Shown: positions 1-64,000 of the stretch, piece after piece
Layout of the letters: each line of letters starts with the position of its first letter
Position numbering within the stretch: position 1 is the first letter of the stretch
Source: Mytilus californianus
Lineage: Eukaryota
Length of the DNA: 64,000 nucleotides
Assembly (NCBI RefSeq): GCF_021869535.1
Contig: NW_026262723.1
Span: 63,922,001-63,986,000, forward strand
Direction of reading: 5' to 3'
The notes under the pieces: generated by a model
Seen by the model: the letters and a program-made list of their open reading frames with translations, nothing else
Database searches by the model: none
What the model was told of the DNA's origin: nothing
Program-made: the position numbers and the translations under genes

Positions 1-372
1 TTGCATTAAATGTAGTGTTACTTTGCGTTTGTGGCAACATGGAATTAACACTCTGCGACCGGTTTGTCAGTGCTGGTCTTAAAGTTAGATCTGATGTATT
101 TGCGTCCTTTCCTTGTATTACACCAGTACTTCTGAGAATTGTAACAACAGTTTGTGTGATGATTGGTGCTGCAACATTTTATGTCATTGTAAGGTACATC
201 CACCCCAGATCAGAACTGCCTATGTTTCCCATTAACTTGCCCAGCCTCCGCCTTTTACGAGTACTTGTTTTATGTAATTGCAAAGTCCTCTGATGAGGGA
301 AAAGCTGAAAGAGAATGTAAAATGTGCACTAATCAAAAATACAATATGTACATAAGCACAACAAATTTATAT

Positions 373-2932
373 AAGTGCCATATGCTCTGTTCATTGCTCA
401 TCAAAGCACCATTTGTACTAGAGCATCATTAAATTATCTAAATGCTTTATGACCATGCACTGCTCATCAAAGCATAATTTGTACTAGAGCATCATTAAAT
501 TATCTAAGTGCCATATGCACCATGCGCTTTCATCAAATCACCATTTGTACTAGAGCATCATTAAATTATCTAAATGCCATATGCACCATGCACTGCACAT
601 CAAAGCACCATTTGCACTAGAGCATCATAAATTAGTATATAAGTGCTATATGTACCATGCACTGCTCATCAAAGCACCATTTGTACTAGAGCATCATAAA
701 TTGATATAAGTGCAATATTCACCATGCATGGCTCATCAAAGCACCATTTGTACTAAAGCATCAATAAATTATCTAAGTGCCATATGACCATGCACTGCTC
801 ATCAAATCAACCATTTGTACTGGAGCACATTAATTCAACTTTATGTCATATTCACCATGCACTGCTCATCAGAGCACCATTTGTACTAGAGCACCATCAA
901 TTAATAAGTGTCATATGCACCATGCATTGCCCATCAAAGCACCATTTGTACTAGAACATCATAAATTAATATAAGTGCCATATGCACTATTCATTGCTCC
1001 TCAAAGCACCATTTGTACTAGAGCATTATAAATAGTATAAGTGCCATATACACCATGCACCACTCATCAAAGCACCATTTGTACTAGAGTAAGTGCCATA
1101 TGACCATGCACTGCTCGTCAAAGCACCATTTGTACTAGAGCATCATTAATTCATCGTTATGTTATATTCAACATGCACTGCTCATCAAAGCATCATTTGT
1201 ACTAGAGCATTATAAATCAATAAAGTGCCCATGCATTGCTCATCAAAGCATCATTTGTACTAGAGCATCATAAATTAGTATTAGTGCCATATGACCATGC
1301 ACTGCACATCAAAGCACCATTTGTACTAGAGCAAGTGCCATATGACCACACATTGCTCATCAAAGCACCATTTGTACTAGAGCATCATAAATTAGTATTA
1401 GTGTCATATGACCATGCACTGCTCATCAAAGCACCATTTGTACTAGAACATCATTAAATTATCTAAGTGCCATATGACCATGTACTGCTCATCAAAGCAC
1501 CATTTGTACTAGACCAAGTGCCATATGACCATGCACTGCTAATCAAAGCACCATTTTTGCTAGAGCATCATTAAATTATCTAAGTGCCATATGACCATGC
1601 ACTGCTCATCAAAACACCATTTGTACTAGAGCAATTGCCATATGACCATGCATTGCTCATCAAAGCACCATATGTGCTAGAGCATCATAAATTAGTTTTA
1701 GTGCCATATGACCATGCACTGCTCATCAAAGCACCATTTGTACTAGAGCAAGTGCCATATGACCATGCATTGCTCATCAAAGCACCATTTGTACTAGAGC
1801 ATCATAAATTAGTATTAGTGCCATATGACCATGCACTGCTCATCAAAGCACCATTTGTACTAGAGCAAGTGCCATATGACCATGCACTGCTCATCAAAGC
1901 ACAATTGTACTAGAGCATCATTAAATTATCTAAGTGCCATATGACCATGTTCTGCTAATCAAAGCACCATTTGTACTAGAGCAAGTGCCATATGACCATG
2001 CACTGCTCATCAAAGCACCATTTGTACTAGAGCATCATTAAATTATTTAAGTGCCATATGACCATGCACTGCTCATCAAAGCACCATTTGTACTAGAGCA
2101 TCATTAAATTATTTAAGTGCCATATGACCATGCACTGCTCATCAAAGCACCATTTGTACTAGAGCAATTGCCATATGACCATACATTGCTCATCAAAGCA
2201 CCATTTGTACTAGAGCATCATAAATTCTTATTAGTGCCATATGACCATGCACTGCTCATCAAAGCACCATTTGTACTAGAGCAAGTGCCATATGACCATG
2301 CATTGCTCATCAAAGCACCATTTGTACTAGAGCATCATAAATTAGTATTAGTGCCATATGACCATGCACTGCTCATCAAAGCACCATTTGTACTAGAGCA
2401 AGTGCCATATGACCATGCACTGCTCATCAAAGCACCATTTGTACTAGAGCATCATTAAATTATCTAAGTGCCATATGACCATGTACTGCTCATCAAAGCA
2501 CCATTCGTACTAAAGCATCATTAAATTATCTAAGTGCCATATGACCATGCACTGCTCATCAAAGCACCATTTGAACTAGAGCAATTGCCATATGACCATG
2601 CGTTGCTCATCAAAGCACCATTTGTACTAGAGCATCATAAATTAGTATTAGTGCCATATGACCATGCACTGCTCATCAAAGCACCATTTGTACTAGAGCA
2701 TGTGCCATATGACCATGCATTGCTCATCAAAGCACCATTTGTACTAGAGCATCATAAATTAGTATTAGTGCCATATGACCATGTACTGCTCATCAAAGCA
2801 CCATTTGTACTAGAGCAAGTGCCATATGACCATGCACTGCTCATCAAAGCACCATTTGTACTAGAGCATCATTAAATTATCTAAGTACCATATGACCATG
2901 CACTGCTCATCAAAGCACCATTTGTACTAGAG
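373..2932 (+). repeat. Tandem satellite of 51-bp and 66-bp related units with higher-order structure
   Basis: Core AAGTGCCATATGACCATGCACTGCTCATCAAAGCACCATTTGTACTAGAGC (51 bp) repeated with or without a 15-bp tail (ATCATAAATTAGTAT-type or ATCATTAAATTATCT). Left units are more diverged and slightly longer. Confidence 0.97.
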
Positions 2933-3521
2933 AGACATTGATTGTCGAAATGCGCATCTGGATTCAGAAAAATTGGTACCGTTTATGTTATTAAATACAT
3001 TTTGGATCTAAAACTTTTAATTTTATAACAATCTGGGATGTTACACATATTAAATTACCTTGTTAACATTAATCATAGCCATAACAAAAAAAACAGGGGA
3101 CAATGCTTTATTTTGGTCAAGGTATAGGGGATGATAAAACATTTCGGAGGAATTGCATTGATGGAATCAAAATGATTTCAAAGCCACATTATCAAAATGA
3201 CCTGCCCCTCCTTTCCCGGGTAAAAATTAATAAATCACTAAGTTACAAATTGTTCTACATATGTTGTATACGAACACAGACATGGTATATCGGAGTTTTT
3301 TTTTTATTTGAATGCAGATGCCTGGTGTAGTATCGACTTCTGTTAATAAATGCAAGGTCTAACTTAAATTCTATAATCTGCTATGTTCAGTACAGTCAAA
3401 TTAAATGTGTATATGTTTTATATGCATATGTGTCTTTATAAACTAGTATATACATATACATGTATAGTAAAAGGCTTGATTATTAGGAACAAGTCAATAA
3501 ATAATAGCAAAATATAATTAT

Positions 3522-3701
3522 TTAATTCATAAGTTTCCAAATATGTTTAGCGACATCTTTTGCGGTCTTCTTCAGATCACTTATTTCAAAGTCAATATCA
3601 GTCTGAAATCTATCCACACTTCCCTGGACACTGTATGTCATAAATGCCTTGGAAAAAGCAATTCGGTTCTCTGTTTTAATTGATAAAGGGTCGTACTCAA
3701 C
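3522..3701 (-). CDS. G1 exon 6 (terminal)
   Basis: tacag|GTT; VEYDPLSIKTENRIAFSKAFMTYSVQGSVDRFQTDIDFEISDLKKTAKDVAKHIWKLMN*; homologous to the terminal exons of G2-G4. Confidence 0.9.
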   Translation of the reverse strand, partial: VEYDPLSIKTENRIAFSKAFMTYSVQGSVDRFQTDIDFEISDLKKTAKDVAKHIWKLMN

Positions 3702-6700
3702 CTGTAATTACAAATTCATAATAATTATCATGCATGTAAAAAAAATTTGACAAGTCAATTTGTTTAAATTCAAATATAATGAAATCTATTTATTGCATGA
3801 TAGTATAAACCATGGTCGCCTAAGAGGCAGGATGACCAAGTAGTTTATATACCATGCCATAGTGGAAATATTTAAAGAGCGATTTTTCGCGTTTTTTTTG
3901 TTGCACTCGTGAAATTTTTCAAATATTTTTGCAAGTATATCCATAAAAAGAATTGTATTCAGACTAAGAATACCCTTTGCTGTTGAAGCAAGTCGTTAAT
4001 AATATATGTTTTATTGTAAATTTGTAATAAAGGATAGCATAAACAGAGACACATAGATGAACTTTAGGACATTGGGTCGTTGTGAAATATCCTTATAAAA
4101 ATAAAACCCACAAAAATATATAGAAAAGGGGGGGGGCAATGTGAAACGATCGCCATAAAAACGAAATGATGATGAGCTTGAAGCTATGATATATTTCACT
4201 ACGTTTTCATGGTAGGCTGTATTTCTTTCTATTCTATTTTTTTATCCTATATGCTTGATGAACATGGGAACTGGTTGGTTCACAGAATACTTCATCAGAA
4301 ATATAACTTACAAACCGAAGACGGTGTTTGTAAATTATTAACTTCTGAACCTTAAACTTCTTTCTGAAACAATGAATTAATGAAATTTGATATATCAAAG
4401 AACACATATTATTATTAAGATAAACAGCATAATTACTTTTGTTATGAGTTGGCTTTGGATGGTATTTATATAAAGTCCTTGTAAGTATTTGACATGCTCC
4501 AGGGTATTTCGTTGATTGTATATTATACCTTCTCCGCAAACTGTAAAAAAATGTGGACATATTTTTTGGGATGGTACTTTTAAGGGACCAAGAAGTTGAT
4601 GAAAATTTTGATGCAACTACGTTGGAATAGATCAACCAATATTAAGTAACCTTTATAGTGTTCAGTTTATAATTATTTTTTTTAAACTTTTTTGGGTGGA
4701 AGTATTGCATTCGACAAATGTCTTTTTTAGTCTTAAAGTATTTTTTAATTACTTTCTCATCGGCATGTACATGTACCCAACATTCTCTTTTTTCATACTA
4801 AACATATGTTTCGTTCATATTCTGAAATTGATTCGGGCATTGTAAGTGGTGTGGTTGAACTGGCCATGATTGAATAAGTGCAATTTCTCAGTCAATACAT
4901 TATGTTCATAAATTTAAGATTCAATCACTTAACCAAAGTTGACCTAAGTACCCTTTGATTCTTCTATGTTGACATTCTTTAATCAAAACATATAGCTCTA
5001 CGTGAATGTATAATCCTCGACTTTTCAGACGTTCCTGATGTAGTGAATTTAGAATTGTTCTGAACGCATGCAGTGAAATTTAGAATTGTTCCGAACGCAT
5101 TTACATATTTACTTTGATTTTCAAACCAGGGCAGTCCAACATTTACCGCAAAGAAGGATGTTTTTCCTTCAGATGGTACAATTATTAAATGCTACAGCCA
5201 TACATCTACAAATATTTTTAGCGCGATCATGACTTAATTCGGTATATTACAGGTAATTACCTATTGCTAGAATAGTCATTGTGTCATGTGACAGTCGATC
5301 AATTTTACCACAAACCGTACACTGGTCGTCACAGTCACGTTTCTCCACAGACACAGAACGCTTTCCAAATATACCTATAAGATCAAAAGATAATTGTTAA
5401 ATAAGTCGGCAATAACAGCGCTGTTCCTTTGCCTTTTGTGTGTTTTTTGCTGTGCATGTACTGATTTTGTGTCATGGATGGATACCCATATACTTGTTTT
5501 TCTTTTCTTATTTTTACAGACTATAATATTGAAATTGTTTGTTTACGACAAAAATCTCCACATAAGATCTAAATGACAACAACTGCAATCAAGAGTTCTT
5601 TCTTTTTCAGTTACTTATAAATGTTAGTAGCATAAAACTTCTATATTATGTAGATGTGTTGTACAATGTGGATACATTTGATTTTTTTCAAAGATATTCG
5701 CAGTGTCTTCTTCATTTTACCAGGAAAAAGATATCCAAAGCCAGTAAGAACAACACAAAAAACAAATGAACAATTATATTAGTCGTCAGAGATTAACAGA
5801 TGTAGAAACTGAACCAGACGCTCATTTTTACATTAAACAGATACAACGCAACAAGGATTTGTTAGTTCAATGAAAATGTATGCGCCAAAATCTTGTTTTG
5901 CTGATGATATTTTGGTTTATCGATTATGGGTTTCAATATAATACATAAAAAATGGTCCACATTTATCATTTAAGGGCAATAATTTCGATAAAGAGTCGAC
6001 TGAAGGTTTCTCACATTTTACTCATTTGCAGATCGTGTCTTGCTGATCATTTTTGCAATTTGAGTTTTTCTCTTATCTAAAACAGCAAACAAAAATAAGT
6101 CAAATGCCCGTCTGTTTATTCCTAATAGGAGTTATTGCCCTTCAAATACGGTTTTCACGATTTTTGATTTGCCTATGTCTATAATATCGAAGGCTATAGT
6201 ATAAAGAAATAAACTTAATGGGCAAAAATGAGCAGCTTGAAAAATCTACAAATAAGTCTAATGGCTGAAATTATCAGTCGACCCCCTTTGGAGTTATTGC
6301 CCTTCAGTGACAAGTATTACCTTTTTTTTATGTTTTTGATGAAAACTGTGTAAAGGAGACTTTTTATGCATGACAAGTTGTAAGCCCTTGTGAGAAATCG
6401 TTTTGAGCATGACTAGTTACATGTATAAACCTTTGTAAGAAATATGTAATAGTTATACACCGAGGGATAGGTGTGTCTGGATAAGAAACCCCGTCGGCCG
6501 GAGGCCGGAGGGGTTTCTTATCCAGACACACCGTATCCCGAGTAGTATAACTAACTTACACCCCATTCTAAACCCTATATTTGTTAACATTGATTATTAA
6601 ATGAAAAAAAAAAAAAAAACGATAGCATATTTATTGATAATATCAAACCATGATTTATAAGAATATTTTTTTTTGTTACATGAAACCCCACTAGTAACCT

Positions 6701-9700
6701 TTCTTTGGTTATCTTCGTTCAAACTTTGACAAGTGAGTATATTTTACAAATGTCAAAGTTGTTTTGCATATTACCGTTAAATCCATGTGCTAATATGGAC
6801 CAGCAGGTCAAGGTTGACTGTTTCGTGTATTCTTATTACAAACATAAAAATACATCATGCTCCTGGTATACAGTTGTCAATATGGACGGGTATAAGACGG
6901 ACGACATTTTGTGGCAAGCGTTGGATTTGGTAGAAGAGACTAAAGATAAAGGCAATATTATAACCCAAAGTACTTACCTGTATCAGTCTAATAAAGGTAA
7001 TCATAACTGTATTTTATATCTTACGATGTTATCATAAAACAAAAGCCCTCCCTCCCTCATCTCGAGAATAAACAAACATTCATATTCGAACATACTAAGG
7101 AATAGGTGTGTCAGCATTAGAAACCCGACTACAAGACACGCTCAACATACAATATTTAAAATTGAGGAACTCCCTTTTTTGAGGGGCAATCATGCAGGGG
7201 CTGATCCAGCCGGGGGTTCCCAACTCAAGAGAAAAAGGGGGGGGGGGGGGGGGTACAACCATTCAAATGCATTAATTTTTTAAATAAAAGTCGGGTCCAA
7301 CCCGCGGAACCCCCAACCCCGGATCGGCCACTGGGTAACCGGGGGAGGGGGGTCCGGGAGTTAGAACCCCAATTTTTTTTTTAAAGATCAATGCTTTAGA
7401 ATAGAGACATATGACTGGGATAAAAAAAAATACCTTCAAGCAAAAAAGTATTTGAAGGATTATTTTTGTATTCCATATGGATGTTTATTGGAATTTCCTA
7501 AAATGTGTTTTTTTAATATCATGAAACAATTTGTAGTGAACACTATTAGTAATTTCTTATGTTCATAATCAATTTCTATTGTTACGAATAACAATGGACT
7601 TTGTTTGCGGGATGTAGAAGCAGGGGTTTCCAGAAACCCCGCTCGTCACACCCTGTGGTCAAAATCCATTGTTATTCGTAACAATAGATCTATTCAATTT
7701 ACACTTGTTTCAGAAATAGAAACTATGAAGTATAACAATAGAACTGGGGTGTAAGTTTAATGCATAACTTCACATGGTTTTATAATAACAAACAAACCCT
7801 CGACTATTTTCCTATCCCTCTATTTAACCGAAGCTACAATATAGTAATATTACTATACATCTTGTTATTGCACAATAGGAACCATGATGATTTAATCATT
7901 TGAAGTTTTGTGACACCTTCTGATTATTTTTATTCTGCTTTTAGGAAAATTTGGATTCCGAAGTTTAAAAGTTTAAAGTAAAGTTCAGTTTGATAGTTGA
8001 GGTGTGATGTCGTATTCCTTTGAACCGTGCAAAAAGTCATGCTTAATCATACTTCCATGTCTAATTTTTTAATCAAAGAAAAGAAATCTTTAAATGTTAT
8101 CGTGAATATGTCAACGGTTAAGCACATGTAACAGTTAATGGTTACGAAAGAGATTTTAATAAGCTTAATAAAATTATGCAAACTAATTCGGCGTGTTAAA
8201 CGTTAGCATGTTAAACTTAAAAAACTTTACCAAAATGTTTCTCTTTTATTTGGTGAAATATTCGTGAATAAATATTCCTAGAATAGATATGCATTTGTAA
8301 AGAATGTACGACAACAACAAAAAAAAAACTTCTCAGAATTCTTTTAAATCATTATCACTAAAATAAAAAAAAAAAAAAAAAAATTCTTATATTTTTTTCT
8401 TTAATAATTTAATTTAACAGCAAATAATGATAGATCGTAGCATCAACCTTTGTTTATCAAGCTAGACCAGAAGCTGTAAAAGTGAAACACACAATAAAAA
8501 AAAAACCTGCACAGTCCAACTACCAACCGGATGTCAAGTAGCTTAAACAAGAAAATAAAACAGCACATAGTTTGGAAAGCACTATAAAATTGTGCTCACG
8601 ACTACTAGAAAGCTAACTAAGGTTGATAAAAGGTTGCGATTACTACGACGCTATGGAACCAATGATTATAAATGGTAAACTTAAGTCATCTCGAAATTTT
8701 TACAACCACCGTTATGGCTTGCTTGTACGCAAATTTCTGTCACACATGAGTACGGATAAGTTACATTTGTCGTAGCCACAACCCCTCCCCATTTCCGTGC
8801 AAATTGATACACAAAATGTAATTATTATTTCCTCAGATTTGATCAAGACGCCATGCACTCCACTTATGAAGCAAGATCTGCTTTCCAGGGTAGTTCATCC
8901 CGATTTATTAAGGGTTCATGTGGCTCAATCTGCAGTTTTCTGTGTAGTAATGTTTGGAATGTTGTTGGTCTCTTAAGTCTTTTCTTCCTTCTTTTGGCAA
9001 TGGTATTGTCCTTAAATTCTGATTCCCCCTTGATAAATTATTACATGTTTTTCATTGACCAAGTTTGAGGATTCTAGCAAATACGCATGGAAGAAATCGC
9101 CTTAAATGTATTCAGTGTATTGTATAACTGTGAGTTTACCATTATCACTCTATTCGTAAAAACAGGAACTTTAAATAAACAATTACACAATATGAATTTT
9201 TAAACAATTATATCAATATCTTGTATATTTCTAGATAACCTCCACTGTTAAATTGTCTCGTGGTAGTGCATCCGCCTCATATTAATGTGTCGGGGTATGG
9301 TGACATGTCATCCGGCTGATTTAAAAAATCCGACTCAGCGTTTCAGTCTAGTACAAAGCAGGGTGGATATTCATATTGCATCAACATGTTCTCGTCTTAA
9401 ATACTAATATGCATTTAATTTGCCGCTGGACGTTAAACAGCCATTCATTGTACATCATCATCATCATTATAGCTCTAGATCGTTATTAATAAAGTGTATA
9501 CTCACTATGAAAGGCGTTCCCTATAGTGTTACCGGTATCTATTACAGCATTTCCAGCCACTGAAATACCACCAACCACTATGTTACCAAGATCTGTTAAC
9601 GCATCACCGATACTCGTAAATCCACTTTTGACTTGATCAAGTAAAGTCTGAGCTCCAAGCTGTACCAATGTTTCTAAAATGCTTCCCTGACTACTAAAAT

Positions 9701-11537
9701 CTGGTAATTTGTTAATGTTAACAGTTACAACATCTTTTGAGAGTGATTTTAATTTACCCCCCAGTGACTGCAAATTGGAAGCAATTCCAGAAAATTCATG
9801 CAAGCCTGTCAAACCTGAACCAAGGTGAGAAGATATTTGACCAAGACCTTCAAGGAACAATCCAGATTCTTCTCCTAATAATCCAAGTGCAGCTGGAAGA
9901 GATTTCCCCATTTTGTCCACAAAATTACTCACTTCTAATATCGGTTTAAAGATAGTTGGCATAATCTGTTTTATCGAATTTTGATAATATAACATCTGCG
10001 CGTTGCTAAAAAGTATAAAAGTTCGTTTTTTATTGTACAATCAACTCATTTTTTATATTAAATATATAACATGGTACAATATATATGGTAAGAGTAAGTG
10101 AACGTTATTATCATTGTCGTTGGTTGCTGTCTATAATATATTTCGCTTATTGTTTTGTCCATAAATTAGGCGGTTGGTTTTCTCGTTTGAATTGCTGTAC
10201 ATTTTGTCATGTTGAGACCGTTTATAGCCTATGGCATGTGTTTTGCTTATTGTTGAAGGCCGTGTGTTTATCTATATTTGTTTTTCGTCATTTGGTCTCT
10301 GGTGGATTGTTGTATCATTTGGTGTCTGATGGACTGTTGTCTCATTTGCAATAATACTACATCTTCTTATTTTGTTATCTATCTAAATCCAAATAATTAC
10401 TCCAACAAATACAACTGTGCATATTTCAATGTTACAAACTCGGAGAAGAGTGAGCGGAGTTTATTTCAATTTGTCAAACTCAGGGTAAGAGTGAGCGGAC
10501 TTTATTTCAATGTGTCAAACGAAGGGAAGAGAGAGCGGACTTTATTTCAATGTGTCAAACTCGGGGAAGAATGAGCGGATTTTGTTTTCAATGTGTAAAA
10601 CTCAGGGAAGACTTTAACGGTCTTAAATGCTCATAAAAGACATATCAACACACGTACAGGCTAACTTACCTGTTCATAAAACGTAAAATCATACCACTTA
10701 CTTTCGGCAAACTCCAGCAAGGCATTGTTGGCACTGTTCACCAGTGCTGTTTAACTTCGTTTCACACTCTTTGGAAGAGGAAAGCTGGACATAGTTTGTC
10801 TCATTTATTTTGCTAAGTATATAAAACAGTATCTCTCTTCTCACGTAGGTATCAAATTCTAAATATAAATTAAAAGAACAATTAGTTGATTAAAGGCTAC
10901 AATAAAAAAAAATGAACGATTTTTGATTTATGTCAAAAGAATATTATAGAGAGTAGAATTTTAGATTTGACGATGTTCCTTGATTTTGTTTTTTACTTTT
11001 TTTTCGGAATTTTCTGGTTTTATCCATGGAGTAAAAAATATGCCCGCTAACACTACTTTTCTTTTCATAATTTTATTACATATAATTTTAAAACCATTTT
11101 TTAAAATCTTACAAAATTCTTGTAATTTTGTCATACCTTTTGAAAGAAAAAGGTGCCAGTGGTTTATGTATCAAAAACCTATGGAGAACTATTTCCCGCC
11201 AACTTTTCAATATCTTATATCTCAATAGCAAGGACCGGTCCTTTCATTTTTTCTGCTTTTCTGGTTCCGTTATTCATATACTATCAATTTATAACAGTCT
11301 TTTAAAAAGCTTGTTATTTTGAAGCAGAGTAGCGAACATCCTTTTGTATATATGTAAGTACGTTTATCGAATCACCCATGAAAGTATGAACTTAAAGAGA
11401 AAGCAAGTGCTTATAATAAATAACTTACTTTGTGTACTATTTGTGTCCAAAGTTGCAAGTGTTAGGACTTTTTGTCTTCTCTCACATGAAACCATTAACG
11501 ATGTACTAAGTAAAACTAATAAAATAGTAAACGCCAT
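3522..11537 (-). CDS. G1: secreted Cys4-amphipathic cassette-GKR-Cys4 precursor, 6 exons, 387 aa (unnamed family)
   Basis: join(11537-11429,10858-10702,10005-9506,5374-5261,4540-4437,3701-3522) = 1164 nt. All GT-AG, phases 1,2,1,1,0, open frame throughout, colinear with G2-G4. Confidence 0.9.
4437..4540 (-). CDS. G1 exon 5
   Basis: 104 nt as in all paralogs; (V)CGEGIIYNQRNTLEHVKYLQGLYINTIQSQLITK|gtaatt. Confidence 0.9.
5261..5374 (-). CDS. G1 exon 4
   Basis: ttatag|GT; (S)IFGKRSVSVEKRDCDDQCTVCGKIDRLSHDTMTILAI|gtaatt; CX3CX2C motif. Confidence 0.88.
6452..6551. mobile_element. Palindromic foldback element (MITE-like), G1 intron 3
   Basis: Perfect 23-bp inverted repeat GGTGTGTCTGGATAAGAAACCCC (6470-6492 / 6510-6532) around a CGGCC-GGA-GGCCG inner hairpin, with imperfect outer arms. 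Confidence 0.75.
7195..7333. mobile_element. Small G-rich MITE-like element
   Basis: Degenerate CAGGGGCTGATCCAG ... CCGGATCGGCCACTG terminal inverted repeats with an internal poly-G run. Confidence 0.4.
7575..7688. mobile_element. Foldback element with 24-bp TIRs
   Basis: TCTATTGTTACGAATAACAATGGA (7575-7598) is the exact reverse complement of 7665-7688; central GGGGTTTC-CA-GAAACCCC hairpin. Confidence 0.75.
9250..9470 (+). mobile_element. Degenerate bivalve tRNA-SINE (Meta/V-SINE type) with (CAT)n tail
   Basis: Shares AATCCGACTCAGCGT..GTCTA(G/A)TACAAAGCAGGG..TATGCATTTAATTTGCCG..CGTTAA and a CAT-repeat tail with 35412-35657. Family assignment from recall. Confidence 0.55.
9506..10005 (-). 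CDS. G1 exon 3 (Gly/Leu/Ser amphipathic cassette)
   Basis: tttttag|C AAC GCG ... TTT CAT A|gtgagt; 500 nt, phase 2-1; inside ORF 9486-10040. Confidence 0.92.
10423..10612 (+). repeat. Minisatellite, about 40-41 bp x about 4.5, G1 intron 2
   Basis: ATTTCAATGTGTCAAACTCGGGGAAGAGTGAGCGGACTTT-like units in tandem. Confidence 0.85.
10702..10858 (-). CDS. G1 exon 2
   Basis: 157 nt; (K)FDTYVRREILFYILSKINETNYVQLSSSKECETKLNSTGEQCQQCLAGVCR; CX10CX2CX4C. Confidence 0.9.
11429..11537 (-). CDS. G1 exon 1 (signal peptide)
   Basis: MAFTILLVLLSTSLMVSCERRQKVLTLATLDTNSTQ then A|gtaagt, phase 1. Confidence 0.88.
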
Positions 11538-11744
11538 CTTAACAGTTGTACAAAGTAAATGTATATACGATAATAAGTGGTAATTCTTATCTCTCCGGAC
11601 TCTCTAGAGTTTAACAGTTTATCAGGGAAATTACATAATGTGGTCAGTTGGTGTCGAATTGAACGAATCTACCATTCTATAGAAATTTATGGCTGAGATA
11701 ACAATTACGCAATAAGCTGATAATCAGTTACTATAAATGCATTC

Positions 11745-12148
11745 GTTCAGTGTATGTTTACCTGTTTTTGTTTATATGTCTCTTTGATCGAGTTAAGTCA
11801 TTTCAATTGATATTTTTATGTTGTAATGTTACACTACTGTTTCAGGTTAGGGTGAAGGTTGGCGCCTGTTAAAACGTTTAAACCCGCATCATTTGTATGT
11901 ACCTGTCCTAAATCAGGAGCCTGTTGTTCAGTGGTTGTCGTTTGTTGATGTGGTTCATAAGTCTTTCTCGTTTCTCGTTTTTTATATAGATTAGACCGTT
12001 GGTTTTCCTATTGTTTTACACTAGTCATTTTGGGACCCTTTATAGCTTGTTGTTCGGTGTGAGCCAAGGCTTTGTGTTGAAGGCCGTACTTTGACCTAGA
12101 ATTGTTTACTTTTTACACATTGTGACTTGGATGGAGAGTTGTCTCATT
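11745..12148 (+). mobile_element. Interspersed repeat family A (probable Penelope-like 3' end)
   Basis: CCTGTCCTAA(A/G)TCAGGA..GTTCATAAG..TATATAGATTAGACCGTTGGTTTT..GGATGGAGAGTTGTCTCATT; same as 15066-15331 and 61330-61739. Confidence 0.8.
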
Positions 12149-15065
12149 TATGTGTACAAATTGTACTTTCAAAATGTTTTATGAGAAGAGTTATCTTACA
12201 CAGTTTCAACAATCTTTAATCTTTCTTTATATCAAAATGTTCAGTTTAATGAAAGATTCTCATTTGTTCACCATGATCTGTAGAAATAAAATAAAAGTCA
12301 GCAATCCAACAAACAAGTGAGATATTTTATTTTTAAGAATTAACTGAAACAAATGTCCATAGGGATAGTAGTTTTCTTCAGTCGGTGTTTAGGCTTTAGA
12401 CTTTTAGATTGATTGATTATTTGCTTGCTAAACGTCCTGTGGAGATTATGTCATAAAATTGAGAATGGAAATGGGGAATGTGTCAAAGAGACAACAACCT
12501 GACCATAGAGCAGACAACATGCATATATTCAGGACAAAAAATATTAATAATCACTTCAATAGGTGTTCTGCTAGGTGGGAATACAGGAGTATAATGGGGG
12601 GAAATCTCGGATAGGCACTGGAAAGCAATGGTATGCCGGACAAGGCCAGATGTTTGCTTCAGGCCACCTATGGGCCCATCAAAGGTTTGTTGCAAGGTTT
12701 GTAACGTACAGAGTACGTGACACCGTCTTTGCATTAGGCATATTATTTAACGTTCACATTCTGACTGGACGTTTAGATTTTAAATTTGAGAGGCACATTT
12801 ATAGGAAAAAAATTATATAATCTGGTTATATATGGCATATTGGTATAATTATATACAATGTATATATACGATAAAATTACAGGGAGGTGGTAGTGGGGCT
12901 CAAAAATGTCCTGTGTTCAAATACTTCCACTAAAGTCCAGAGCTGAAGTAAATAAATACCAAAAGCAACGAATCAACAATGCAAGGAAATGACCTTTTAG
13001 TATCATGGTTTCTAAAGACAAACAAACAAAATTTTGTACAACGTTTGTGAACTGTTTACCGTATCAATACCTTGTTACCGTGGAATGATTCCTCGATTTT
13101 AGAATAATATTGTGTAGCACTAGCATTATGAAGTTAAAGCTTAGTAAAGATTTGCCAGTCCTTATCACCTGACGTGAGTGAATCTTAATTATTTCTTGTG
13201 GCAACGGGATAAGTTCTTAGCTGCTACTGCCCTTATATCTTTTCCAGAAATGTTAACATTATGTTACTCCAAAATTTGCTGTTTGCACTGATTGCTGAAA
13301 AATGGTTATATCATATAAAAATTAGAGAGCAGTGGCAATACACCTTATCGCTATTTATTCCAATCCGGATAAGTTCTGAAATTACACAACTTTTTCATCC
13401 AGTTGAACCTATCTGGGGCCCTGTTTTAACAATGTTTTTGCATAAAACTTTTCAACGAGACATTTTTTAACCATCGTAAACACTTTAAACAAAGCATTTT
13501 TATGATTTAAATTTGTGTTTTAAAAAAGTGGATCATAATCTATCAAAAGTTTCAAAATGTTCGCTTTCTCCCTCAGCTCGTTACTGATGACCTTTGTTTT
13601 GGCGACGCTTGACCCAAACAAGAAGTTGTCTAAGTGACGGTTCTTTCCGGGTTGGACTAAATAGCGATAAGGTGTATTAATCCTATATGTTGTAAAACAG
13701 CACGTCCTACCTACGTTAAAGCTTTTCGTTCAAGTAGAAATAGAAAAAAAGACTTAAAAATGACAGACGAGGAAATAGAGAAAAATTACCTCATCGTCTT
13801 TCAGTAAGTTGTAACAATGTGACAACAATTTTCACCCTTTTTTAAATAACTTGTTATGGCCCTTAACAGAGCCGTTGTTAATTGTCTTTGTTCTTTAATA
13901 TTCTGTCTGTGTATTCATTATAACTTTTTGCTTGTATGGGGCTTAATACGTCAGTGACTCACTCAAACTAGTTACATATTATATTTTACTGTTCTAAGCA
14001 GTATGAATTGATTTCTTATGCAAACTCACTTGGGTTGCTGACTTTTTGACATATACCCCACATATCCTTTTATTCATATCCCTTTTGGTTTTATCAAAGC
14101 TTCACATGTGATCGAATGAACGAATTGTTTCCCCGTATTTCTCTTACCGTTGGTATTAAACTGATTTAAACATCGATTCAGAACAATTTTTGTTTTAAAT
14201 CCTGTCATCATAATTGTTTATTCTACATGGTAAGCAAATTGATGATAAAATTAGTAAAATTTTAGTTTCCTGTTCAACAGGAATTAAAATGAGAAAATGT
14301 AATTTTATTTTTATTTTTGATCCGAATGAAAACAATATTTGTAGGGACTCAAAACAAAATCATGACTATGCATGATGAGAAGTGTCGGAAAGTTTATCAT
14401 TTATATACATGTAATAGATCTATATGATTATATCTGATCAATGTATGTGATAGTCAATGTGTTAATAGTCATAAAAAGCTCATTAAACATTTCCTCCAAA
14501 AAATGCATTGGAATCTTTTTTTCAGCGATTGTGACTGTCTTGGATTTTACAAAAAATATGGAGCTTAATACGTCTGTGGCTCGCCCAAACCAACCACTGC
14601 AACTGGATTTTTTAAAGACCAAGGTAAATAACGAGGATTTCACACGGTCAGTACTCAGACTCCTTTCAGTCTGAGTTGTTTCAACAGTCATACTTTCTTC
14701 TTCATGATATTTCACACATACGATCACATTTTTAGTACTTAAATTCAGAAATTAAATATACGCATAGCTGAAACGTTGGGGTTTGCCTTGTAGTAGATTT
14801 CTTACGGACTCATCAAAGAGTTATTGTAAGGGTTATTGTACAGCTGAGAGCTTGAAACTCGACTAGCACGGGTCATCATGTTTTGATATTTTCATTTTAA
14901 CTGGATGTCGCGTATTTTTACACCATGCACGGTCAAACAGAATCCCACTCACTTTCAAACAGGGCTTCATGATATAATTACCGAACGAGAGTTTCAAGTG
15001 ACCCTACTCGTATACACCACTTCATCCTTGATAAGATATATATTCGAAAATTAATTGTTGATGTT

Positions 15066-15331
15066 TAGTCTTTCGTTTGTTGATGTGGTTCATACGTGTT
15101 TCTCGTTTCTCGTTTTTATATAGATTAGACCGTTGGTTTTCGTGTTTGAATAGTTTTACACTAGACTAAGTCATTTTTGGGGCCCTTTAATCTTTATAGC
15201 TTGTTGTTCGGTGTGAGCCAAGGCTCCGTTTTGAAGGCAGTACTTTGACCTATAATAGTTTACTTTTTACAAATTGTGACTTGGATGGAGAGTTGTCTCA
15301 TTGGCACTCATACCACATCTTCTTATATCTA
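15066..15331 (+). mobile_element. Repeat family A, 3' part
   Basis: Near-identical to 61490-61739, ending CATACCACATCTTCTTATATCTA. Confidence 0.8.
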
Positions 15332-15920
15332 TTTCATTGGAATTACATGAGTTTGTTCCTTTCGGATATCTTGAGTTTAGAAACCAAATATTAAAGATAT
15401 AAACTAATGTTTATAAGTTAGAACTTTCAAATACTGGCTGAAATCCGTTCATATGTTTGAGGGAAATGTTACTAGAATACGACTGTAGAACAGTCATAAT
15501 TTAATAATATTTTCATTTCAATGCAAAATAAATATTTAGTTAGTTGACCATACATTTAAATCAAAATTTAAATAACAAAGGCAGTTATAATTATATTGTA
15601 TGTAAAACTGGCAATAAACAATATCAAATATATTGGAAACTAAATATCATCCTAACCACTTAAAATACAATTGGTTGAAGAAAAGGACAGTAAAAAAATT
15701 GTGTTGAACTTCAATGTATTTCTAAGAGGACTGTAAACTTATGACATCGATTAACGCCTTTAACAAAACTCCAGATGACCATACTAGCCATTGCCATTTA
15801 AAATAAGATTGATGAGGATTACAATTGCCAGCTGTCTGTTTAAATCAATTGCAGATACATATAAGTAGTGCTTTTTTGGATGAATGCGAAAAAAAAACAA
15901 ATGTTAAGGAATCTGAATTT

Positions 15921-16094
15921 TTATTTCTTCAAAATTTGATGAGCAACGCTCTTTGCTGTTGCAGTTATATCTGTAATTTTCAAATCTGTGCTAGAGTGTA
16001 AACGGACGGTTTGTCCATAGAGGGTGTATGTTACAAAATTATTTGTAAAGGAGACACCACCAACTGTTTTAATTGAAGTTGGGTCATACTCAAC
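15921..16094 (-). CDS. G2 exon 6
   Basis: ttgcag|GTT; VEYDPTSIKTVGGVSFTNNFVTYTLYGQTVRLHSSTDLKITDITATAKSVAHQILKK*. Confidence 0.9.
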   Translation of the reverse strand, partial: VEYDPTSIKTVGGVSFTNNFVTYTLYGQTVRLHSSTDLKITDITATAKSVAHQILKK

Positions 16095-19000
16095 CTGCAA
16101 AAGAATATAAAGAAGAATAAATTATGTTGAATTATTAGATCTGTTAAAATAACTGTCCACCATAATTATGCATATCAAAAGATAGATTTTAATCATGATT
16201 CTTTTTCGGGGATGAGGGGAGGGGGGATTTTTTACCCAAATTTAGAACTCATGTCATGGCATAAATTACGAGAATAGATGCAAGATCAAATCAAATCAGA
16301 TGTGAGATAACCCAGAGCAAACCGTATTTTATTTTGGACTTTGCTCTACCGAATGAAAAAGTACCGGTATATGGCATTGCACGTTGTACTTTAATTTGTT
16401 AAGAGCCTTTAACAGTTATGTAACCTAAACATGTACGTCAGTTACCATACATGTTTTCGGCTTTTTCATTTAACATATATTTACCTTAGATACGATATGG
16501 TTTGTGAGGGTAGTGTTGTATAGAGATCTTAGATATGCAATGGTTTCAATAGCATTCTTTTGACTGGAAATTGTATTTGCTCCACAAACTGGAAATAGAT
16601 AAAATAAATGTTGTTTACAGCCTACTAGTATAATACTTACTTTTAAAGTGTTATCGTTATATACTTTCGCTTTCTACTTTTTTCTCCAATATATTCAGAT
16701 AAGGAAATGCGGCATGACTGTCAAAGAGACAATTATCCACCAAGACAAAAAAGATTTGTGGAAAAGGCTATTGTTTGAACTTTGTACATTTTCCAATTAA
16801 TTATTGTGAAGCCTATTCGAAGAGATATACAATTTGAAAGTATTCACTTACAAATCTTTTGTAAGATAGAAACAAGGATTGTCATAACATAGACTAGCTG
16901 TCTATACGGTATTGGTTTTGCTCATTGTTGAAGGCAATACGTTGACCTATAGTTATTAACTTCTATGTCATTTGGTCTCTGGTGGAAAGTTGTTATACCA
17001 CATATTGCTATTTTTATATAGATGAAATAATTACCTGATTGTAAAACTTCTTCTTTTGTGTGTTTCTTGATATCAAGTTTATCACACACTGGGCATGACT
17101 GTACACAACGTTTACCGAATATATCTAAAAAAAGGAACAGATTTCAAATTTCTTTCATACCTTAGTACGAAACATTTATTCATTGTGTTATGAATACTTC
17201 ATTACTAATTATTCAAAATTTATTTTCAAACTAATTTCAACATGCGTCTACAACAAAAACCCATTAAGCAAAATCAACGGAAAAATATACTATGAAACTA
17301 TTAAGTAAAGTAATGGCAAAGGGTCGTATTCTCTATGAACCTAGTGAGGTGTGTTAAAATTATGAAATGTTTAACCCTAAAAATCTTTATGTTAAATAAG
17401 TTATTATTTGTTTGTAATAATTGTTGATTGCATCAGAATCACAGGCAGCGGTATGCATAGAATAGACTCTCCTTTTGAGAATATAAACCATAAATCGTGA
17501 TTTTAAAGGCTTATATTGCTTTTCTTTATATTGTTTTTCTCTCAAAAAATTATTGCAAGGTATATTCAATGGTTTCTTGAAAAATGTTTAATCTCTCCAA
17601 TTGCATGTTTATCTCTTGCACTTCATTAATATAACCATGAAATGTATAAGTATAACTCACGACCGAGTGTATTTCCTATCGAGTGTCCTACATTCTTGAC
17701 TCCATCCACGAGTTTGTTACCAAGATCCGTAAGGGAACCACCTATCGAGTCTAATCCTCCTCCTAGTTGGCTAGACAGACCTGTAAATTCTGACCCAAGC
17801 CCATTCAAAAGGTCTGTTGTGCCACTTCCTAGACCGTTTACCAGATCAGTAGTGCCAGATGCCAAGCTGTTGCCGAGATCTGCGAATTTCTTTCCAAGAC
17901 TTTCAAATCCAGCACCTATCGTATCCAAAGTTTTTGTTACGCCATCTCTCAAACCATTGCCAATATTTTTAGAAACGCTTCCAAGGTCTTTGACAAATTC
18001 GCCTGCTTCGCCTCCAAGAAATTTGGTAGTGGATGACAATTGTGATCCAATAGATTTTACAAATTCTCCTGCAGCAAGAACTGGTTTGAGGGCCTCTGTT
18101 CCAACAGCCACCAAAATAGCTTCATAAACAGGGGGTGGCTGTCTAAGAAATTGTCAAAATATCATAGATTTTGGAAAATACTAAAAATAAATAGAAATAC
18201 ACTTTAAAAAGATATATGAATGTTTGATGTCTTATTTACGTAAGTGAACTTAAAACAACTATTTTATTCATAATACAAATCCCAGAAAGTATGCTTCATC
18301 TGTATTTTCAACACTCAGTGACTAAAGAGATGAATCACTCTGTTGTTATTTTATTTTTAAGATATTAACATACAGTCTACAATATACCGAGAACTCGTGA
18401 GATGACGGAACCTATTCTCTATGCGCATGAAGTTTCGGTTTTTTAAGTTATAAGTCATGTTAAAGTTTGAAGTTTGAGTGTTTTCAGTTATGATTTATGT
18501 TAAACATGAAGGGTAGGTGTTTTAAGTTTTAAATATGCTAAAACATGAGGTAATAATAAAATCTTATCTGTAGCTCATGGCGTTTAGATTCTACAAAAAA
18601 AAATCATTAAATACTAGACTCATAATATAATCTAGTACGTCAAACACGCATTTCGCCTACATAAGTGTACATTTGTATGAATTTAACGGTATTTCTAAAC
18701 AAGCTAAAACAAATTAAATCAGGCAAAGAAATTAGGCATCGAGTCTTACTCTGCACAAGGCATGAAACTGATCTTACTCATATAGGGGTTCACACAAACA
18801 CTACGTATCTGTAGATCTTATATAAGTTACTTCTTTTAAGTTCTGTTCTTAACTTTTAATATTGAGATGATATTGAATTAGGCTGACCATGTTAAGTGCA
18901 TTACTAATTATTCTAGAGGGCCGTATGCCTTTGCAGTAACTGAATCATGACAACAATGTTTCATTGGATAGCTATAGGTGGCTTGTTGTAAGTCAATTTT

Positions 19001-22000
19001 TTAATCCTTCCGATTTTAAATTTGTAATCACCCCTTGTTTGTTTTAAAGGGTTCGTGTAACTCTTGTCTTAGCTATAAGTGTTGTTCTCTGTGATTTTTG
19101 ATTTTTCAAAGTATGTTTTTTTATAACGAAACAGTCTCGGCTATCCATTGTCATGAAAAACAAGCTTTAATTTTAGATTTTCACATTCGGTCAAGTTTCA
19201 GGGTTAGAAAATTTTACATGACCGATTGATTAGAATTTTGTAAAAGAGTCTATTAACAATCCGTTATTGCGTGATGTTTGATCCCTTTATATAACTTGTC
19301 AACGTATTTTATTGAAGTAACATGACGGGTGTCAAATTTGGAATAGGATCTGCCTTCCTGAGATCACCTCTGGTACCGATATTTGCAGGGGTTCATGTTG
19401 CTCGGTCTTTAGTTTTCTATGTTGTGCTTTGTATACTGTTGTTTGTCTTCGGGTCATTTTTTGCCATGGCATTATCGACTTATAAGTTTGAATATCCATT
19501 TTGTATCTTTCGCCTCTCTTTTAATGGCATTAAAAATCAACCAAACCCCATTTCACATTGTTTGACACATTAGACTACTTTTTAAAATCACAAACCGACG
19601 TTGGTTATGTTTTGATAATGGTTTATACAAAATTTTAATACGTGTCTACTAGAACGACAAAAGATGGAGATTTGTTCATTTCTATGACAGTAATGTTCAT
19701 TTCATAATTCGAAAAAATAATGTTGATTAAATTCAAACATTTTGACTTTCGGTATATTTTTTACTTCATATTACCAGATTTTAATGGAATTTTGTATAAC
19801 AACACATAACAAGGTATATAGTATTACTGATTTTTCAAGGAAACATTTGTTTCCCTACCAAATTTTTCATTGCATTTATTGTTGTGACCAATTTTTTTAT
19901 GTGTCGCAGCAATGACAGGAGCTCGTTCCTAAATCAGTAAAATTAAAATGAGAGGTTACAACAAACGATAAAAAACTCACGGGACACACAAATCTTGATT
20001 ACAAGCCTTACAGCTGTCGATAGAACCGTTGATTTTCACTTCACAAGACTTGGACAACTGCTTTTGTTGTACTGCTGTTTTGTTGATTTGTTCTACGATC
20101 ATTATAAGAATTTCCCGTCTAACTTCAATATCAAGCTCTGAAAAAATAAAAAAAAACTTTTGTTTGAATAACCTTGCACCTGTATGCTTATATAAAATTT
20201 ATATTTATGATATTTCTTTTGGGAGAGTCAAAAGCAGGAGGATGCCATTAGATTCAAAACCGAAAGTCACAGAAAGATAAACAACGCCGTGAACAATAGA
20301 AATAAGACGAAAACACGAAACAAGAATTACAAAACGACCAAGAAATCTTTATATTTAGCATCACAATACCGACAGAAATCGGTGTCAGAATTTTCTGCTC
20401 CACTAATGACACTCTATGTGTTACTCTTTTCAAAATCCGTAAATGAATCATAAATGAAAATAAAACTATATCAATGTCATTCGTTCGAAGCGCTTTTCTT
20501 AATTTCCCTTCAAAAGGAACGATCAAATTCAAACCTTTGCAAGCCAAGGTCCATACATAATAATCATGAGAATATAATCCAGACCGGCCACAATGCATCA
20601 TACGGTAGCCGATTGCTAAAATTTTCTAATTCAATCCTATTAGTCAGACTTGTTCACATTTATAATGCTATAACGAGACAAAGAAGCATCGAACGGTTTA
20701 GATGTTTTGCAAGGATTCATGAAAGCAATTATAAATTTAAATTATGATGCAGCTATAAAACGTAATCATTCATAAAAAAGTAAATGACAATATGGTTGTA
20801 TGGAAAGATAAACTACATTTGACAGAATTTCTTTTATATTGTGTCAAATGTAGTTTATATTGCGCTTTCTTTGTAGAACACATTGAAAAAATGTATCTCC
20901 TATTTTCACCATAGATGCTGTGCAGAATTATTATATTTTGTTCCGAGTATACATGCAAAAAGAACATTTATGTATAAGATATAGTCTTCTCGTATCTGAT
21001 ATGCCTCAGCCTATATATAATTTACATAGAAGTGATAAATGATTATTTTATCTTGTCTAATGTGTTCTTAAAATAACATTGATAAAACAGGAATAGTGTC
21101 ATTGTCTGAAATTTGCCAGATGCAGTAACACTTTCAAAAGATGTTTAAATTTATAGGTATAAATTTGAAATGAAATCGGAATTATGTCTTTTTTCTGTCA
21201 TAAAATTGATACCCCCTTACAGCTTTTGTATGGCAATATGGATCACTGTACTATCTTTTCTTCTTCTAGTTAAATTGCAACGTTTTGCTGATAACTGATA
21301 TATATAATAATAATACTTGTATGTAAGTCACTATAAAGGATGAATAACGATAGAAATTTGAAATAAAATATGAGCTCTTACAAAATTCTTTCAGAAAAAG
21401 ATAAATTTGGGTCAATGAACTCGTTTTCTTGCTTCATAACAATATAGGGAAAACGGAAGACGTATTCTTCCTTAGGCGACAATACTAACAATTTCTAAAT
21501 TTACCACTTTTATAATAAAAACTTGGAAAAAATGATACATTCTTGTTCTGTTTTAGAAATTGTAGTCACCATCTTCGAACGGAGCTTGTTTATGGTTTCC
21601 ATGTCTACCGTCATTTTACATCAAATTTATGAAAATTTGGATGCCTTTTCAAATAATTCTAAAGAAAATATTTCATTGTGTTTCCAAATTTATAAGAAAA
21701 TATGTTATACTATTACATCCAATCGCAGCGCTCCTAAGTTGACTTCCTTTACGTACCTGCCTTGGGTGCACAAAAGGTCAACCTAAAGCAGGGAAAATGT
21801 AATACTACTTTAGATACTGTTTTTTCTCTTTTAACAATATCCCTAAGTTATCTCTCCTTATAAATCAATCAAAAATACAAAGTTTACGTTAGATGAAACC
21901 TTATGAATTTACGCATTCAAGAGAGGCGGAAGATACCAAACTCATAAGTTGAAGACAGTGTGGCAACGTCATGATATAAAAAAAAAAACTAAAGACTGAG

Positions 22001-22985
22001 CAATATGAACCCCACCAAAAACTGGGGTGATCTCATGTGCTCTGGAATGGTAAACAACTCCTACCTCACATGTTGCACCCGTCGTGCTGTTTATGTGAGT
22101 ACCTATTCGGTGTGAAGTCTCAGTCGGTGATGTCACATTCGAGGAAATTTTTTAAAGAAGACTGGATTGTCGTTACAATTGGAACATGTCCGTCGTCATC
22201 TGTGAAACATATATTCCATAACGATCAACAAACTGGTGGTTTGGCCCGTAAACTTTTCGAAGGGATAACTTCAGACCTTTGTCAAATAGCATTCTTGTAA
22301 GCAGCAATCTTCCAGCGAGAAAATCATGTTAGGGAGTGCAATTTCTGTAATATCATATCACTTTTCATGGATGGATGTTCAAGTGGCTATTTATTTGCAG
22401 ATCAAGAACGAGAAGTTGTTAATGCGATATAAATATGACCCCTGTTTTGTACTAGACCGACACACTGAGATGGCTTTAAACATGTTAGTTCACAAGGTAA
22501 CAGTCCACAAGAAGACATGTCAGCCTACTCGGACACATTATTCGGCTCAGGAAGTCTTTGTTCTTACTATTTTATGTGATTAGCAAAGAAGCAGCAAATT
22601 TGATTAGTCCGTGGTGACTACCAATTCTCGATATAATTTACGGGAATAAAAATGCTGATCCTTTTGTTTAAGTCCCTCCCCTGGAGTTGAAAGAAGATTC
22701 TTCTATACACATCAGGTCCTATCTTTTTCTTTTCAATCACTGTGTACCAAAATTATATTAGTGTAATAAAAGAAGACAAAACAGTCTACTTTTTATTCAG
22801 GTTTCATGCAATGTATTGTTAAAGGTAGAAATGTGTTCTCGTTCACTACTTATTTTGAATAACAAATACATACTTTGTAAATTTCCATCATCCAAGTTTG
22901 CAAAATATTGCCTTTTGGAAATACTTGAACAGTTACATTGGAATACAGCTGCAGTAATAACAGCCAAGAATATAAACGACCGCAT
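15921..22985 (-). CDS. G2: family paralog, 6 exons, 372 aa
   Basis: join(22985-22874,20137-19981,18142-17661,17124-17035,16588-16485,16094-15921) = 1119 nt; GT-AG, phases 1,2,1,1,0, open frame. Confidence 0.92.
16485..16588 (-). CDS. G2 exon 5
   Basis: 104 nt; (V)CGANTISSQKNAIETIAYLRSLYNTTLTNHIVSK|gtaaat. Confidence 0.9.
17035..17124 (-). CDS. G2 exon 4
   Basis: (H)IFGKRCVQSCPVCDKLDIKKHTKEEVLQS|gtaatt. Confidence 0.92.
17661..18142 (-). CDS. G2 exon 3 (Gly-rich acidic 11-mer cassette)
   Basis: cttag|A CAG CCA CCC ... CTC GGT C|gtgagt; 482 nt, phase 2-1; overlaps ORF 17626-18114. Confidence 0.92.
19330..19520 (+). mobile_element. Repeat family B fragment (Penelope-like 3' end)
   Basis: Reverse-orientation match to 21919-22090 and 40862-41033. 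Confidence 0.6.
19981..20137 (-). CDS. G2 exon 2
   Basis: 157 nt; (K)LDIEVRREILIMIVEQINKTAVQQKQLSKSCEVKINGSIDSCKACNQDLCV(P). Confidence 0.92.
21919..22350 (-). mobile_element. Repeat family B (Penelope-like 3' end), G2 intron 1
   Basis: AAGAG(A/G)G(G/A)CG..AGATACCA..AAACTCATA..AACCCCACCAAAAACTGGGGTGATC..TTCGAAGGGAT; also at 49520-49945 and 53978-54125. Confidence 0.7.
22430..22570 (-). mobile_element. SINE fragment, same family as 35412-35657
   Basis: Reverse complement of the AGTAAGA.CAAAGAC..AATGTGTC.GAGTAGG.TGACATGTCTTC..GTCGGTCTAGTACAAA segment. Confidence 0.55.
22874..22985 (-). CDS. G2 exon 1 (signal peptide)
   Basis: MRSFIFLAVITAAVFQCNCSSISKRQYFANLDDGNLQ then A|gtatgt. Confidence 0.92.
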
Positions 22986-24785
22986 GTTGGCAGTACTATT
23001 ATTGTCCGTTCAAATGTTGAAAGAAGATATCAGTAGTAGTGTTCGTGATATACAGTTCTATGTTACGACTTATCTTCAAATCGAATGAATATTAAAGGGT
23101 CATGTACAATTACGTCATAGTTTGGCGCTGGTAATACATACTTTACGGAATATTTATTATCAATGTCTGAAAATTGTTGGTAAAATATGTAACGGAGGAC
23201 TAATACAAATATAATCCAATAATAATAATGCAATATAAAGCAACATTTTGACAAATTCACAATGTCAAATAAATGCATATGTATAAATTGGCCATAATCC
23301 GTTCGGTTCCGTTTTCTAAATACTCTTTGATTAAAATGTAGTAACTTTGACAAAAGCTAAGGTTCTATTTCCCTCGGATTAATTTTGCTTCTTACTTGCG
23401 TTGTCCTTCATTCAAAAATGACAAAACTACATGTTAAATGTTCAGTAAATATGAAATAGCTGAAATTTTATTTTCGTTGTAAAGAAGATTTATGATATTT
23501 TTAGTAAAACAGTCATTTACAGAACACGGATTTTCTTTTTTATTCATATTTCTTGTGCATATTATACAAATAAATTATTTCTCCATTATCATTATATACT
23601 GTAAAACTTTAATGTTTCGTTTTTTTCCCCTACTTTTTGCCAAATATGGTGCTTTTATCATCAAACCCACAATTATGTCACCGATCTGCGGGACCATAAC
23701 ACAGAAGGTATGATATGGCCACTTTTTTTGTCCCTAAAAATCGGAAATCGAACAAATTTCTCGTATGTTCTTCAGCTGCTAACAAAACATTAGTTTTTAG
23801 TATAAAAGTATAAACTTATATTATTGAATTGTTTCAACATTACAATTAACGTTCAAATGTACGTAAAAGCTTTTTAAAAATTCTTTTTTTTTTACTTTAA
23901 ATTGTCAATGAGATTCCTCTGAAGTATAAGAGTTTTTTTTCTCAAATGGCAAATAATTGAAATATAAGAATAAGGAGATGTGATATGATTGCCAGTAAGA
24001 CAACTAATAACCAGAGAAAGAGGACTAGGACGTAATGCTTAAGGTCACTGTGCGACCTTCAAAACTGAGCAAAACCCATACCGTGTAATAGGCTATACTA
24101 GACCCCGGTATGAACAAAATATGAAACAATATAAATGGAAAACCATCGACTTGTGCTACAACACTAAACTTCCAAACCAAATATTTGTATCTTTGAAAGC
24201 AAATAGGCAAATTTGAGTAATTTTCAGTAACAAAATCGCTGACTTAATAGTTTCCCAGTGATACATAGATTACTTTCGCTGAAATCTAAAACGTCACTGC
24301 AGACATGGATATAGTAAATGAGTTATGAAATATTATACTCTGTAAAAAGAGACAAAAACATGACCATACCAAAAAAAAACGATTATTCACATAAAGGAAT
24401 TTACGATCGACCCTATTCCCGTAATTTTTTGTACGGAGTTTCCGATGTTAAACTGAACTATCTAAATCTAGGGAAGGACAATTATTGATGTTTACATTAA
24501 ATTTGTTTCAATTAAATCCCTCGGATGAAATACATGCACACGTCTGCTGTTAAAGGGACGCATTTTGGTGTCCTTAGGAATTCACCTGTCGATAAACTTA
24601 ATTGCCGAAACGTCCATAGATGTTAACGTTAAAATTTACAGCTTTAATCATCTCAGTTATATTAAATATATCTTGCATATTTATATTTTCCATTACAGAA
24701 GAGGCTTTAAATGAGTTGCAGCAAATCAATTTGCAATCTGATTTTTGTAAGGTCCATTTATTGGGTTTCAAATATTCGACTTTTA

Positions 24786-24827
24786 GCGTTCCTGATGAAG
24801 TTAAATCCAGAAAAGCGCTTCGGACAC
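24786..24827 (+). ncRNA. Minimal type-I hammerhead ribozyme-like motif (slightly degenerate) in a repeat
   Basis: GCGTTC-CTGATGA-AGTTAAATCCA-GAAA-AGCGCT(palindrome)-TC-GGACAC. GCGTTC pairs with GGAC(A/G)C (stem I). Matches the PLE-associated minimal hammerhead layout. Confidence 0.55.
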
Positions 24828-25128
24828 ATGGAATTTATAAAGTGTTATTTCATTTTTTACAGCACTGGGTCGATACCGCTGCTCGTTGATCTATCAGTCG
24901 CCAAGGATATCATCTGCTCAGGAGTCAGTACCGAGATGAATAACACACCTTTCTTTAATTGTCTGTTTAAAATTAAATTAAGAAATTATTAAGAAGCTAA
25001 GGTTTCAAATCCCTCAGGCAAAGTTGACCATAGATGATTTGGTTATATTTGTATGTCCTTTTAAGTCGATTATCTCTTTAACTGTTTCGGTTCTGTTGTA
25101 TCATTGGCTTTCAAGTATTAGGCTTTGA

Positions 25129-25170
25129 GCGTTCCTGCTGAATGTAAATCCAGAAAAGCGCCTCGGACGC
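25129..25170 (+). ncRNA. Second hammerhead-like motif, core mutated
   Basis: GCGTTC-CTGCTGA-ATGTAAATCCA-GAAA-AGCGCC-TC-GGACGC. Confidence 0.4.
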
Positions 25171-26887
25171 ATGCAATTTATAAAGGGTTGTTTTCATTTT
25201 TTATTGAATACTAGAAAATTCAAGCTTGATACGATTGTGTGATAGTTGAAAAGTTATAATTTCAACCGAATTGAAGGGACCACCAAAAGCACGTAATTTA
25301 TCTAAAATATTCAAAAAGTTGATTACATTCAAAAATGATTAATTCTATTATTGGATCTGCTTTATTAAAAAAAAAGTTGATAACATGTTTTTTAGTTAAG
25401 TTAGTCTATTTGCCAATTAACGATTTGCATCTGTTATTTCACACTTTTAAAACAAGTTGCTTCCCTATGCCAATTGTGGACTAGTCAGTTCTAAACAGAA
25501 AACAAATGGGCTCAGGCTGAGTTGAAAGTGATATGTATAGGCGTTTTAATCAATTTTGAATGAAAAATATATATTGACATCAAAAGTTATTTTAGCAAAA
25601 GATTAAATGTAACTAAAAGATTTGAAAATTTTTAAGATAACACGTGCACACATTACAAACAGACACATTTGTTCTTTCCTCCTGCTCTTCATTACGGATG
25701 AAAATTAATGTCCCTCTAAAGGGAAATAACTTTTACAGATGGATTTTCAATTACAGAGCCAATTACACAATTGGTAAATAGACTATTGTAGTAAAAAAAT
25801 TAGTAAAGAGGATAGAAAAATTAGTTGAAGAACACTTAATTGCTAGAACCGGAGATTAATCGGAATTTGACGAGTTTCTTGTGTAGTGTAGGTAGCCAAT
25901 ACATAGTAAAGACCTTCAATTTCTAAATCCTTCTTCTGACATATGGTATTGATAATTATGATTGTTTACAACTGGACTCGCTGTGGTGCGTACAGAATGG
26001 GATGTAGTAGTTTATAATATCATTCATAAGAACATCCATGTCGAATTTACGTCATACCACTATAACTGTTTTGGATGGTTCATCGGCCGATACGAACAAA
26101 AACCCATTGCGATTACTTGAAGATGTTTGTTGCTTATCATAGAATTGGGCATATTATTAACCTGTTTATAAATTCATTTATTATTTTCTAAATTTGATAT
26201 GTGAATATCCACAATATTCATACGTTTATTCCAATAAGAATAAAATGGTTCTTTATCAGATTTCTCCCGTTTATGCCAATTGTTTCACCCGGATGAAACA
26301 TAATCTTAAATATCTGACGACACACTTTTCCGGAAGATATTAACATGTCCATTTTACAAATATTAAATTTAAAATTGGATTGATTTTTGTCAGTAGAAAT
26401 CAGTTGATTAGTCTTGATCTGTAGAGTAAAAAAAAACGTTAAAAGGACAAGATGCTCGCTGTGACGGCGTCACGCTGCAAAACCAGTTTCATAAATCACT
26501 TAAACTGAAATGATAAAGACGACAAACGAAGCTGGCAACCATTCTATAATGTTTATATTCTCGAAAATCAATTGTTGACTGTAATAAATACAACTTACAA
26601 GAATATTCTTAAGACGGAATTTCGAGAAATTGCAATCTGAAAAGTAAACAAATCCTTAAAATCGCACTTTATGCGAACATATGGAGCGAAATCAACATAC
26701 AATTATCAGTTTATGGCTTAAATATGTTTAAGATCATGTGGATTAAAAAAAATAAGTAGATAACAATAACACAAGGCAAATCAATAAAATACATGTCAAA
26801 TAAAATCCAATATTTTATTTAAAAGAATTGTATGAGGGATTATGATACGAAGGTGTCGTTTGTGTTTCATCAAATTTACTCCAGTCA

Positions 26888-27088
26888 TTAGACTGTCGTG
26901 CTTGATTGTCTATTAGCTATTTCTGTAGCGAAAAACTGTTGTGCTATTGACATCCCTGTCTCGTCTGGTGATGAAATGTTTAGGACACCAGCCATCAATT
27001 GCATCTGTTTCCCTCCGATTGTGAAAAAGGAGTCCATGTAAACCTGATTTGGACTATCCGGTTCAGCGGTAGACAAATCATACTCAAT
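26888..27088 (-). CDS. G3 exon 6
   Basis: tttcag|ATT GAG TAT; IEYDLSTAEPDSPNQVYMDSFFTIGGKQMQLMAGVLNISSPDETGMSIAQQFFATEIANRQSSTTV*. Confidence 0.88.
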   Translation of the reverse strand: MEYDLSTAEPDSPNQVYMDSFFTIGGKQMQLMAGVLNISSPDETGMSIAQQFFATEIANRQSSTTV

Positions 27089-30000
27089 CTGAAATTGGAA
27101 ATAAAATTAGTTAGCATCACGGTCATGTAATCTTTTATCCATTGTCTACATAGCATGGATTCCAGTGTCACAGCTTGATAGTAGAGCCAGACGGAATACA
27201 ACGACATGAATTGATTTATAATTGGTTGTAAGAATGATGCACTGTGGGAAAGCATCATTACTTAACATATGGCGGGATTTATTTCTATTTGGAGTATTTC
27301 TGCGAAACTGGCTTAGTATTATTACCGAACATTGCTATTCATGGCAGTAAAAACATGCCTATATTCAGTCCAACATCAATTGATTTTGATTTTTGAACTG
27401 TTACTTTATGATTCCTTAATTTGAATTTAGAAATATTTATTGGTTTAAGGTCTAAACCTCATTTAGTAAGAATTTGTTGTGGTGCGTTGTTAGTTTTCTG
27501 ACATATAGCTACAGATTTAATTAAGAGTTCAGTTGCGTATGAGCGAGACCGTATAAAAAAGTAAAATAAGGGCTCAGGATTCTACAATTTAAGAAAAATA
27601 TTATAAAACTTAGAAAAAGAATTAATTTCTATTTGCCATCAACAACAAATCCCCTGCCATCAAAATATTAAGATTGATCAAAAGAAGGTTCCAGAGTTGG
27701 GACAAGCACATGAGTTTCTCGTGATGTCAATCCATTTTAAATCTCGATCAGTTAAATGGCAAACGAGGTAATATTATATGTATGATTAAACAATAGTACC
27801 AGGTGCATCAAAACAATGATATCTCATACCGTATCTAAGAATGCTTGATGTTTCTTAAAGCATGCTTAACAGATCTCCTTATTTTCATATTTTTAAAAGT
27901 ACTTAACAGATGATGCGAAATCGTGCCGGTGTACAATCTAAAATCGGTTGTACTACCAGAGTAGCTTTCATACTCTAAAGTCATAAACAGCACTGGGGAA
28001 AAACAATCTTATTTAATACCAAAAATAACGTTTGATAGAATTTCACTGTAGAAAATAATAGAAATATTTTTCATCTTGCGTTAAACTATGGATTTTATGT
28101 TAATGAAATGCAGTTGAAAATAAATTTACTGATTAGGTGAGTAATAACTATATTTTTTTTAAATTCAAATTTCTACTTTTTTGGCAAAACTGTACAGCTT
28201 AGCTAAGAAGAGCCACAGACAAATTGTATTGGGAATACAAACCTTTGTTATCTGTTCGTTGTCTTTTGTTTTATTGTACAGGTCTTTTAGAAATGTTATT
28301 TCGGCCATTGCTTCTTTCTTTTGTTTTGTTGTATCTGAACCACAAACTATGATAAAAAGTACATTTTATTATCTTGGGTATTCAATACTCAATATAATTG
28401 TTCATCAAGTACGTTATAATTTCTAACGAAGAATTAGTCTGTAATACACCAAATAAACAATGCATTTGTATAAAAGAGCATAATTGGGAGTACAAGTATA
28501 CATAATTTTTAGCTTTTCATTTCAGCACTTGTCGTATATTGAAAGACCACAATTTGCCTATAGGGTATTACATATCGGTATTATGATTACAGACATTGAT
28601 CCTGGACATGCACACCAAGCTGATATATAGAAGAGGGGTGACACGGAATGCTCATTTTCCAAATCCCACTTCTCTTTGTAATATTTCCCACTTCTAACTA
28701 ACTTTTTCCCGTCTTTTCCCAGATCCCACTTTTTTGCTCTCTGATAAGTTAATATTTGTAATTGTAAATGTAGGTGACCCACAAATCACGTCTAATTAGG
28801 GAAATACTTAGAACTCGTAAGATACGTGTATGTACAGTAACTAAACTTTGTTTTCATACAGGTTCCGACATGTCTAACTCACATTTTTCATTTAATAGAC
28901 ATAACAACATTATAAGACATTTAGACATTATAGTCAATACAATAATAGTAATTAAAGTATAAATTTTTCGAAAATGACACAAAGAAATGTTAGGGAATCT
29001 CATTAACATCAGCTGTTAGTTTTCGCTAGTGTAGCGTATCACAACATCGTATTTTAATCAGATTGAAAGGTTAGGGAAACTGATTTTAATATGAACCTAA
29101 ATTGTTTGGAAAAGAATACGGAATTTCGCCCTATACGTTTGGAGACTGATTTAAACAGATACCTACCTGAATCAATGATCTGGCTTATAGTGTTTTTTTT
29201 AATGTCTAATTTGTTACAAGATGGACAAGATGATACACAACGTTTTCTCCTGAAAAGTTTTCCCAGTGTCCCTGAAATAAATTTCAAAAATACGTCAATT
29301 CATGCGTTCACGTTTTGGCTACTTACTGTATACCGGCAATTTGATGTATTGGATGAAGAAAAAAAATATAGCATTAAGTGCACATTAAAATACAGGATGG
29401 CATTCTATATATTAGTTAAAGATCCATGTACCAAACAATTAAACATCGTTGGTAACTATTTATGATGTTCAGTTGTAATTGAAAAAAAAACCCAAATACT
29501 CGAACGAAATGAAAAACAAACAGAAATTTCAGCACTGTTCCTGAACTGTGATGGTCATACCCTTTTGTCAAATTATGTTACACATCTCTTGGGGGTAGCA
29601 CTATTATTATAAATTATAATAATTAAATTGTTTTGATATAAAGTCTTTCATTGGGCTAAGAACCATACAATTCGTAGACAAAAACTTAAACACTTTGGAA
29701 TTAATCTATTGCTCGGGCAATATTTACTAATTTGCTTTTTGTAAATAAAGGCTTTTGAGTTGTGCTCTTAGTTGAAGGCAGCAGACACAACTATTACTAT
29801 AAAAATAAGAAGATGTGGTATGATTGCCAATGAGACAACTCTCCACAAGAGACCAAATGACACAGAAATTAATAACTATAGGTCACCGTACGGCCTTCAA
29901 CAATGAGCAAAATTCATTATGTATTTATTCCCTTTCTACAGTGTCAGTTTGTATTGAAAAAAGAAGGTATTAGCGGGGTAATCAAAACATAAGCTAAAGA

Positions 30001-33000
30001 CAGACAGTCAGCACTATGTCAAAAACAAAATAAAAGCAAACAGACAAACACCACACAGGAAATATGAAATAAACAGCACGATCACCACAAAAAGCTTCCG
30101 ATGAACTCACTTGCTTGGAAGGGTAAAAAGTTTCTGCTCCACTAATGGAACCCGTTCTAACTGTACATTATTTCGTACCTGTTCATTGTCAATTTAGATA
30201 AAACATATAACATACCTTTAACATTCAAACCATTTACTTTCCTACACGATGGTCATTAATTTATTTTATAGTTATAATAACATTAACGAAATCGATTTTA
30301 CTGCACCTTATGTACACTTAATATTTGAACATCAAAAACTTTAAACAAACGATGAGGAGCTGATAAAACAAAACAAAAACAAAAGTTGCCAAAACCAGAT
30401 TGAGATACACTCTTAGATTTCCAATGATTTCCAAAATTCCATAACAGCAAATTTCAATAAAACAATAACCGTATGTTAATGCAAGTACCGCAGCACAGTA
30501 GGTAACTGAGCTTGTGATACACTTGTGAACTAATTCTATTCTTATTGCCTTAGTTTTATATTGATTCGAAAATAGATTGGTATTACTTTGAATATCTTTA
30601 AAATTTGAAACTTACTCTCCCAAACAGGTAAGACTGCATCTTTGATAGTATTTAAAACGACAGGTGCTTTTTCTGATATTGTCTGGCGAACTGTTTTCAA
30701 TGCATTTTCAAAGTCTTCGAAAGGCTTACCAATGAGCCCCTTTATATCGCCTATAACATTGGTAACATCACCACTAATAGCTTGAATTATCTCCCTTCCG
30801 GCATTCCCAATTGTTCTTCCAAGTGACTTAAACGCATCAGCGGCGGGGGATGCTATATATTTTCCACCTTTTATAAGCACCTTAGCAACTTCTAGCAGAT
30901 CATCTCCTATGTTATTTAGAAACGGACCCAATCGATCTCCCAAGAAGTCTTTAGCTCCGACTGCCCATTGTGCAATTTCCTTTAAAACCTCTCCGGCATA
31001 GGTAATCGGACGGTAATTGCCTACTGATATTTTACTTAACACTGCCTCAGATAAAGATGGAATTTCTATACTAAAACAAAATTAATTTCAATATTAATTT
31101 AGCATTTAAGTAAACATGTGTAATGTACAAGTAATTGTCTGGCAATAGGTATAAGTATTAGTTTGACGATTTTGCAATGTTTTATAGTAAATGCCGTAAA
31201 TTCAATGCAAAATTTTGATGGACAAACGTACTAAGCTAACAAAGCTAACAAAACCTTTAAACAGACTTATTAAGAAGGGATATAGTTACGATACTGTTGT
31301 CAGGTCATTAAAAATTGCATATTTTGGCTTTAATATTGATTCACTTATAGGGTCTTTGCATCGGAATTAAACATATTTATTCTAAAACCAGTTGTTGGCA
31401 TGACACGGGTTATGTTCTTCTCATATATTTTATGACGGTATAATACTAAACCCCTAACAGGAGGGATTGTACCTGATATTCATATGATGAAGACATAATC
31501 TTTCAATCTGTTTAATTGAGGTCTGGAGCTGGCATGTCAGTAACTGCTAGTAGTCTGTTGTTATTTATGTATTATTGTCATTTTGTTTATTTTCTTTTGT
31601 TTCCTATTCTGACATCGGACTCGGACTTCTCTTAAACTGAGTTTTACTGTGCGTACTGTTGTACGTTTGTTTTTTCTACATTGGCTAGAGGTATAGGGGG
31701 AGGGTTGAGATCTCAAAAAAACATGTTTAACCCCGCCGCATTTTTGCGCCTGTCCCAAGTCAGGAGCCTCTGGCCTTTGTTAGTCTTGTATCATTTTTAA
31801 TTTTAGTTTCTTGTGTATAATTTGGAGTTTAGTATGACGTCCATTATCACTGAACTAGTATACATATTTGTTTAGGGGCCAGCTGAAGGACGCCTCCGGG
31901 TGCGGGAGTTTCTCGCTGCATTGAAGACCCATTGGTGGCCTTCGGCTGTTGTCTGCTCTATGGTCGGGTTGTTGTCTCTTTGACACATTCCCCATTTCCA
32001 TTCTCAATTTTAAAACGTATCCTCCTAAATTTCATACTTAGCAGAGAAACGATGCAACAATAATCCTAGTATGTTTAAGATCAGAAATAAATTATATTGG
32101 TTTGAATTTGATCTTCTATGATATTTAATTCACTTCATAATTTGAAAATATAGTATATCAAAAAACAAAAAAATATTTACTGATTTACCAATTATTTCAA
32201 TCTGTAAAAGCTTTGAAGAGTTTTTACTTAGCCCTCCGGAGCACCTGATTTCACCCAAGGTTTGAGGTGAGTCTGGCTCATTCTTTAGTTTCTATGTAAA
32301 GTGCTGTTATTATTGTTTGTCCCACTGCGTTTTCATTTTTGGCCATGGTGTTGTCCGTTTTTACATTAACTTGGTTTCTTGCAGGAGTTTATGCGAATCG
32401 CGCATGTTTTGTTTTTTTTTAAATTGATTCGTATCTTCGCAATAAATTTGTGAGATTTGAACATTGCCTTTAATTTATTTCCCATAATATTTTCGATTGT
32501 CCAGTTGGTATCCTCTCTCTGTTTTATTGAACATAACGCCTTATTTTGTCAATGGCGTACTAATTATATGAGCATAAGTGTTTTTTTATCAAACTGTATG
32601 TAATTGGCAGTTGATACTAACCAAGCTCTCCGACATTCGCAGGTTATGACATAAGTTAGCAGTCTACAGCACGGTCATAAATCCCACTAAATCATACTTA
32701 AATGATATGAAAGAAAAGTATTTAAAGGAACATAATATCATTCATTTCGTGCGTCCGAAGTGCTTTTCTTGATTTTACTTCATTATTCCTGCCTTTGTAC
32801 AGGCATTTTCCGATGAAATTGGTGGGTTAAACATGGTTGTATAGCTACCTAAACCCCGCACCTGTATGCCAGTTGTTTATAGTTCCGTAACATTGACAAA
32901 ATTGGTGAGTAAGAAGTACAACCTTCTAAACTCATCATAGATACCAGGATGAAAATAAAATTATACGCCAGGCGTACGTTTCGTCTATAAAAGACTTATC

Positions 33001-35960
33001 GGAGACGCTCGGATCAAAAAAGTTAAAAAGGCCAAATAAAGTACGAAGTGAAGGTATATAGGACCAAAGGGGCATTTAAATAGCCAAAATCATCTGATGA
33101 GTTGAATCGCAGTCATACATTTTTTAAAAAATAGTATACTAATAACGTAAAACAAAATAACTTGCCTTGCAAAGTGACCAATATTTAGTACCTCATTATC
33201 ATATCAGTTAGTCGCACCAATTCGTTTGTTTTCATATCATTTGTGTGTGATTTATTGGGATTGATAACGTGTGTTCAGAAAAATAGACTGTTACTCGGTC
33301 GTTATTTGCCAAGTTTGAATTATTTATACATTCCGAAAGTATACTGAATATTTTACAGACGGAACCAATATATCAGAAGGACGACTTGATCCACTTGATA
33401 CACAAAACTAGTCTTTTCAGCGTTATGATATTAAAATTGTAGTATATTTTAACGGAAAATAATATGACTGTAAGAAGTCTGTATGTACATAAAATGTATC
33501 TTTGGAATCAAGTTTAGTTATATCATATACATTTTTATTGATACAATGTATCTTATCAAAAGATAAAATTCAAATAAACTTATGTTTTTAAAAATGTTAT
33601 TCCCTATAAATGTACAAAAACAACTTACTTAGTACAGAGATCTGCTTTACACGTAGAACATCCATCTATTGTACCGTTTAATTTACTTTGGCAGTTTCCA
33701 GCCAAATCAGATTGCGTAGATACAGTATCATTCAATCGATCTGCTATCAGGAACATCAGCTGCTTCCGAGCTTCCTTGTCAATACCTGAAAAATTCTAGT
33801 TAGTCATAACATTCTCTTTTAATATGACTGTTTTGCCGAGTGTGAAATCGCATTGCTATACGACGTGTCTCGGTAGTTATACATCCTACATTCATGTAAC
33901 TATATAGTTATGATGTTTCTTTTGTAAGTACGGTTCGATATTGTGTTATGTCTTATCGTTTGTGGTTTATATTCTGTATTTTCGGCACATTTCACATATG
34001 TCTTATTTGTCAGTCTAGTCGAGTTAATTTCCATTTTCCATGGATAAAGTATTGTGTTAGTCCAAATAATTATGACGTCGTCACAGCATTAATTTAAAAA
34101 GCCTTTCAAGACCGTCATAATCATGATAATCATTTGGACTAGTATTGTGAAAATAATTGTGATTTTTTGAATCTCGTTCCATATAATTGTATGAATTTCA
34201 AGATTAAATATACGTCACAAAAGTACGTCACTTTTTGAAGCGTTGATCCATTCATGTGACGCAGTTTATGGTGTCCTATGCTGTCGTTAATTCATGGTAG
34301 ATGTCCGTTGTTATTCTACAGTTTACATGTTGTAATGTACTATCATAATTTTTATTTATGTATTTCTCTGTGTTGAGTGTTCTTGCGTTTGTTTGTACTG
34401 TATTCCTGTCACGTACTGTTGTCATTTTAGCAATATTTTTTAACATTGCCATATAAGCGGTAGGTTTGGCTAGCCATAAAACCAGGTTCAACCCACCATT
34501 TATTCTTAAAATGTCCTGTACCAAGTCAGGAATATGGCAGTTGTTATCAATTAGTCCGTTTCTATGTATGTTGGCGTTTGATTTTGTTGCAGTTCAGTGT
34601 TTCTGTTGTTCCGTTGCTTTTCTCTTATAGTTGATGTGTTTCCCTCGGTTTTATTTTGTAACCCGGATTTGTTTTCTCTTAATCGATTTATGACTTTTGA
34701 ACATTGGTATACTACTGTTGTCTTTATTAATCACTTTAATTCCTATCTGAGTAGCAATTAATTGAAATAGGAAAGTAGCAGTGATTAATGTAAACATATT
34801 TAATTAAAGAAATCGTTATGTATAACTACAAGAGTAAAGACATAAATACGAAATATACAAGTAATTCAATAATTGGGATATATGATTAGCTCATATATTC
34901 TTCCAATACCTTGATTAACCGCAGGTTACCTGACTGTAATTGATATATAAAATGTCATTTACGACCTTACTCCACTCGGTTTGTAAATAATGTTGTTGTT
35001 CTAAAACAAAAGTTCCAACTCCCTGCGGCTAAGTTGACCTTCGAACCGATTTTGATTGATCTGTTCAGGATTTCTTTTATGCTCATACATTTTGGCCTCG
35101 AGCGTACATGATAAAGCGTCTTCATTGAAGAAACAGGTTTCGTGAGCAGAAAAATCGTTTTCATTTTCTGTTACCTCAACTAAATTGTTGCCGCTGCTGA
35201 CGGACTTCCGTTCTGGCATGATTAAGTTATTTATTCTAACTGTTACTGTTAAGTCTACGATTATTTTAATTATACTTAATCCTCCACGTACAGTTGATCT
35301 TACTTGAGTTTTGATCTTCTGGTTTTGATGTCCCTTGTTTTTTTGTGTGTTTTAAGTTTTTTTATGGAGTTTCTTTTTAAGGAAAAACATTTCAAACAAC
35401 CAACTTTTCAAGTGCTAAGCACGCGCAATAAGGAGTAAGACCAAAGACTGATCGGCTCAGCGTCAGAATAATGTGTCTGGGTAGGGTGACATGTCTTCCT
35501 GCGGGCTGTCACCATGTGAACTAGCACGTTACAAATCCGACTCAGCGTGTCGGTCTAATACAAAGCAGGGTTATTACTCATTCATCGTCCTGAATATGCA
35601 TTTAATTTGCCGTTGAACGTTAAGCAGTCATTCATCATCATCATCATCATTATCATCAAGTTTTAAAAAGGCAAAACAACAAACTACAAAGACATTCCGT
35701 TAGTAGGTGATAAAAATAAGAAATTTAAAGTACTTGTTTTCTTGATGATATTAGTATTTTGTATGTCATGTTAAATGTCTCCAAACAGTGAGATAAAATT
35801 TACATGCAGTTTGTGAAATATTAATTTTTAACTTACTTTTGACAATGGTAACATCAAGTTCCGTCACATTTATTGCTTGGCGCTTATATCTTCCTTCGGC
35901 GAACGTACACGAGAAGTAAAGAAAACAATAACAAAATAGATAAACTGAGATTGTAGTCAT
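26888..35960 (-). CDS. G3: family paralog, 6 exons, 381 aa (in-frame upstream ATG at 35987 would add 9 aa)
   Basis: join(35960-35837,33785-33629,31070-30616,29271-29167,28346-28243,27088-26888) = 1146 nt; GT-AG, phases 1,2,1,1,0, open frame. Confidence 0.92.
28243..28346 (-). CDS. G3 exon 5
   Basis: 104 nt; (V)CGSDTTKQKKEAMAEITFLKDLYNKTKDNEQITK|gtttgt. Confidence 0.88.
29167..29271 (-). CDS. G3 exon 4
   Basis: (R)TLGKLFRRKRCVSSCPSCNKLDIKKNTISQIIDS|gtaggt. Confidence 0.92.
30616..31070 (-). CDS. G3 exon 3 (mixed-charge amphipathic cassette)
   Basis: ttttag|T ATA GAA ... TGG GAG A|gtaagt; 455 nt, phase 2-1; overlaps ORF 30542-31042. Confidence 0.92.
31231..32012 (+). mobile_element. 5'-truncated Penelope-like retroelement (RT C-terminus + 3' UTR), G3 intron 2
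   Basis: Encodes KLTKPLNRLIKKGYSYDTVVRSLKIAYFGFNIDSLIGSLHRN*, matching the end of ORF 45501-46598; 3' UTR matches 44863-45500; candidate TSD AAACGTA at 31224-31230 and 32013-32019. Confidence 0.88.
32964..33008 (-). ncRNA. Degenerate hammerhead-like motif in a repeat
   Basis: Minus strand CCGATAA-GTCT-TTTAT-AGAC-GAAA-CGTACG(palindrome)-CC-TGGCGTA; stem II intact, CTGATGA core mutated. Confidence 0.4.
33629..33785 (-). CDS. G3 exon 2
   Basis: 157 nt; (S)IDKEARKQLMFLIADRLNDTVSTQSDLAGNCQSKLNGTIDGCSTCKADLCT(N). Confidence 0.92.
35412..35657 (+). mobile_element. Bivalve tRNA-SINE (Meta/V-SINE type), 5'-truncated, (CAT)n tail
   Basis: GCTAAGCACGCGCAATAAGGAGTAAGACCAAAGACTGATCGGCTCAG..AATGTGTC central domain recalled from mollusc SINEs; related copies at about 9250 and 22430. 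Confidence 0.6.
35837..35960 (-). CDS. G3 exon 1 (signal peptide + RYKR site)
   Basis: MTTISVYLFCYCFLYFSCTFAEGRYKRQAINVTELDVTIVK then A|gtaagt. Confidence 0.9.
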
Positions 35961-36029
35961 CGTAAAAGTTATAGCTTGCACAGTCATTTAAATGTAGAGG
36001 CTAAAATACATAACTTGTAGCTCTGTTTG

Positions 36030-36036
36030 TTTTATA
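36030..36036 (-). promoter_or_regulatory. Candidate TATA box of G3
   Basis: TATAAAA about 43 nt upstream of the first ATG (35987); the paralogous position 60951-60957 reads TATATAA. Confidence 0.55.
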
Positions 36037-37601
36037 CCTCCAAATACACATTTATAGAAATACAACGTACGTTTGTTTTGACATGTTAAGTTGTATACTA
36101 ACGCATGTAAGTTGTCAAAACTTTTGACATGATTTACCTTAAAACATTTCCTTATTTACAAAATTTCATTCAGACAATGTAATACTACAGATGACTTGTC
36201 ATAAAAATAAATCATTCACATTTATTTTGTCTAAATAAGGAAGTATTCATATATTTTACTGGTCATCCTATACTTCGAATGGGTCGACTGAGAATTATTT
36301 AGACAGTTAAAACAATGACAAACGAAATAGCTTTTTACGTGTATTTAACTCTTGTGTTGAAAAGAGACACATGTATGTGTGTCTTGCAAAATTGTAACTA
36401 TCTATGTCTAATCGTCACATTTGTTTGGGACATCTGATACAGAAGCAAAGGATACTAATGCGTCCTACTTTATCTCGTTGTTGCAACCAATAATAAGCAT
36501 CCACAATTTGCCGGACAATTTACTTACGTCATCAAATCGGTTACGTGAATTTGATAGTATTTGCAAAGGAAAACAAGCATGCTGTATATATAAACACTCG
36601 TACTCTACTGTAGGGTAAAAAAAATAGAAGCCAATACAGATCTAGACTTTCTATGTTCTATCATCAATAGATTCGTATAGCGTTTTGAATAAGAAAGAAA
36701 AAATGGGATCTTCAGCAGTTTATGAATTTAAAATAACTAGGGTTTCTATTTCTAGTTAAAATACTCTTAGTCATCCTGTTGGCTTGAGAGTTGTTTCGGA
36801 GTTAGAATCAGTGATTTTTACAGGTTTACAACACTTGTATCCTCCGTACCATAGTTAAATCATATGTCCTTTTTGGTTCGTAGATATAAAATATTATATG
36901 TGATATATAATTACATTCTGCAACGCGGATAAGGTAATTATTCGTATTTTCTTTTTTTTTCTTTGGAAATGCAACATATAAAAGACTACAGTAAATAATT
37001 GATGTTTATTGTAAGTAAAACGTAAAATACAATTAAAAATACAATTAAACAAAAACAGGATAGTAAAAAAATATCACACCCACAATTTCAACAAGCATAT
37101 TTTAAAACATTACACACAATTATATTGATGAAGACATATTGTCATTTTATTGCACATTTTTCATTTTTATATTAGTCTGAAAAGTCTGTTTGCCAATTCC
37201 CGTAATTGACCCTGTAATTAGAGATCCCTTTTTTAGTTGTCTCCCTTAGGAGGGACATCAATTTTTATTAACAATGGAGAGCTAGTGGAAAGAGCAAATT
37301 TAAGTGTGCATAATGTGTGTAACCTTTACGTTTTTCAATTTTTTAATTACATTTAATTTGTTGTTAAGGTAAACACTTTGGATAACCGAAGTTATTATTC
37401 ATTAACAATTTGTGAAATCGCCGATATATCACTTTCAACTTATCATGCTTTGCGTGGGCAAAAGCCAAGTTTGTCCGGTATAGAACTAGTCTTCGATTGA
37501 CAAAGGGATTCCGAAAGTAATTTGTTAAAAAATTGTGTAATAACAGAATCAAATCGGTAATGGGCAAATGGACTATTGACTAATTGGTCTATGTAGTAAC
37601 T

Positions 37602-37784
37602 CTAGAACATTTTAGCTAATACGTCTTTTGATATTTTTATGGCCATGTCATCTATGTTAGAGAATTGAAATAGTCCGGAAAGTTGAAATCGTTTCTTGAT
37701 TTTGTCCGTTTGGAATGTAATAAAGGATTTCTTGAAGGCCATTTTCCCGCCAACAACAACAATACTGCTAGTTTCATATTCCAC
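37602..37784 (-). CDS. G4 exon 6
   Basis: tttcag|GTG; VEYETSSIVVVGGKMAFKKSFITFQTDKIKKRFQLSGLFQFSNIDDMAIKISKDVLAKMF*. Confidence 0.9.
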   Translation of the reverse strand: MEYETSSIVVVGGKMAFKKSFITFQTDKIKKRFQLSGLFQFSNIDDMAIKISKDVLAKMF

Positions 37785-38160
37785 CTGAAACAAAAAACAT
37801 AAAGTACAGGTTATTGTAGTTATCAATTTAAAATGTATTATTATAAAACATTAGTCGTGAAAGTAAAAAAAAATCAAAATACCAATGCAAGAAGACAATC
37901 ATATATTGTAATTTAATTAAGGCTATTCAACAATAACAATGCTGTTGTCTGTTAAACTTTGATTTAAAGATTGGTATTTGTTTATTTTTGTAACGACTGT
38001 TTATTACACGCAAATCTGAAGCTGGAGGTGTCACATCACTAATTCAACCAATTAGCATTGAGAACGTAGGTCAAAGTAGCCCAACTTTGACAAAACATAG
38101 TGCTTTTGTTTACTAAAACAAGAAAATGAATTGCATAAATGAAAAAAAATATGATGAATT

Positions 38161-38195
<35 letters not shown>

Positions 38196-41100
38196 GGCTC
38201 ATTTAACTTGTCCATGAATTTTCAATGGAATATTTAGTTTAATGTGCTACATTGTTTTGCTTATTGTGATATAAGTTTAATTTAGAATATACCTGGTTTT
38301 CACAAAGTTAACGTTAGGGTAAAATATTTAAAGATCTGTGAAAATTCAAACACTTGGTTGAATATAGGGCTTTGGGATTGGTTGAATGAGACCTGGAATT
38401 ATTTGGATTCTGAAGAAATATAGTTAGGTTATAAATTTTGAAGAAAAAATATAGTTTGTTTAGAATCTTGGTCACCGTAGGGAACTTGTCGCACCAACAG
38501 AACTGAAATTGATCCATACACAAATTTTCATATTTTTACATTTTTATAGTGATTCAATAATGGTTAGTTGTTTTGTAAAAGAAAGTAAATAATCAGTGGA
38601 GCATGTTGAACATGAATCAGTTTTAAAGAACAATAAAAAAGTCTATTAGCCTGTCCTTAATTGTTAAAAATCGTAATTACATGCAAAAAATAAGTTTGAG
38701 AATGGTTGTGTAAATGAAACGGTAATTGTATGTGCTGTTCATTAAATATTTGCTGAAATAAAAAATCATTAACATCTAGAAAAAACCTGTTGCAAAAATC
38801 CTCGCATGGTAAAAAAAAGTTCCTTATGTGTTTTATATCTTTATTTATCATTTTGACTCTGAATGTTCCTAAGGAGGGCAAAATATAAAAGTGTAAAAAT
38901 GCATCAAAATTTTGCGTTTTACTTTTATTTACAAATAAATTCACAAAATACAGATTTTATATTAGGTAATATTAATTCAATATGTAAACTTAACTCTACA
39001 CTGCATTTTTGTATAAAAGAATGATCCATACAGTTTTAGTTTTTTTAAATTATTTTAAATCTATAACAGAAGTGATGATCACCTTTGCATTTTTAATACA
39101 TGTTAATATACAAATAATATTAGTAATGGGTTTTATTTGTCGTTAGGTTGCTGTAGCAGTGACGTTTACCCCACATCTTGTTTTATACATAATAAATCAA
39201 GGTCTGGTCGTTAATATGATCTCAGATATATTAACATCCCATTTTATCCGAAAAGGGTTATACATGTATAAGCAAAATAACCGTTGTAACAATAAAAAAA
39301 AACAAAAAAAAATTAATCATACTAGTTATGACTTCATAATGGATTGTATGATATTAAGATACTGATAAAATGTTTACCTTTGTAACTACAGGTTTATCAA
39401 TAATGTAGTTGTATGTGTCTTCTAAACCTCGCACTTTGTCAAATATCTGTTTCTGTCTTGAAACAAAACTTGACCCACATACTGCAAATTAAGGAGAAAA
39501 ATGTATATAATTTAGATACCATCCTTTTTATTCTTTACATTGCCTTTTATTTAAACTTCAAGCAGAGAAAATATTAATTCTCTATAAATTCTCGTTTGTT
39601 ACAAATGAAGTATAAGCGGAGGGCATCAAGTCATTTCTTCCAAAAGTCAACAATCTAATATAAATAGACATGTTTCACATTGCTATATGCACTTACTTTT
39701 TCCAACTATTTGTTCTTCGGTGTTCTTATTTGTATCAAGTACATTACAAACTGGACAACTGTGTACACATCGTTTTGCAATCAAATGTCTTGTGGATCGT
39801 TTTCCAAAAAGTTCTGAAAGAGAAAATACCAAAATTGTCGAATAGTGTAATATCGTGATACGAACAAAACAAATTGGATCATTAAAACTTGCATTTAAAA
39901 TTAGATAAACATTTAAAAATAAAAGGGAGATGCCAAAGGGGGACTTGCTTAATATATCTTGAAAATCTATGAAAAAAAATTTCGACGGCCAATTATTTAT
40001 TAAAATCGTATGAATTCAAAACGTTATTGTTATCAATCATCACGAAATAAAATAAAAAACGTTAATTGATTTCGATTTATGCAACTATAAATTAATAAAC
40101 ACATTTATCTATTTATTATAACATACTTTTAATTCCACCCCAAATCTTTTTGCCAGTTCTCTTGATACCGTGTCCAACTTTCTTGCCAAATCTGCCCAAA
40201 CCTCGTCCAATATTTTTACCAAATCTGCCAACACCTCGTCCAATTTTCTTTCCAATTCTGCCAACCCCTCGTACAATATTTTTGCCGATTCTGCCAACAC
40301 CTCGTCCAATATTCCTGCCAATTTTTGCGACTCCCTTTCCTAATCTTTTAACATGACTTCCTATTTTTGATCCGATTTTCTTAATCCCACCTTTAACCTT
40401 ATTTAGAACTCCTCCAACTTTTTTTATGGTACGTCCAACTCCTCCTCCAATTTTTTTAAAAAACTTTCCTATTTTCTTTCCAAATCTAGCAGCTTCCTTT
40501 CCCACTTTCTTACCAATTTTACCAATGAACTTAGCTATTTCTGGAACAGGTTTGATCACTGTTAGTAACTTTCCTATGTCTGGTCTAGGTATTCTATGAA
40601 GAATACAAAAGATGACAACTTCAAATATTATACTAGTAATACTTAAGTTATATTAATTGGCTGTCAAATATGGTATTCAAACATAAAACACTGCAAATAT
40701 GTTATGTTGTTAACAAAAACACATTATATGTTTTGGAGTTTAGTGTGACGTCCATTTTCACTGAACCAGTACACAATTTTATTTAGGGGCCAGCTGAGGA
40801 CCACCTCCGGGTGCGAGATTTTCTCGCTGCGTTGAAGACCCATTGGTAGCCTTCGGCTGTTAAAAAAGAGGGACGAAAGATACCAGAGGGACAGTCAAAC
40901 TCATAGATCGAAAACAAACTGACAACGCCATGGCCAAAAATAAAAAGACAAACAGACAAATAATAGTACAGATGACACAACATAGAAAACTAAAGACTAA
41001 GCAACACGAACCCCACCAAAAACTGGGGGTGATCTGCTCTTTGGTCGGGTTGTTGTCTCTTTGACATATTCCCCATTTCCATTCCCCATTTTATTCCTCA

Positions 41101-43036
41101 GTCAAAAACCATTACTGAAATTAGCTTCAAGTCTGAGACAAATATTATCTTTCCCTGCTGAATGTATACATTCAACACATAAAAGTGTCTCATATATATT
41201 GAAACCTAACGAACAACAGACATGTGTATCACTCGAGTTTCTTACACAATAAAAGGTTGAGTATTATGTAACATTCAACGTGTTCTGTTAAAACGTGTAC
41301 ATGTATGAAAAAAATGCCGAGTAAATCACCTCATCAAATTATGTGTCTGTAGTAATTAAAAAAAAAGAGAAGAAAGGGATATTCAAACTCACAAGTCGAA
41401 AACAAACTGACAACGCCATGGCAAACATTTTAAGACAAACAACAGTTTTAAAAACACAACATAGTAAACTAAAGACTGAGCAACAAGAAGATAACCTTGT
41501 ATTTAGGCAAAATTGGTACTATAATTATCTTAAAGAGAACATATTCCTGATTTCAAGATGATAGGTCTATACAGGAGACAGACTTCAATATATGACTTGT
41601 CACTATAAAACCTTGTAATAAGGGATCAGTTTTTGAAACATTTGAGGTAATATTTAGCTTTCAGTATGTTGTATTTAATTCCAACATAATTACATTTTCT
41701 TGAGTTGTTTTGCCTAATCAATATATCAGTTCTACTTACTCCGGATCCTGTGCACAAATATTGCCATGACATTCATCACATGCCTTTATTGTTCCGTTAA
41801 CTTTAGTTTCACATGATTGTGTTAGAATCTGCTCCTCATCTGCCGTGTCTTTAATCTCATCGACGATATAATTAAGAATATCTGCGCTTGTTTGGTCGTT
41901 TATTACTGAAATATTTAAAATTTCAAATTATTTAAGATATTGTATTAATTTCATAATATCTTAATTATTTTAGTATAAATTTGTGTAAGGTTAGCTATAC
42001 TCCAATTCGTGAACTATTCTTTAAAAATTGTGGTAACAAGAAATTGAACAGGGAAATAAACTGCCTTCTGATATTAAAATGATAGTTGACTATTGTTTTG
42101 AACGAAATAGCTAATGCGTCGACAATAATTATTTACATATACTTATATTTTCCTGATTCCCTATATTGCCCAGCAGCTACAGTATAAACAAAATGGAAAG
42201 GATACATTGTAGATATAGATGAATAAACAATTATAAGCAAGGAACAGTGGTTTTACTGATGTTCTTAATCCTGCTATGTTTGAGGTCTTTGACAATAATT
42301 TGAAAAGATCACACCTGTAGTCACTAATAAATAAATTGTTTAATCAATTAAAATAAAGAATATGTGTTGGATGCACGTTAGACAAAAATCTAATGAAAAC
42401 GAGAAAAGAACCAACTGTTTAAGAATTGAATAGCGCTGTTATTGTCGTACTTCATCTTTCATGAACATGTGTTCACCAATGACCCAAAGCTCACACCTCA
42501 ACTTATATAGATAGGACAAAATGGCCAATAGCGCATTGAATATAAGCAACATGAGCGTGAATAAATATAATATCCGTAGCACAACCCGTCTTTTTTAAAC
42601 AACCTCCATCAGCAACGCTTCAGACCAGAAATATACAAAATAAAAAGAACAACTTTGAATAAAACATCCTTATAATTGTGATTTTGTCGATTAAAAATTT
42701 GCACCTTATAGTTTTTTTCATTGTTACAATAATTTATGTTTTTTTGAGTTAAGAAGTATAGTTTATTTTTGAAGTATTACAATTTAAGATTAAAAATATG
42801 TGTTGCTAAACTTTAAATAATTGTGGGTGGACTGCATAAATATATATTGTAATGTAAACTTGGTATGATAATATTTACATGCATATTAATAAATCAAAAA
42901 AATTAATCGGCTTAAAGACAAATAATAATTCTTAAAAGTTTAACTTACTATCCAATTTATTTTGTTGGATTGAGAGTAATTCTCCATTGCAAGTACAAAG
43001 TGCTGCAACTACTGCCACGAAAAGACGAATGGACAT
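37602..43036 (-). CDS. G4: family paralog with strongly cationic cassette, 6 exons, 374 aa (candidate antimicrobial/cytolytic precursor)
   Basis: join(43036-42949,41905-41740,40593-40127,39813-39697,39481-39378,37784-37602) = 1125 nt; GT-AG, phases 1,2,1,1,0, open frame. Confidence 0.93.
38163..38192. repeat. (AT)15 microsatellite
   Basis: Pure AT dinucleotide run. Confidence 0.95.
39378..39481 (-). CDS. G4 exon 5
   Basis: 104 nt; (I)CGSSFVSRQKQIFDKVRGLEDTYNYIIDKPVVTK|gtaaac. Confidence 0.9.
39697..39813 (-). CDS. G4 exon 4
   Basis: (K)LFGKRSTRHLIAKRCVHSCPVCNVLDTNKNTEEQIVGK|gtaagt. Confidence 0.92.
40127..40593 (-). CDS. G4 exon 3 (Lys/Arg/Gly/Ile 11-mer cassette)
   Basis: tcatag|A ATA CCT AGA ... 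GGA ATT AAA A|gtatgt; 467 nt; 33-bp DNA periodicity at about 40190-40325. Confidence 0.93.
40733..41092 (+). mobile_element. Nested repeats: PLE 3' end split by a family-B fragment (40862-41033)
   Basis: ...CCTTCGGCTGTT|insert|CTGCTCTTTGGTCGGG... rejoins the consensus seen intact at 31945-31970. Confidence 0.8.
41740..41905 (-). CDS. G4 exon 2 (acidic pro-segment + Cys cluster)
   Basis: 166 nt; (I)INDQTSADILNYIVDEIKDTADEEQILTQSCETKVNGTIKACDECHGNICAQDP(E). Confidence 0.92.
42949..43036 (-). CDS. G4 exon 1 (signal peptide)
   Basis: MSIRLFVAVVAALCTCNGELLSIQQNKLD then A|gtaagt. Confidence 0.9.
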
Positions 43037-43086
43037 GTTATATGTATTACAAGCTGGATGATGTTGTCGCAGATTTTAATGTATTC

Positions 43087-43093
43087 TTATATA
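43087..43093 (-). promoter_or_regulatory. Candidate TATA box of G4
   Basis: TATATAA about 50 nt upstream of the ATG. Confidence 0.5.
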
Positions 43094-44459
43094 GCAAAAT
43101 TACGGAATTTCTGAGAACTAATTAACATAAAAACAAACCTATTGAAATTTACGTGATATGATTAGCCAACTGTGTTTATAACACCAAGGAATGTTTGTGT
43201 TTCATTTGAGTTGGATATTTGAAAAATATACATTTTTGCTTCACTATCATTTTTTACTTTCACGAAAAATTAGATTTTTGTTTTTAAAGTATGTTTTCAT
43301 ATCTTAAAGGATAGAAAATATCAGAATTAGTTTTAACTTAAATGCACAAACCTTTTACGTACCCCAAAGGAACTTATGTAATTTTACCGCATGTACATGC
43401 TAAACAATGCGATTACGTACTTGTCATATTTATAATGCATTATTTTTGTTTATATATTTCTTGGGAAACCACATCGAAATGGATTTTTTTAGCTATTGAT
43501 GACATTTCAAATGCGTATTCTTATATGTTTAAATGTTTTCAAGAGTCGATAATAAAATAATATTCCCTTCACTTTCACAGATGTATTCTGTATCCTGTTG
43601 CAGATCAAACCTACTTAATCTTGGCCAAATTCACATGTACATGAAGATTTTCAAATACTGTAAGAAGATAGCAGTTAATTAAATCATGTTACACTCAACA
43701 AGATTAACACAATATGACTGAGCATCGTTAACAGAAAACAATAGACTTAATATTCAAGGTCAAATGCAATTTTATCTCAGCATAGTGTATTTTGTTATAT
43801 GGTCAAGAAGTACTTTGTATACTAGTATTTGTAAGATGGTTCAAATAAGATCCTATCATGAATAAAAACAAATATGTTCCTTACATAATAAGCGAGAATT
43901 ATACAAACAACAATGAAAACCAACTTTATTATACTACTCTGGCCGCCACCAAGTTTCTAATTTTGTTACAGACATTATAACCGCCACAGGTCCTAGCTAC
44001 ATGTAAAATATTGTCTATCTGTTAAAATGGTTTTGTTATTTTTCTGGCCGTGACACCTCGTACTGGATATAAATTTCAACTACATGGAAGCTGAAACATG
44101 CATAAAAAGGTATAAAACTCAAAGAACTTTTTTCTATGATGTCATGTGAAGAATTCGTTCAAAAACCACCGGTTATTCTCTATTGAAAACTGTTCACTTT
44201 CTTTTCGTCCTATATTTTTCGCCTTGCTGTTGTCTGTCCTCTGTATAAAATTGAAGGCTGCTTTAAGCCATCAAAATTTGAGCCAATAGTTCTCATCTAC
44301 CTTTCAATTGATATATCCGTGGAAAAAGGGAAAGGAGAATTTCTCAAAGAAGCATCGTCTGTGCCTGTGCAAAGCTACAAACCTAACTGGAGTATAAATA
44401 AGGAAATGTTATATGATGCCAATAAGACTATAGTCTAAGCAATTTTAAATCACCGTATG

Positions 44460-44862
44460 CTTTCAACAAAGAGCAAAATCCTTAACGTATTGTCAGCTAT
44501 ATCATGCCCCTATATGACAAAATGTGAAACAGTTCAAACGAAAAAAAAAAACAAGCCTGATTTATGAAAAAACAATAAACGAAAAACAGACATAACAAAC
44601 AGCAACCAACGACAACCAATGAATTACAGGCTCCTGACTTGGGACAAGCATATAACGAATATAGCTGGGTTAAAAATGTTTGTAAGCGCTCAACCCTCCG
44701 CTAACCTGGGACAATGGTGAAACAGTACAGCATATCAACAAACTGTAAAATCAGTTGGAAATGGCTTGACTAACCAGTTTAAACACGAAGCACAAAAACA
44801 ATGATATAAAGACATAAAGACAAAAGGTATAGATTTAAGAGTATTCGCAGTTACTGAAAGCT
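44460..44862 (-). mobile_element. Older PLE-type 3' end fragment abutting the larger element
   Basis: Contains the shared GGCTCCTGACTTGGGACA(A/G)GC and GGGTTAAA.ATGTTT motifs also seen at 45105-45150. Confidence 0.55.
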
Positions 44863-47850
44863 AAAATTGAGAATGGAAATGGGGAATGTGTCAAAGAGAC
44901 AACAACCCGACCATAGAACAGACAACAGCAGAAGGTCACCAACAGGTCTTCAATGCAGCGAGAAATTCCTGCACCCGGAGGCGTCCTTCAGCCGGCCCCT
45001 AAACAAATATATATACTAGTTCAGTGATAATGAACGCCATACTAAACTCCAAATTGTACACAAGAAACTAAAATAAAAATAATACAAGACTAACAAAGGC
45101 TAGAGGCTCCTGACTTGGGACAGGCGCAGAAATGCGGCGGGGTTAAACATGTTTATGAGATCTCAACCCTCCCCCTATACCTCTAGCCAATGTAGAAAAG
45201 TAAACGCATAAAAATACGCACATTAAAATTCAGTTCAAGAGAAGTCCGAGTCTGATGTCAGAAGATGTAACCAAAGAAAATAAACAAAATGACAATAATA
45301 CATAAATAACAACAGACTACTAGCAGTTAACTGACATGCCAGCTCCAGACTTCAATTAAACTGATTGAAAGATTATGTCTTCATCATATGAATATCAGGC
45401 ACAATCCTTCCCGTTAGGGGTTTAGTATCATATCATCATAACATATATGAGAAGAACATAACCCGTGTCATGCCAACAACTGGTTTTTAAATAAATGTGT
45501 TTAGTGCCGATGCAAAGACCCTATAAGTGAATCAATATTAACGCCAAAATATGCAATCTTTAATGACCTGACAACAGTATCGTAACTATATCCCTTCTTA
45601 ATAAGTCTATTTAAAGGTTTTGTTAGCTTCAGAGGTGAATACTGACATTTTTGTGCTTTATAAAGAATATTTCCATAAAAAATTGGATGTGAAATACCTG
45701 AACGTATCAGAAGTCTGCATTTTGAGCTATATTTACGAATGATGTCCTTATACCGATGATAAAATTTAGTAAATGTTTTGACTAGTTTGTGATATCGAAA
45801 ACCCTGGTGTAATAATTTTTCAGTAATACATAAATTTCTCTCGTTAAAATCTAAAACATTGTTACATACACGAGCGAATCGTACAAGTTGAGATATATAA
45901 ACACCGTAAGATGGTGACAAGGGAACGTCACCATCTAAAAATGGATAATTAACGATAGGAAATGAAAAATCATCTCTTTTATCATATATTTTAGTATTAA
46001 GCTTTCCATTAATGATACAGATATCAAGATCGAGGAAAGGGCAGTGGTCATTGTTAGTATTAGCTTTATTTAAAGTAAGTTCAACAGGATAAATTTCTTT
46101 AGTATACATACTGAAGTCGTCATTATTGAGGGCCAAAATATCATCCAAATATCTAAAAGTATTATTAAATTTGTGTATCAGATGTTGTTTCGATGGGTCT
46201 TTGCTGATTTTTGTCATAAATTGTAACTCATAGCAATACAAAAAAAGGTCCGCAATAAGTGGTGCACAGTTAGTCTCCATTGGAATTCCGATAACCTGAC
46301 GATATACGGAATCTCCAAAGCGAACAAAAATGTTATCTAGTAAAAATTCAAGGGCATATATAGTATCAAAGCATGTCCAATCGACATAGTTTTTTTGTTT
46401 ATTGCTACTAAAAAATGACCTAAAAGAGTTTGAACATATATATTCACATTCTGACTTTTTAAATACCCATTTAATTAGGTGTGTGAATTTTTTCTTAATG
46501 AGAATGTGAGGCAATGTGGTATATAGGGTAGACAAATCAAAACTTTGAACAGATTCAAAATCACCAATATATGCATGTAATTTATCAAGTACTTCCAACG
46601 AGTTCTTGACACTCCAAAAGTAATTAATTCCACTATTTTCGAAGGCCTTATTTCAACAATTTATTATCAGGTTTTTGATTGTACCAAGTGTACTGGTAAG
46701 AAGAATAGACAATTTAGTAGTGGAACAATGGCTTGAAGACGAAATGAATCATTCTATATTTGTAAGGTGTTTTGTGTAGCTTCGGAAGCCAATACATAGT
46801 TGGGACTTTCATTGTATTTGGTTCTGCTTGTAAAGCGGTAGCTAAAAGTTTATGTTTGTTACAGATGTCATTTTCTGAAAATGGAGTCAGTTGGAATGTT
46901 GGTGAATTGGTGATTTCTTTTTTCAGAACCTCAATGTAAAATTTACGTCAAACAATAATAATATTATTAGCAGCTTTATCGGCCGGGACAAAAACAAATT
47001 CCTTGGCTAGTTCTTTTAGTTTATGTTTGATACGAGAAATAGGTTTATTGTGGTTATTGTTAAGAGTAAAATGTTCTTTAAAATGTTGAATACGTATATC
47101 AACTATGTTCATTACTGAATTAAAAAAAGAGTCCAAAGATTTTTTGTCAGCTTTTTCCCGTTTTATCCATTTCAAACAGCAAGTATGGAGTGAGTCGTGG
47201 ATGATATTACGACACTCTTCCAATTAATAATTGACGGGGGACGATATTTAGGTCCTTTACTGAGGAATGATTTTAACTCTCGGTCTTGAACGATGTTAAG
47301 ATCTCCTGTTATAACATGGGAAATGGGTCCATAAATGTATTCGGAATTACTGCAATTACATGAAGTAGGTGTATTTTCACTGATATTAACATCTTTACAC
47401 AATTGGCTATAATTAAACACAAATTTCCGGGTAGATTTCTTGTAAATATAACAAATAAGAGAGAGCTCAGTATTATCAAAATATCCCGGAATTTGTTCTT
47501 TAACAGTATGGTCGTTAAAAATACCGGCAATATTTACAAAATCAAAACCTTTATTGACATTCTTTATTTTAATAAACTGTTTTTTATGATCTTCAGGGCG
47601 ATCAATTTTGGGAAACAGTTTAGAATAACAATATGCCATTATAATTTGAACGATTTCATACTTAGGACTGCTATACGAAATTGTGTTGCAATCCTCTAAA
47701 ATTTTATTTAACTTATTAACCGGTAATGAACAGAGCTTTGTTAACAGATAATGTCTGCCGTTGTTTTTTGAAATAGAAATCAGGTCCGAAATATTGGTAT
47801 GATTGTTCAAAGCAAAAAACAATAAATAGATAAATATTTAGTAATCTTTA
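44863..47850 (-). mobile_element. Penelope-like retroelement, 5'-truncated and frameshifted; RT ORF 46598-45501
   Basis: RT motifs SFDLSTLYTTLPH, GIPMETNCAP, FRYLDDI, PFLDLDI, YDKRDDFSFPIVNYPFL..YGVYISQLVRFAR. Upstream fragments 47822-47172 (GPISHVITGDL..SKGPKYR) and 47223-46948 (VPADKAANN) in shifted frames. No GIY-YIG after the RT. Confidence 0.88.
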
Positions 47851-47899
47851 GTATAAAGACGTCATACATAGTCTGAGAAACGCATGACCTTGTGCAATG

Positions 47900-48480
47900 C
47901 CAAAATATAAGTACTTGATATAGACAGGATGTAGGAACATAATTTTTCATCAATGGAAAGCAATACATATTAAGGTATCTTTTAATTCACTCCCAAAAAA
48001 ATCAATGCTATTACCGATCAAACTATATTCAAAGATCTACACTGTTAAAATAAAATTCTTTACGATCAACTGTATTCAAAGTATCAGTAAGTTTGCATTG
48101 ATCGTATTTGAATTGACGTGCTTAATTAACAACATGGCTAAGTGGCTAAAGGAACATCACCTTCCAAAAAAAAAGGAATATCAAAAAAGGGAACGAAAAA
48201 TCGAATCTTTTGTTAATGTTTGTTTTGATTTTCCCGTGTGAAACTGAAATATCCAAATCTAGAATAGGCTTATTACTAATGCTAGTATTAGATTTATATA
48301 AAGTAAGTTCCATTGATAAAATTTCTGCAGAATGATTAGAGAATTCTGGATTATTCAAAGCAAAAATATCATTAAGATAACGGTAAATGTTATTGAATTT
48401 ATCAATAAGATTAAATTTAGACGGATCTTTACTGAGTTTAGCCATAATCTGTGATTCATAACAATACAAAAACATCATCT
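47900..48480 (-). mobile_element. Decayed PLE RT fragment (different subfamily)
   Basis: ORF 48478-48146 FLYCYESQIMAKLSKDPSK..YRYLNDIFALNN..LDLDI is homologous to ORF 45501-46598. Confidence 0.8.
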
Positions 48481-48507
48481 CATCACAGCTCCAGTAAGTA
48501 AAGCATG

Positions 48508-48690
48508 TATAGTATGACGTCCATTTTCACTGAACTAGTACACATTTTTGTTTAGAGGCCAGCTGACGACCGCCTCTGGGTGCGAAATTTTCTCGCTGTG
48601 TTGAAGAGCCATTGGTGGCCTTCGACTGTCTTCTACTCTTCGGTCGGGTTGTTGTCTCTTTGACACATTCCCCATTTCCATTTTCAATTT
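48508..48690 (+). mobile_element. PLE 3' terminal fragment
   Basis: Matches 31830-32010, ending CCCCATTTCCATTTTCAATTT. Confidence 0.85.
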
Positions 48691-49519
48691 TATAGCTTTC
48701 TTGTTTACCTTTTGTTTTGCAAAAAGGTTTTAAATGAGTTGCAGCAAATAAATATGAAATCAAATATTTTAAAAGACCATTTAATTAAGTTCGATTTTGT
48801 GGAATTGTAGTGAAGAGTATTGCAAAGTCATAACTATCAACCGAATTGAAAGGACCAAAAAAAAAGCACGTATTTTCCATAGAGTTTTTTAACTCCAAAA
48901 ATAAGGTAATTTACATATCTTTTGAAGCTCAAAGACATCATCTTGATAGTTCTTTTCTATGAATTTTCATTTCTTTTCGTTAATATTATGAATAAATAGA
49001 ACAATATTATGCCAGGAAAATGTTCCATTCACATTGCAAAAATCCTAATTTTCGACATGAAAGGGTCTATTACCAAATATATCGAACTGATCTCTTGCAA
49101 TCCTTTATCACAAAAGCAATATATTTTGAACAAATACCGAAAGTATAACAGCACAAGGCATATTTTATTGAATACGCTCATTGAAAACTATGTTGTTAAT
49201 GTTGCATGCTCGAGGAAACCAAAATGACGTAATCAAACACATTTAAAGCTAGACGAGCTGTGTATGTTAGATCACTTTTGCGGGAAATTATAGAATGAAT
49301 TAAAAAAAAATCGAAAATGATAGGTAATTTATATTTTGCATATTGAATAAAAAAGATGATGTGAGGCATACGGCAAAGTGACAGCCAATCAGAGATACGA
49401 AACAACTAAACGACATATAAGGCAACAAATGGACCGCAGCAATAGACATGTATAGAACATATAAATATATGTTATATGTCAAGCTCTTGGTCGAATTTGA
49501 AAGTTCTTTTATTGGATAA

Positions 49520-49945
49520 AAGAGACAGAAGATACCAAGGGAACATTCAAAACTCATGAGTCGAAGAAAAACAGACACCGCCATTAAAAAAAAACAAGAC
49601 AAACAAGACCAAAAATCAATACATAGAAAAATAAAGTCTGAGCAACAAGAAACCCTCCAAACAAAAATTGGGGTGATCTGGGATACTATGGAAGAGTAAG
49701 CAGATCCTGCTCCACTAGTGGCACCCGTCATGTTGCTCATGTTAAGTACAAATTTGGTGGTAAGTCTCATTCGATGATTTCAACCAATCGAGGAAAAGAG
49801 GACGGAATTTGGGTGACGAACATTGGAACATATATATGGTCAACTGTGACACAGATATACCAAAATGGTAAACCAACCGGTGATGGCGTCCGTCAAACTT
49901 TCGAAGGGATGACTTCAAACTTATCTTTTTCCTTGTAAGCAACTT
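49520..49945 (-). mobile_element. Repeat family B copy
   Basis: Colinear with 21919-22300. Confidence 0.7.
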
Positions 49946-52164
49946 CACATAAAGAAAATATCAAACATCATAGCTTACTTTAAAACCTGCCGTGTCTTTA
50001 GTTTGTCGTTCATTAATATGATAACTTGACTTATAAAGGGATCCATTTTCAGTAGATCATTTGGAAGATTCTGGTATCGCTTTTCTTCTTATAAATGTTT
50101 TCTTTTAGTTTTAAATTTAAGCTACGCTTTGACTGCAGGAATTTCGATGAATTACGTTCAGTTATTTTTACTAGCATGAATCTTTTACACCAGAAAGACA
50201 AACTATTGATTTATTTTCCTCACAAAACATTTTTTTTTTTATCAAATTCTCCTCTTCCTTTGCCAAGGCAGCATACAATTTCATGTAAGAGTATTATTTA
50301 ACATGTACAGCCACATTGGAAAAAATTGAAAGACAAAACAATAGTGATGAATAGCAAGAATGATTGAATATGAAAAGAAAGAACAATGTGTTGACCATTG
50401 AATATCTTTGGTTTTTTTGTTATTAAACTGGTTTCTTCCTGTCTTTTATCTGTTTGGCTCTGATAACAAGGGTGACTCAGATACTTGTTTGTTGTAAGGG
50501 TGAGAACCAGCCTAGAGGATTATTGACGTATACCCATAATCTCTTTTTTTATATATTTGTAACAAATATTTGTTTAAATGTAGCATGATTACCAAAAATT
50601 ACTTAAAAGAGTCTAAAATATTTTGTATGTTTTTTATATACATCAAGCCGTTGGTTTTCTAGTTTGAATTGGTGTATATTTTGTCAAGTCGGAATCTTTG
50701 ATAGCTTACTTTACGGTATGGATGTTTTGGTTTTTTTTCTTTCAACTCCTTTTTTAAGATATTTTGATTATAGTATTGTATTAATGTAAGTGTACAGCTG
50801 TGTATTCTAGTGGATTTTATTGTATTTTTAAGACAAAATTGACCTTCAAAAATTTGTTGAGAAATTTGCTGGAAGAAAAGACCGAGCGTGAATCGGGTTT
50901 GGGATAGAGTGACAATTGCATCATGTTCCACCGCCTATATATTATTCAACTCGGAGATCTATATGGCATATTTTACGGCTCTAATGACGTAGACATGTGT
51001 GCTATTTATCAAACACTTTCTAAACTTATTGTATCGATCATCAACAACAAATGAACTATTTCCCTGATTTCTGATTAAGTCTACAATGTGTTTTAATTGT
51101 AATAGTTTTGGTATTCCAAATGTTTTGATTTCAGCTTTACTGATGAGTTACGAAACGTAAATCTGGCGTATCAAATATTAAGCCATGTATCTTGGATGAG
51201 TTTTAACACAATTAAAAATATAACCCTAAAGTAACAAAACTACATATTGTCAAATTCTCTTAAACACTTTTTAAGCACATATTTAAAGTTTTAATTAAAT
51301 TGAAACGTTAATAGAAAAACAGGGACGATTGACTTCTGTGACATGACAGTAAGACTCGAACATATATGTAAAGAGCAGATCCACACGAAGTACTTGACTT
51401 TTAACGATTCATTTGTGCTCCAAATGACCTAGTTCTTTAAGTTTAATATTTCCACTTTAGATTGTAGTATGTGAAGACTTTATCTTGGTTGGTCATTTAG
51501 ATGTAGTTTTGCACTTGGTCTATTAACATGTCTGAATTCAACTAATTTGATTTTGGTTTGGATACAAATCAACGTAACGCTGACATATTATGAAGCACTT
51601 TTATACATTAATCCAAAACGAAATAAACAAAATAATCATTTTTTTAGTCAGCACCTATGATATATTTGTCTTTTCTGTTATCTATTTTTTACTGTATTAT
51701 TTTAATGTTAAGTTACAGTTTAGTGAATAACTAGTCCTATAAATCTATTTAAAGTCGATTTTAAATAGTTTTGTTTGGATTTTCTCTCCAGACCCTTTTG
51801 GTGATACAAACTTATTTAACGGACACTCACCGACATAACTGAATATGATAATATTTCATATCAAAGTATTTGTTTTCTTTTGATTCACTAACAGTTGACA
51901 AACATATTTTGTCTCATTCAGGTACATTAGGGATACATATGTATAGGAAATGCTATATGTATGTACAACATTTACTACATTATAATATTATGAAGGCGAG
52001 AAAAATCTCCTATCTCCAGCAGAAACTATATCGACACTGAATATAGCCTTTTTGTCGTTGTCTCATCATCTTGAGGTCTTATCCCGCTTAGGAAATGCTA
52101 TAAATTATGAAGTGTTACATTCCATTGCTTGTATGTTAAGGACGAACTAATATATAAGGTTTAT

Positions 52165-52195
<31 letters not shown>

Positions 52196-52196
<1 letters not shown>

Positions 52197-53150
52197 TATG
52201 TCTTCATCATATGAAATACAATCACAGTCCCTTCTGATGGGGGTTTAGCATCATGCCATCATAATTTATCCGAGAGAGAAGAACATAACCTAATCATACA
52301 AACAACTGGCTTTAGAATAAATGTGGTTATTTCCGACGCTTTGAGAGAATCAATATTAATAAAAAAAAAAACACCATATTTAATTAATGACTTGACAATA
52401 GTGTCGCAACTATATCCCTTGTGAATCAGTCTGTTTAGAAATTTGATTAGGTTTTGAGATGAATGACGACATTTTTGTACTTTTTATAGAATATTACCAT
52501 AAAAGGTGGGATGTGAAATATCAGTACGTTTAAGATGTCTGCATGTTGATTTATGATTACAAATGATGTCCTTGTACGATGATAAGATTTAGTGAAAGTT
52601 TTGACAAGTTTGTGATATCGAAAACTACGACATTTTTGTGCTTTGAATAGAATATTACGATAAAAGATGGGATGTGAAATACCTGAACGTATAAGATGTC
52701 GTCACGTTGATTTATTTTTTCGAATGATGTCCGTGTACTGATGATAAGATTTAATTAAAGGTTTGAACTGTTTTTTATATCGAAAACCCTGGTGATATAA
52801 GTTTTCAGTTATACAGAGGTTTCGTTCGTTAAAATCAAATAGTTGTTAAATACACGAGTGGATCAAAAAAATTTCAGATATATAAACGCCATATGAGGAT
52901 GCCAAAGCAACGTCGCCATCTAAAAACAGATAATTTACAATAGAAAATAAAAAATCATCTGTTTTATTGTAATTTTAGTGTTAAACTTTCCGTTATGGAT
53001 AGAAATTTGAAGATCCAGGAAAAAGCAGTGTTCATTTTAAGTATTAGCTTTATTTGTAGTAAGTGTAAAAGGATAAATGTCTTTAGTGTACATACTGAAG
53101 GCGTCATTATTGAGAGCGAAATTGTCATCCAACTATCTAAAATCTGTTAT
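52196..53150 (-). mobile_element. Decayed PLE RT C-terminal half + 3' UTR start, with an internal tandem duplication of about 180 bp
   Basis: Aligns by eye to 45376-46170; segment 52460-52620 repeated at 52620-52790; (TG)n at about 52172-52196. Confidence 0.8.
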
Positions 53151-55469
53151 TAAGATAGTATGGTTGTTTTCCAGGCCGTGACACCTCGTTCTTGATATGA
53201 CATTAAAATCACATGACAGGTAACATGGGTAATGCATGCATAAAGAAGACGTAATTCAAGAAGACGCATATTTATTATATTCGTTCGGATTATTCAGCCA
53301 CATAAGCCTGGACTTCCGGAAGACTGACAAGCAGTGTGTACAGCATATACTTGTGCTTATCACTTCCGACCACAATTTTATTTCAACGATAGGTTTCCAG
53401 TTTCTTAATACATCGAGTTACATAAGGAAGCGACAGCTTACTTACGGGGAAGCATATTATTTTTTCACATAATGACTTGATGTTAAGAATCACATCACTT
53501 GTGAACAGAAATATTGATAATCATCACATTGACACTAGTTCAATATCTGTCTGTTCTTTGTTTGGATTCTCCTTAGTCATGCTAGTGGTAGCTACTTGGT
53601 TTCTGTTTTGTCTGCTTTGATTTTGATGACAGATATTTGATATTCTCTGTTCAAATGTCTTACAGCTTTTCAAACGGAAAGGTGCAGGTTCCCCGGAAAA
53701 GACATATATGTTCGCTGGCTGTTGCTAACTCGATGACGTTTACCATGTTGCTAAAAATTTCACTGAAATAGTTCACATTTTCAAGAAACTACATAATTTT
53801 GTATACACTTATTTCAGTAAAATTTCAAATCTAAACAAGTTTCATCAGCAAATTTATGCAGTTCAAATATATTTACAAAATTATACAAAACTTTATAATT
53901 ACTTTCAACGTGGACCATATCTCATTTTACATGCAAAACGAAGACACTGTTTATTTAAAACAATTTTGTATAATGTCTAAAAGAGAGGCGAAAGATACCA
54001 AGGGAACATTCAAACTCATAAGTCGAAAATAAACTGACAACCTCCGCCCTGGTTAAAAAAGAAACAGACAAACAGACAAACAACAGTACACAATATACAG
54101 CATAGAAAACTAAAGAAAACTAAAAATATTGTTTAGTTTATTTTTCATATCATTTTTAAAACATTCGGCTAAACACTTCTGTTGATATTTTCATGGACAT
54201 TCTGTAAATGCCAGAGATTACAAACGACCCAGGAAGTCTGAATTGTTTTCCCATTTTACCAGTTTCGAATTTTACAAATGATATCTTGACCTCTACTTTT
54301 CCGTCTATAAAGAGGACACTTTTTGCATATTCCATCAGAAAGCGAAAAAACTTCATACTGGTCTGTGGTATCACTAAAGGATCAATGAGTGATTGTCGAA
54401 AACAAGTTCATGATATTAGAGTATACATGTAATAACTGGGCTGATATATAGTGGAGCCTATATATATAATAACCGGGCTGATATGTAAAAAAAAGTTATA
54501 TTCTGTATTTATCCTGCAATCGACCTTTCTACTATACAAATACAGGTTGAAATATAAAATGACGCAATAATAGTACAGTAGACGTTTATAGTCTCCTGGT
54601 GTCCTGCTTCTGTTTGGAGCGACCGGTTATATTCAAATTGATGTTTTCGTCACAATTCAATTGCGGGTCCTCATCGCGGTCCGCGTTTACGTCATGTTGT
54701 TTTCATTAAGAAACAAATTCAACGATTTCGAATTGAAACAAAATATACGTTTAAGCTCAATGTTGAATTGCAGGATAAAAACAATATTCGCGCATTATAG
54801 AAAAAATACATAATTTATTTGTACTCGCTACGAAACAGGAGAAAAGCACGGCGAGTCTATCTTTTCTCTCTGTTACTAAAACTCGTAAAATAAATATTAG
54901 ATTTTTCTACACTGTCCGAATATTGTATACACTGTATATACAGTGTCTTGACATCGATATTCCTCATGTACTAACACATTTTTTGTCGAAGATTATATTA
55001 AAGGCATCTACCTGGGTTTGAAAGACACAATTTTTTTTTCATTTTAGTTTCGTTTTTGCCTCACCACACTTGATAATTACTCACTATTAAATTAAATTGG
55101 AATTGATTATCAAATTTACTGACAAAATTCTACTTGCATTCACATCATTATGAAATAAAAACACCTAACCACCAATGTTTAATTAAATAAACAAATAAAC
55201 CTGTGACATTTTTTCCTCCAGATAATTAAAATACGACCATTTTTTTCTTTAAAAATGATTTTATATGAACGTTATCCTGCAAAAAACTAGATGACGAATT
55301 GTTATATCTTTGCACTGTACTTAAAAATAATTTAAGATGACAAATAACATAGAAGAATAAATATCTAAAATGTAAAAAGAGTATCCAAGATTCATAAATG
55401 TGTTATTTACTATAAGAGACTAGTGATGCAAATTTTGTATCCTTCGTAGGCTTATAGCAGTACATCAAA

Positions 55470-56412
55470 AAGTAAAATATCAAAAATACCGAACTCCAAG
55501 GAAAATTTGAAACAGAAAGTCACTTATCAGATGGCAAAATAAAAAGCTCAAACACATCAAACGAATGGAAAAACAACTGTCATATTCCTGACTTGGTACA
55601 GGCATTTCCTTATGTAGAAAATGGTGGATTATACCTGGTCTTATAGCTTGCTAAACCTTCCTCTTGTATGACAGTCATATAGCATTTCAATATATTGACA
55701 ACAATGTGTGAGCAAAACAAACACACATAATAGGTACAAATGTCAAAAATTGTGATACAGCAGGCAACATTGTGTTATAATCTTAATCCCTATAAAACGA
55801 ATAACTATCTTAACATAGAAAAAAGAAAATGGCATATAGACACTATACAGACGAAGTACAAAAGCAAAAATGAAAGACAAAAATACAAAAATGACTAAAG
55901 CACAATAACACAATGGCAAGATGTATAAATACCTAGCCACGCCAAAATTAAACACCAAAATTGTAAAAGTCAGAATATACAAAGACCAATAAAAAGAACA
56001 CTATAACACGTGATTGAGAGGATTAATAACGTCAGTACCTAGAATCTATACTTCAAGACCATCATGTATTATTTGTAAAGTTGATACGGAATATTTGTCA
56101 ACAAGGTCTTGATATCTTCGGATGAACTTTTTTAGAAAAAGGAAGAGACGTTTTTTGACATAACCCTGGTTCATCAACTTTCTGCTCACACACTGATGAC
56201 GTTTTATAAAGTCTGAGTAGAGCTGCAAGCTCTTGAATACCGAATGAATTAGGAGATGAATATCCCATATGCAGGTGAAGTTGGTATATTGGTGTTAAGG
56301 TGGCATAAATTTTTAATATAGATTCTGATACTGAGATGACCACCGATGTCAAAATCGAGGTATAAGTCTTCAAATAAGGCGGATGAAGCCGTGTCGGTTG
56401 TTTCTTTAATTT
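55470..56412 (-). mobile_element. Decayed PLE RT C-terminus + 3' UTR (another subfamily)
   Basis: EIKETTDTASSA..YLDFD..IPTSPAYGIFIS..IRYSRAC..DFIKRHQCVSRKLMNQGY across frames 56460-56046. Confidence 0.8.
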
Positions 56413-59400
56413 CTTGCAACGGGTTGATTCAATAAACCTATAAATGTAGAAGGATGACAAATCATGCTTAAAAATTGTTCAGGAAAGGTTAGCACATATT
56501 TAAAGCTAGAATAGCCATTTCGGTGATTGAACTTCACTTTTTTGTTTTAATGGACAACTGACAAATGCCATGAGTATTATTTTAACACCATCTAATTATC
56601 ATACCTCATCAAAAAGCTACTTGCCATCACATAGCGAGATATATCGCTCACTCATATTAGTCAATCTTCAGGCTCTATTTGACAGTAGAAAGGCGAATCA
56701 ATCAAAGTTTGCAATTTCAAAGAGAGGAACATTAACAATAATACCACATCGTACTATTTATATAAAAACGTATTTTACGGAATTTTAAAATCATAACTAA
56801 TGAAGCTAGGTGAAATATATCAGGAACCTGACTTGTTGGTTGCGGAGAAATATGTGACGACAATTTCATAGTATGTGCATGTTCAACATATCTTTATAAT
56901 CAAGTTGGCCATAGACCACTATTAATTTTCCTATCATTTCTTTATTACGTTTTTTCACATTAAAAACAAATTCACCTGCCGATTCGCAAAAGTTTTGGTA
57001 TGTGTAATGTACAGTACAAGTCTCACATTATATCCAACATTTAGGAAAATCCCAGCTGTGCAGGTAATTAATTTAGCCAAAACACATCCATACTGGTATG
57101 GACAAGTCAAGAGATGTTCCGAAAACTATAAATGTTTTTTTTTTTATAAAATAAATCTTTTATTGCACATTTCTCTGCTGTTTTTACAACTTACTCGACT
57201 CACAGTATTCGGTCGAGTATCCCTGTAAATTAGTTTAACCAGGGAGATTACACAGTACAAATTATATATATCAAATATGGTTAGTTATACAATACATTGA
57301 TTTTGACAATTTGTTTTTGAAGTCTTTGTTATGTTACGTAATTACGGAAATTGTACTATCTATTGTCCGATATTGTTTATAATTTAGTCGTTGACCTAAA
57401 CCTTGATCAAAATATTTCCCGTGAAAGTTGAGATGATGATGTCGGATGATTAAAGAATACCACGTGTAATGATCATGAGAGCAGAAGGTTCTCAAATAAG
57501 TTTTTCTAATGGTGAGTTTTGGTAATATTTCCATTTTTTTATAATAAATTTATAGAAAGAATCATGATTTATCCTAGAATATCAAAGATTTTTCCAGTCA
57601 GTAGACAGTACAGGGTCAATGTTCAATAAGCATGTTGTACAGATAATCATTGATTATTCATCACATTTAAACACACACATGTGTCATCTTAAAATTTCGC
57701 AGTTGTTTACATTTCATATAAGTTATCCTACATGATATGTATAATAATACTGAAAAAAGAACATCTACAATATAAACATGGTTATTATATATTTTTATAA
57801 ACATCATTCTATATAAATGTTACCTGCAACTGGCCTAATAACTCAATCCCACTACTGAATAGTTAAAATAAAGAATAAAAAAATTATTTTAACTCTTTCT
57901 TTCATTTCCACTCTATAAAAACTAAGAAATGAATCAGGAAGGCAGAGAATAAAAATCAAGAAGAAATAGACTATAATAACAAGGAACTATATTCGTCTCG
58001 GGACAGTATTCTAAACACATCTTTTCGGCAAACAGGAAGTATAACATAGAAGGAACTGCAAACGTGTTGCAAGGTATGGCATTACGAAATGAAACTGTGT
58101 ACCATATATCAAGATAGTAGGCATTGAATCTGTCGACAAAAATGCGTCAACAATGTGTTTCGGGAAAATAAACGCACACACGTACGTAAGAACGGACAGA
58201 AATAAAACCAATATACCCCTATCTTTTGGAAGGGGTATAGATATACTCTGTTAAAATGTACATTCTTTCTACTTACTTGATAGTATTATTTTCTCCTGTT
58301 TATTCTTGTAAATATTGAGTCGATCACATTGCGGACAATGCTTCCGCACATTGTTTTTTTTTTAGATGTCTGATTGATCGTTTACCAAAAATACCTGAAA
58401 AAGAACGTGATATTTATTTCAGCTTTTCAAATTTAGTTTTAGTTTTCATGAAATGTAACTGATTAAGTTACGTTTAGACGAAGGTACCTTTTCGAAGATA
58501 TACCATCAGCATTGAATGAAACTCATGTTATTATAATTCAAAATAAGCAACTGGAGGGGTATACTAAGTGGCTATTATCTGGCCCCTAAAATTTCAAAAA
58601 AGTAGTAAAATTCTCCAATGCCTAAAAATCATCTTAGTTCCATTGATAAATGAATAGGGTTATGTAATGTGGAAACTGTCAAACAAAAAATGGTAGTCGT
58701 TATCTCATAATTCAGAATGAACTTGTCCTAATTTACACATTTGTCTCTCTGTTAATGTCTGTTGTACACGAAGTGTTTGGCCAATTTGGACATGACTCAA
58801 GGCCTCCGAAAAATGATAGTTTAAGCACATTTTTATATCCAGTAGCAATCTGTATTCTTGTGACCTTCAATTTAACCCCTTAGCTTGAGTTGGGGTTACG
58901 CATAAACTGGGCGTGTTCATTTTTTAAAATGAAAAGAATGTCAACATTGAAAATGAAATAATGGTCAACCATTTTGCTGACTGATTCAATCCACGAAGAC
59001 TCATTCTGATGCAGGTTAAAACGATGATTAACATATTTTTTAACCTATAATATGAAATCAAACAGACCTAGAAAAATCCAACTGCACGTGTTCACTATTT
59101 CTTTATACATGTATCTATATTTATGTTTATATCGGGTTATATGACCGTCGGCAGTCTTTGGTGGTTACCTCGATGATTAATTAAATGGCGTCTAGACTAC
59201 AATACACACGAAATGCTGATACATATTATCGAATCCATGCATCGTAAATTGTTTATTTTAGACTTTTTATCATTTGGATATACGTTTTAGTATGTTATGA
59301 ATAGGATATGAGAACTTTAGTCAAATCGGTGAACATGAATTTGACAGCTAATACCCCTTTAAACATTTTATCGTATTTTTAAAATTGTATTTGACTGAAT

Positions 59401-59431
59401 GTATTGCTATGTACAGTAATTAATATATTGT

Positions 59432-59724
59432 AAAACATGTTTAACCCCGCCGCATTTTTGCGCCTGTCCGAGTCAGGAACCTCTGGCTTTTGTTAGTCCT
59501 GTATGTCTTTTTTTTAATTTTGGTTCATTTATATGTTTTGGAGTTTAGTGTGACGTCCATTTTCGCTGAACTAGCTTACATTGTTGTTAGGAAGCCAGCT
59601 AAAGCCCGCCTCCGGGTGTGGGATTTTATCGCTGTGTTGAAGACCCATTGGTGGCTTGGGCTGTTTTCTGCTCTTTCGTCGGGTTGTTGTCTCTTTGACG
59701 CATTCCCCGTTTCCATTCTCAATT
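59432..59724 (+). mobile_element. PLE 3' terminal fragment
   Basis: AACATGTTTAACCCCGCCGCATTTTTGCGCCTGTCC..TTCCATTCTCAATT, as at 31718-32010. Confidence 0.85.
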
Positions 59725-61329
59725 GTATTATTAATCAATATTTCCCTAATTATCGAATATTGATTTTTGCAAATTTGGTAATGTCTGTTGAAAAACAATA
59801 TTGAGCTATTGTTGTGCTATAATGATACCTTTTAAGTGGTATCACAATCTTACTTGTAATGCCACCCTCAGTTTTTCTACCAGTATTCTCAGCAACTTTT
59901 CCAATTGTTTTACCAGTGTCAACAATACCTTTTTTAACCTTATTAGCCTGTTCTTCAGCTTGTTTTATCATCCATTAATTTTCCAAGTGACATCTCCGTA
60001 CCAATATTAATTAAGTTTTCTATCTCGATTTTTTACCACATATCCGAACTTAACAGCTTTTGCAACAGGTTTGTTAACTACGTTCAGCAGTCCGTGGATC
60101 ATATGTGCGTTTCTGGTGGTTTTTAGATATTTTTAATAATCTCCTTGAAATAATAAGTATAATTATAATCGCTTTAATGACTATTGGATCAGTAAAATTT
60201 AATTAATTATAATAGAAAAATATCAATTGTTCATAGATCACTATTTTTCCAGATTCATTTTTTACACTCTTTTATCTTTTATCGCAGTATACCATACTGT
60301 AATTGACATATTTAATAACTTTTACGACCTGACTTTATAGATAATTTTATTATTCTAAAAAAAACGTTGCAACTCCCTTAGGCTTTAGGCAAAGATGATC
60401 TTTGAATCGATTTTGATTGATATGAATAGGCTTTTTTTTGTTATGATGCTTCGAAATTCTTTTTACTTTCTATTACTTTCATTTGATTGTTGCTGAAATT
60501 GGTAGACTTCCGTTCCGGCATGATTAAAATGATATCTGTTAACTGTTACTTTTGTTTATATTTTTTTTTATTGTGCTAAATCTTTCACGCAAAGTTGTCC
60601 TATTGATATTTGATTCTCTGGTTTTAGTGTCTCCTTAACAGTTTTGAATAAGGTTCATCACAAACATCATCGATTTGAGTGTACTCAATGAATATTACTC
60701 CAGGAACAGGTATCATGCGCTATCAAACTTATTACTCAACTCTTTTAAGGTGCATTGTATATTTTTATGACGAAGACGTGACGTAATAATAATGATGATG
60801 TATATATCAGTTTTGGAGTTTTTTGTTTTTGTTTTTATAGCTACATCTGGTTACTGGTGCACTGAAATTGTAGTCATGATCGTTCCAAACAACTTTCACA
60901 GTCACTAAAATCATCTGGAAGCTTAAATACATAAAGAGTAGCTGTATATGTTATATAACTTCAAATACACATGAATAGATGTATAATAATATACATTTGT
61001 ATTGACATGTAAAATTGTATACTAACGCGTGTAAATGTCAAAACACAATATACTAAAACATTTTCTAATTTATGAGAATTTATTCAGACAATATAATACT
61101 TCAGATGACTTGTCATAAATATAAATCATTCACAATGATTACTTCGTCTTACTGAGGAGATGTGCATCTGTATAATACCTACTGATCATCCCATATACAT
61201 TTATTAAGCAGGGAGTGTGCATTATCTGGTATGGGCGATCGGGAATTATCCAGATAGTGAAAACAATGAAAAAATAAATCACTTTTAATGTGAAAATTAC
61301 AACACTTGTGTTGATAAGAGATATACGTA

Positions 61330-61739
61330 TGTTAAGCCATTTCAATTGATATCTTATAGTGTGTCTTTCTATGTTGTGATGTTACACTATTGTTTCAGAT
61401 AAGGGTGTAGGTTTGGTACCATTAAAATGTTTAAACCCGCTGCAATTGTTTGCACCTGTCCTAAGTCAGGAATCTGATGTTCAGTAGTTGTCGTTAGTTG
61501 ATGTGGTTCATAAGTGTTTCTCGTTTCTCATTTTTTATATAGATTAGACCGTTGGTTTTCCCGTTTGAATGGTTTTACACAAGTAATTGTTGGGGCCCTT
61601 TATAGCTTGCTGTTCGGTGTGAGCCAAGGCTGCTCCGTGTTGAAGACCGTACTTTGACCTATAATTGTTTACTTTTATAAATTTTGACTTGGATGGAGAG
61701 TTGTCTCATTGGCACTCATACCACATCTTCTTATATCTA
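61330..61739 (+). mobile_element. Repeat family A copy
   Basis: Colinear with 11775-12148 and 15066-15331. Confidence 0.8.
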
Positions 61740-63664
61740 GGTGAATTTGTCCGTTAAATGCGTTAAAAAGTAAAGCCTCAGTCACAAATCAGGATTTTTA
61801 ATACCGTCCTGGAAAGGAACATTCCGATAAAAATGTGTTAAAAGTCGGATTAAGTTCCTGTGATTCGTGGCTCGAAAATTTGTAAAAACAAATATTGATT
61901 AAATCACGAAAACAATCAGATATTTTTCAGGAAACGTCCCTATTATACCGATAAAAATATACCATTCTAGATTATTGATAATAGTAGTCCGACTTTTTCA
62001 CATTTCGTGTCTTTGCACTGTCTGATCTCAAGCGCGAGCCATAATCGGCTATCTGTGACCGCCGTATTAACTACAATATTGAAGACAACTTAAGAATTAC
62101 TTAGATTGTCAAAGAGATTACAATGATATAACTAGTTTTTGTTTTACAATATTAAACTTTCTAAATTATATCAATTTCAAATCAGATGTCCTGAAACCAA
62201 TGAACAAAAAAAATAAATAATCTATCAAGTGTCCAGTTTTAAACTACTAGTACGTCAAATTTATTATATTCTTTTCAATCGTATTTAAGTTTGATTTATG
62301 TATAAACTTACATTGTTCCTCTTTTTTGATAAGTTTAATACTTTTATAGACTCGGAACGATGCAGTCTGAGAGTCTTTTTGTATATACACCTGTCGAATG
62401 TTGAATACCTATTTCATGTCACCCTCTAGATGTCTTTCGGTTACTATTTTTGCTGGTTTGCTTTCTCATTGACTTGTACCAATTTTTATTTATAACTGTT
62501 ATATACACTATCATGTGTTTTTCTTCATTAAATTGTATTTCAACCCACTAATACAATATTATTTTTTATTAACTATAGTAAGCACTTGTAAAGTAATCAC
62601 AAAAACCAATTTTGGAAGTGCACGTAGTAAAAATAACTCCTTTTTCCCACAAGAAACTGTACATCTGAAAAAAAAACATTTAGTTGTCTAGCAAAAATGG
62701 CGGGAGCCACAAGATACGTTTGCAGTTCCGGTTAAGTAATATAAAACAAAAAGACTCTAAAAACACAAAACATGCAACAAATGTAGTATTAGCTCAACTT
62801 TAGTTCACTCCAATAATGTAACTAAGTGTACTTAACCAGTCACAACCAACAAATTGTTCTAACACTATTAAATTCTCATAACCATGTTATTTAAGACGCC
62901 ATGTACGAACGCTGTTAACAGGATGTTTATTTGTGTTTTAGATATTATTCAATTAATATTCTATAAAAATTTCCTGAAGTAAAAAATTTACAGGAACATC
63001 AACCTAAAAAAATGTCAAATTTGATGAAATTTGCCTGCAGGCAGCGTTGTTTTGCACTGAATACCTTAAGTTTTAGATTAATCGTTTAATATGATTCTAT
63101 GAAAAGTGTAGAGTCTGTGAGTAAACGGTACTTGGGAAGTTTGTTACTCCTCGTTTTCAATACTATTAGCTATTCCTCGTATGCTCTAAAGTTGTGTCGG
63201 AGTCCGGCAGACCCAGTATAATATAAAGAGATATGGTATGATTGCAGATGAGACAACTAACCAGGAGAATCCATTTAACATAGGATTAGTAGGTCACAGT
63301 GATTGCTTTCAAAATTTTCACAAGTTTACAGCTCTTGGTTTCTCCGTACCATAGTAAAACTATATATCCTTTCTTGAATGGATCGTACATATAAAACGTT
63401 ACCTTCTGCAAAGTGTGTACGGTATAATCCATATTTTCTTTAAAATGCAACATATAAAAGACTACAATAATTAATTAATCTTTATTGCAAGTAAAACGTT
63501 AAATAAACTTTTAAATACAAGTAAACAAAACAAAAATTGGATAAATAAATATAACATACTAACAATTTCAACAAGTATATTCTAATACATCAACTACAAT
63601 TATATTGCTAAAACATTTTGTCATTTGATTGCACATTGTCATTCTTATATTACTTTAAATTGAC

Positions 63665-63874
63665 TACTGTAAATTCAGAAATTATTGCGTGCATTTATTA
63701 TTGCGATTTTGTCATTTTAGACTAAAATGCGATTCTAAGTTTTGCGATATTGAGACCAATCCTGTTTAATTCATATAAGATATTTCAAAATGCGAGTTTA
63801 AATTATTGCGATTATAACCCTGTCGCATTTTTCGCAATAATAAAAACATCGCAATAATTTCTGAATTTACAGTA
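63665..63874. mobile_element. MITE with perfect 25-bp TIRs and TA target duplication
   Basis: TACTGTAAATTCAGAAATTATTGCG ... CGCAATAATTTCTGAATTTACAGTA (TIR count includes the flanking TA); empty site TTGAC-TA-ATTGGTCT in the paralogous segment at about 37576-37590. Confidence 0.92.
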
Positions 63875-63893
63875 AATGGTCTAAACAGTAACT

Positions 63894-64000
63894 CTATAGC
63901 ATTTTATATATGATATCTTTTGATATTTTTATGGCCATGCCATCTATGTTGGAGATTTCAAAAAGTCCGGAAAACTGAAATCGTTTCTTGATTTTGTTAG
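63894..64000 (-). CDS. G6: 3' part of the terminal exon of a further G4-like paralog (continues beyond the window)
   Basis: NKIKKRFQFSGLFEISNIDGMAIKISKDIIYKML*; 25/34 identical to the G4 C-terminus with the same stop position. Confidence 0.8.
   Translation of the reverse strand, partial: NKIKKRFQFSGLFEISNIDGMAIKISKDIIYKML

What the first reader, a model, noticed from the sequence alone, without database searches (positions are those of the whole stretch)
40127..40593. G4 exon 3 encodes a roughly 140-aa, about +43 Lys/Arg/Gly/Ile 11-mer amphipathic repeat
Seen: by hand count exon 3 has 46 K/R and only 3 D/E. It parses into 11-mers (IGRGVGRIGKN, IVRGVGRIGKK, IGRGVGRFGKN, IGRGLGRFGKK, VGHGIKRTGKK) with a 33-bp DNA period. 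Knowledge: 11-residue/3-turn periodicity marks membrane-binding amphipathic helices (apolipoproteins, synucleins, perilipin-4), and cationic Gly/Lys/Ile helices are typical of linear AMPs such as cecropins and piscidins. Inference: a long polycationic membrane-disrupting region, or a polyprotein of AMPs released at internal KR/KK sites (HVKR, GIKR).
Basis: partly seen in the sequence, partly recalled or inferred. Interest (0 to 1): 0.88.

Follow-up and report, generated by a model that had tools for sequence, protein, structure and literature searches.

The report
Polycationic amphipathic exon, clusterin-like mussel protein
The region is a real, conserved coding exon of a secreted California-mussel protein, and it encodes a 156-residue, +43-charged stretch built to form one long amphipathic helix; this stretch sits inside a disulfide-locked scaffold that looks like the vertebrate chaperone clusterin, so a tethered membrane- or polyanion-binding tail (plausibly antimicrobial) fits better than a string of small peptides.

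Summary
On the minus strand, 40593-40127 is exon 3 of a six-exon gene. My hand model equals RefSeq LOC127707779 of Mytilus californianus (374 aa). The exon has 46 K/R and 3 D/E, the five quoted 11-mers, and a 33-bp repeat.

The hydrophobic moment has one sharp peak at 99 degrees (11 residues per 3 turns), in phase over all 155 residues and about 15 SD above shuffles.

The exon is under coding constraint. Against the M. trossulus ortholog, dN/dS is 0.42, splice sites are conserved, and indels are in frame (one is 44 codons, four 11-mers).

The exon is one domain of a bivalve family with no published characterisation found. The layout is: signal peptide, C-x10-C-x2-C-x4-C, variable amphipathic region, invariant F-G-[KR]-[KR], second Cys cluster, alpha/beta C-terminal domain. 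Paralogs in this window have the same periodicity but net charge -2 to -5. The hypercationic state arose once within Mytilus.

Clusterin is at or near the top of four fold searches and shares the first Cys spacing, but no score is significant and no sequence search finds it.

Most likely the exon encodes a convertase-freed, disulfide-tethered cationic tail. The AMP polyprotein reading is weaker. Function is untested.

The scan had already noted this family on adjacent DNA (s1-335324, s1-335364).

The parts
42949..43036 (-). G4 exon 1: start codon and hydrophobic signal-peptide-like N-terminus
   Evidence: Hand model with a gtaagt donor. The model is identical to RefSeq protein P0049.
41740..41905 (-). 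G4 exon 2: acidic helix ending in the first Cys cluster, C61-x10-C72-x2-C75-x4-C80, with the conserved N66 glycosylation sequon
   Evidence: C72 and C75 invariant; C61 and N66 nearly invariant. AF2 helix 25-79 has pLDDT 77-87.
40127..40593 (-). G4 exon 3 (the finding): 156-residue Gly/Lys/Arg/Ile region, net +43, with an 11/3 amphipathic periodicity
   Evidence: dN/dS is 0.42 with in-frame indels against M. trossulus. The length of 467 nt is not a multiple of 3, so skipping the exon would break the frame.
40146..40310 (-). Five tandem 33-bp (11-codon) units, the most recently amplified part of exon 3
   Evidence: Orthologs carry more copies: the aligned gap in the repeat block is 44 codons against M. 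trossulus and 35 columns against M. galloprovincialis.
39697..39813 (-). G4 exon 4: end of the helix region, invariant F-G-K-R site (39808-39797), nine-residue spacer (S-T-R-H-L-I-A-K-R) ending in a second K-R, then C256-x3-C260-x2-C263
   Evidence: F243, G244, C260, C263 invariant.
39378..39481 (-). G4 exon 5: C281 and a long helix
37602..37784 (-). G4 exon 6: C-terminal strands plus helix (alpha/beta domain) and stop codon
   Evidence: pLDDT 84-91.
9506..10005 (-). Paralog A exon 3: same periodicity (peak 101 degrees), net charge -4
   Evidence: Matches P0001.
17661..18142 (-). Paralog B exon 3: same periodicity (peak 99 degrees), net charge -5
30616..31070 (-). Paralog C exon 3: same periodicity (peak 99 degrees), net charge -2. 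The donor is uncertain (30616 or 30730).
63894..63998 (-). Last exon of paralog F (P0048), whose central region is also hypercationic (+46). The rest of this gene lies beyond the window.

Best explanation
Exon 3 is a constitutive coding exon of a secreted Mytilus protein. It is not a stand-alone peptide precursor.

Shown:
- The exon encodes about 156 residues with net charge +43.
- Hydrophobic residues (I/V/F/L) recur every 3.67 residues, in one phase along the whole exon.
- If helical, this is one amphipathic helix. It would be about 230 A long (my arithmetic: 156 residues x 1.5 A). It has a narrow hydrophobic stripe flanked by glycines and a wide Lys/Arg face.
- The region lies between two Cys clusters and ends at an invariant F-G-[KR]-[KR] motif.
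- Family members that lack C80 also lack C256.
- The same architecture with near-neutral to slightly acidic central regions occurs in paralogs and in oysters.
- The hypercationic state is derived, monophyletic within Mytilus, and retained in three species.

Inferred:
- The two Cys clusters form an antiparallel disulfide ladder, as in clusterin.
- A furin/prohormone-convertase type enzyme cuts at FGKR. Carboxypeptidase and amidating enzymes may then leave a Phe-amide.
- The cationic region thereby becomes a long free tail of the N-terminal chain, still tethered to the C-terminal chain by disulfides. This parallels the convertase-generated lipid- and client-binding tails of clusterin.
- With 25% Gly the tail is disordered in water. 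It folds into a surface-lying amphipathic helix on anionic surfaces such as bacterial membranes, LPS or teichoic acids, where it acts in a carpet-like antimicrobial or agglutinating way.

The structural part is well supported. The host-defence function is the inferred step.
For: - Gene model and identity to RefSeq.
- Composition and repeat.
- Coherent 99-degree hydrophobic moment, uH 0.64, against 0.227 +/- 0.027 for shuffles. Position-specific helical wheel.
- Coding constraint: dN/dS 0.42, in-frame indels of 9 and 44 codons, conserved splice sites.
- Family alignment with invariant C72, C75, F243, G244, C260, C263, and joint loss of C80 and C256 in oysters and P0012.
- Central-region charge table (+38 to +48 in two Mytilus clades, +7/+8 in the E-like clade, -6 to -1 elsewhere), with moment peaks at 97-101 degrees in all.
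- Tree on the independent C-terminal domain groups the hypercationic members (92/93), sister to E-like (100/98).
- AF2: scaffold pLDDT 82-91, central region below 50.
- Clusterin disulfides 102-313, 113-305, 116-302, 121-295, 129-285 give spacings x10, x2, x4, identical to C61/C72/C75/C80 (PMC10488069).
- Clusterin's three-domain structure and furin-made tails that bind lipid and clients: PMC12527946.
Against: - There is no transcript, peptide or activity evidence for G4. Only the genome record carries this exact protein, and no transcript-sized assembly was found for any cationic member.
- Sequence methods do not see clusterin: Pfam and PDB profile searches at E up to 10.
- The family has 4+4 (or 3+3) Cys rather than 5+5, and the second cluster's spacing differs.
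- FGKR is not a classical R-x-[KR]-R furin site.
- 25% Gly could mean the region never becomes helical.
- Near-neutral to slightly acidic paralogs show that the ancestral role of the region is not cationic killing.
Confidence: 0.5

Rival explanations
1. Polyprotein reading: convertases cut at the internal KK/KR sites and release several short cationic amphipathic AMPs, including a C-terminally amidated ...IWGGIKKLF-NH2 type peptide.
For: There are eleven dibasic sites inside exon 3, plus FGKR and AKR just after it. HVKR lies in the most conserved block of the cationic clades. The last 13 residues before GKR share 8/13 positions with the scorpion peptide IsCT, whose sequence was confirmed in PMC4360471.
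Against: GIKR is not conserved (GIKK, GIKN, GVKK in relatives). KK pairs are an unavoidable by-product of the 11-mer design (positions 10-11) and are not spaced as precursor junctions with acidic spacers. No dibasic site is conserved at the N-terminal edge. Near-neutral to slightly acidic paralogs keep the same region length and periodicity without such sites. The phase of the amphipathic pattern is continuous over 155 residues, which would be unnecessary for independent short peptides.
Confidence: 0.12
2. Non-immune binder: the family are apolipoprotein- or chaperone-like extracellular proteins. The cationic versions bind polyanions or lipids for another purpose, such as mucus or glycosaminoglycans, nucleic acids, gamete or egg coats, or adhesive or shell matrices. 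They do not kill microbes.
For: The ancestral central regions are near-neutral to slightly acidic 11/3 amphipathic segments, as in exchangeable apolipoproteins. The profile search picks ApoA-IV and designed coiled coils. The architecture is clusterin-like. Family homologs occur in oysters, including transcript-sized contigs of 1.1-1.2 kb.
Against: A charge of +38 to +48 is maintained in two paralog clades and three species. The gene sits in a tandem array that earlier notes place next to the mytilin AMP locus (not verified here). There is no Tyr/DOPA signature of mussel adhesive proteins.
Confidence: 0.3
3. Not a functional coding exon: a low-complexity open frame produced by a 33-bp minisatellite in an intron or pseudogene.
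For: The repeat is recent and varies in copy number between species. No transcript evidence was found for G4. One neighbouring paralog (E) has a broken frame.
Against: Six exons join in frame through canonical sites, and the result is identical to the RefSeq model. dN/dS is 0.42, indels are whole codons, and splice sites are conserved in M. trossulus. Third-position excess is 7/3/22 between units. The non-repetitive N-terminal 90 residues of the exon share the same phase and periodicity.
Confidence: 0.03

Closest known systems
Clusterin (apolipoprotein J) and clusterin-like protein 1, vertebrates
   Same: Both are secreted. Both have a long N-terminal helix ending in C-x10-C-x2-C-x4-C, a second Cys cluster containing CxxC that pairs antiparallel with the first, and a basic processing site in a flexible central region. 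Both have a helical coiled-coil plus a C-terminal alpha/beta domain. In clusterin the central tails bind lipids and clients (PMC12527946, PMC10488069). Clusterin is at or near the top of four fold searches with two independent models.
   Different: No sequence similarity is detectable. The family has 4+4 or 3+3 Cys rather than 5+5. The site is FG[KR][KR] and not RxxR. The central region is expanded to 100-216 residues of 11/3 amphipathic repeat and, in G4, carries +43. Clusterin's tails are short and hydrophobic. Homology is unproven.
11-mer repeat amphipathic lipid binders (apoA-I/A-IV/E, alpha-synuclein, perilipin 4)
   Same: They share the 11-residue (3-turn) periodicity, tandem amplification of 11/22/33-residue units, small residues flanking a narrow hydrophobic face, and likely disorder-to-helix folding on a surface (general knowledge; periodicity tested).
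   Different: There is no family-level sequence match: ApoLp-III scores E 0.11 and ApoA-IV about 1e-3, on composition only. The charge density of +0.28 per residue is far above these proteins. The repeat is embedded in a disulfide scaffold.
Linear cationic alpha-helical AMPs (cecropins, piscidins, scorpion IsCT) and mussel myticalins
   Same: All are cationic, Cys-free and Gly/Lys/Ile-rich with an amphipathic design. G4 has a C-terminal Gly-Lys-Arg amidation-type signal. Its last 13 residues match IsCT at 8/13 positions. Myticalins are the known linear cationic AMPs of Mytilus (PMC5577615, PMC12294457).
   Different: The G4 region is three to ten times longer. It is not flanked by a conserved N-terminal cleavage site or an anionic propeptide, and it is part of a folded 374-aa protein. 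There is no sequence relationship to cecropin or piscidin families in Pfam. A relationship to myticalins was not tested.

Membership tests
Clusterin family (Pfam CLU / apoJ) | Significant match to the clusterin sequence profile | tested here: not met
   Pfam gave no clusterin hit for the single exons at E up to 10, or for six full-length members at E up to 1. Profile searches of PDB sequences at E up to 10 do not list clusterin among the rows shown for the whole family (best 60 of 263), nor for the N- and C-terminal scaffold profiles.
Clusterin family (Pfam CLU / apoJ) | Two Cys clusters joined by an antiparallel ladder of five disulfides | tested here: inconclusive
   The first cluster spacing x10, x2, x4 is identical to Cys102/113/116/121, and both have a CxxC in the second cluster. 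C80 and C256 are lost together in oysters and P0012, as expected for a pair. However, there are only 4+4 Cys, the second-cluster spacing differs (x3, x2, x17 against x9, x6, x2, x7), and no disulfide map is available.
Clusterin family (Pfam CLU / apoJ) | Internal convertase cleavage into two disulfide-linked chains | not testable with these tools
   An invariant F-G-[KR]-[KR] lies between the clusters. Whether it is cleaved is unknown.
Clusterin family (Pfam CLU / apoJ) | Three-domain fold (disulfide domain, coiled coil, C-terminal alpha/beta roll) | tested here: inconclusive
Linear cationic alpha-helical AMPs (cecropin/piscidin type) | Cationic amphipathic helix | tested here: met
   Net +43, with a moment peak at 99 degrees and uH 0.64, about 15 SD above shuffles. 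This is a computed propensity only; no measured structure exists.
Linear cationic alpha-helical AMPs (cecropin/piscidin type) | Short mature peptide (about 12-50 aa) excised from a dedicated precursor | tested here: not met
   The region is 156 aa and continuous in phase. It sits inside a conserved 374-aa scaffold. No conserved cleavage site lies on its N-terminal side; only FGKR lies at its C-terminal end.
Linear cationic alpha-helical AMPs (cecropin/piscidin type) | Antimicrobial or membrane-lytic activity | not testable with these tools
   Needs synthesis or expression and MIC, leakage and haemolysis assays.
Exchangeable apolipoprotein / 11-mer repeat lipid binders | Tandem 11-residue (or 22/33) amphipathic periodicity | tested here: met
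   33- and 66-bp DNA periods. Residue autocorrelation peaks at lags 11, 22 and 33, and the moment peaks at 98-99 degrees. The same holds in all paralogs.
Exchangeable apolipoprotein / 11-mer repeat lipid binders | Sequence membership in the apolipoprotein, synuclein or perilipin families | tested here: not met
   Only sub-threshold compositional hits were found: ApoLp-III E 0.11, 13 bits against a cut-off of 36, and ApoA-IV chains at E about 1e-3 within a list of coiled coils.

The most novel reading that the evidence does not exclude
Bivalves possess a previously unrecognised clusterin-fold family whose central, convertase-freed tail is a hypervariable module. In Mytilus, one lineage turned that tail into a roughly 160-200-residue, +40 to +48 amidated amphipathic helix that stays disulfide-tethered to the scaffold. 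This would be a giant tethered antimicrobial 'carpet' effector, a class of host-defence protein distinct from all known short AMPs. It would also be the first functional clue to invertebrate relatives of clusterin.
Probability: 0.3. Interest if true: 0.8.

Novelty: new variant of a known kind. Interest (0 to 1): 0.62.

Why it matters
Mussels are a model for hyperdiverse innate-immune gene families. As far as the literature searched here shows, their known AMPs are small disulfide-rich peptides plus the linear myticalins.

A conserved, tandemly duplicated family carries one domain that keeps a strict 11/3 amphipathic periodicity while its charge ranges from -6 to +48. This offers a natural experiment in how charge tunes amphipathic-helix function.

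If the clusterin resemblance reflects homology, it gives clusterin (a major Alzheimer-risk chaperone usually discussed as a vertebrate protein) lophotrochozoan relatives whose functional 'tails' are greatly expanded. If the cationic tails are antimicrobial, they are an unusual design: long, tethered and possibly amidated.

All public records of the family read 'uncharacterized protein', and no paper was found by accession or by sequence string.

Tried and rejected
- Word-indexed homology search with exon 3 alone found nothing, because the length filter (87-276 aa) excludes the 374-aa parents.
- Pfam on exon 3 gave only sub-threshold compositional hits: suprabasin GxHH, bacterial collagen, CsmC. 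The single flanking exons gave nothing.
- Rfam found no family in the window.
- The first literature search was spoiled because 'clusterin' matched 'clustering'. The search for invertebrate clusterin literature was uninformative.
- ESM Atlas feature searches and the atlas fold search returned nothing usable.
- AFDB cluster search with the short paralog found mainly other uncharacterised proteins with masked organisms. It extends the fold family but names nothing.
- Exact-sequence look-up found G4 only in the genome record and did not find the M. galloprovincialis ortholog at all, so no transcript evidence was obtained.
- I considered insulin-like (B chain, C peptide, A chain), saposin-like and CHCH Cys patterns and rejected them by Cys spacing (reasoning from general knowledge, not a tool test).
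- I considered mussel adhesive or shell-matrix proteins and rated them unlikely, because the exon has no Tyr at all and the scaffold is conserved in oysters.
- I could not run a profile-profile (HHalign) comparison with clusterin, because no clusterin sequence was available as a session reference.

Full report
**Observation.** The feature lies on the minus strand. The frame 40592-40119 is open for 158 codons and contains 46 K/R, 3 D/E, 39 Gly and 22 Ile. Tandem Repeats Finder gives a 33-bp period with 4.5 copies, 82% matches and score 195, and also a 66-bp period. Among the four core units, differences fall 7/3/22 on codon positions 1/2/3. That is the pattern of a translated repeat.

**Gene model.** Reading the minus strand from 43600 to 36400, I assembled six exons:
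- exon 1: 43036-42949
- exon 2: 41905-41740
- exon 3: 40593-40127
- exon 4: 39813-39697
- exon 5: 39481-39378
- exon 6: 37784-37602

All have AG/GT sites and compatible phases, and together they give a 374-aa protein. This protein is letter for letter the RefSeq protein of LOC127707779 of Mytilus californianus, and the genomic locus fetched for it is identical to the window. Exon 3 is 467 nt, not a multiple of three, so skipping it would shift the frame of the conserved C-terminal half. It is not a symmetrical cassette exon.

**Amphipathic periodicity.** The Eisenberg hydrophobic-moment spectrum of the whole exon has one sharp peak at 99 degrees per residue (11 residues in 3 turns is 98.2 degrees), with uH 0.64. 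The maximum over all angles in shuffled sequences is 0.227 +/- 0.027. The non-repetitive N-terminal 90 residues and the repetitive 66-residue core share the same phase. Residue autocorrelation peaks at lags 11, 22 and 33. In 11-mer register:
- positions 1, 5, 8 and part of 2 and 9 are I/V/F/L;
- positions 3, 4, 7, 10 and 11 are K/R;
- glycine flanks the hydrophobic stripe.

There is no beta-type peak at 160-180 degrees. AlphaFold2 gives the region pLDDT below 50, while the flanking scaffold reaches 82-91. With 25% Gly, this fits a segment that is disordered alone and helical only on a surface. That last step is inference.

**Coding constraint.** The M. trossulus ortholog locus keeps both splice sites. 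Its exon 3 differs by two in-frame indels of 9 and 44 codons; 44 codons is four 11-mers. dN/dS over 155 aligned codons is 0.42, with dS 0.31. The M. galloprovincialis and M. trossulus orthologs are 430 aa with more 11-mer copies.

**Family context.** tblastn of the model against the window shows a tandem array of paralogs, all on the minus strand: about 10835-3540, 20141-15924, 33783-28240, G4, 60141-54159, and the last exon of a further gene at 63998-63894.

A profile of the last exon, searched against 1.84 billion representatives, returned 26 proteins. The ones I looked up are unnamed, 'uncharacterized' or 'hypothetical' proteins of Mytilus species and Crassostrea/Magallana, some from transcript-sized contigs of 1.1-1.2 kb.

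The 17-sequence alignment shows these conserved positions:
- invariant: C72, C75, F243, G244, C260, C263, R346
- nearly invariant: C61, N66, P261, C281, G282

The common plan is: signal peptide, long helix ending in C-x10-C-x2-C-x4-C, a variable central region of 27-216 residues, an invariant F-G-[KR]-[KR], C-x3-C-x2-C-x17-C, a long helix, and a strand-rich C-terminal domain. The oyster proteins and P0012 lack both C80 and C256. This joint loss is what a C80-C256 disulfide in an antiparallel ladder predicts.

**Charge is the variable, periodicity the constant.** The moment peak is at 97-101 degrees in every member. Net charge of the central region varies by clade:

| Clade | Net charge of central region |
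|---|---|
| G4 clade | +42 to +45 |
| Sister clade (includes the gene just right of the window) | +38 to +48 |
| E-like clade | +7 to +8 |
| All others, including oysters | -6 to -1 |

A maximum-likelihood tree built only from the C-terminal domain groups the hypercationic proteins (support 92/93). It places them sister to the E-like clade (100/98), with the near-neutral to acidic members outside. The extreme charge is therefore a derived state that arose once in Mytilus and has been kept in three species. A region-restricted search finds the cationic segment only in Mytilus.

**What the scaffold resembles.** The Cys spacing reminded me of clusterin. The literature confirms the clusterin disulfides 102-313, 113-305, 116-302, 121-295 and 129-285, which give spacings x10, x2, x4, x7 (PMC10488069). 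These are identical to G4's C61/C72/C75/C80 for the first three intervals.

[quoted passage not shown] It also describes two flexible tails created by furin cleavage of the central region. With an amphipathic helix, those tails mediate client, receptor and lipid binding (PMC12527946).

Fold searches agree in rank but not in significance:

| Model | Search | Clusterin result |
|---|---|---|
| G4 | PDB Foldseek | ranks 2-3, E about 0.8 |
| G4 | AFDB Swiss-Prot | top eight are all clusterin or clusterin-like 1, best E 0.015 |
| 234-aa paralog | PDB Foldseek | rank 1, E 0.06 |

**Mechanism proposed.**
- Shown: a secreted-type precursor; a coherent amphipathic, hypercationic central domain; a conserved dibasic, amidation-type motif at its end; Cys covariation.
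- Inferred: convertase cleavage at FGKR, with a second KR nine residues on, frees the cationic domain as a long C-terminal tail of the N-terminal chain. The tail may end in Phe-amide and stays tethered through the disulfide ladder. It folds flat onto anionic membranes or cell-wall polyanions.

This parallels clusterin's tails, here enlarged and recharged. A host-defence role is favoured for three reasons: the derived and conserved +40s charge, the tandem expansion, and the reported proximity to the mytilin locus. The role remains untested.

HVKR is conserved, but GIKR is not. The KK pairs are intrinsic to positions 10-11 of the repeat. No conserved site bounds the region on its N-terminal side. 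The amphipathic phase is continuous over the whole exon. Release of the last 13 residues (…IWGGIKKLF before GKR) remains possible. These match the scorpion peptide IsCT at 8/13 positions, and the IsCT sequence was confirmed in PMC4360471.

**Limits.**
- No transcript, proteomic or functional evidence for G4 was obtainable.
- No signal-peptide predictor was run.
- A profile-profile comparison with clusterin could not be run.
- No publication mentions the accessions or characteristic sequence strings. The mussel AMP literature retrieved lists myticalins as the linear cationic family.

Noticed in passing
window 3540-10835, 15924-20141, 28240-33783, 37602-43036, 54159-60141, 63894-63998 (all minus strand): There is a tandem array of at least six paralogs of the same six-exon gene in 64 kb. 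Their central exons have similar length (455-500 nt in A, B, C and G4) but net charge from -5 to +43.
   Followed up: partly
window 58284-58392 (minus strand), paralog E exon 4: The reading frame is broken between the first and second Cys of the second Cys cluster, around 58338 and just after an A10 run. A stop follows in the original frame. The expected acceptor of its last exon (about 54335) is also not canonical. This is probably a pseudogene or an assembly indel. The orthologs P0054 and P0029 are intact.
   Followed up: partly
window 39797-40166 (minus strand), exon 3/4 junction: The last 13 residues before the invariant G-K-R (T-G-K-K-I-W-G-G-I-K-K-L-F) match the amidated scorpion peptide IsCT at 8/13 positions. 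IsCT is ILGKIWEGIKSLF (PMC4360471). The family-wide version of this motif is ...[IL]-F-G-[KR]-[KR].
   Followed up: partly
window 40876-41010 and 41364-41489 (intron 2 of G4): Two direct copies of an element of about 135 nt, 81-84% identical and about 485 bp apart. Probably an interspersed SINE/MITE-like repeat. It is not part of the gene's coding sequence.
   Followed up: no
P0053 (M. trossulus LOC134727041 isoform X2): A predicted isoform joins exon 3 directly to exon 5 (…KKIWSGFK-ICGSDF…). This drops exon 4, with the FGKR site and three of the four Cys of the second cluster. Exon 4 is 117 nt and symmetrical in phase, so skipping it keeps the frame.
   Followed up: no
AFDB cluster hits of the P0006 model: Significant fold matches (E 1.9e-11 to 1e-3) to other uncharacterised proteins. 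By accession style these look like scallop, brachiopod and bryozoan entries (organism column masked), which suggests the scaffold is lophotrochozoan-wide.
   Followed up: no

Follow-up and report, generated by a model that had tools for sequence, protein, structure and literature searches.

The window analysed here is a stretch of 64,000 nucleotides from the genome of Mytilus californianus (contig NW_026262723.1), in which LOC127707779 occupies six exons on the minus strand (Table 1). Each of its five introns has GT..AG ends, and near 43090, some 55 nt upstream of exon 1, there is a TATA-like box (TATATAAG). The spliced coding sequence translates letter for letter to P0153, a protein of 374 aa with the database title 'uncharacterized protein LOC127707779 [Mytilus californianus]'; the six-exon model is NCBI's protein. 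A 1211-nt contig from the RNA-type run X1 joins 37550-37782, 39376-39481, 39697-39810 and 40127-40324, and a second X1 contig joins 40473-40593, 41740-41905 and 42949 onwards. Exon 3 is contiguous in the transcript contigs, with word depths of 747-4251. The transcript is plentiful in X1 and almost missing from X14 and X21, which suggests a strong dependence on tissue or state; in the raw reads of the RNA run X21 (6% of the run read) all exons have zero depth.

Table 1. Features of LOC127707779, in coordinates of the window.
Feature	Position	Strand	Description
Exon 1	42949..43036	-	ATG at 43036 and signal peptide MSIRLFVAVVAALCTCNG; placed by the sequence, the X1 joint 41905 to 42949 and identity to P0153
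Exon 2	41740..41905	-	Acidic helix region; first Cys ladder C61-x10-C72-x2-C75-x4-C80; N-glycosylation sequon N66-G-T
Exon 3	40127..40593	-	Pro-rich linker, then 140-residue Gly/Lys/Ile/Arg amphipathic helix domain (residues 104-243, net +43)
DNA tandem array	40172..40321		33-nt unit, 4.5 copies, 82% matches; encodes GRGVGRIGKNI units
Upstream KR, codons K229-R230	40158..40163	-	Would set the N-terminus of the 13-mer
13-mer, exon 3 part	40127..40157	-	TGKKIWGGIK, T231-K240, and first base of K241
13-mer, exon 4 part	39806..39813	-	Remaining two bases of K241, with L242 and F243
Exon 4	39697..39813	-	Includes second Cys ladder C256-x3-C260-x2-C263
G244-K245-R246	39797..39805	-	Invariant in 7/7 homologues; candidate convertase and amidation signal
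S247-T-R-H-L-I-A-K254-R255	39770..39796	-	STRH and second KR invariant; directly precedes C256
Exon 5	39378..39481	-	C281 and predicted helix
Exon 6	37602..37784	-	C-terminal domain, predicted strands and final helix; stop codon TAG

The encoded protein begins with a signal peptide that ends near residue 18 and carries a conserved N-glycosylation sequon. The C-terminal domain that follows the GKR/KR pair has 119 aa, contains Cys and has a net charge of +5, and helices and strands are predicted for it in an AlphaFold model of low confidence (mean pLDDT 48.8 for the protein, and below 50 over residues 118-258).

The original prediction had spliced 40127 to 39813 on the minus strand to assemble a 13-residue peptide, and the spliced transcript contig bears this junction out. 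Exon 3 ends ...GGA ATT AAA A, followed by GTATGT, and exon 4 starts after TTTCAG with AA CTT TTT GGA AAA CGA; the split codon A+AA gives K241, and the join reads HGIKR-TGKKIWGGIKKLF-GKR-STRHLIAKR-C, with the 13-mer beginning at T231 in this protein of 374 residues. The aligner left aside three letters of the X1 transcript where exons 3 and 4 meet, and these are ATT in place of the window's GTT at 39811-39813, a change of CTT to TTT (L242F), and the transcript of the X1 individual therefore reads KKFF-GKR. Residue 242 is thus polymorphic, with F in a second M. californianus allele. The dibasic flanks proposed for the 13-mer are present at both ends in this genome, but the upstream KR occurs in only one of seven homologues.

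The periodicity of the helix domain peaks at 99 degrees per residue, near 11 residues per three turns, and the hydrophobic moment of the whole domain at this angle is 0.71. The phase of the moment is -43 degrees for the 13-mer, against -37 to -49 degrees for residues 170-235. The 13-mer is the in-register continuation of an amphipathic helix of 140 residues and charge +43 with an 11-residue periodicity and, to our knowledge, few cationic amphipathic helices match that of exon 3 in length and regularity. The DNA tandem array ends just short of the KR and the 13-mer, and the number of repeat units varies between species (orthologues of 430 aa vs 374 here). In the register of the 11-residue repeat the upstream KR aligns with the G-R of GRGVGRFGKKI units, so that it appears to have arisen by a G-to-K change within the repeat, specific to this species, and not to be a conserved cut site. 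We rejected the idea that the 13-mer is merely the last degenerate repeat, because the block surpasses the repeats in conservation and is not part of the tandem array.

We assessed conservation in seven homologues from four Mytilus species and three paralogue lineages. Column identity is 0.80 in the 13-mer, 0.93 in GKR-STRHLIAKR and 0.57-0.59 in the rest of exon 3; no stretch of the protein is better conserved than STRHLIAKR (247-255), and within the subfamily conservation is highest in TGKK[IV]W..[IF]K.[IL]F-GKR-STRH..KR-C. The pair upstream of the 13-mer reads KK, KN, KK, KK, EN and EN in the other homologues, and position 230 reads R/K/N/K/K/N/N across the seven (K in the relative X6 and in P0154, N in P0155, and the pair E-N in P0158 and P0162).

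The family consists of at least six tandem genes, and database searches found relatives in Mytilus only. Both Cys ladders recur across the paralogues (C-x10-C-x2-C-x4-C and C-x3-C-x2-C-x17-C), and the spacing of the first ladder and the sequon are also found in paralogues G1-G3. In four tandem paralogues in the window, exon 4 opens with IFGKR (G1, G2 and G5) or LFRRKR (G3). Exon 3 is not cationic in any of these four, yet the [IL]FGKR or LFRRKR is kept just before the C-x3-C-x2-C ladder. LF-GKR is thus a family motif, found also in genes with a non-cationic exon 3, and its evolution was not tied to that of the 13-mer. Most likely the 13-mer forms the conserved C-terminus of the cationic amphipathic helix domain (140 residues) in LOC127707779, an uncharacterised secreted protein.

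The family is undescribed, so far confined to Mytilus, and has neither a Pfam entry nor any named relative. Database searches with the spliced model were run by exon, and P0153, identical to the model, served in the whole-protein analyses. Pfam searches, exon by exon and with whole database proteins, gave only sub-threshold low-complexity matches (suprabasin repeat, chlorosome CsmC), and a HMMER search with exon 3 returned one true relative (P0001) and 152 further matches to compositionally similar Gly/Lys-rich proteins. Sequence and profile searches of the PDB yielded only a weak match to SMAP-29 and designed coiled coils, the ESM Atlas gave no usable match by features or by shape, Foldseek found no match in the PDB at E up to 0.001, and a full-text literature search with four peptide strings from the family matched no paper.

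We consider it moderately probable that convertases mature a secreted protein of two disulfide-linked chains at the GKR/KR pair, and in this protein the cationic helix would act as a long chain and not as a 13-mer. K-R and R-R-K-R in secretory proteins are typical convertase sites (furin and PC specificity). The invariant GKR and the invariant KR nine residues later would together form the proprotein-convertase maturation site of the whole protein, and the cuts would excise STRHLIA(KR), leaving two chains that the mirrored Cys ladders join in the manner of vertebrate clusterin. In the N-chain the polycationic helix would become a free tail with the end ...KKLF-Gly, which a carboxypeptidase and an amidating enzyme could convert to ...KKLF-amide. 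The helix tail would be the working part, binding membranes or polyanions like helical host-defence peptides, and the functional unit would be a chain of roughly 225 residues instead of the 13-mer. The strong conservation of TGKKxW...F upstream of GKR counts against the two-chain reading, since it would be expected equally of a conserved bioactive peptide, and so does the upstream KK of three homologues, a pair that some convertases cleave.

Residues 104-243 contain nine KK and two KR pairs, with GKR just after, and the whole cationic domain might instead be diced at these pairs into a cocktail of small cationic peptides with Gly extensions, among them the 13-mer or its halves. The nine G-K-K or x-K-K sites and a conserved V-K-R167 are in keeping with such a polyprotein, several of the cuts would leave a C-terminal Gly (..FG-KK, ..IG-KK), and, depending on the register, the domain is similar to several helical antimicrobial peptides. 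We nevertheless regard this as unlikely. GKKI and GKNI alternate between units and orthologues, and a relative has K201N; because the second basic residue is freely K or N, the basic pairs of the repeat are not kept as pairs. The units have no spacers between them and do not form repeats with conserved sites, and the amphipathic phase holds together over 70-140 residues, a coherence that selection acting on short pieces would not demand. Moreover, G1 and G2 share the scaffold but have a non-basic exon 3 without internal dibasic sites.

The opposite alternative is that the protein is never processed, so that the invariant F-GKR-STRH-x-KR-C would be a structural hinge or a binding motif beside the disulfide domain of a single chain; this is quite unlikely given that two invariant K-R pairs, with R-R-K-R at the same place in G3, are typical convertase sites and the protein is secretory. 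What speaks for a single chain is the invariance of STRH, which would be needless in a spacer that is cut out and discarded, together with the predicted M. trossulus isoform X2 (P0157), which skips exon 4 entirely, and the finding that single-chain clusterin retains much of its activity (PMC12527946).

The original prediction went further and proposed that the 13-mer is a convergent counterpart of the scorpion peptide IsCT. Its account of IsCT agrees with the literature, in which IsCT is ILGKIWEGIKSLF-NH2 and is derived from a 68-aa precursor with GKR (PMC4360471, PMC11289363), and we reproduced the identity of 8/13 between the two peptides. The homologues share 5-7/13 positions with IsCT and the second M. 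californianus allele 7/13. Measured against IsCT alone, and uncorrected for its choice after the fact among thousands of known cationic helical peptides, at least 8 identities have P = 3.7 × 10-6 per segment of 13 residues given the composition of the 140-aa domain, and only 0.055% of 20,000 shuffled domains hold a stretch with at least 8/13 identities (P = 5.5 × 10-4). With these low values the match to IsCT, taken by itself, exceeds composition. The two peptides share an amphipathic cationic helix with nearly equal mean hydrophobic moments (0.61 for the 13-mer vs 0.60 for IsCT), the core K-I-W-x-G-I-K-x-L-F and a secretory precursor, and G244-K245-R246 stands right after the peptide, where IsCT-type precursors have G-K-R or G-R-R. 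They differ in mean hydrophobicity (0.09 for the 13-mer vs 0.41), in net charge (+4 vs +1) and in the N-terminus, which is polar T-G in the mussel and I-L in the scorpion.

The precursors differ as well. IsCT comes directly after its signal peptide and is followed, after GKR, by an acidic propeptide, whereas the 13-mer begins at residue 231 in a protein of 374 aa, inside a 140-aa helix, and STRHLIAKR, a Cys ladder and the 119-aa domain come after it. These layouts are unrelated and we rejected homology to the scorpion peptides; any likeness to IsCT is therefore convergent. The claim of a convergent, amidated, short cytolytic helix thus stands as to the missing homology and to the amphipathic cationic helix followed by GKR, but LF-GKR is family-wide and the N-terminal KR is found in this gene alone among the seven homologues.

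Release of TGKKIWGGIKKLF-amide in M. californianus as a free, short cytolytic or antimicrobial helix, through cuts at KR and GKR followed by a carboxypeptidase and an amidating enzyme, is in our view highly doubtful. The KR at both ends, the invariant GKR, the secretory nature of the protein and the resemblance in moment and sequence to IsCT would fit it, as would the invariant or nearly invariant mussel residues (K234, W236, G238, K240, F243 and GKR), which are largely shared with IsCT. Release needs the non-conserved upstream cut site, however, and that site is a repeat position at which three homologues have no dibasic pair. The 13-mer itself holds two KK pairs, so that picking which dibasic pairs are cut is arbitrary. 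The low hydrophobicity, the T-G start, the dissimilar precursor and the KKFF of the second allele add to the case against it. In prohormones the basic sites are conserved on both sides, with Gly before the C-terminal one, whereas here the N-terminal pair varies and the G-K-R is invariant. The IsCT-like 13-mer is probably not a separate product and should therefore not be promoted as a new antimicrobial peptide of bivalves unless mass spectrometry proves it.

A combination of the two-chain reading with this shorter product is conceivable but very improbable: the invariant block TGKKxW..xK.xF-GKR-STRH..KR would be a maturation module that releases and amidates a giant helix (~140 residues, +43) from a clusterin-like disulfide clamp, and a lineage-specific G-to-K change would have added the KR that sheds the last 13 residues as an IsCT-like amide in M. 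californianus. If this were true, we would be seeing a small cytolytic peptide emerge from the end of a larger effector. More generally, a swappable exon of a secreted mussel family encodes a helix here, adjoining an invariant double basic site, and if the helix is freed and amidated, the protein would be a host-defence or surface-binding effector on a clusterin-like plan, with a bearing on invertebrate immunity and on the origin of short antimicrobial peptides.

Among helical host-defence peptides, the cathelicidin SMAP-29 (PDB 1FRY) matches residues 215-236 at 11 of the first 18 aligned positions (E 0.039, PDB chains), which is about as good as the match to IsCT and spans the proposed KR cut. 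The two share a Gly/Lys/Arg/Ile amphipathic pattern, but SMAP-29 consists of 29 residues freed from a cathelin proregion, whereas here the pattern is repeated over 140 residues in a disulfide scaffold, and the match is likely to be convergent or compositional. A Phe-amide at the C-terminus is classically signalled by Phe-Gly-Lys-Arg, and molluscan precursors of amidated neuropeptides (FMRFamide-type) carry many short x-F-G-K-R units, each between conserved basic pairs. The mussel protein differs from these in having a single conserved FGKR, without a conserved upstream pair.

The comparison with clusterin concerns the layout of the whole protein. [quoted passage not shown] Searches with the clusterin family PF01093 gave no match at E up to 1 with whole proteins or up to 10 with single exons, and sequence and profile searches of the PDB returned no clusterin chain. 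Clusterin folds into three domains, a coiled coil, a disulfide domain and an alpha/beta roll. In the VIA-align comparison with the AlphaFold model, human clusterin (7ZET_A) aligned across residues 18-374 and ranked fourth, with Z 5.9 and an rmsd of 3.5 over 105 residues, a score that is tied with unrelated helical bundles and, with a Foldseek E of 1.2, is within noise for helical models. The cysteines number 4+4 here vs 5+5 in clusterin, where they form five antiparallel interchain disulfides, the second ladder lies ~58 residues past the cut in clusterin but follows the cut site immediately here, and the variable stretch is a regular amphipathic repeat of +43 here but hydrophobic, Phe-rich tails in clusterin. 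A clusterin-like layout is put forward as an unproven analogy, in which both proteins have a signal peptide, N-glycosylation and Cys ladders mirrored on either side of a basic, putative convertase site, together with a C-terminal domain of strands and helices (predicted in the mussel protein) and, beside the cut, a poorly conserved stretch of biased composition, which in clusterin is the working part.

In the original prediction, a 13-residue peptide (the 13-mer) flanked by KR pairs and amidated through GKR was assembled by splicing exons 3 and 4 of G4 (LOC127707779) from 40127 to 39813, and was likened to scorpion IsCT by convergence. Exon 3 ends in ...ACT GGC AAA AAG ATT TGG GGT GGA ATT AAA A followed by GTATGT, the 313-nt intron ends in TTTCAG, and exon 4 opens with AA CTT TTT GGA AAA CGA TCC ACA AGA CAT...; since the split codon is Lys and the product reads HGIKR-TGKKIWGGIKKLF-GKR-STRHLIAKR-CVHSCPVC, the proposed translation is correct. 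We compared read runs with the window over 37550-43500, and in X1, a run with the species label of the window, a 1211-nt contig (word depth about 747) links exons 6, 5, 4 and 3 and a 358-nt contig links exons 3, 2 and 1, with the introns at zero depth, indicating that X1 is transcript-derived. Three letters (ATT) were left unplaced by the aligner at the exon 3/4 joint of X1; because they replace GTT of the window (39811-39813), the joint is exactly the predicted one, with a single base change, CTT to TTT, that gives L242F. A TATA-like box precedes exon 1, whose translation, MSIRLFVAVVAALCTCNG..., is that of a typical signal peptide; all G4 introns have GT..AG borders, and the translated six-exon CDS equals the database protein P0153 (374 aa) letter for letter. 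The predicted splice is confirmed, and LOC127707779 had already been annotated as a gene.

A long helix ends in the 13-mer (T231-F243). Its 140 residues (104-243), mostly G, K, I, R and V, carry a net charge of +43. Taken over the whole domain, hydrophobicity has its spectral peak at 99 degrees per residue (amplitude 0.71), which makes the domain a coherent amphipathic helix, completing three turns in about 11 residues. In this 11-residue register the first units are GRGVGRIGKNI, VRGVGRIGKKI and GRGVGRFGKNI, followed by GRGLGRFGKKV, GHGIKRTGKKI and WGGIKKLFGKR, and the KR upstream of the 13-mer sits at the consensus G-R position of the unit. In hydrophobic-moment phase the 13-mer, at -43 degrees, falls among the units of residues 170-235, all of which lie between -37 and -49 degrees, and a 33-nt DNA tandem array of 4.5 copies encodes the regular units and ends just before this KR. 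The 13-mer itself contains three Gly and two internal KK pairs. We consider dicing of the helix into many peptides unlikely.

A large HMMER search with exon 3 returned one true relative, and a word search with that relative returned full-length proteins, from M. californianus, M. galloprovincialis, M. trossulus and M. edulis; these HMMER and word searches, of limited sensitivity and liable to miss relatives, found no homologue outside Mytilus. The invariant alignment columns are G232, K233, K234, W236, K240, F243, G244, K245 and R246 at the helix end and S247, T248, R249, H250, K254, R255, C256, S259, C260, P261 and C263 downstream. Column identity is 0.80 in the 13-mer and 0.93 in GKR-STRHLIAKR, with 0.57-0.59 in the rest of exon 3 and 0.57 in the N-terminal scaffold. 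The pair before the 13-mer is KR in G4, KK in its M. galloprovincialis and KN in its M. trossulus orthologue, KK in both G6 of M. californianus and a G6 orthologue, and EN in each of two G5 orthologues. The segment is therefore constrained; the constraint continues unbroken through GKR, STRH and KR as far as the Cys ladder, whereas the start of the 13-mer lies outside it. A free 13-mer, which would end at the invariant GKR and begin at this varying pair, is in our judgement the least likely of the products considered.

The properties ascribed to IsCT (sequence, amidation, precursor GKR) agree with published work, in which the 68-aa precursor runs signal, peptide (24-36), GKR, propeptide (PMC4360471, PMC11289363). 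The 8/13 identity to IsCT holds for the window 13-mer; across the seven aligned homologues, G4 (8) included, the equivalent 13-mers score 8, 7, 6, 7, 5, 7 and 7, and the X1 allele of G4 scores 7. Against IsCT alone, a comparator picked post hoc from thousands of known cationic helices, 8/13 has an uncorrected p of 3.7e-6 per window and of 5.5e-4 for a window anywhere in the shuffled domain, and is unlikely to arise from composition. As a control, residues 215-236, spanning the proposed cut, match sheep SMAP-29 at 11/18 first aligned positions (E 0.039). P0153 residues 213-241 (window about 40127-40213) weakly match bluetongue virus (orbivirus) VP5 (E 0.4, identical RFGKKVG) in its N-terminal membrane-penetrating amphipathic helix, probably through chance or convergence. 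Given the SMAP-29 and VP5 matches, the cationic domain resembles a number of membrane-active helices in more than one register. In physical terms the 13-mer makes a good amphipathic helix: its moment is 0.61 (0.60 for IsCT), a value reached by only 2% of shuffles of the 13-mer. It is much less hydrophobic than IsCT (0.09 versus 0.41) and more charged (+4 versus +1).

Tandem paralogues, located by exon-wise tblastn against the window and reading of the matches, all lie on the strand of G4. They all have C-x10-C-x2-C-x4-C together with an N-x-[ST] sequon in exon 2; exon 4 carries C-x3-C-x2-C, and exon 5 opens with one more Cys. The cassette encoded by exon 3 varies: it is Gly/Ser/Leu/Asp-rich and non-basic in G1 and G2, of mixed type in G3, and polycationic in G4 itself. 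Because the start of exon 4 is constant despite this variation, the LF and GKR of the 13-mer belong to a motif older than the cationic helix and not dependent on it. G1-G3 (3525-33795) have the scaffold of G4 with non-basic, Gly-rich cassettes; cassette charge is free to vary between fixed Cys ladders and FGKR. In G5 (58260-58430 and 59740-59975, minus), the reading frame of exon 4 breaks after the first Cys codon of the ladder and before the second, and the equivalent of the 13-mer has lost the invariant residues (TGRKTEGGITSIF versus TGKKVWGGIKSIF in M. galloprovincialis and M. edulis); the M. californianus copy of G5 appears to be in decay.

Positions of G4 features and its tandem paralogues in the window, with the start of exon 4
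Feature	Position	Strand	Located by	Exon 4 start
G1	about 10.9-3.5 kb	minus	exon-wise tblastn	S-IFGKR-SVSVEKR-DC
G2	about 20.2-15.9 kb	minus	exon-wise tblastn	H-IFGKR-C
G3	about 33.8-26.9 kb	minus	exon-wise tblastn	R-TLGKLFRRKR-C
G4 exon 4	39813-39697	minus		K-LFGKR-STRHLIAKR-C
G4 exon 3	40593-40127	minus		
G4 33-nt array	40172-40321			
G4 intron 2 stretches	40734-41131, 41331-41529			
G4 exon 1	43036-42949	minus		
G5	about 60.1-54.2 kb	minus	exon-wise tblastn	S-IFGKR-SIRHLKKK
G6	last exon only, at window edge	minus	exon-wise tblastn	

Expression of G4 is uneven between runs, with word depths of 750-4250 in X1 and about 2.5 in X14, both of one study; X21, a run of raw RNA reads of which 6% was read, gave zero. 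Besides L242F (39811), the X1 transcript differs from the window by N269T (39729) and six silent changes. X6, a relative, has 17 differences over 456 nt (exon 3 and 27 nt of intron); among the 16 listed, 8 are amino-acid changes and 8 silent, and three of the former lie in or beside the 13-mer (40133, 40139, 40159). The X6 genomic contig carries the same R230K, G237S and I239F changes as are seen among the homologues. The helix exon is fast-evolving. Two stretches of intron 2 have enormous depth in every run compared, RNA and DNA (up to about 1e6 in X6, with many internal joints and loose ends); they are a very abundant interspersed repeat, also transcribed, unrelated to the G4 exons.

The G4 protein carries a secretion signal, a sequon that is conserved and Cys ladders that mirror each other, together with invariant basic pairs and a cationic helix that is coherent. 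We lean towards a two-chain maturation, in which a convertase would cut after GKR and after KR255 and the linker STRHLIA would be lost or serve a role of its own. The chains would remain disulfide-linked, and the N-chain would have a free tail formed by the cationic helix, which would end in KKLF-Gly, perhaps amidated, and bind membranes or polyanions. That the protein is not cleaved at all, its invariant basic pairs notwithstanding, seems quite unlikely. In P0157, the predicted isoform X2 of M. trossulus LOC134727041, exon 3 runs straight into exon 5 (..TGKKIWSGFK-ICGSDF..). Skipping exon 4 removes LF-GKR, STRH and KR as well as three of the four cysteines on the C-side, and P0157, if real, would be a form neither cleavable nor clampable.

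No Pfam family matches the G4 protein, exon by exon or whole, and sequence and profile searches found no solved relative. AlphaFold, given the 7-sequence alignment, produced a poor model, its pLDDT averaging 48.8 and reaching 60-72 only in residues 30-80 and 260-374; at low confidence this model shows a long N-terminal helix, helices past the second ladder, and a C-terminal sheet and helix. Atlas searches by features and by shape returned nothing usable. In an exhaustive structural search human clusterin (7ZET) ranked fourth (Z 5.9, rmsd 3.5 A over 105 residues), the alignment spanning model residues 18-374 with a score within the noise quoted for helical models; Foldseek gave clusterin E 1.2. 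Clusterin has a signal peptide, is cut by a furin-like protease into two chains joined by five antiparallel disulfides, has its activity in flexible tails made by the cut, and ends in an alpha/beta domain (PMC12527946). The mussel family has 4+4 cysteines and the same order of parts, and for this order we take clusterin, by analogy and without assigning membership, as the nearest model for how the family may work.
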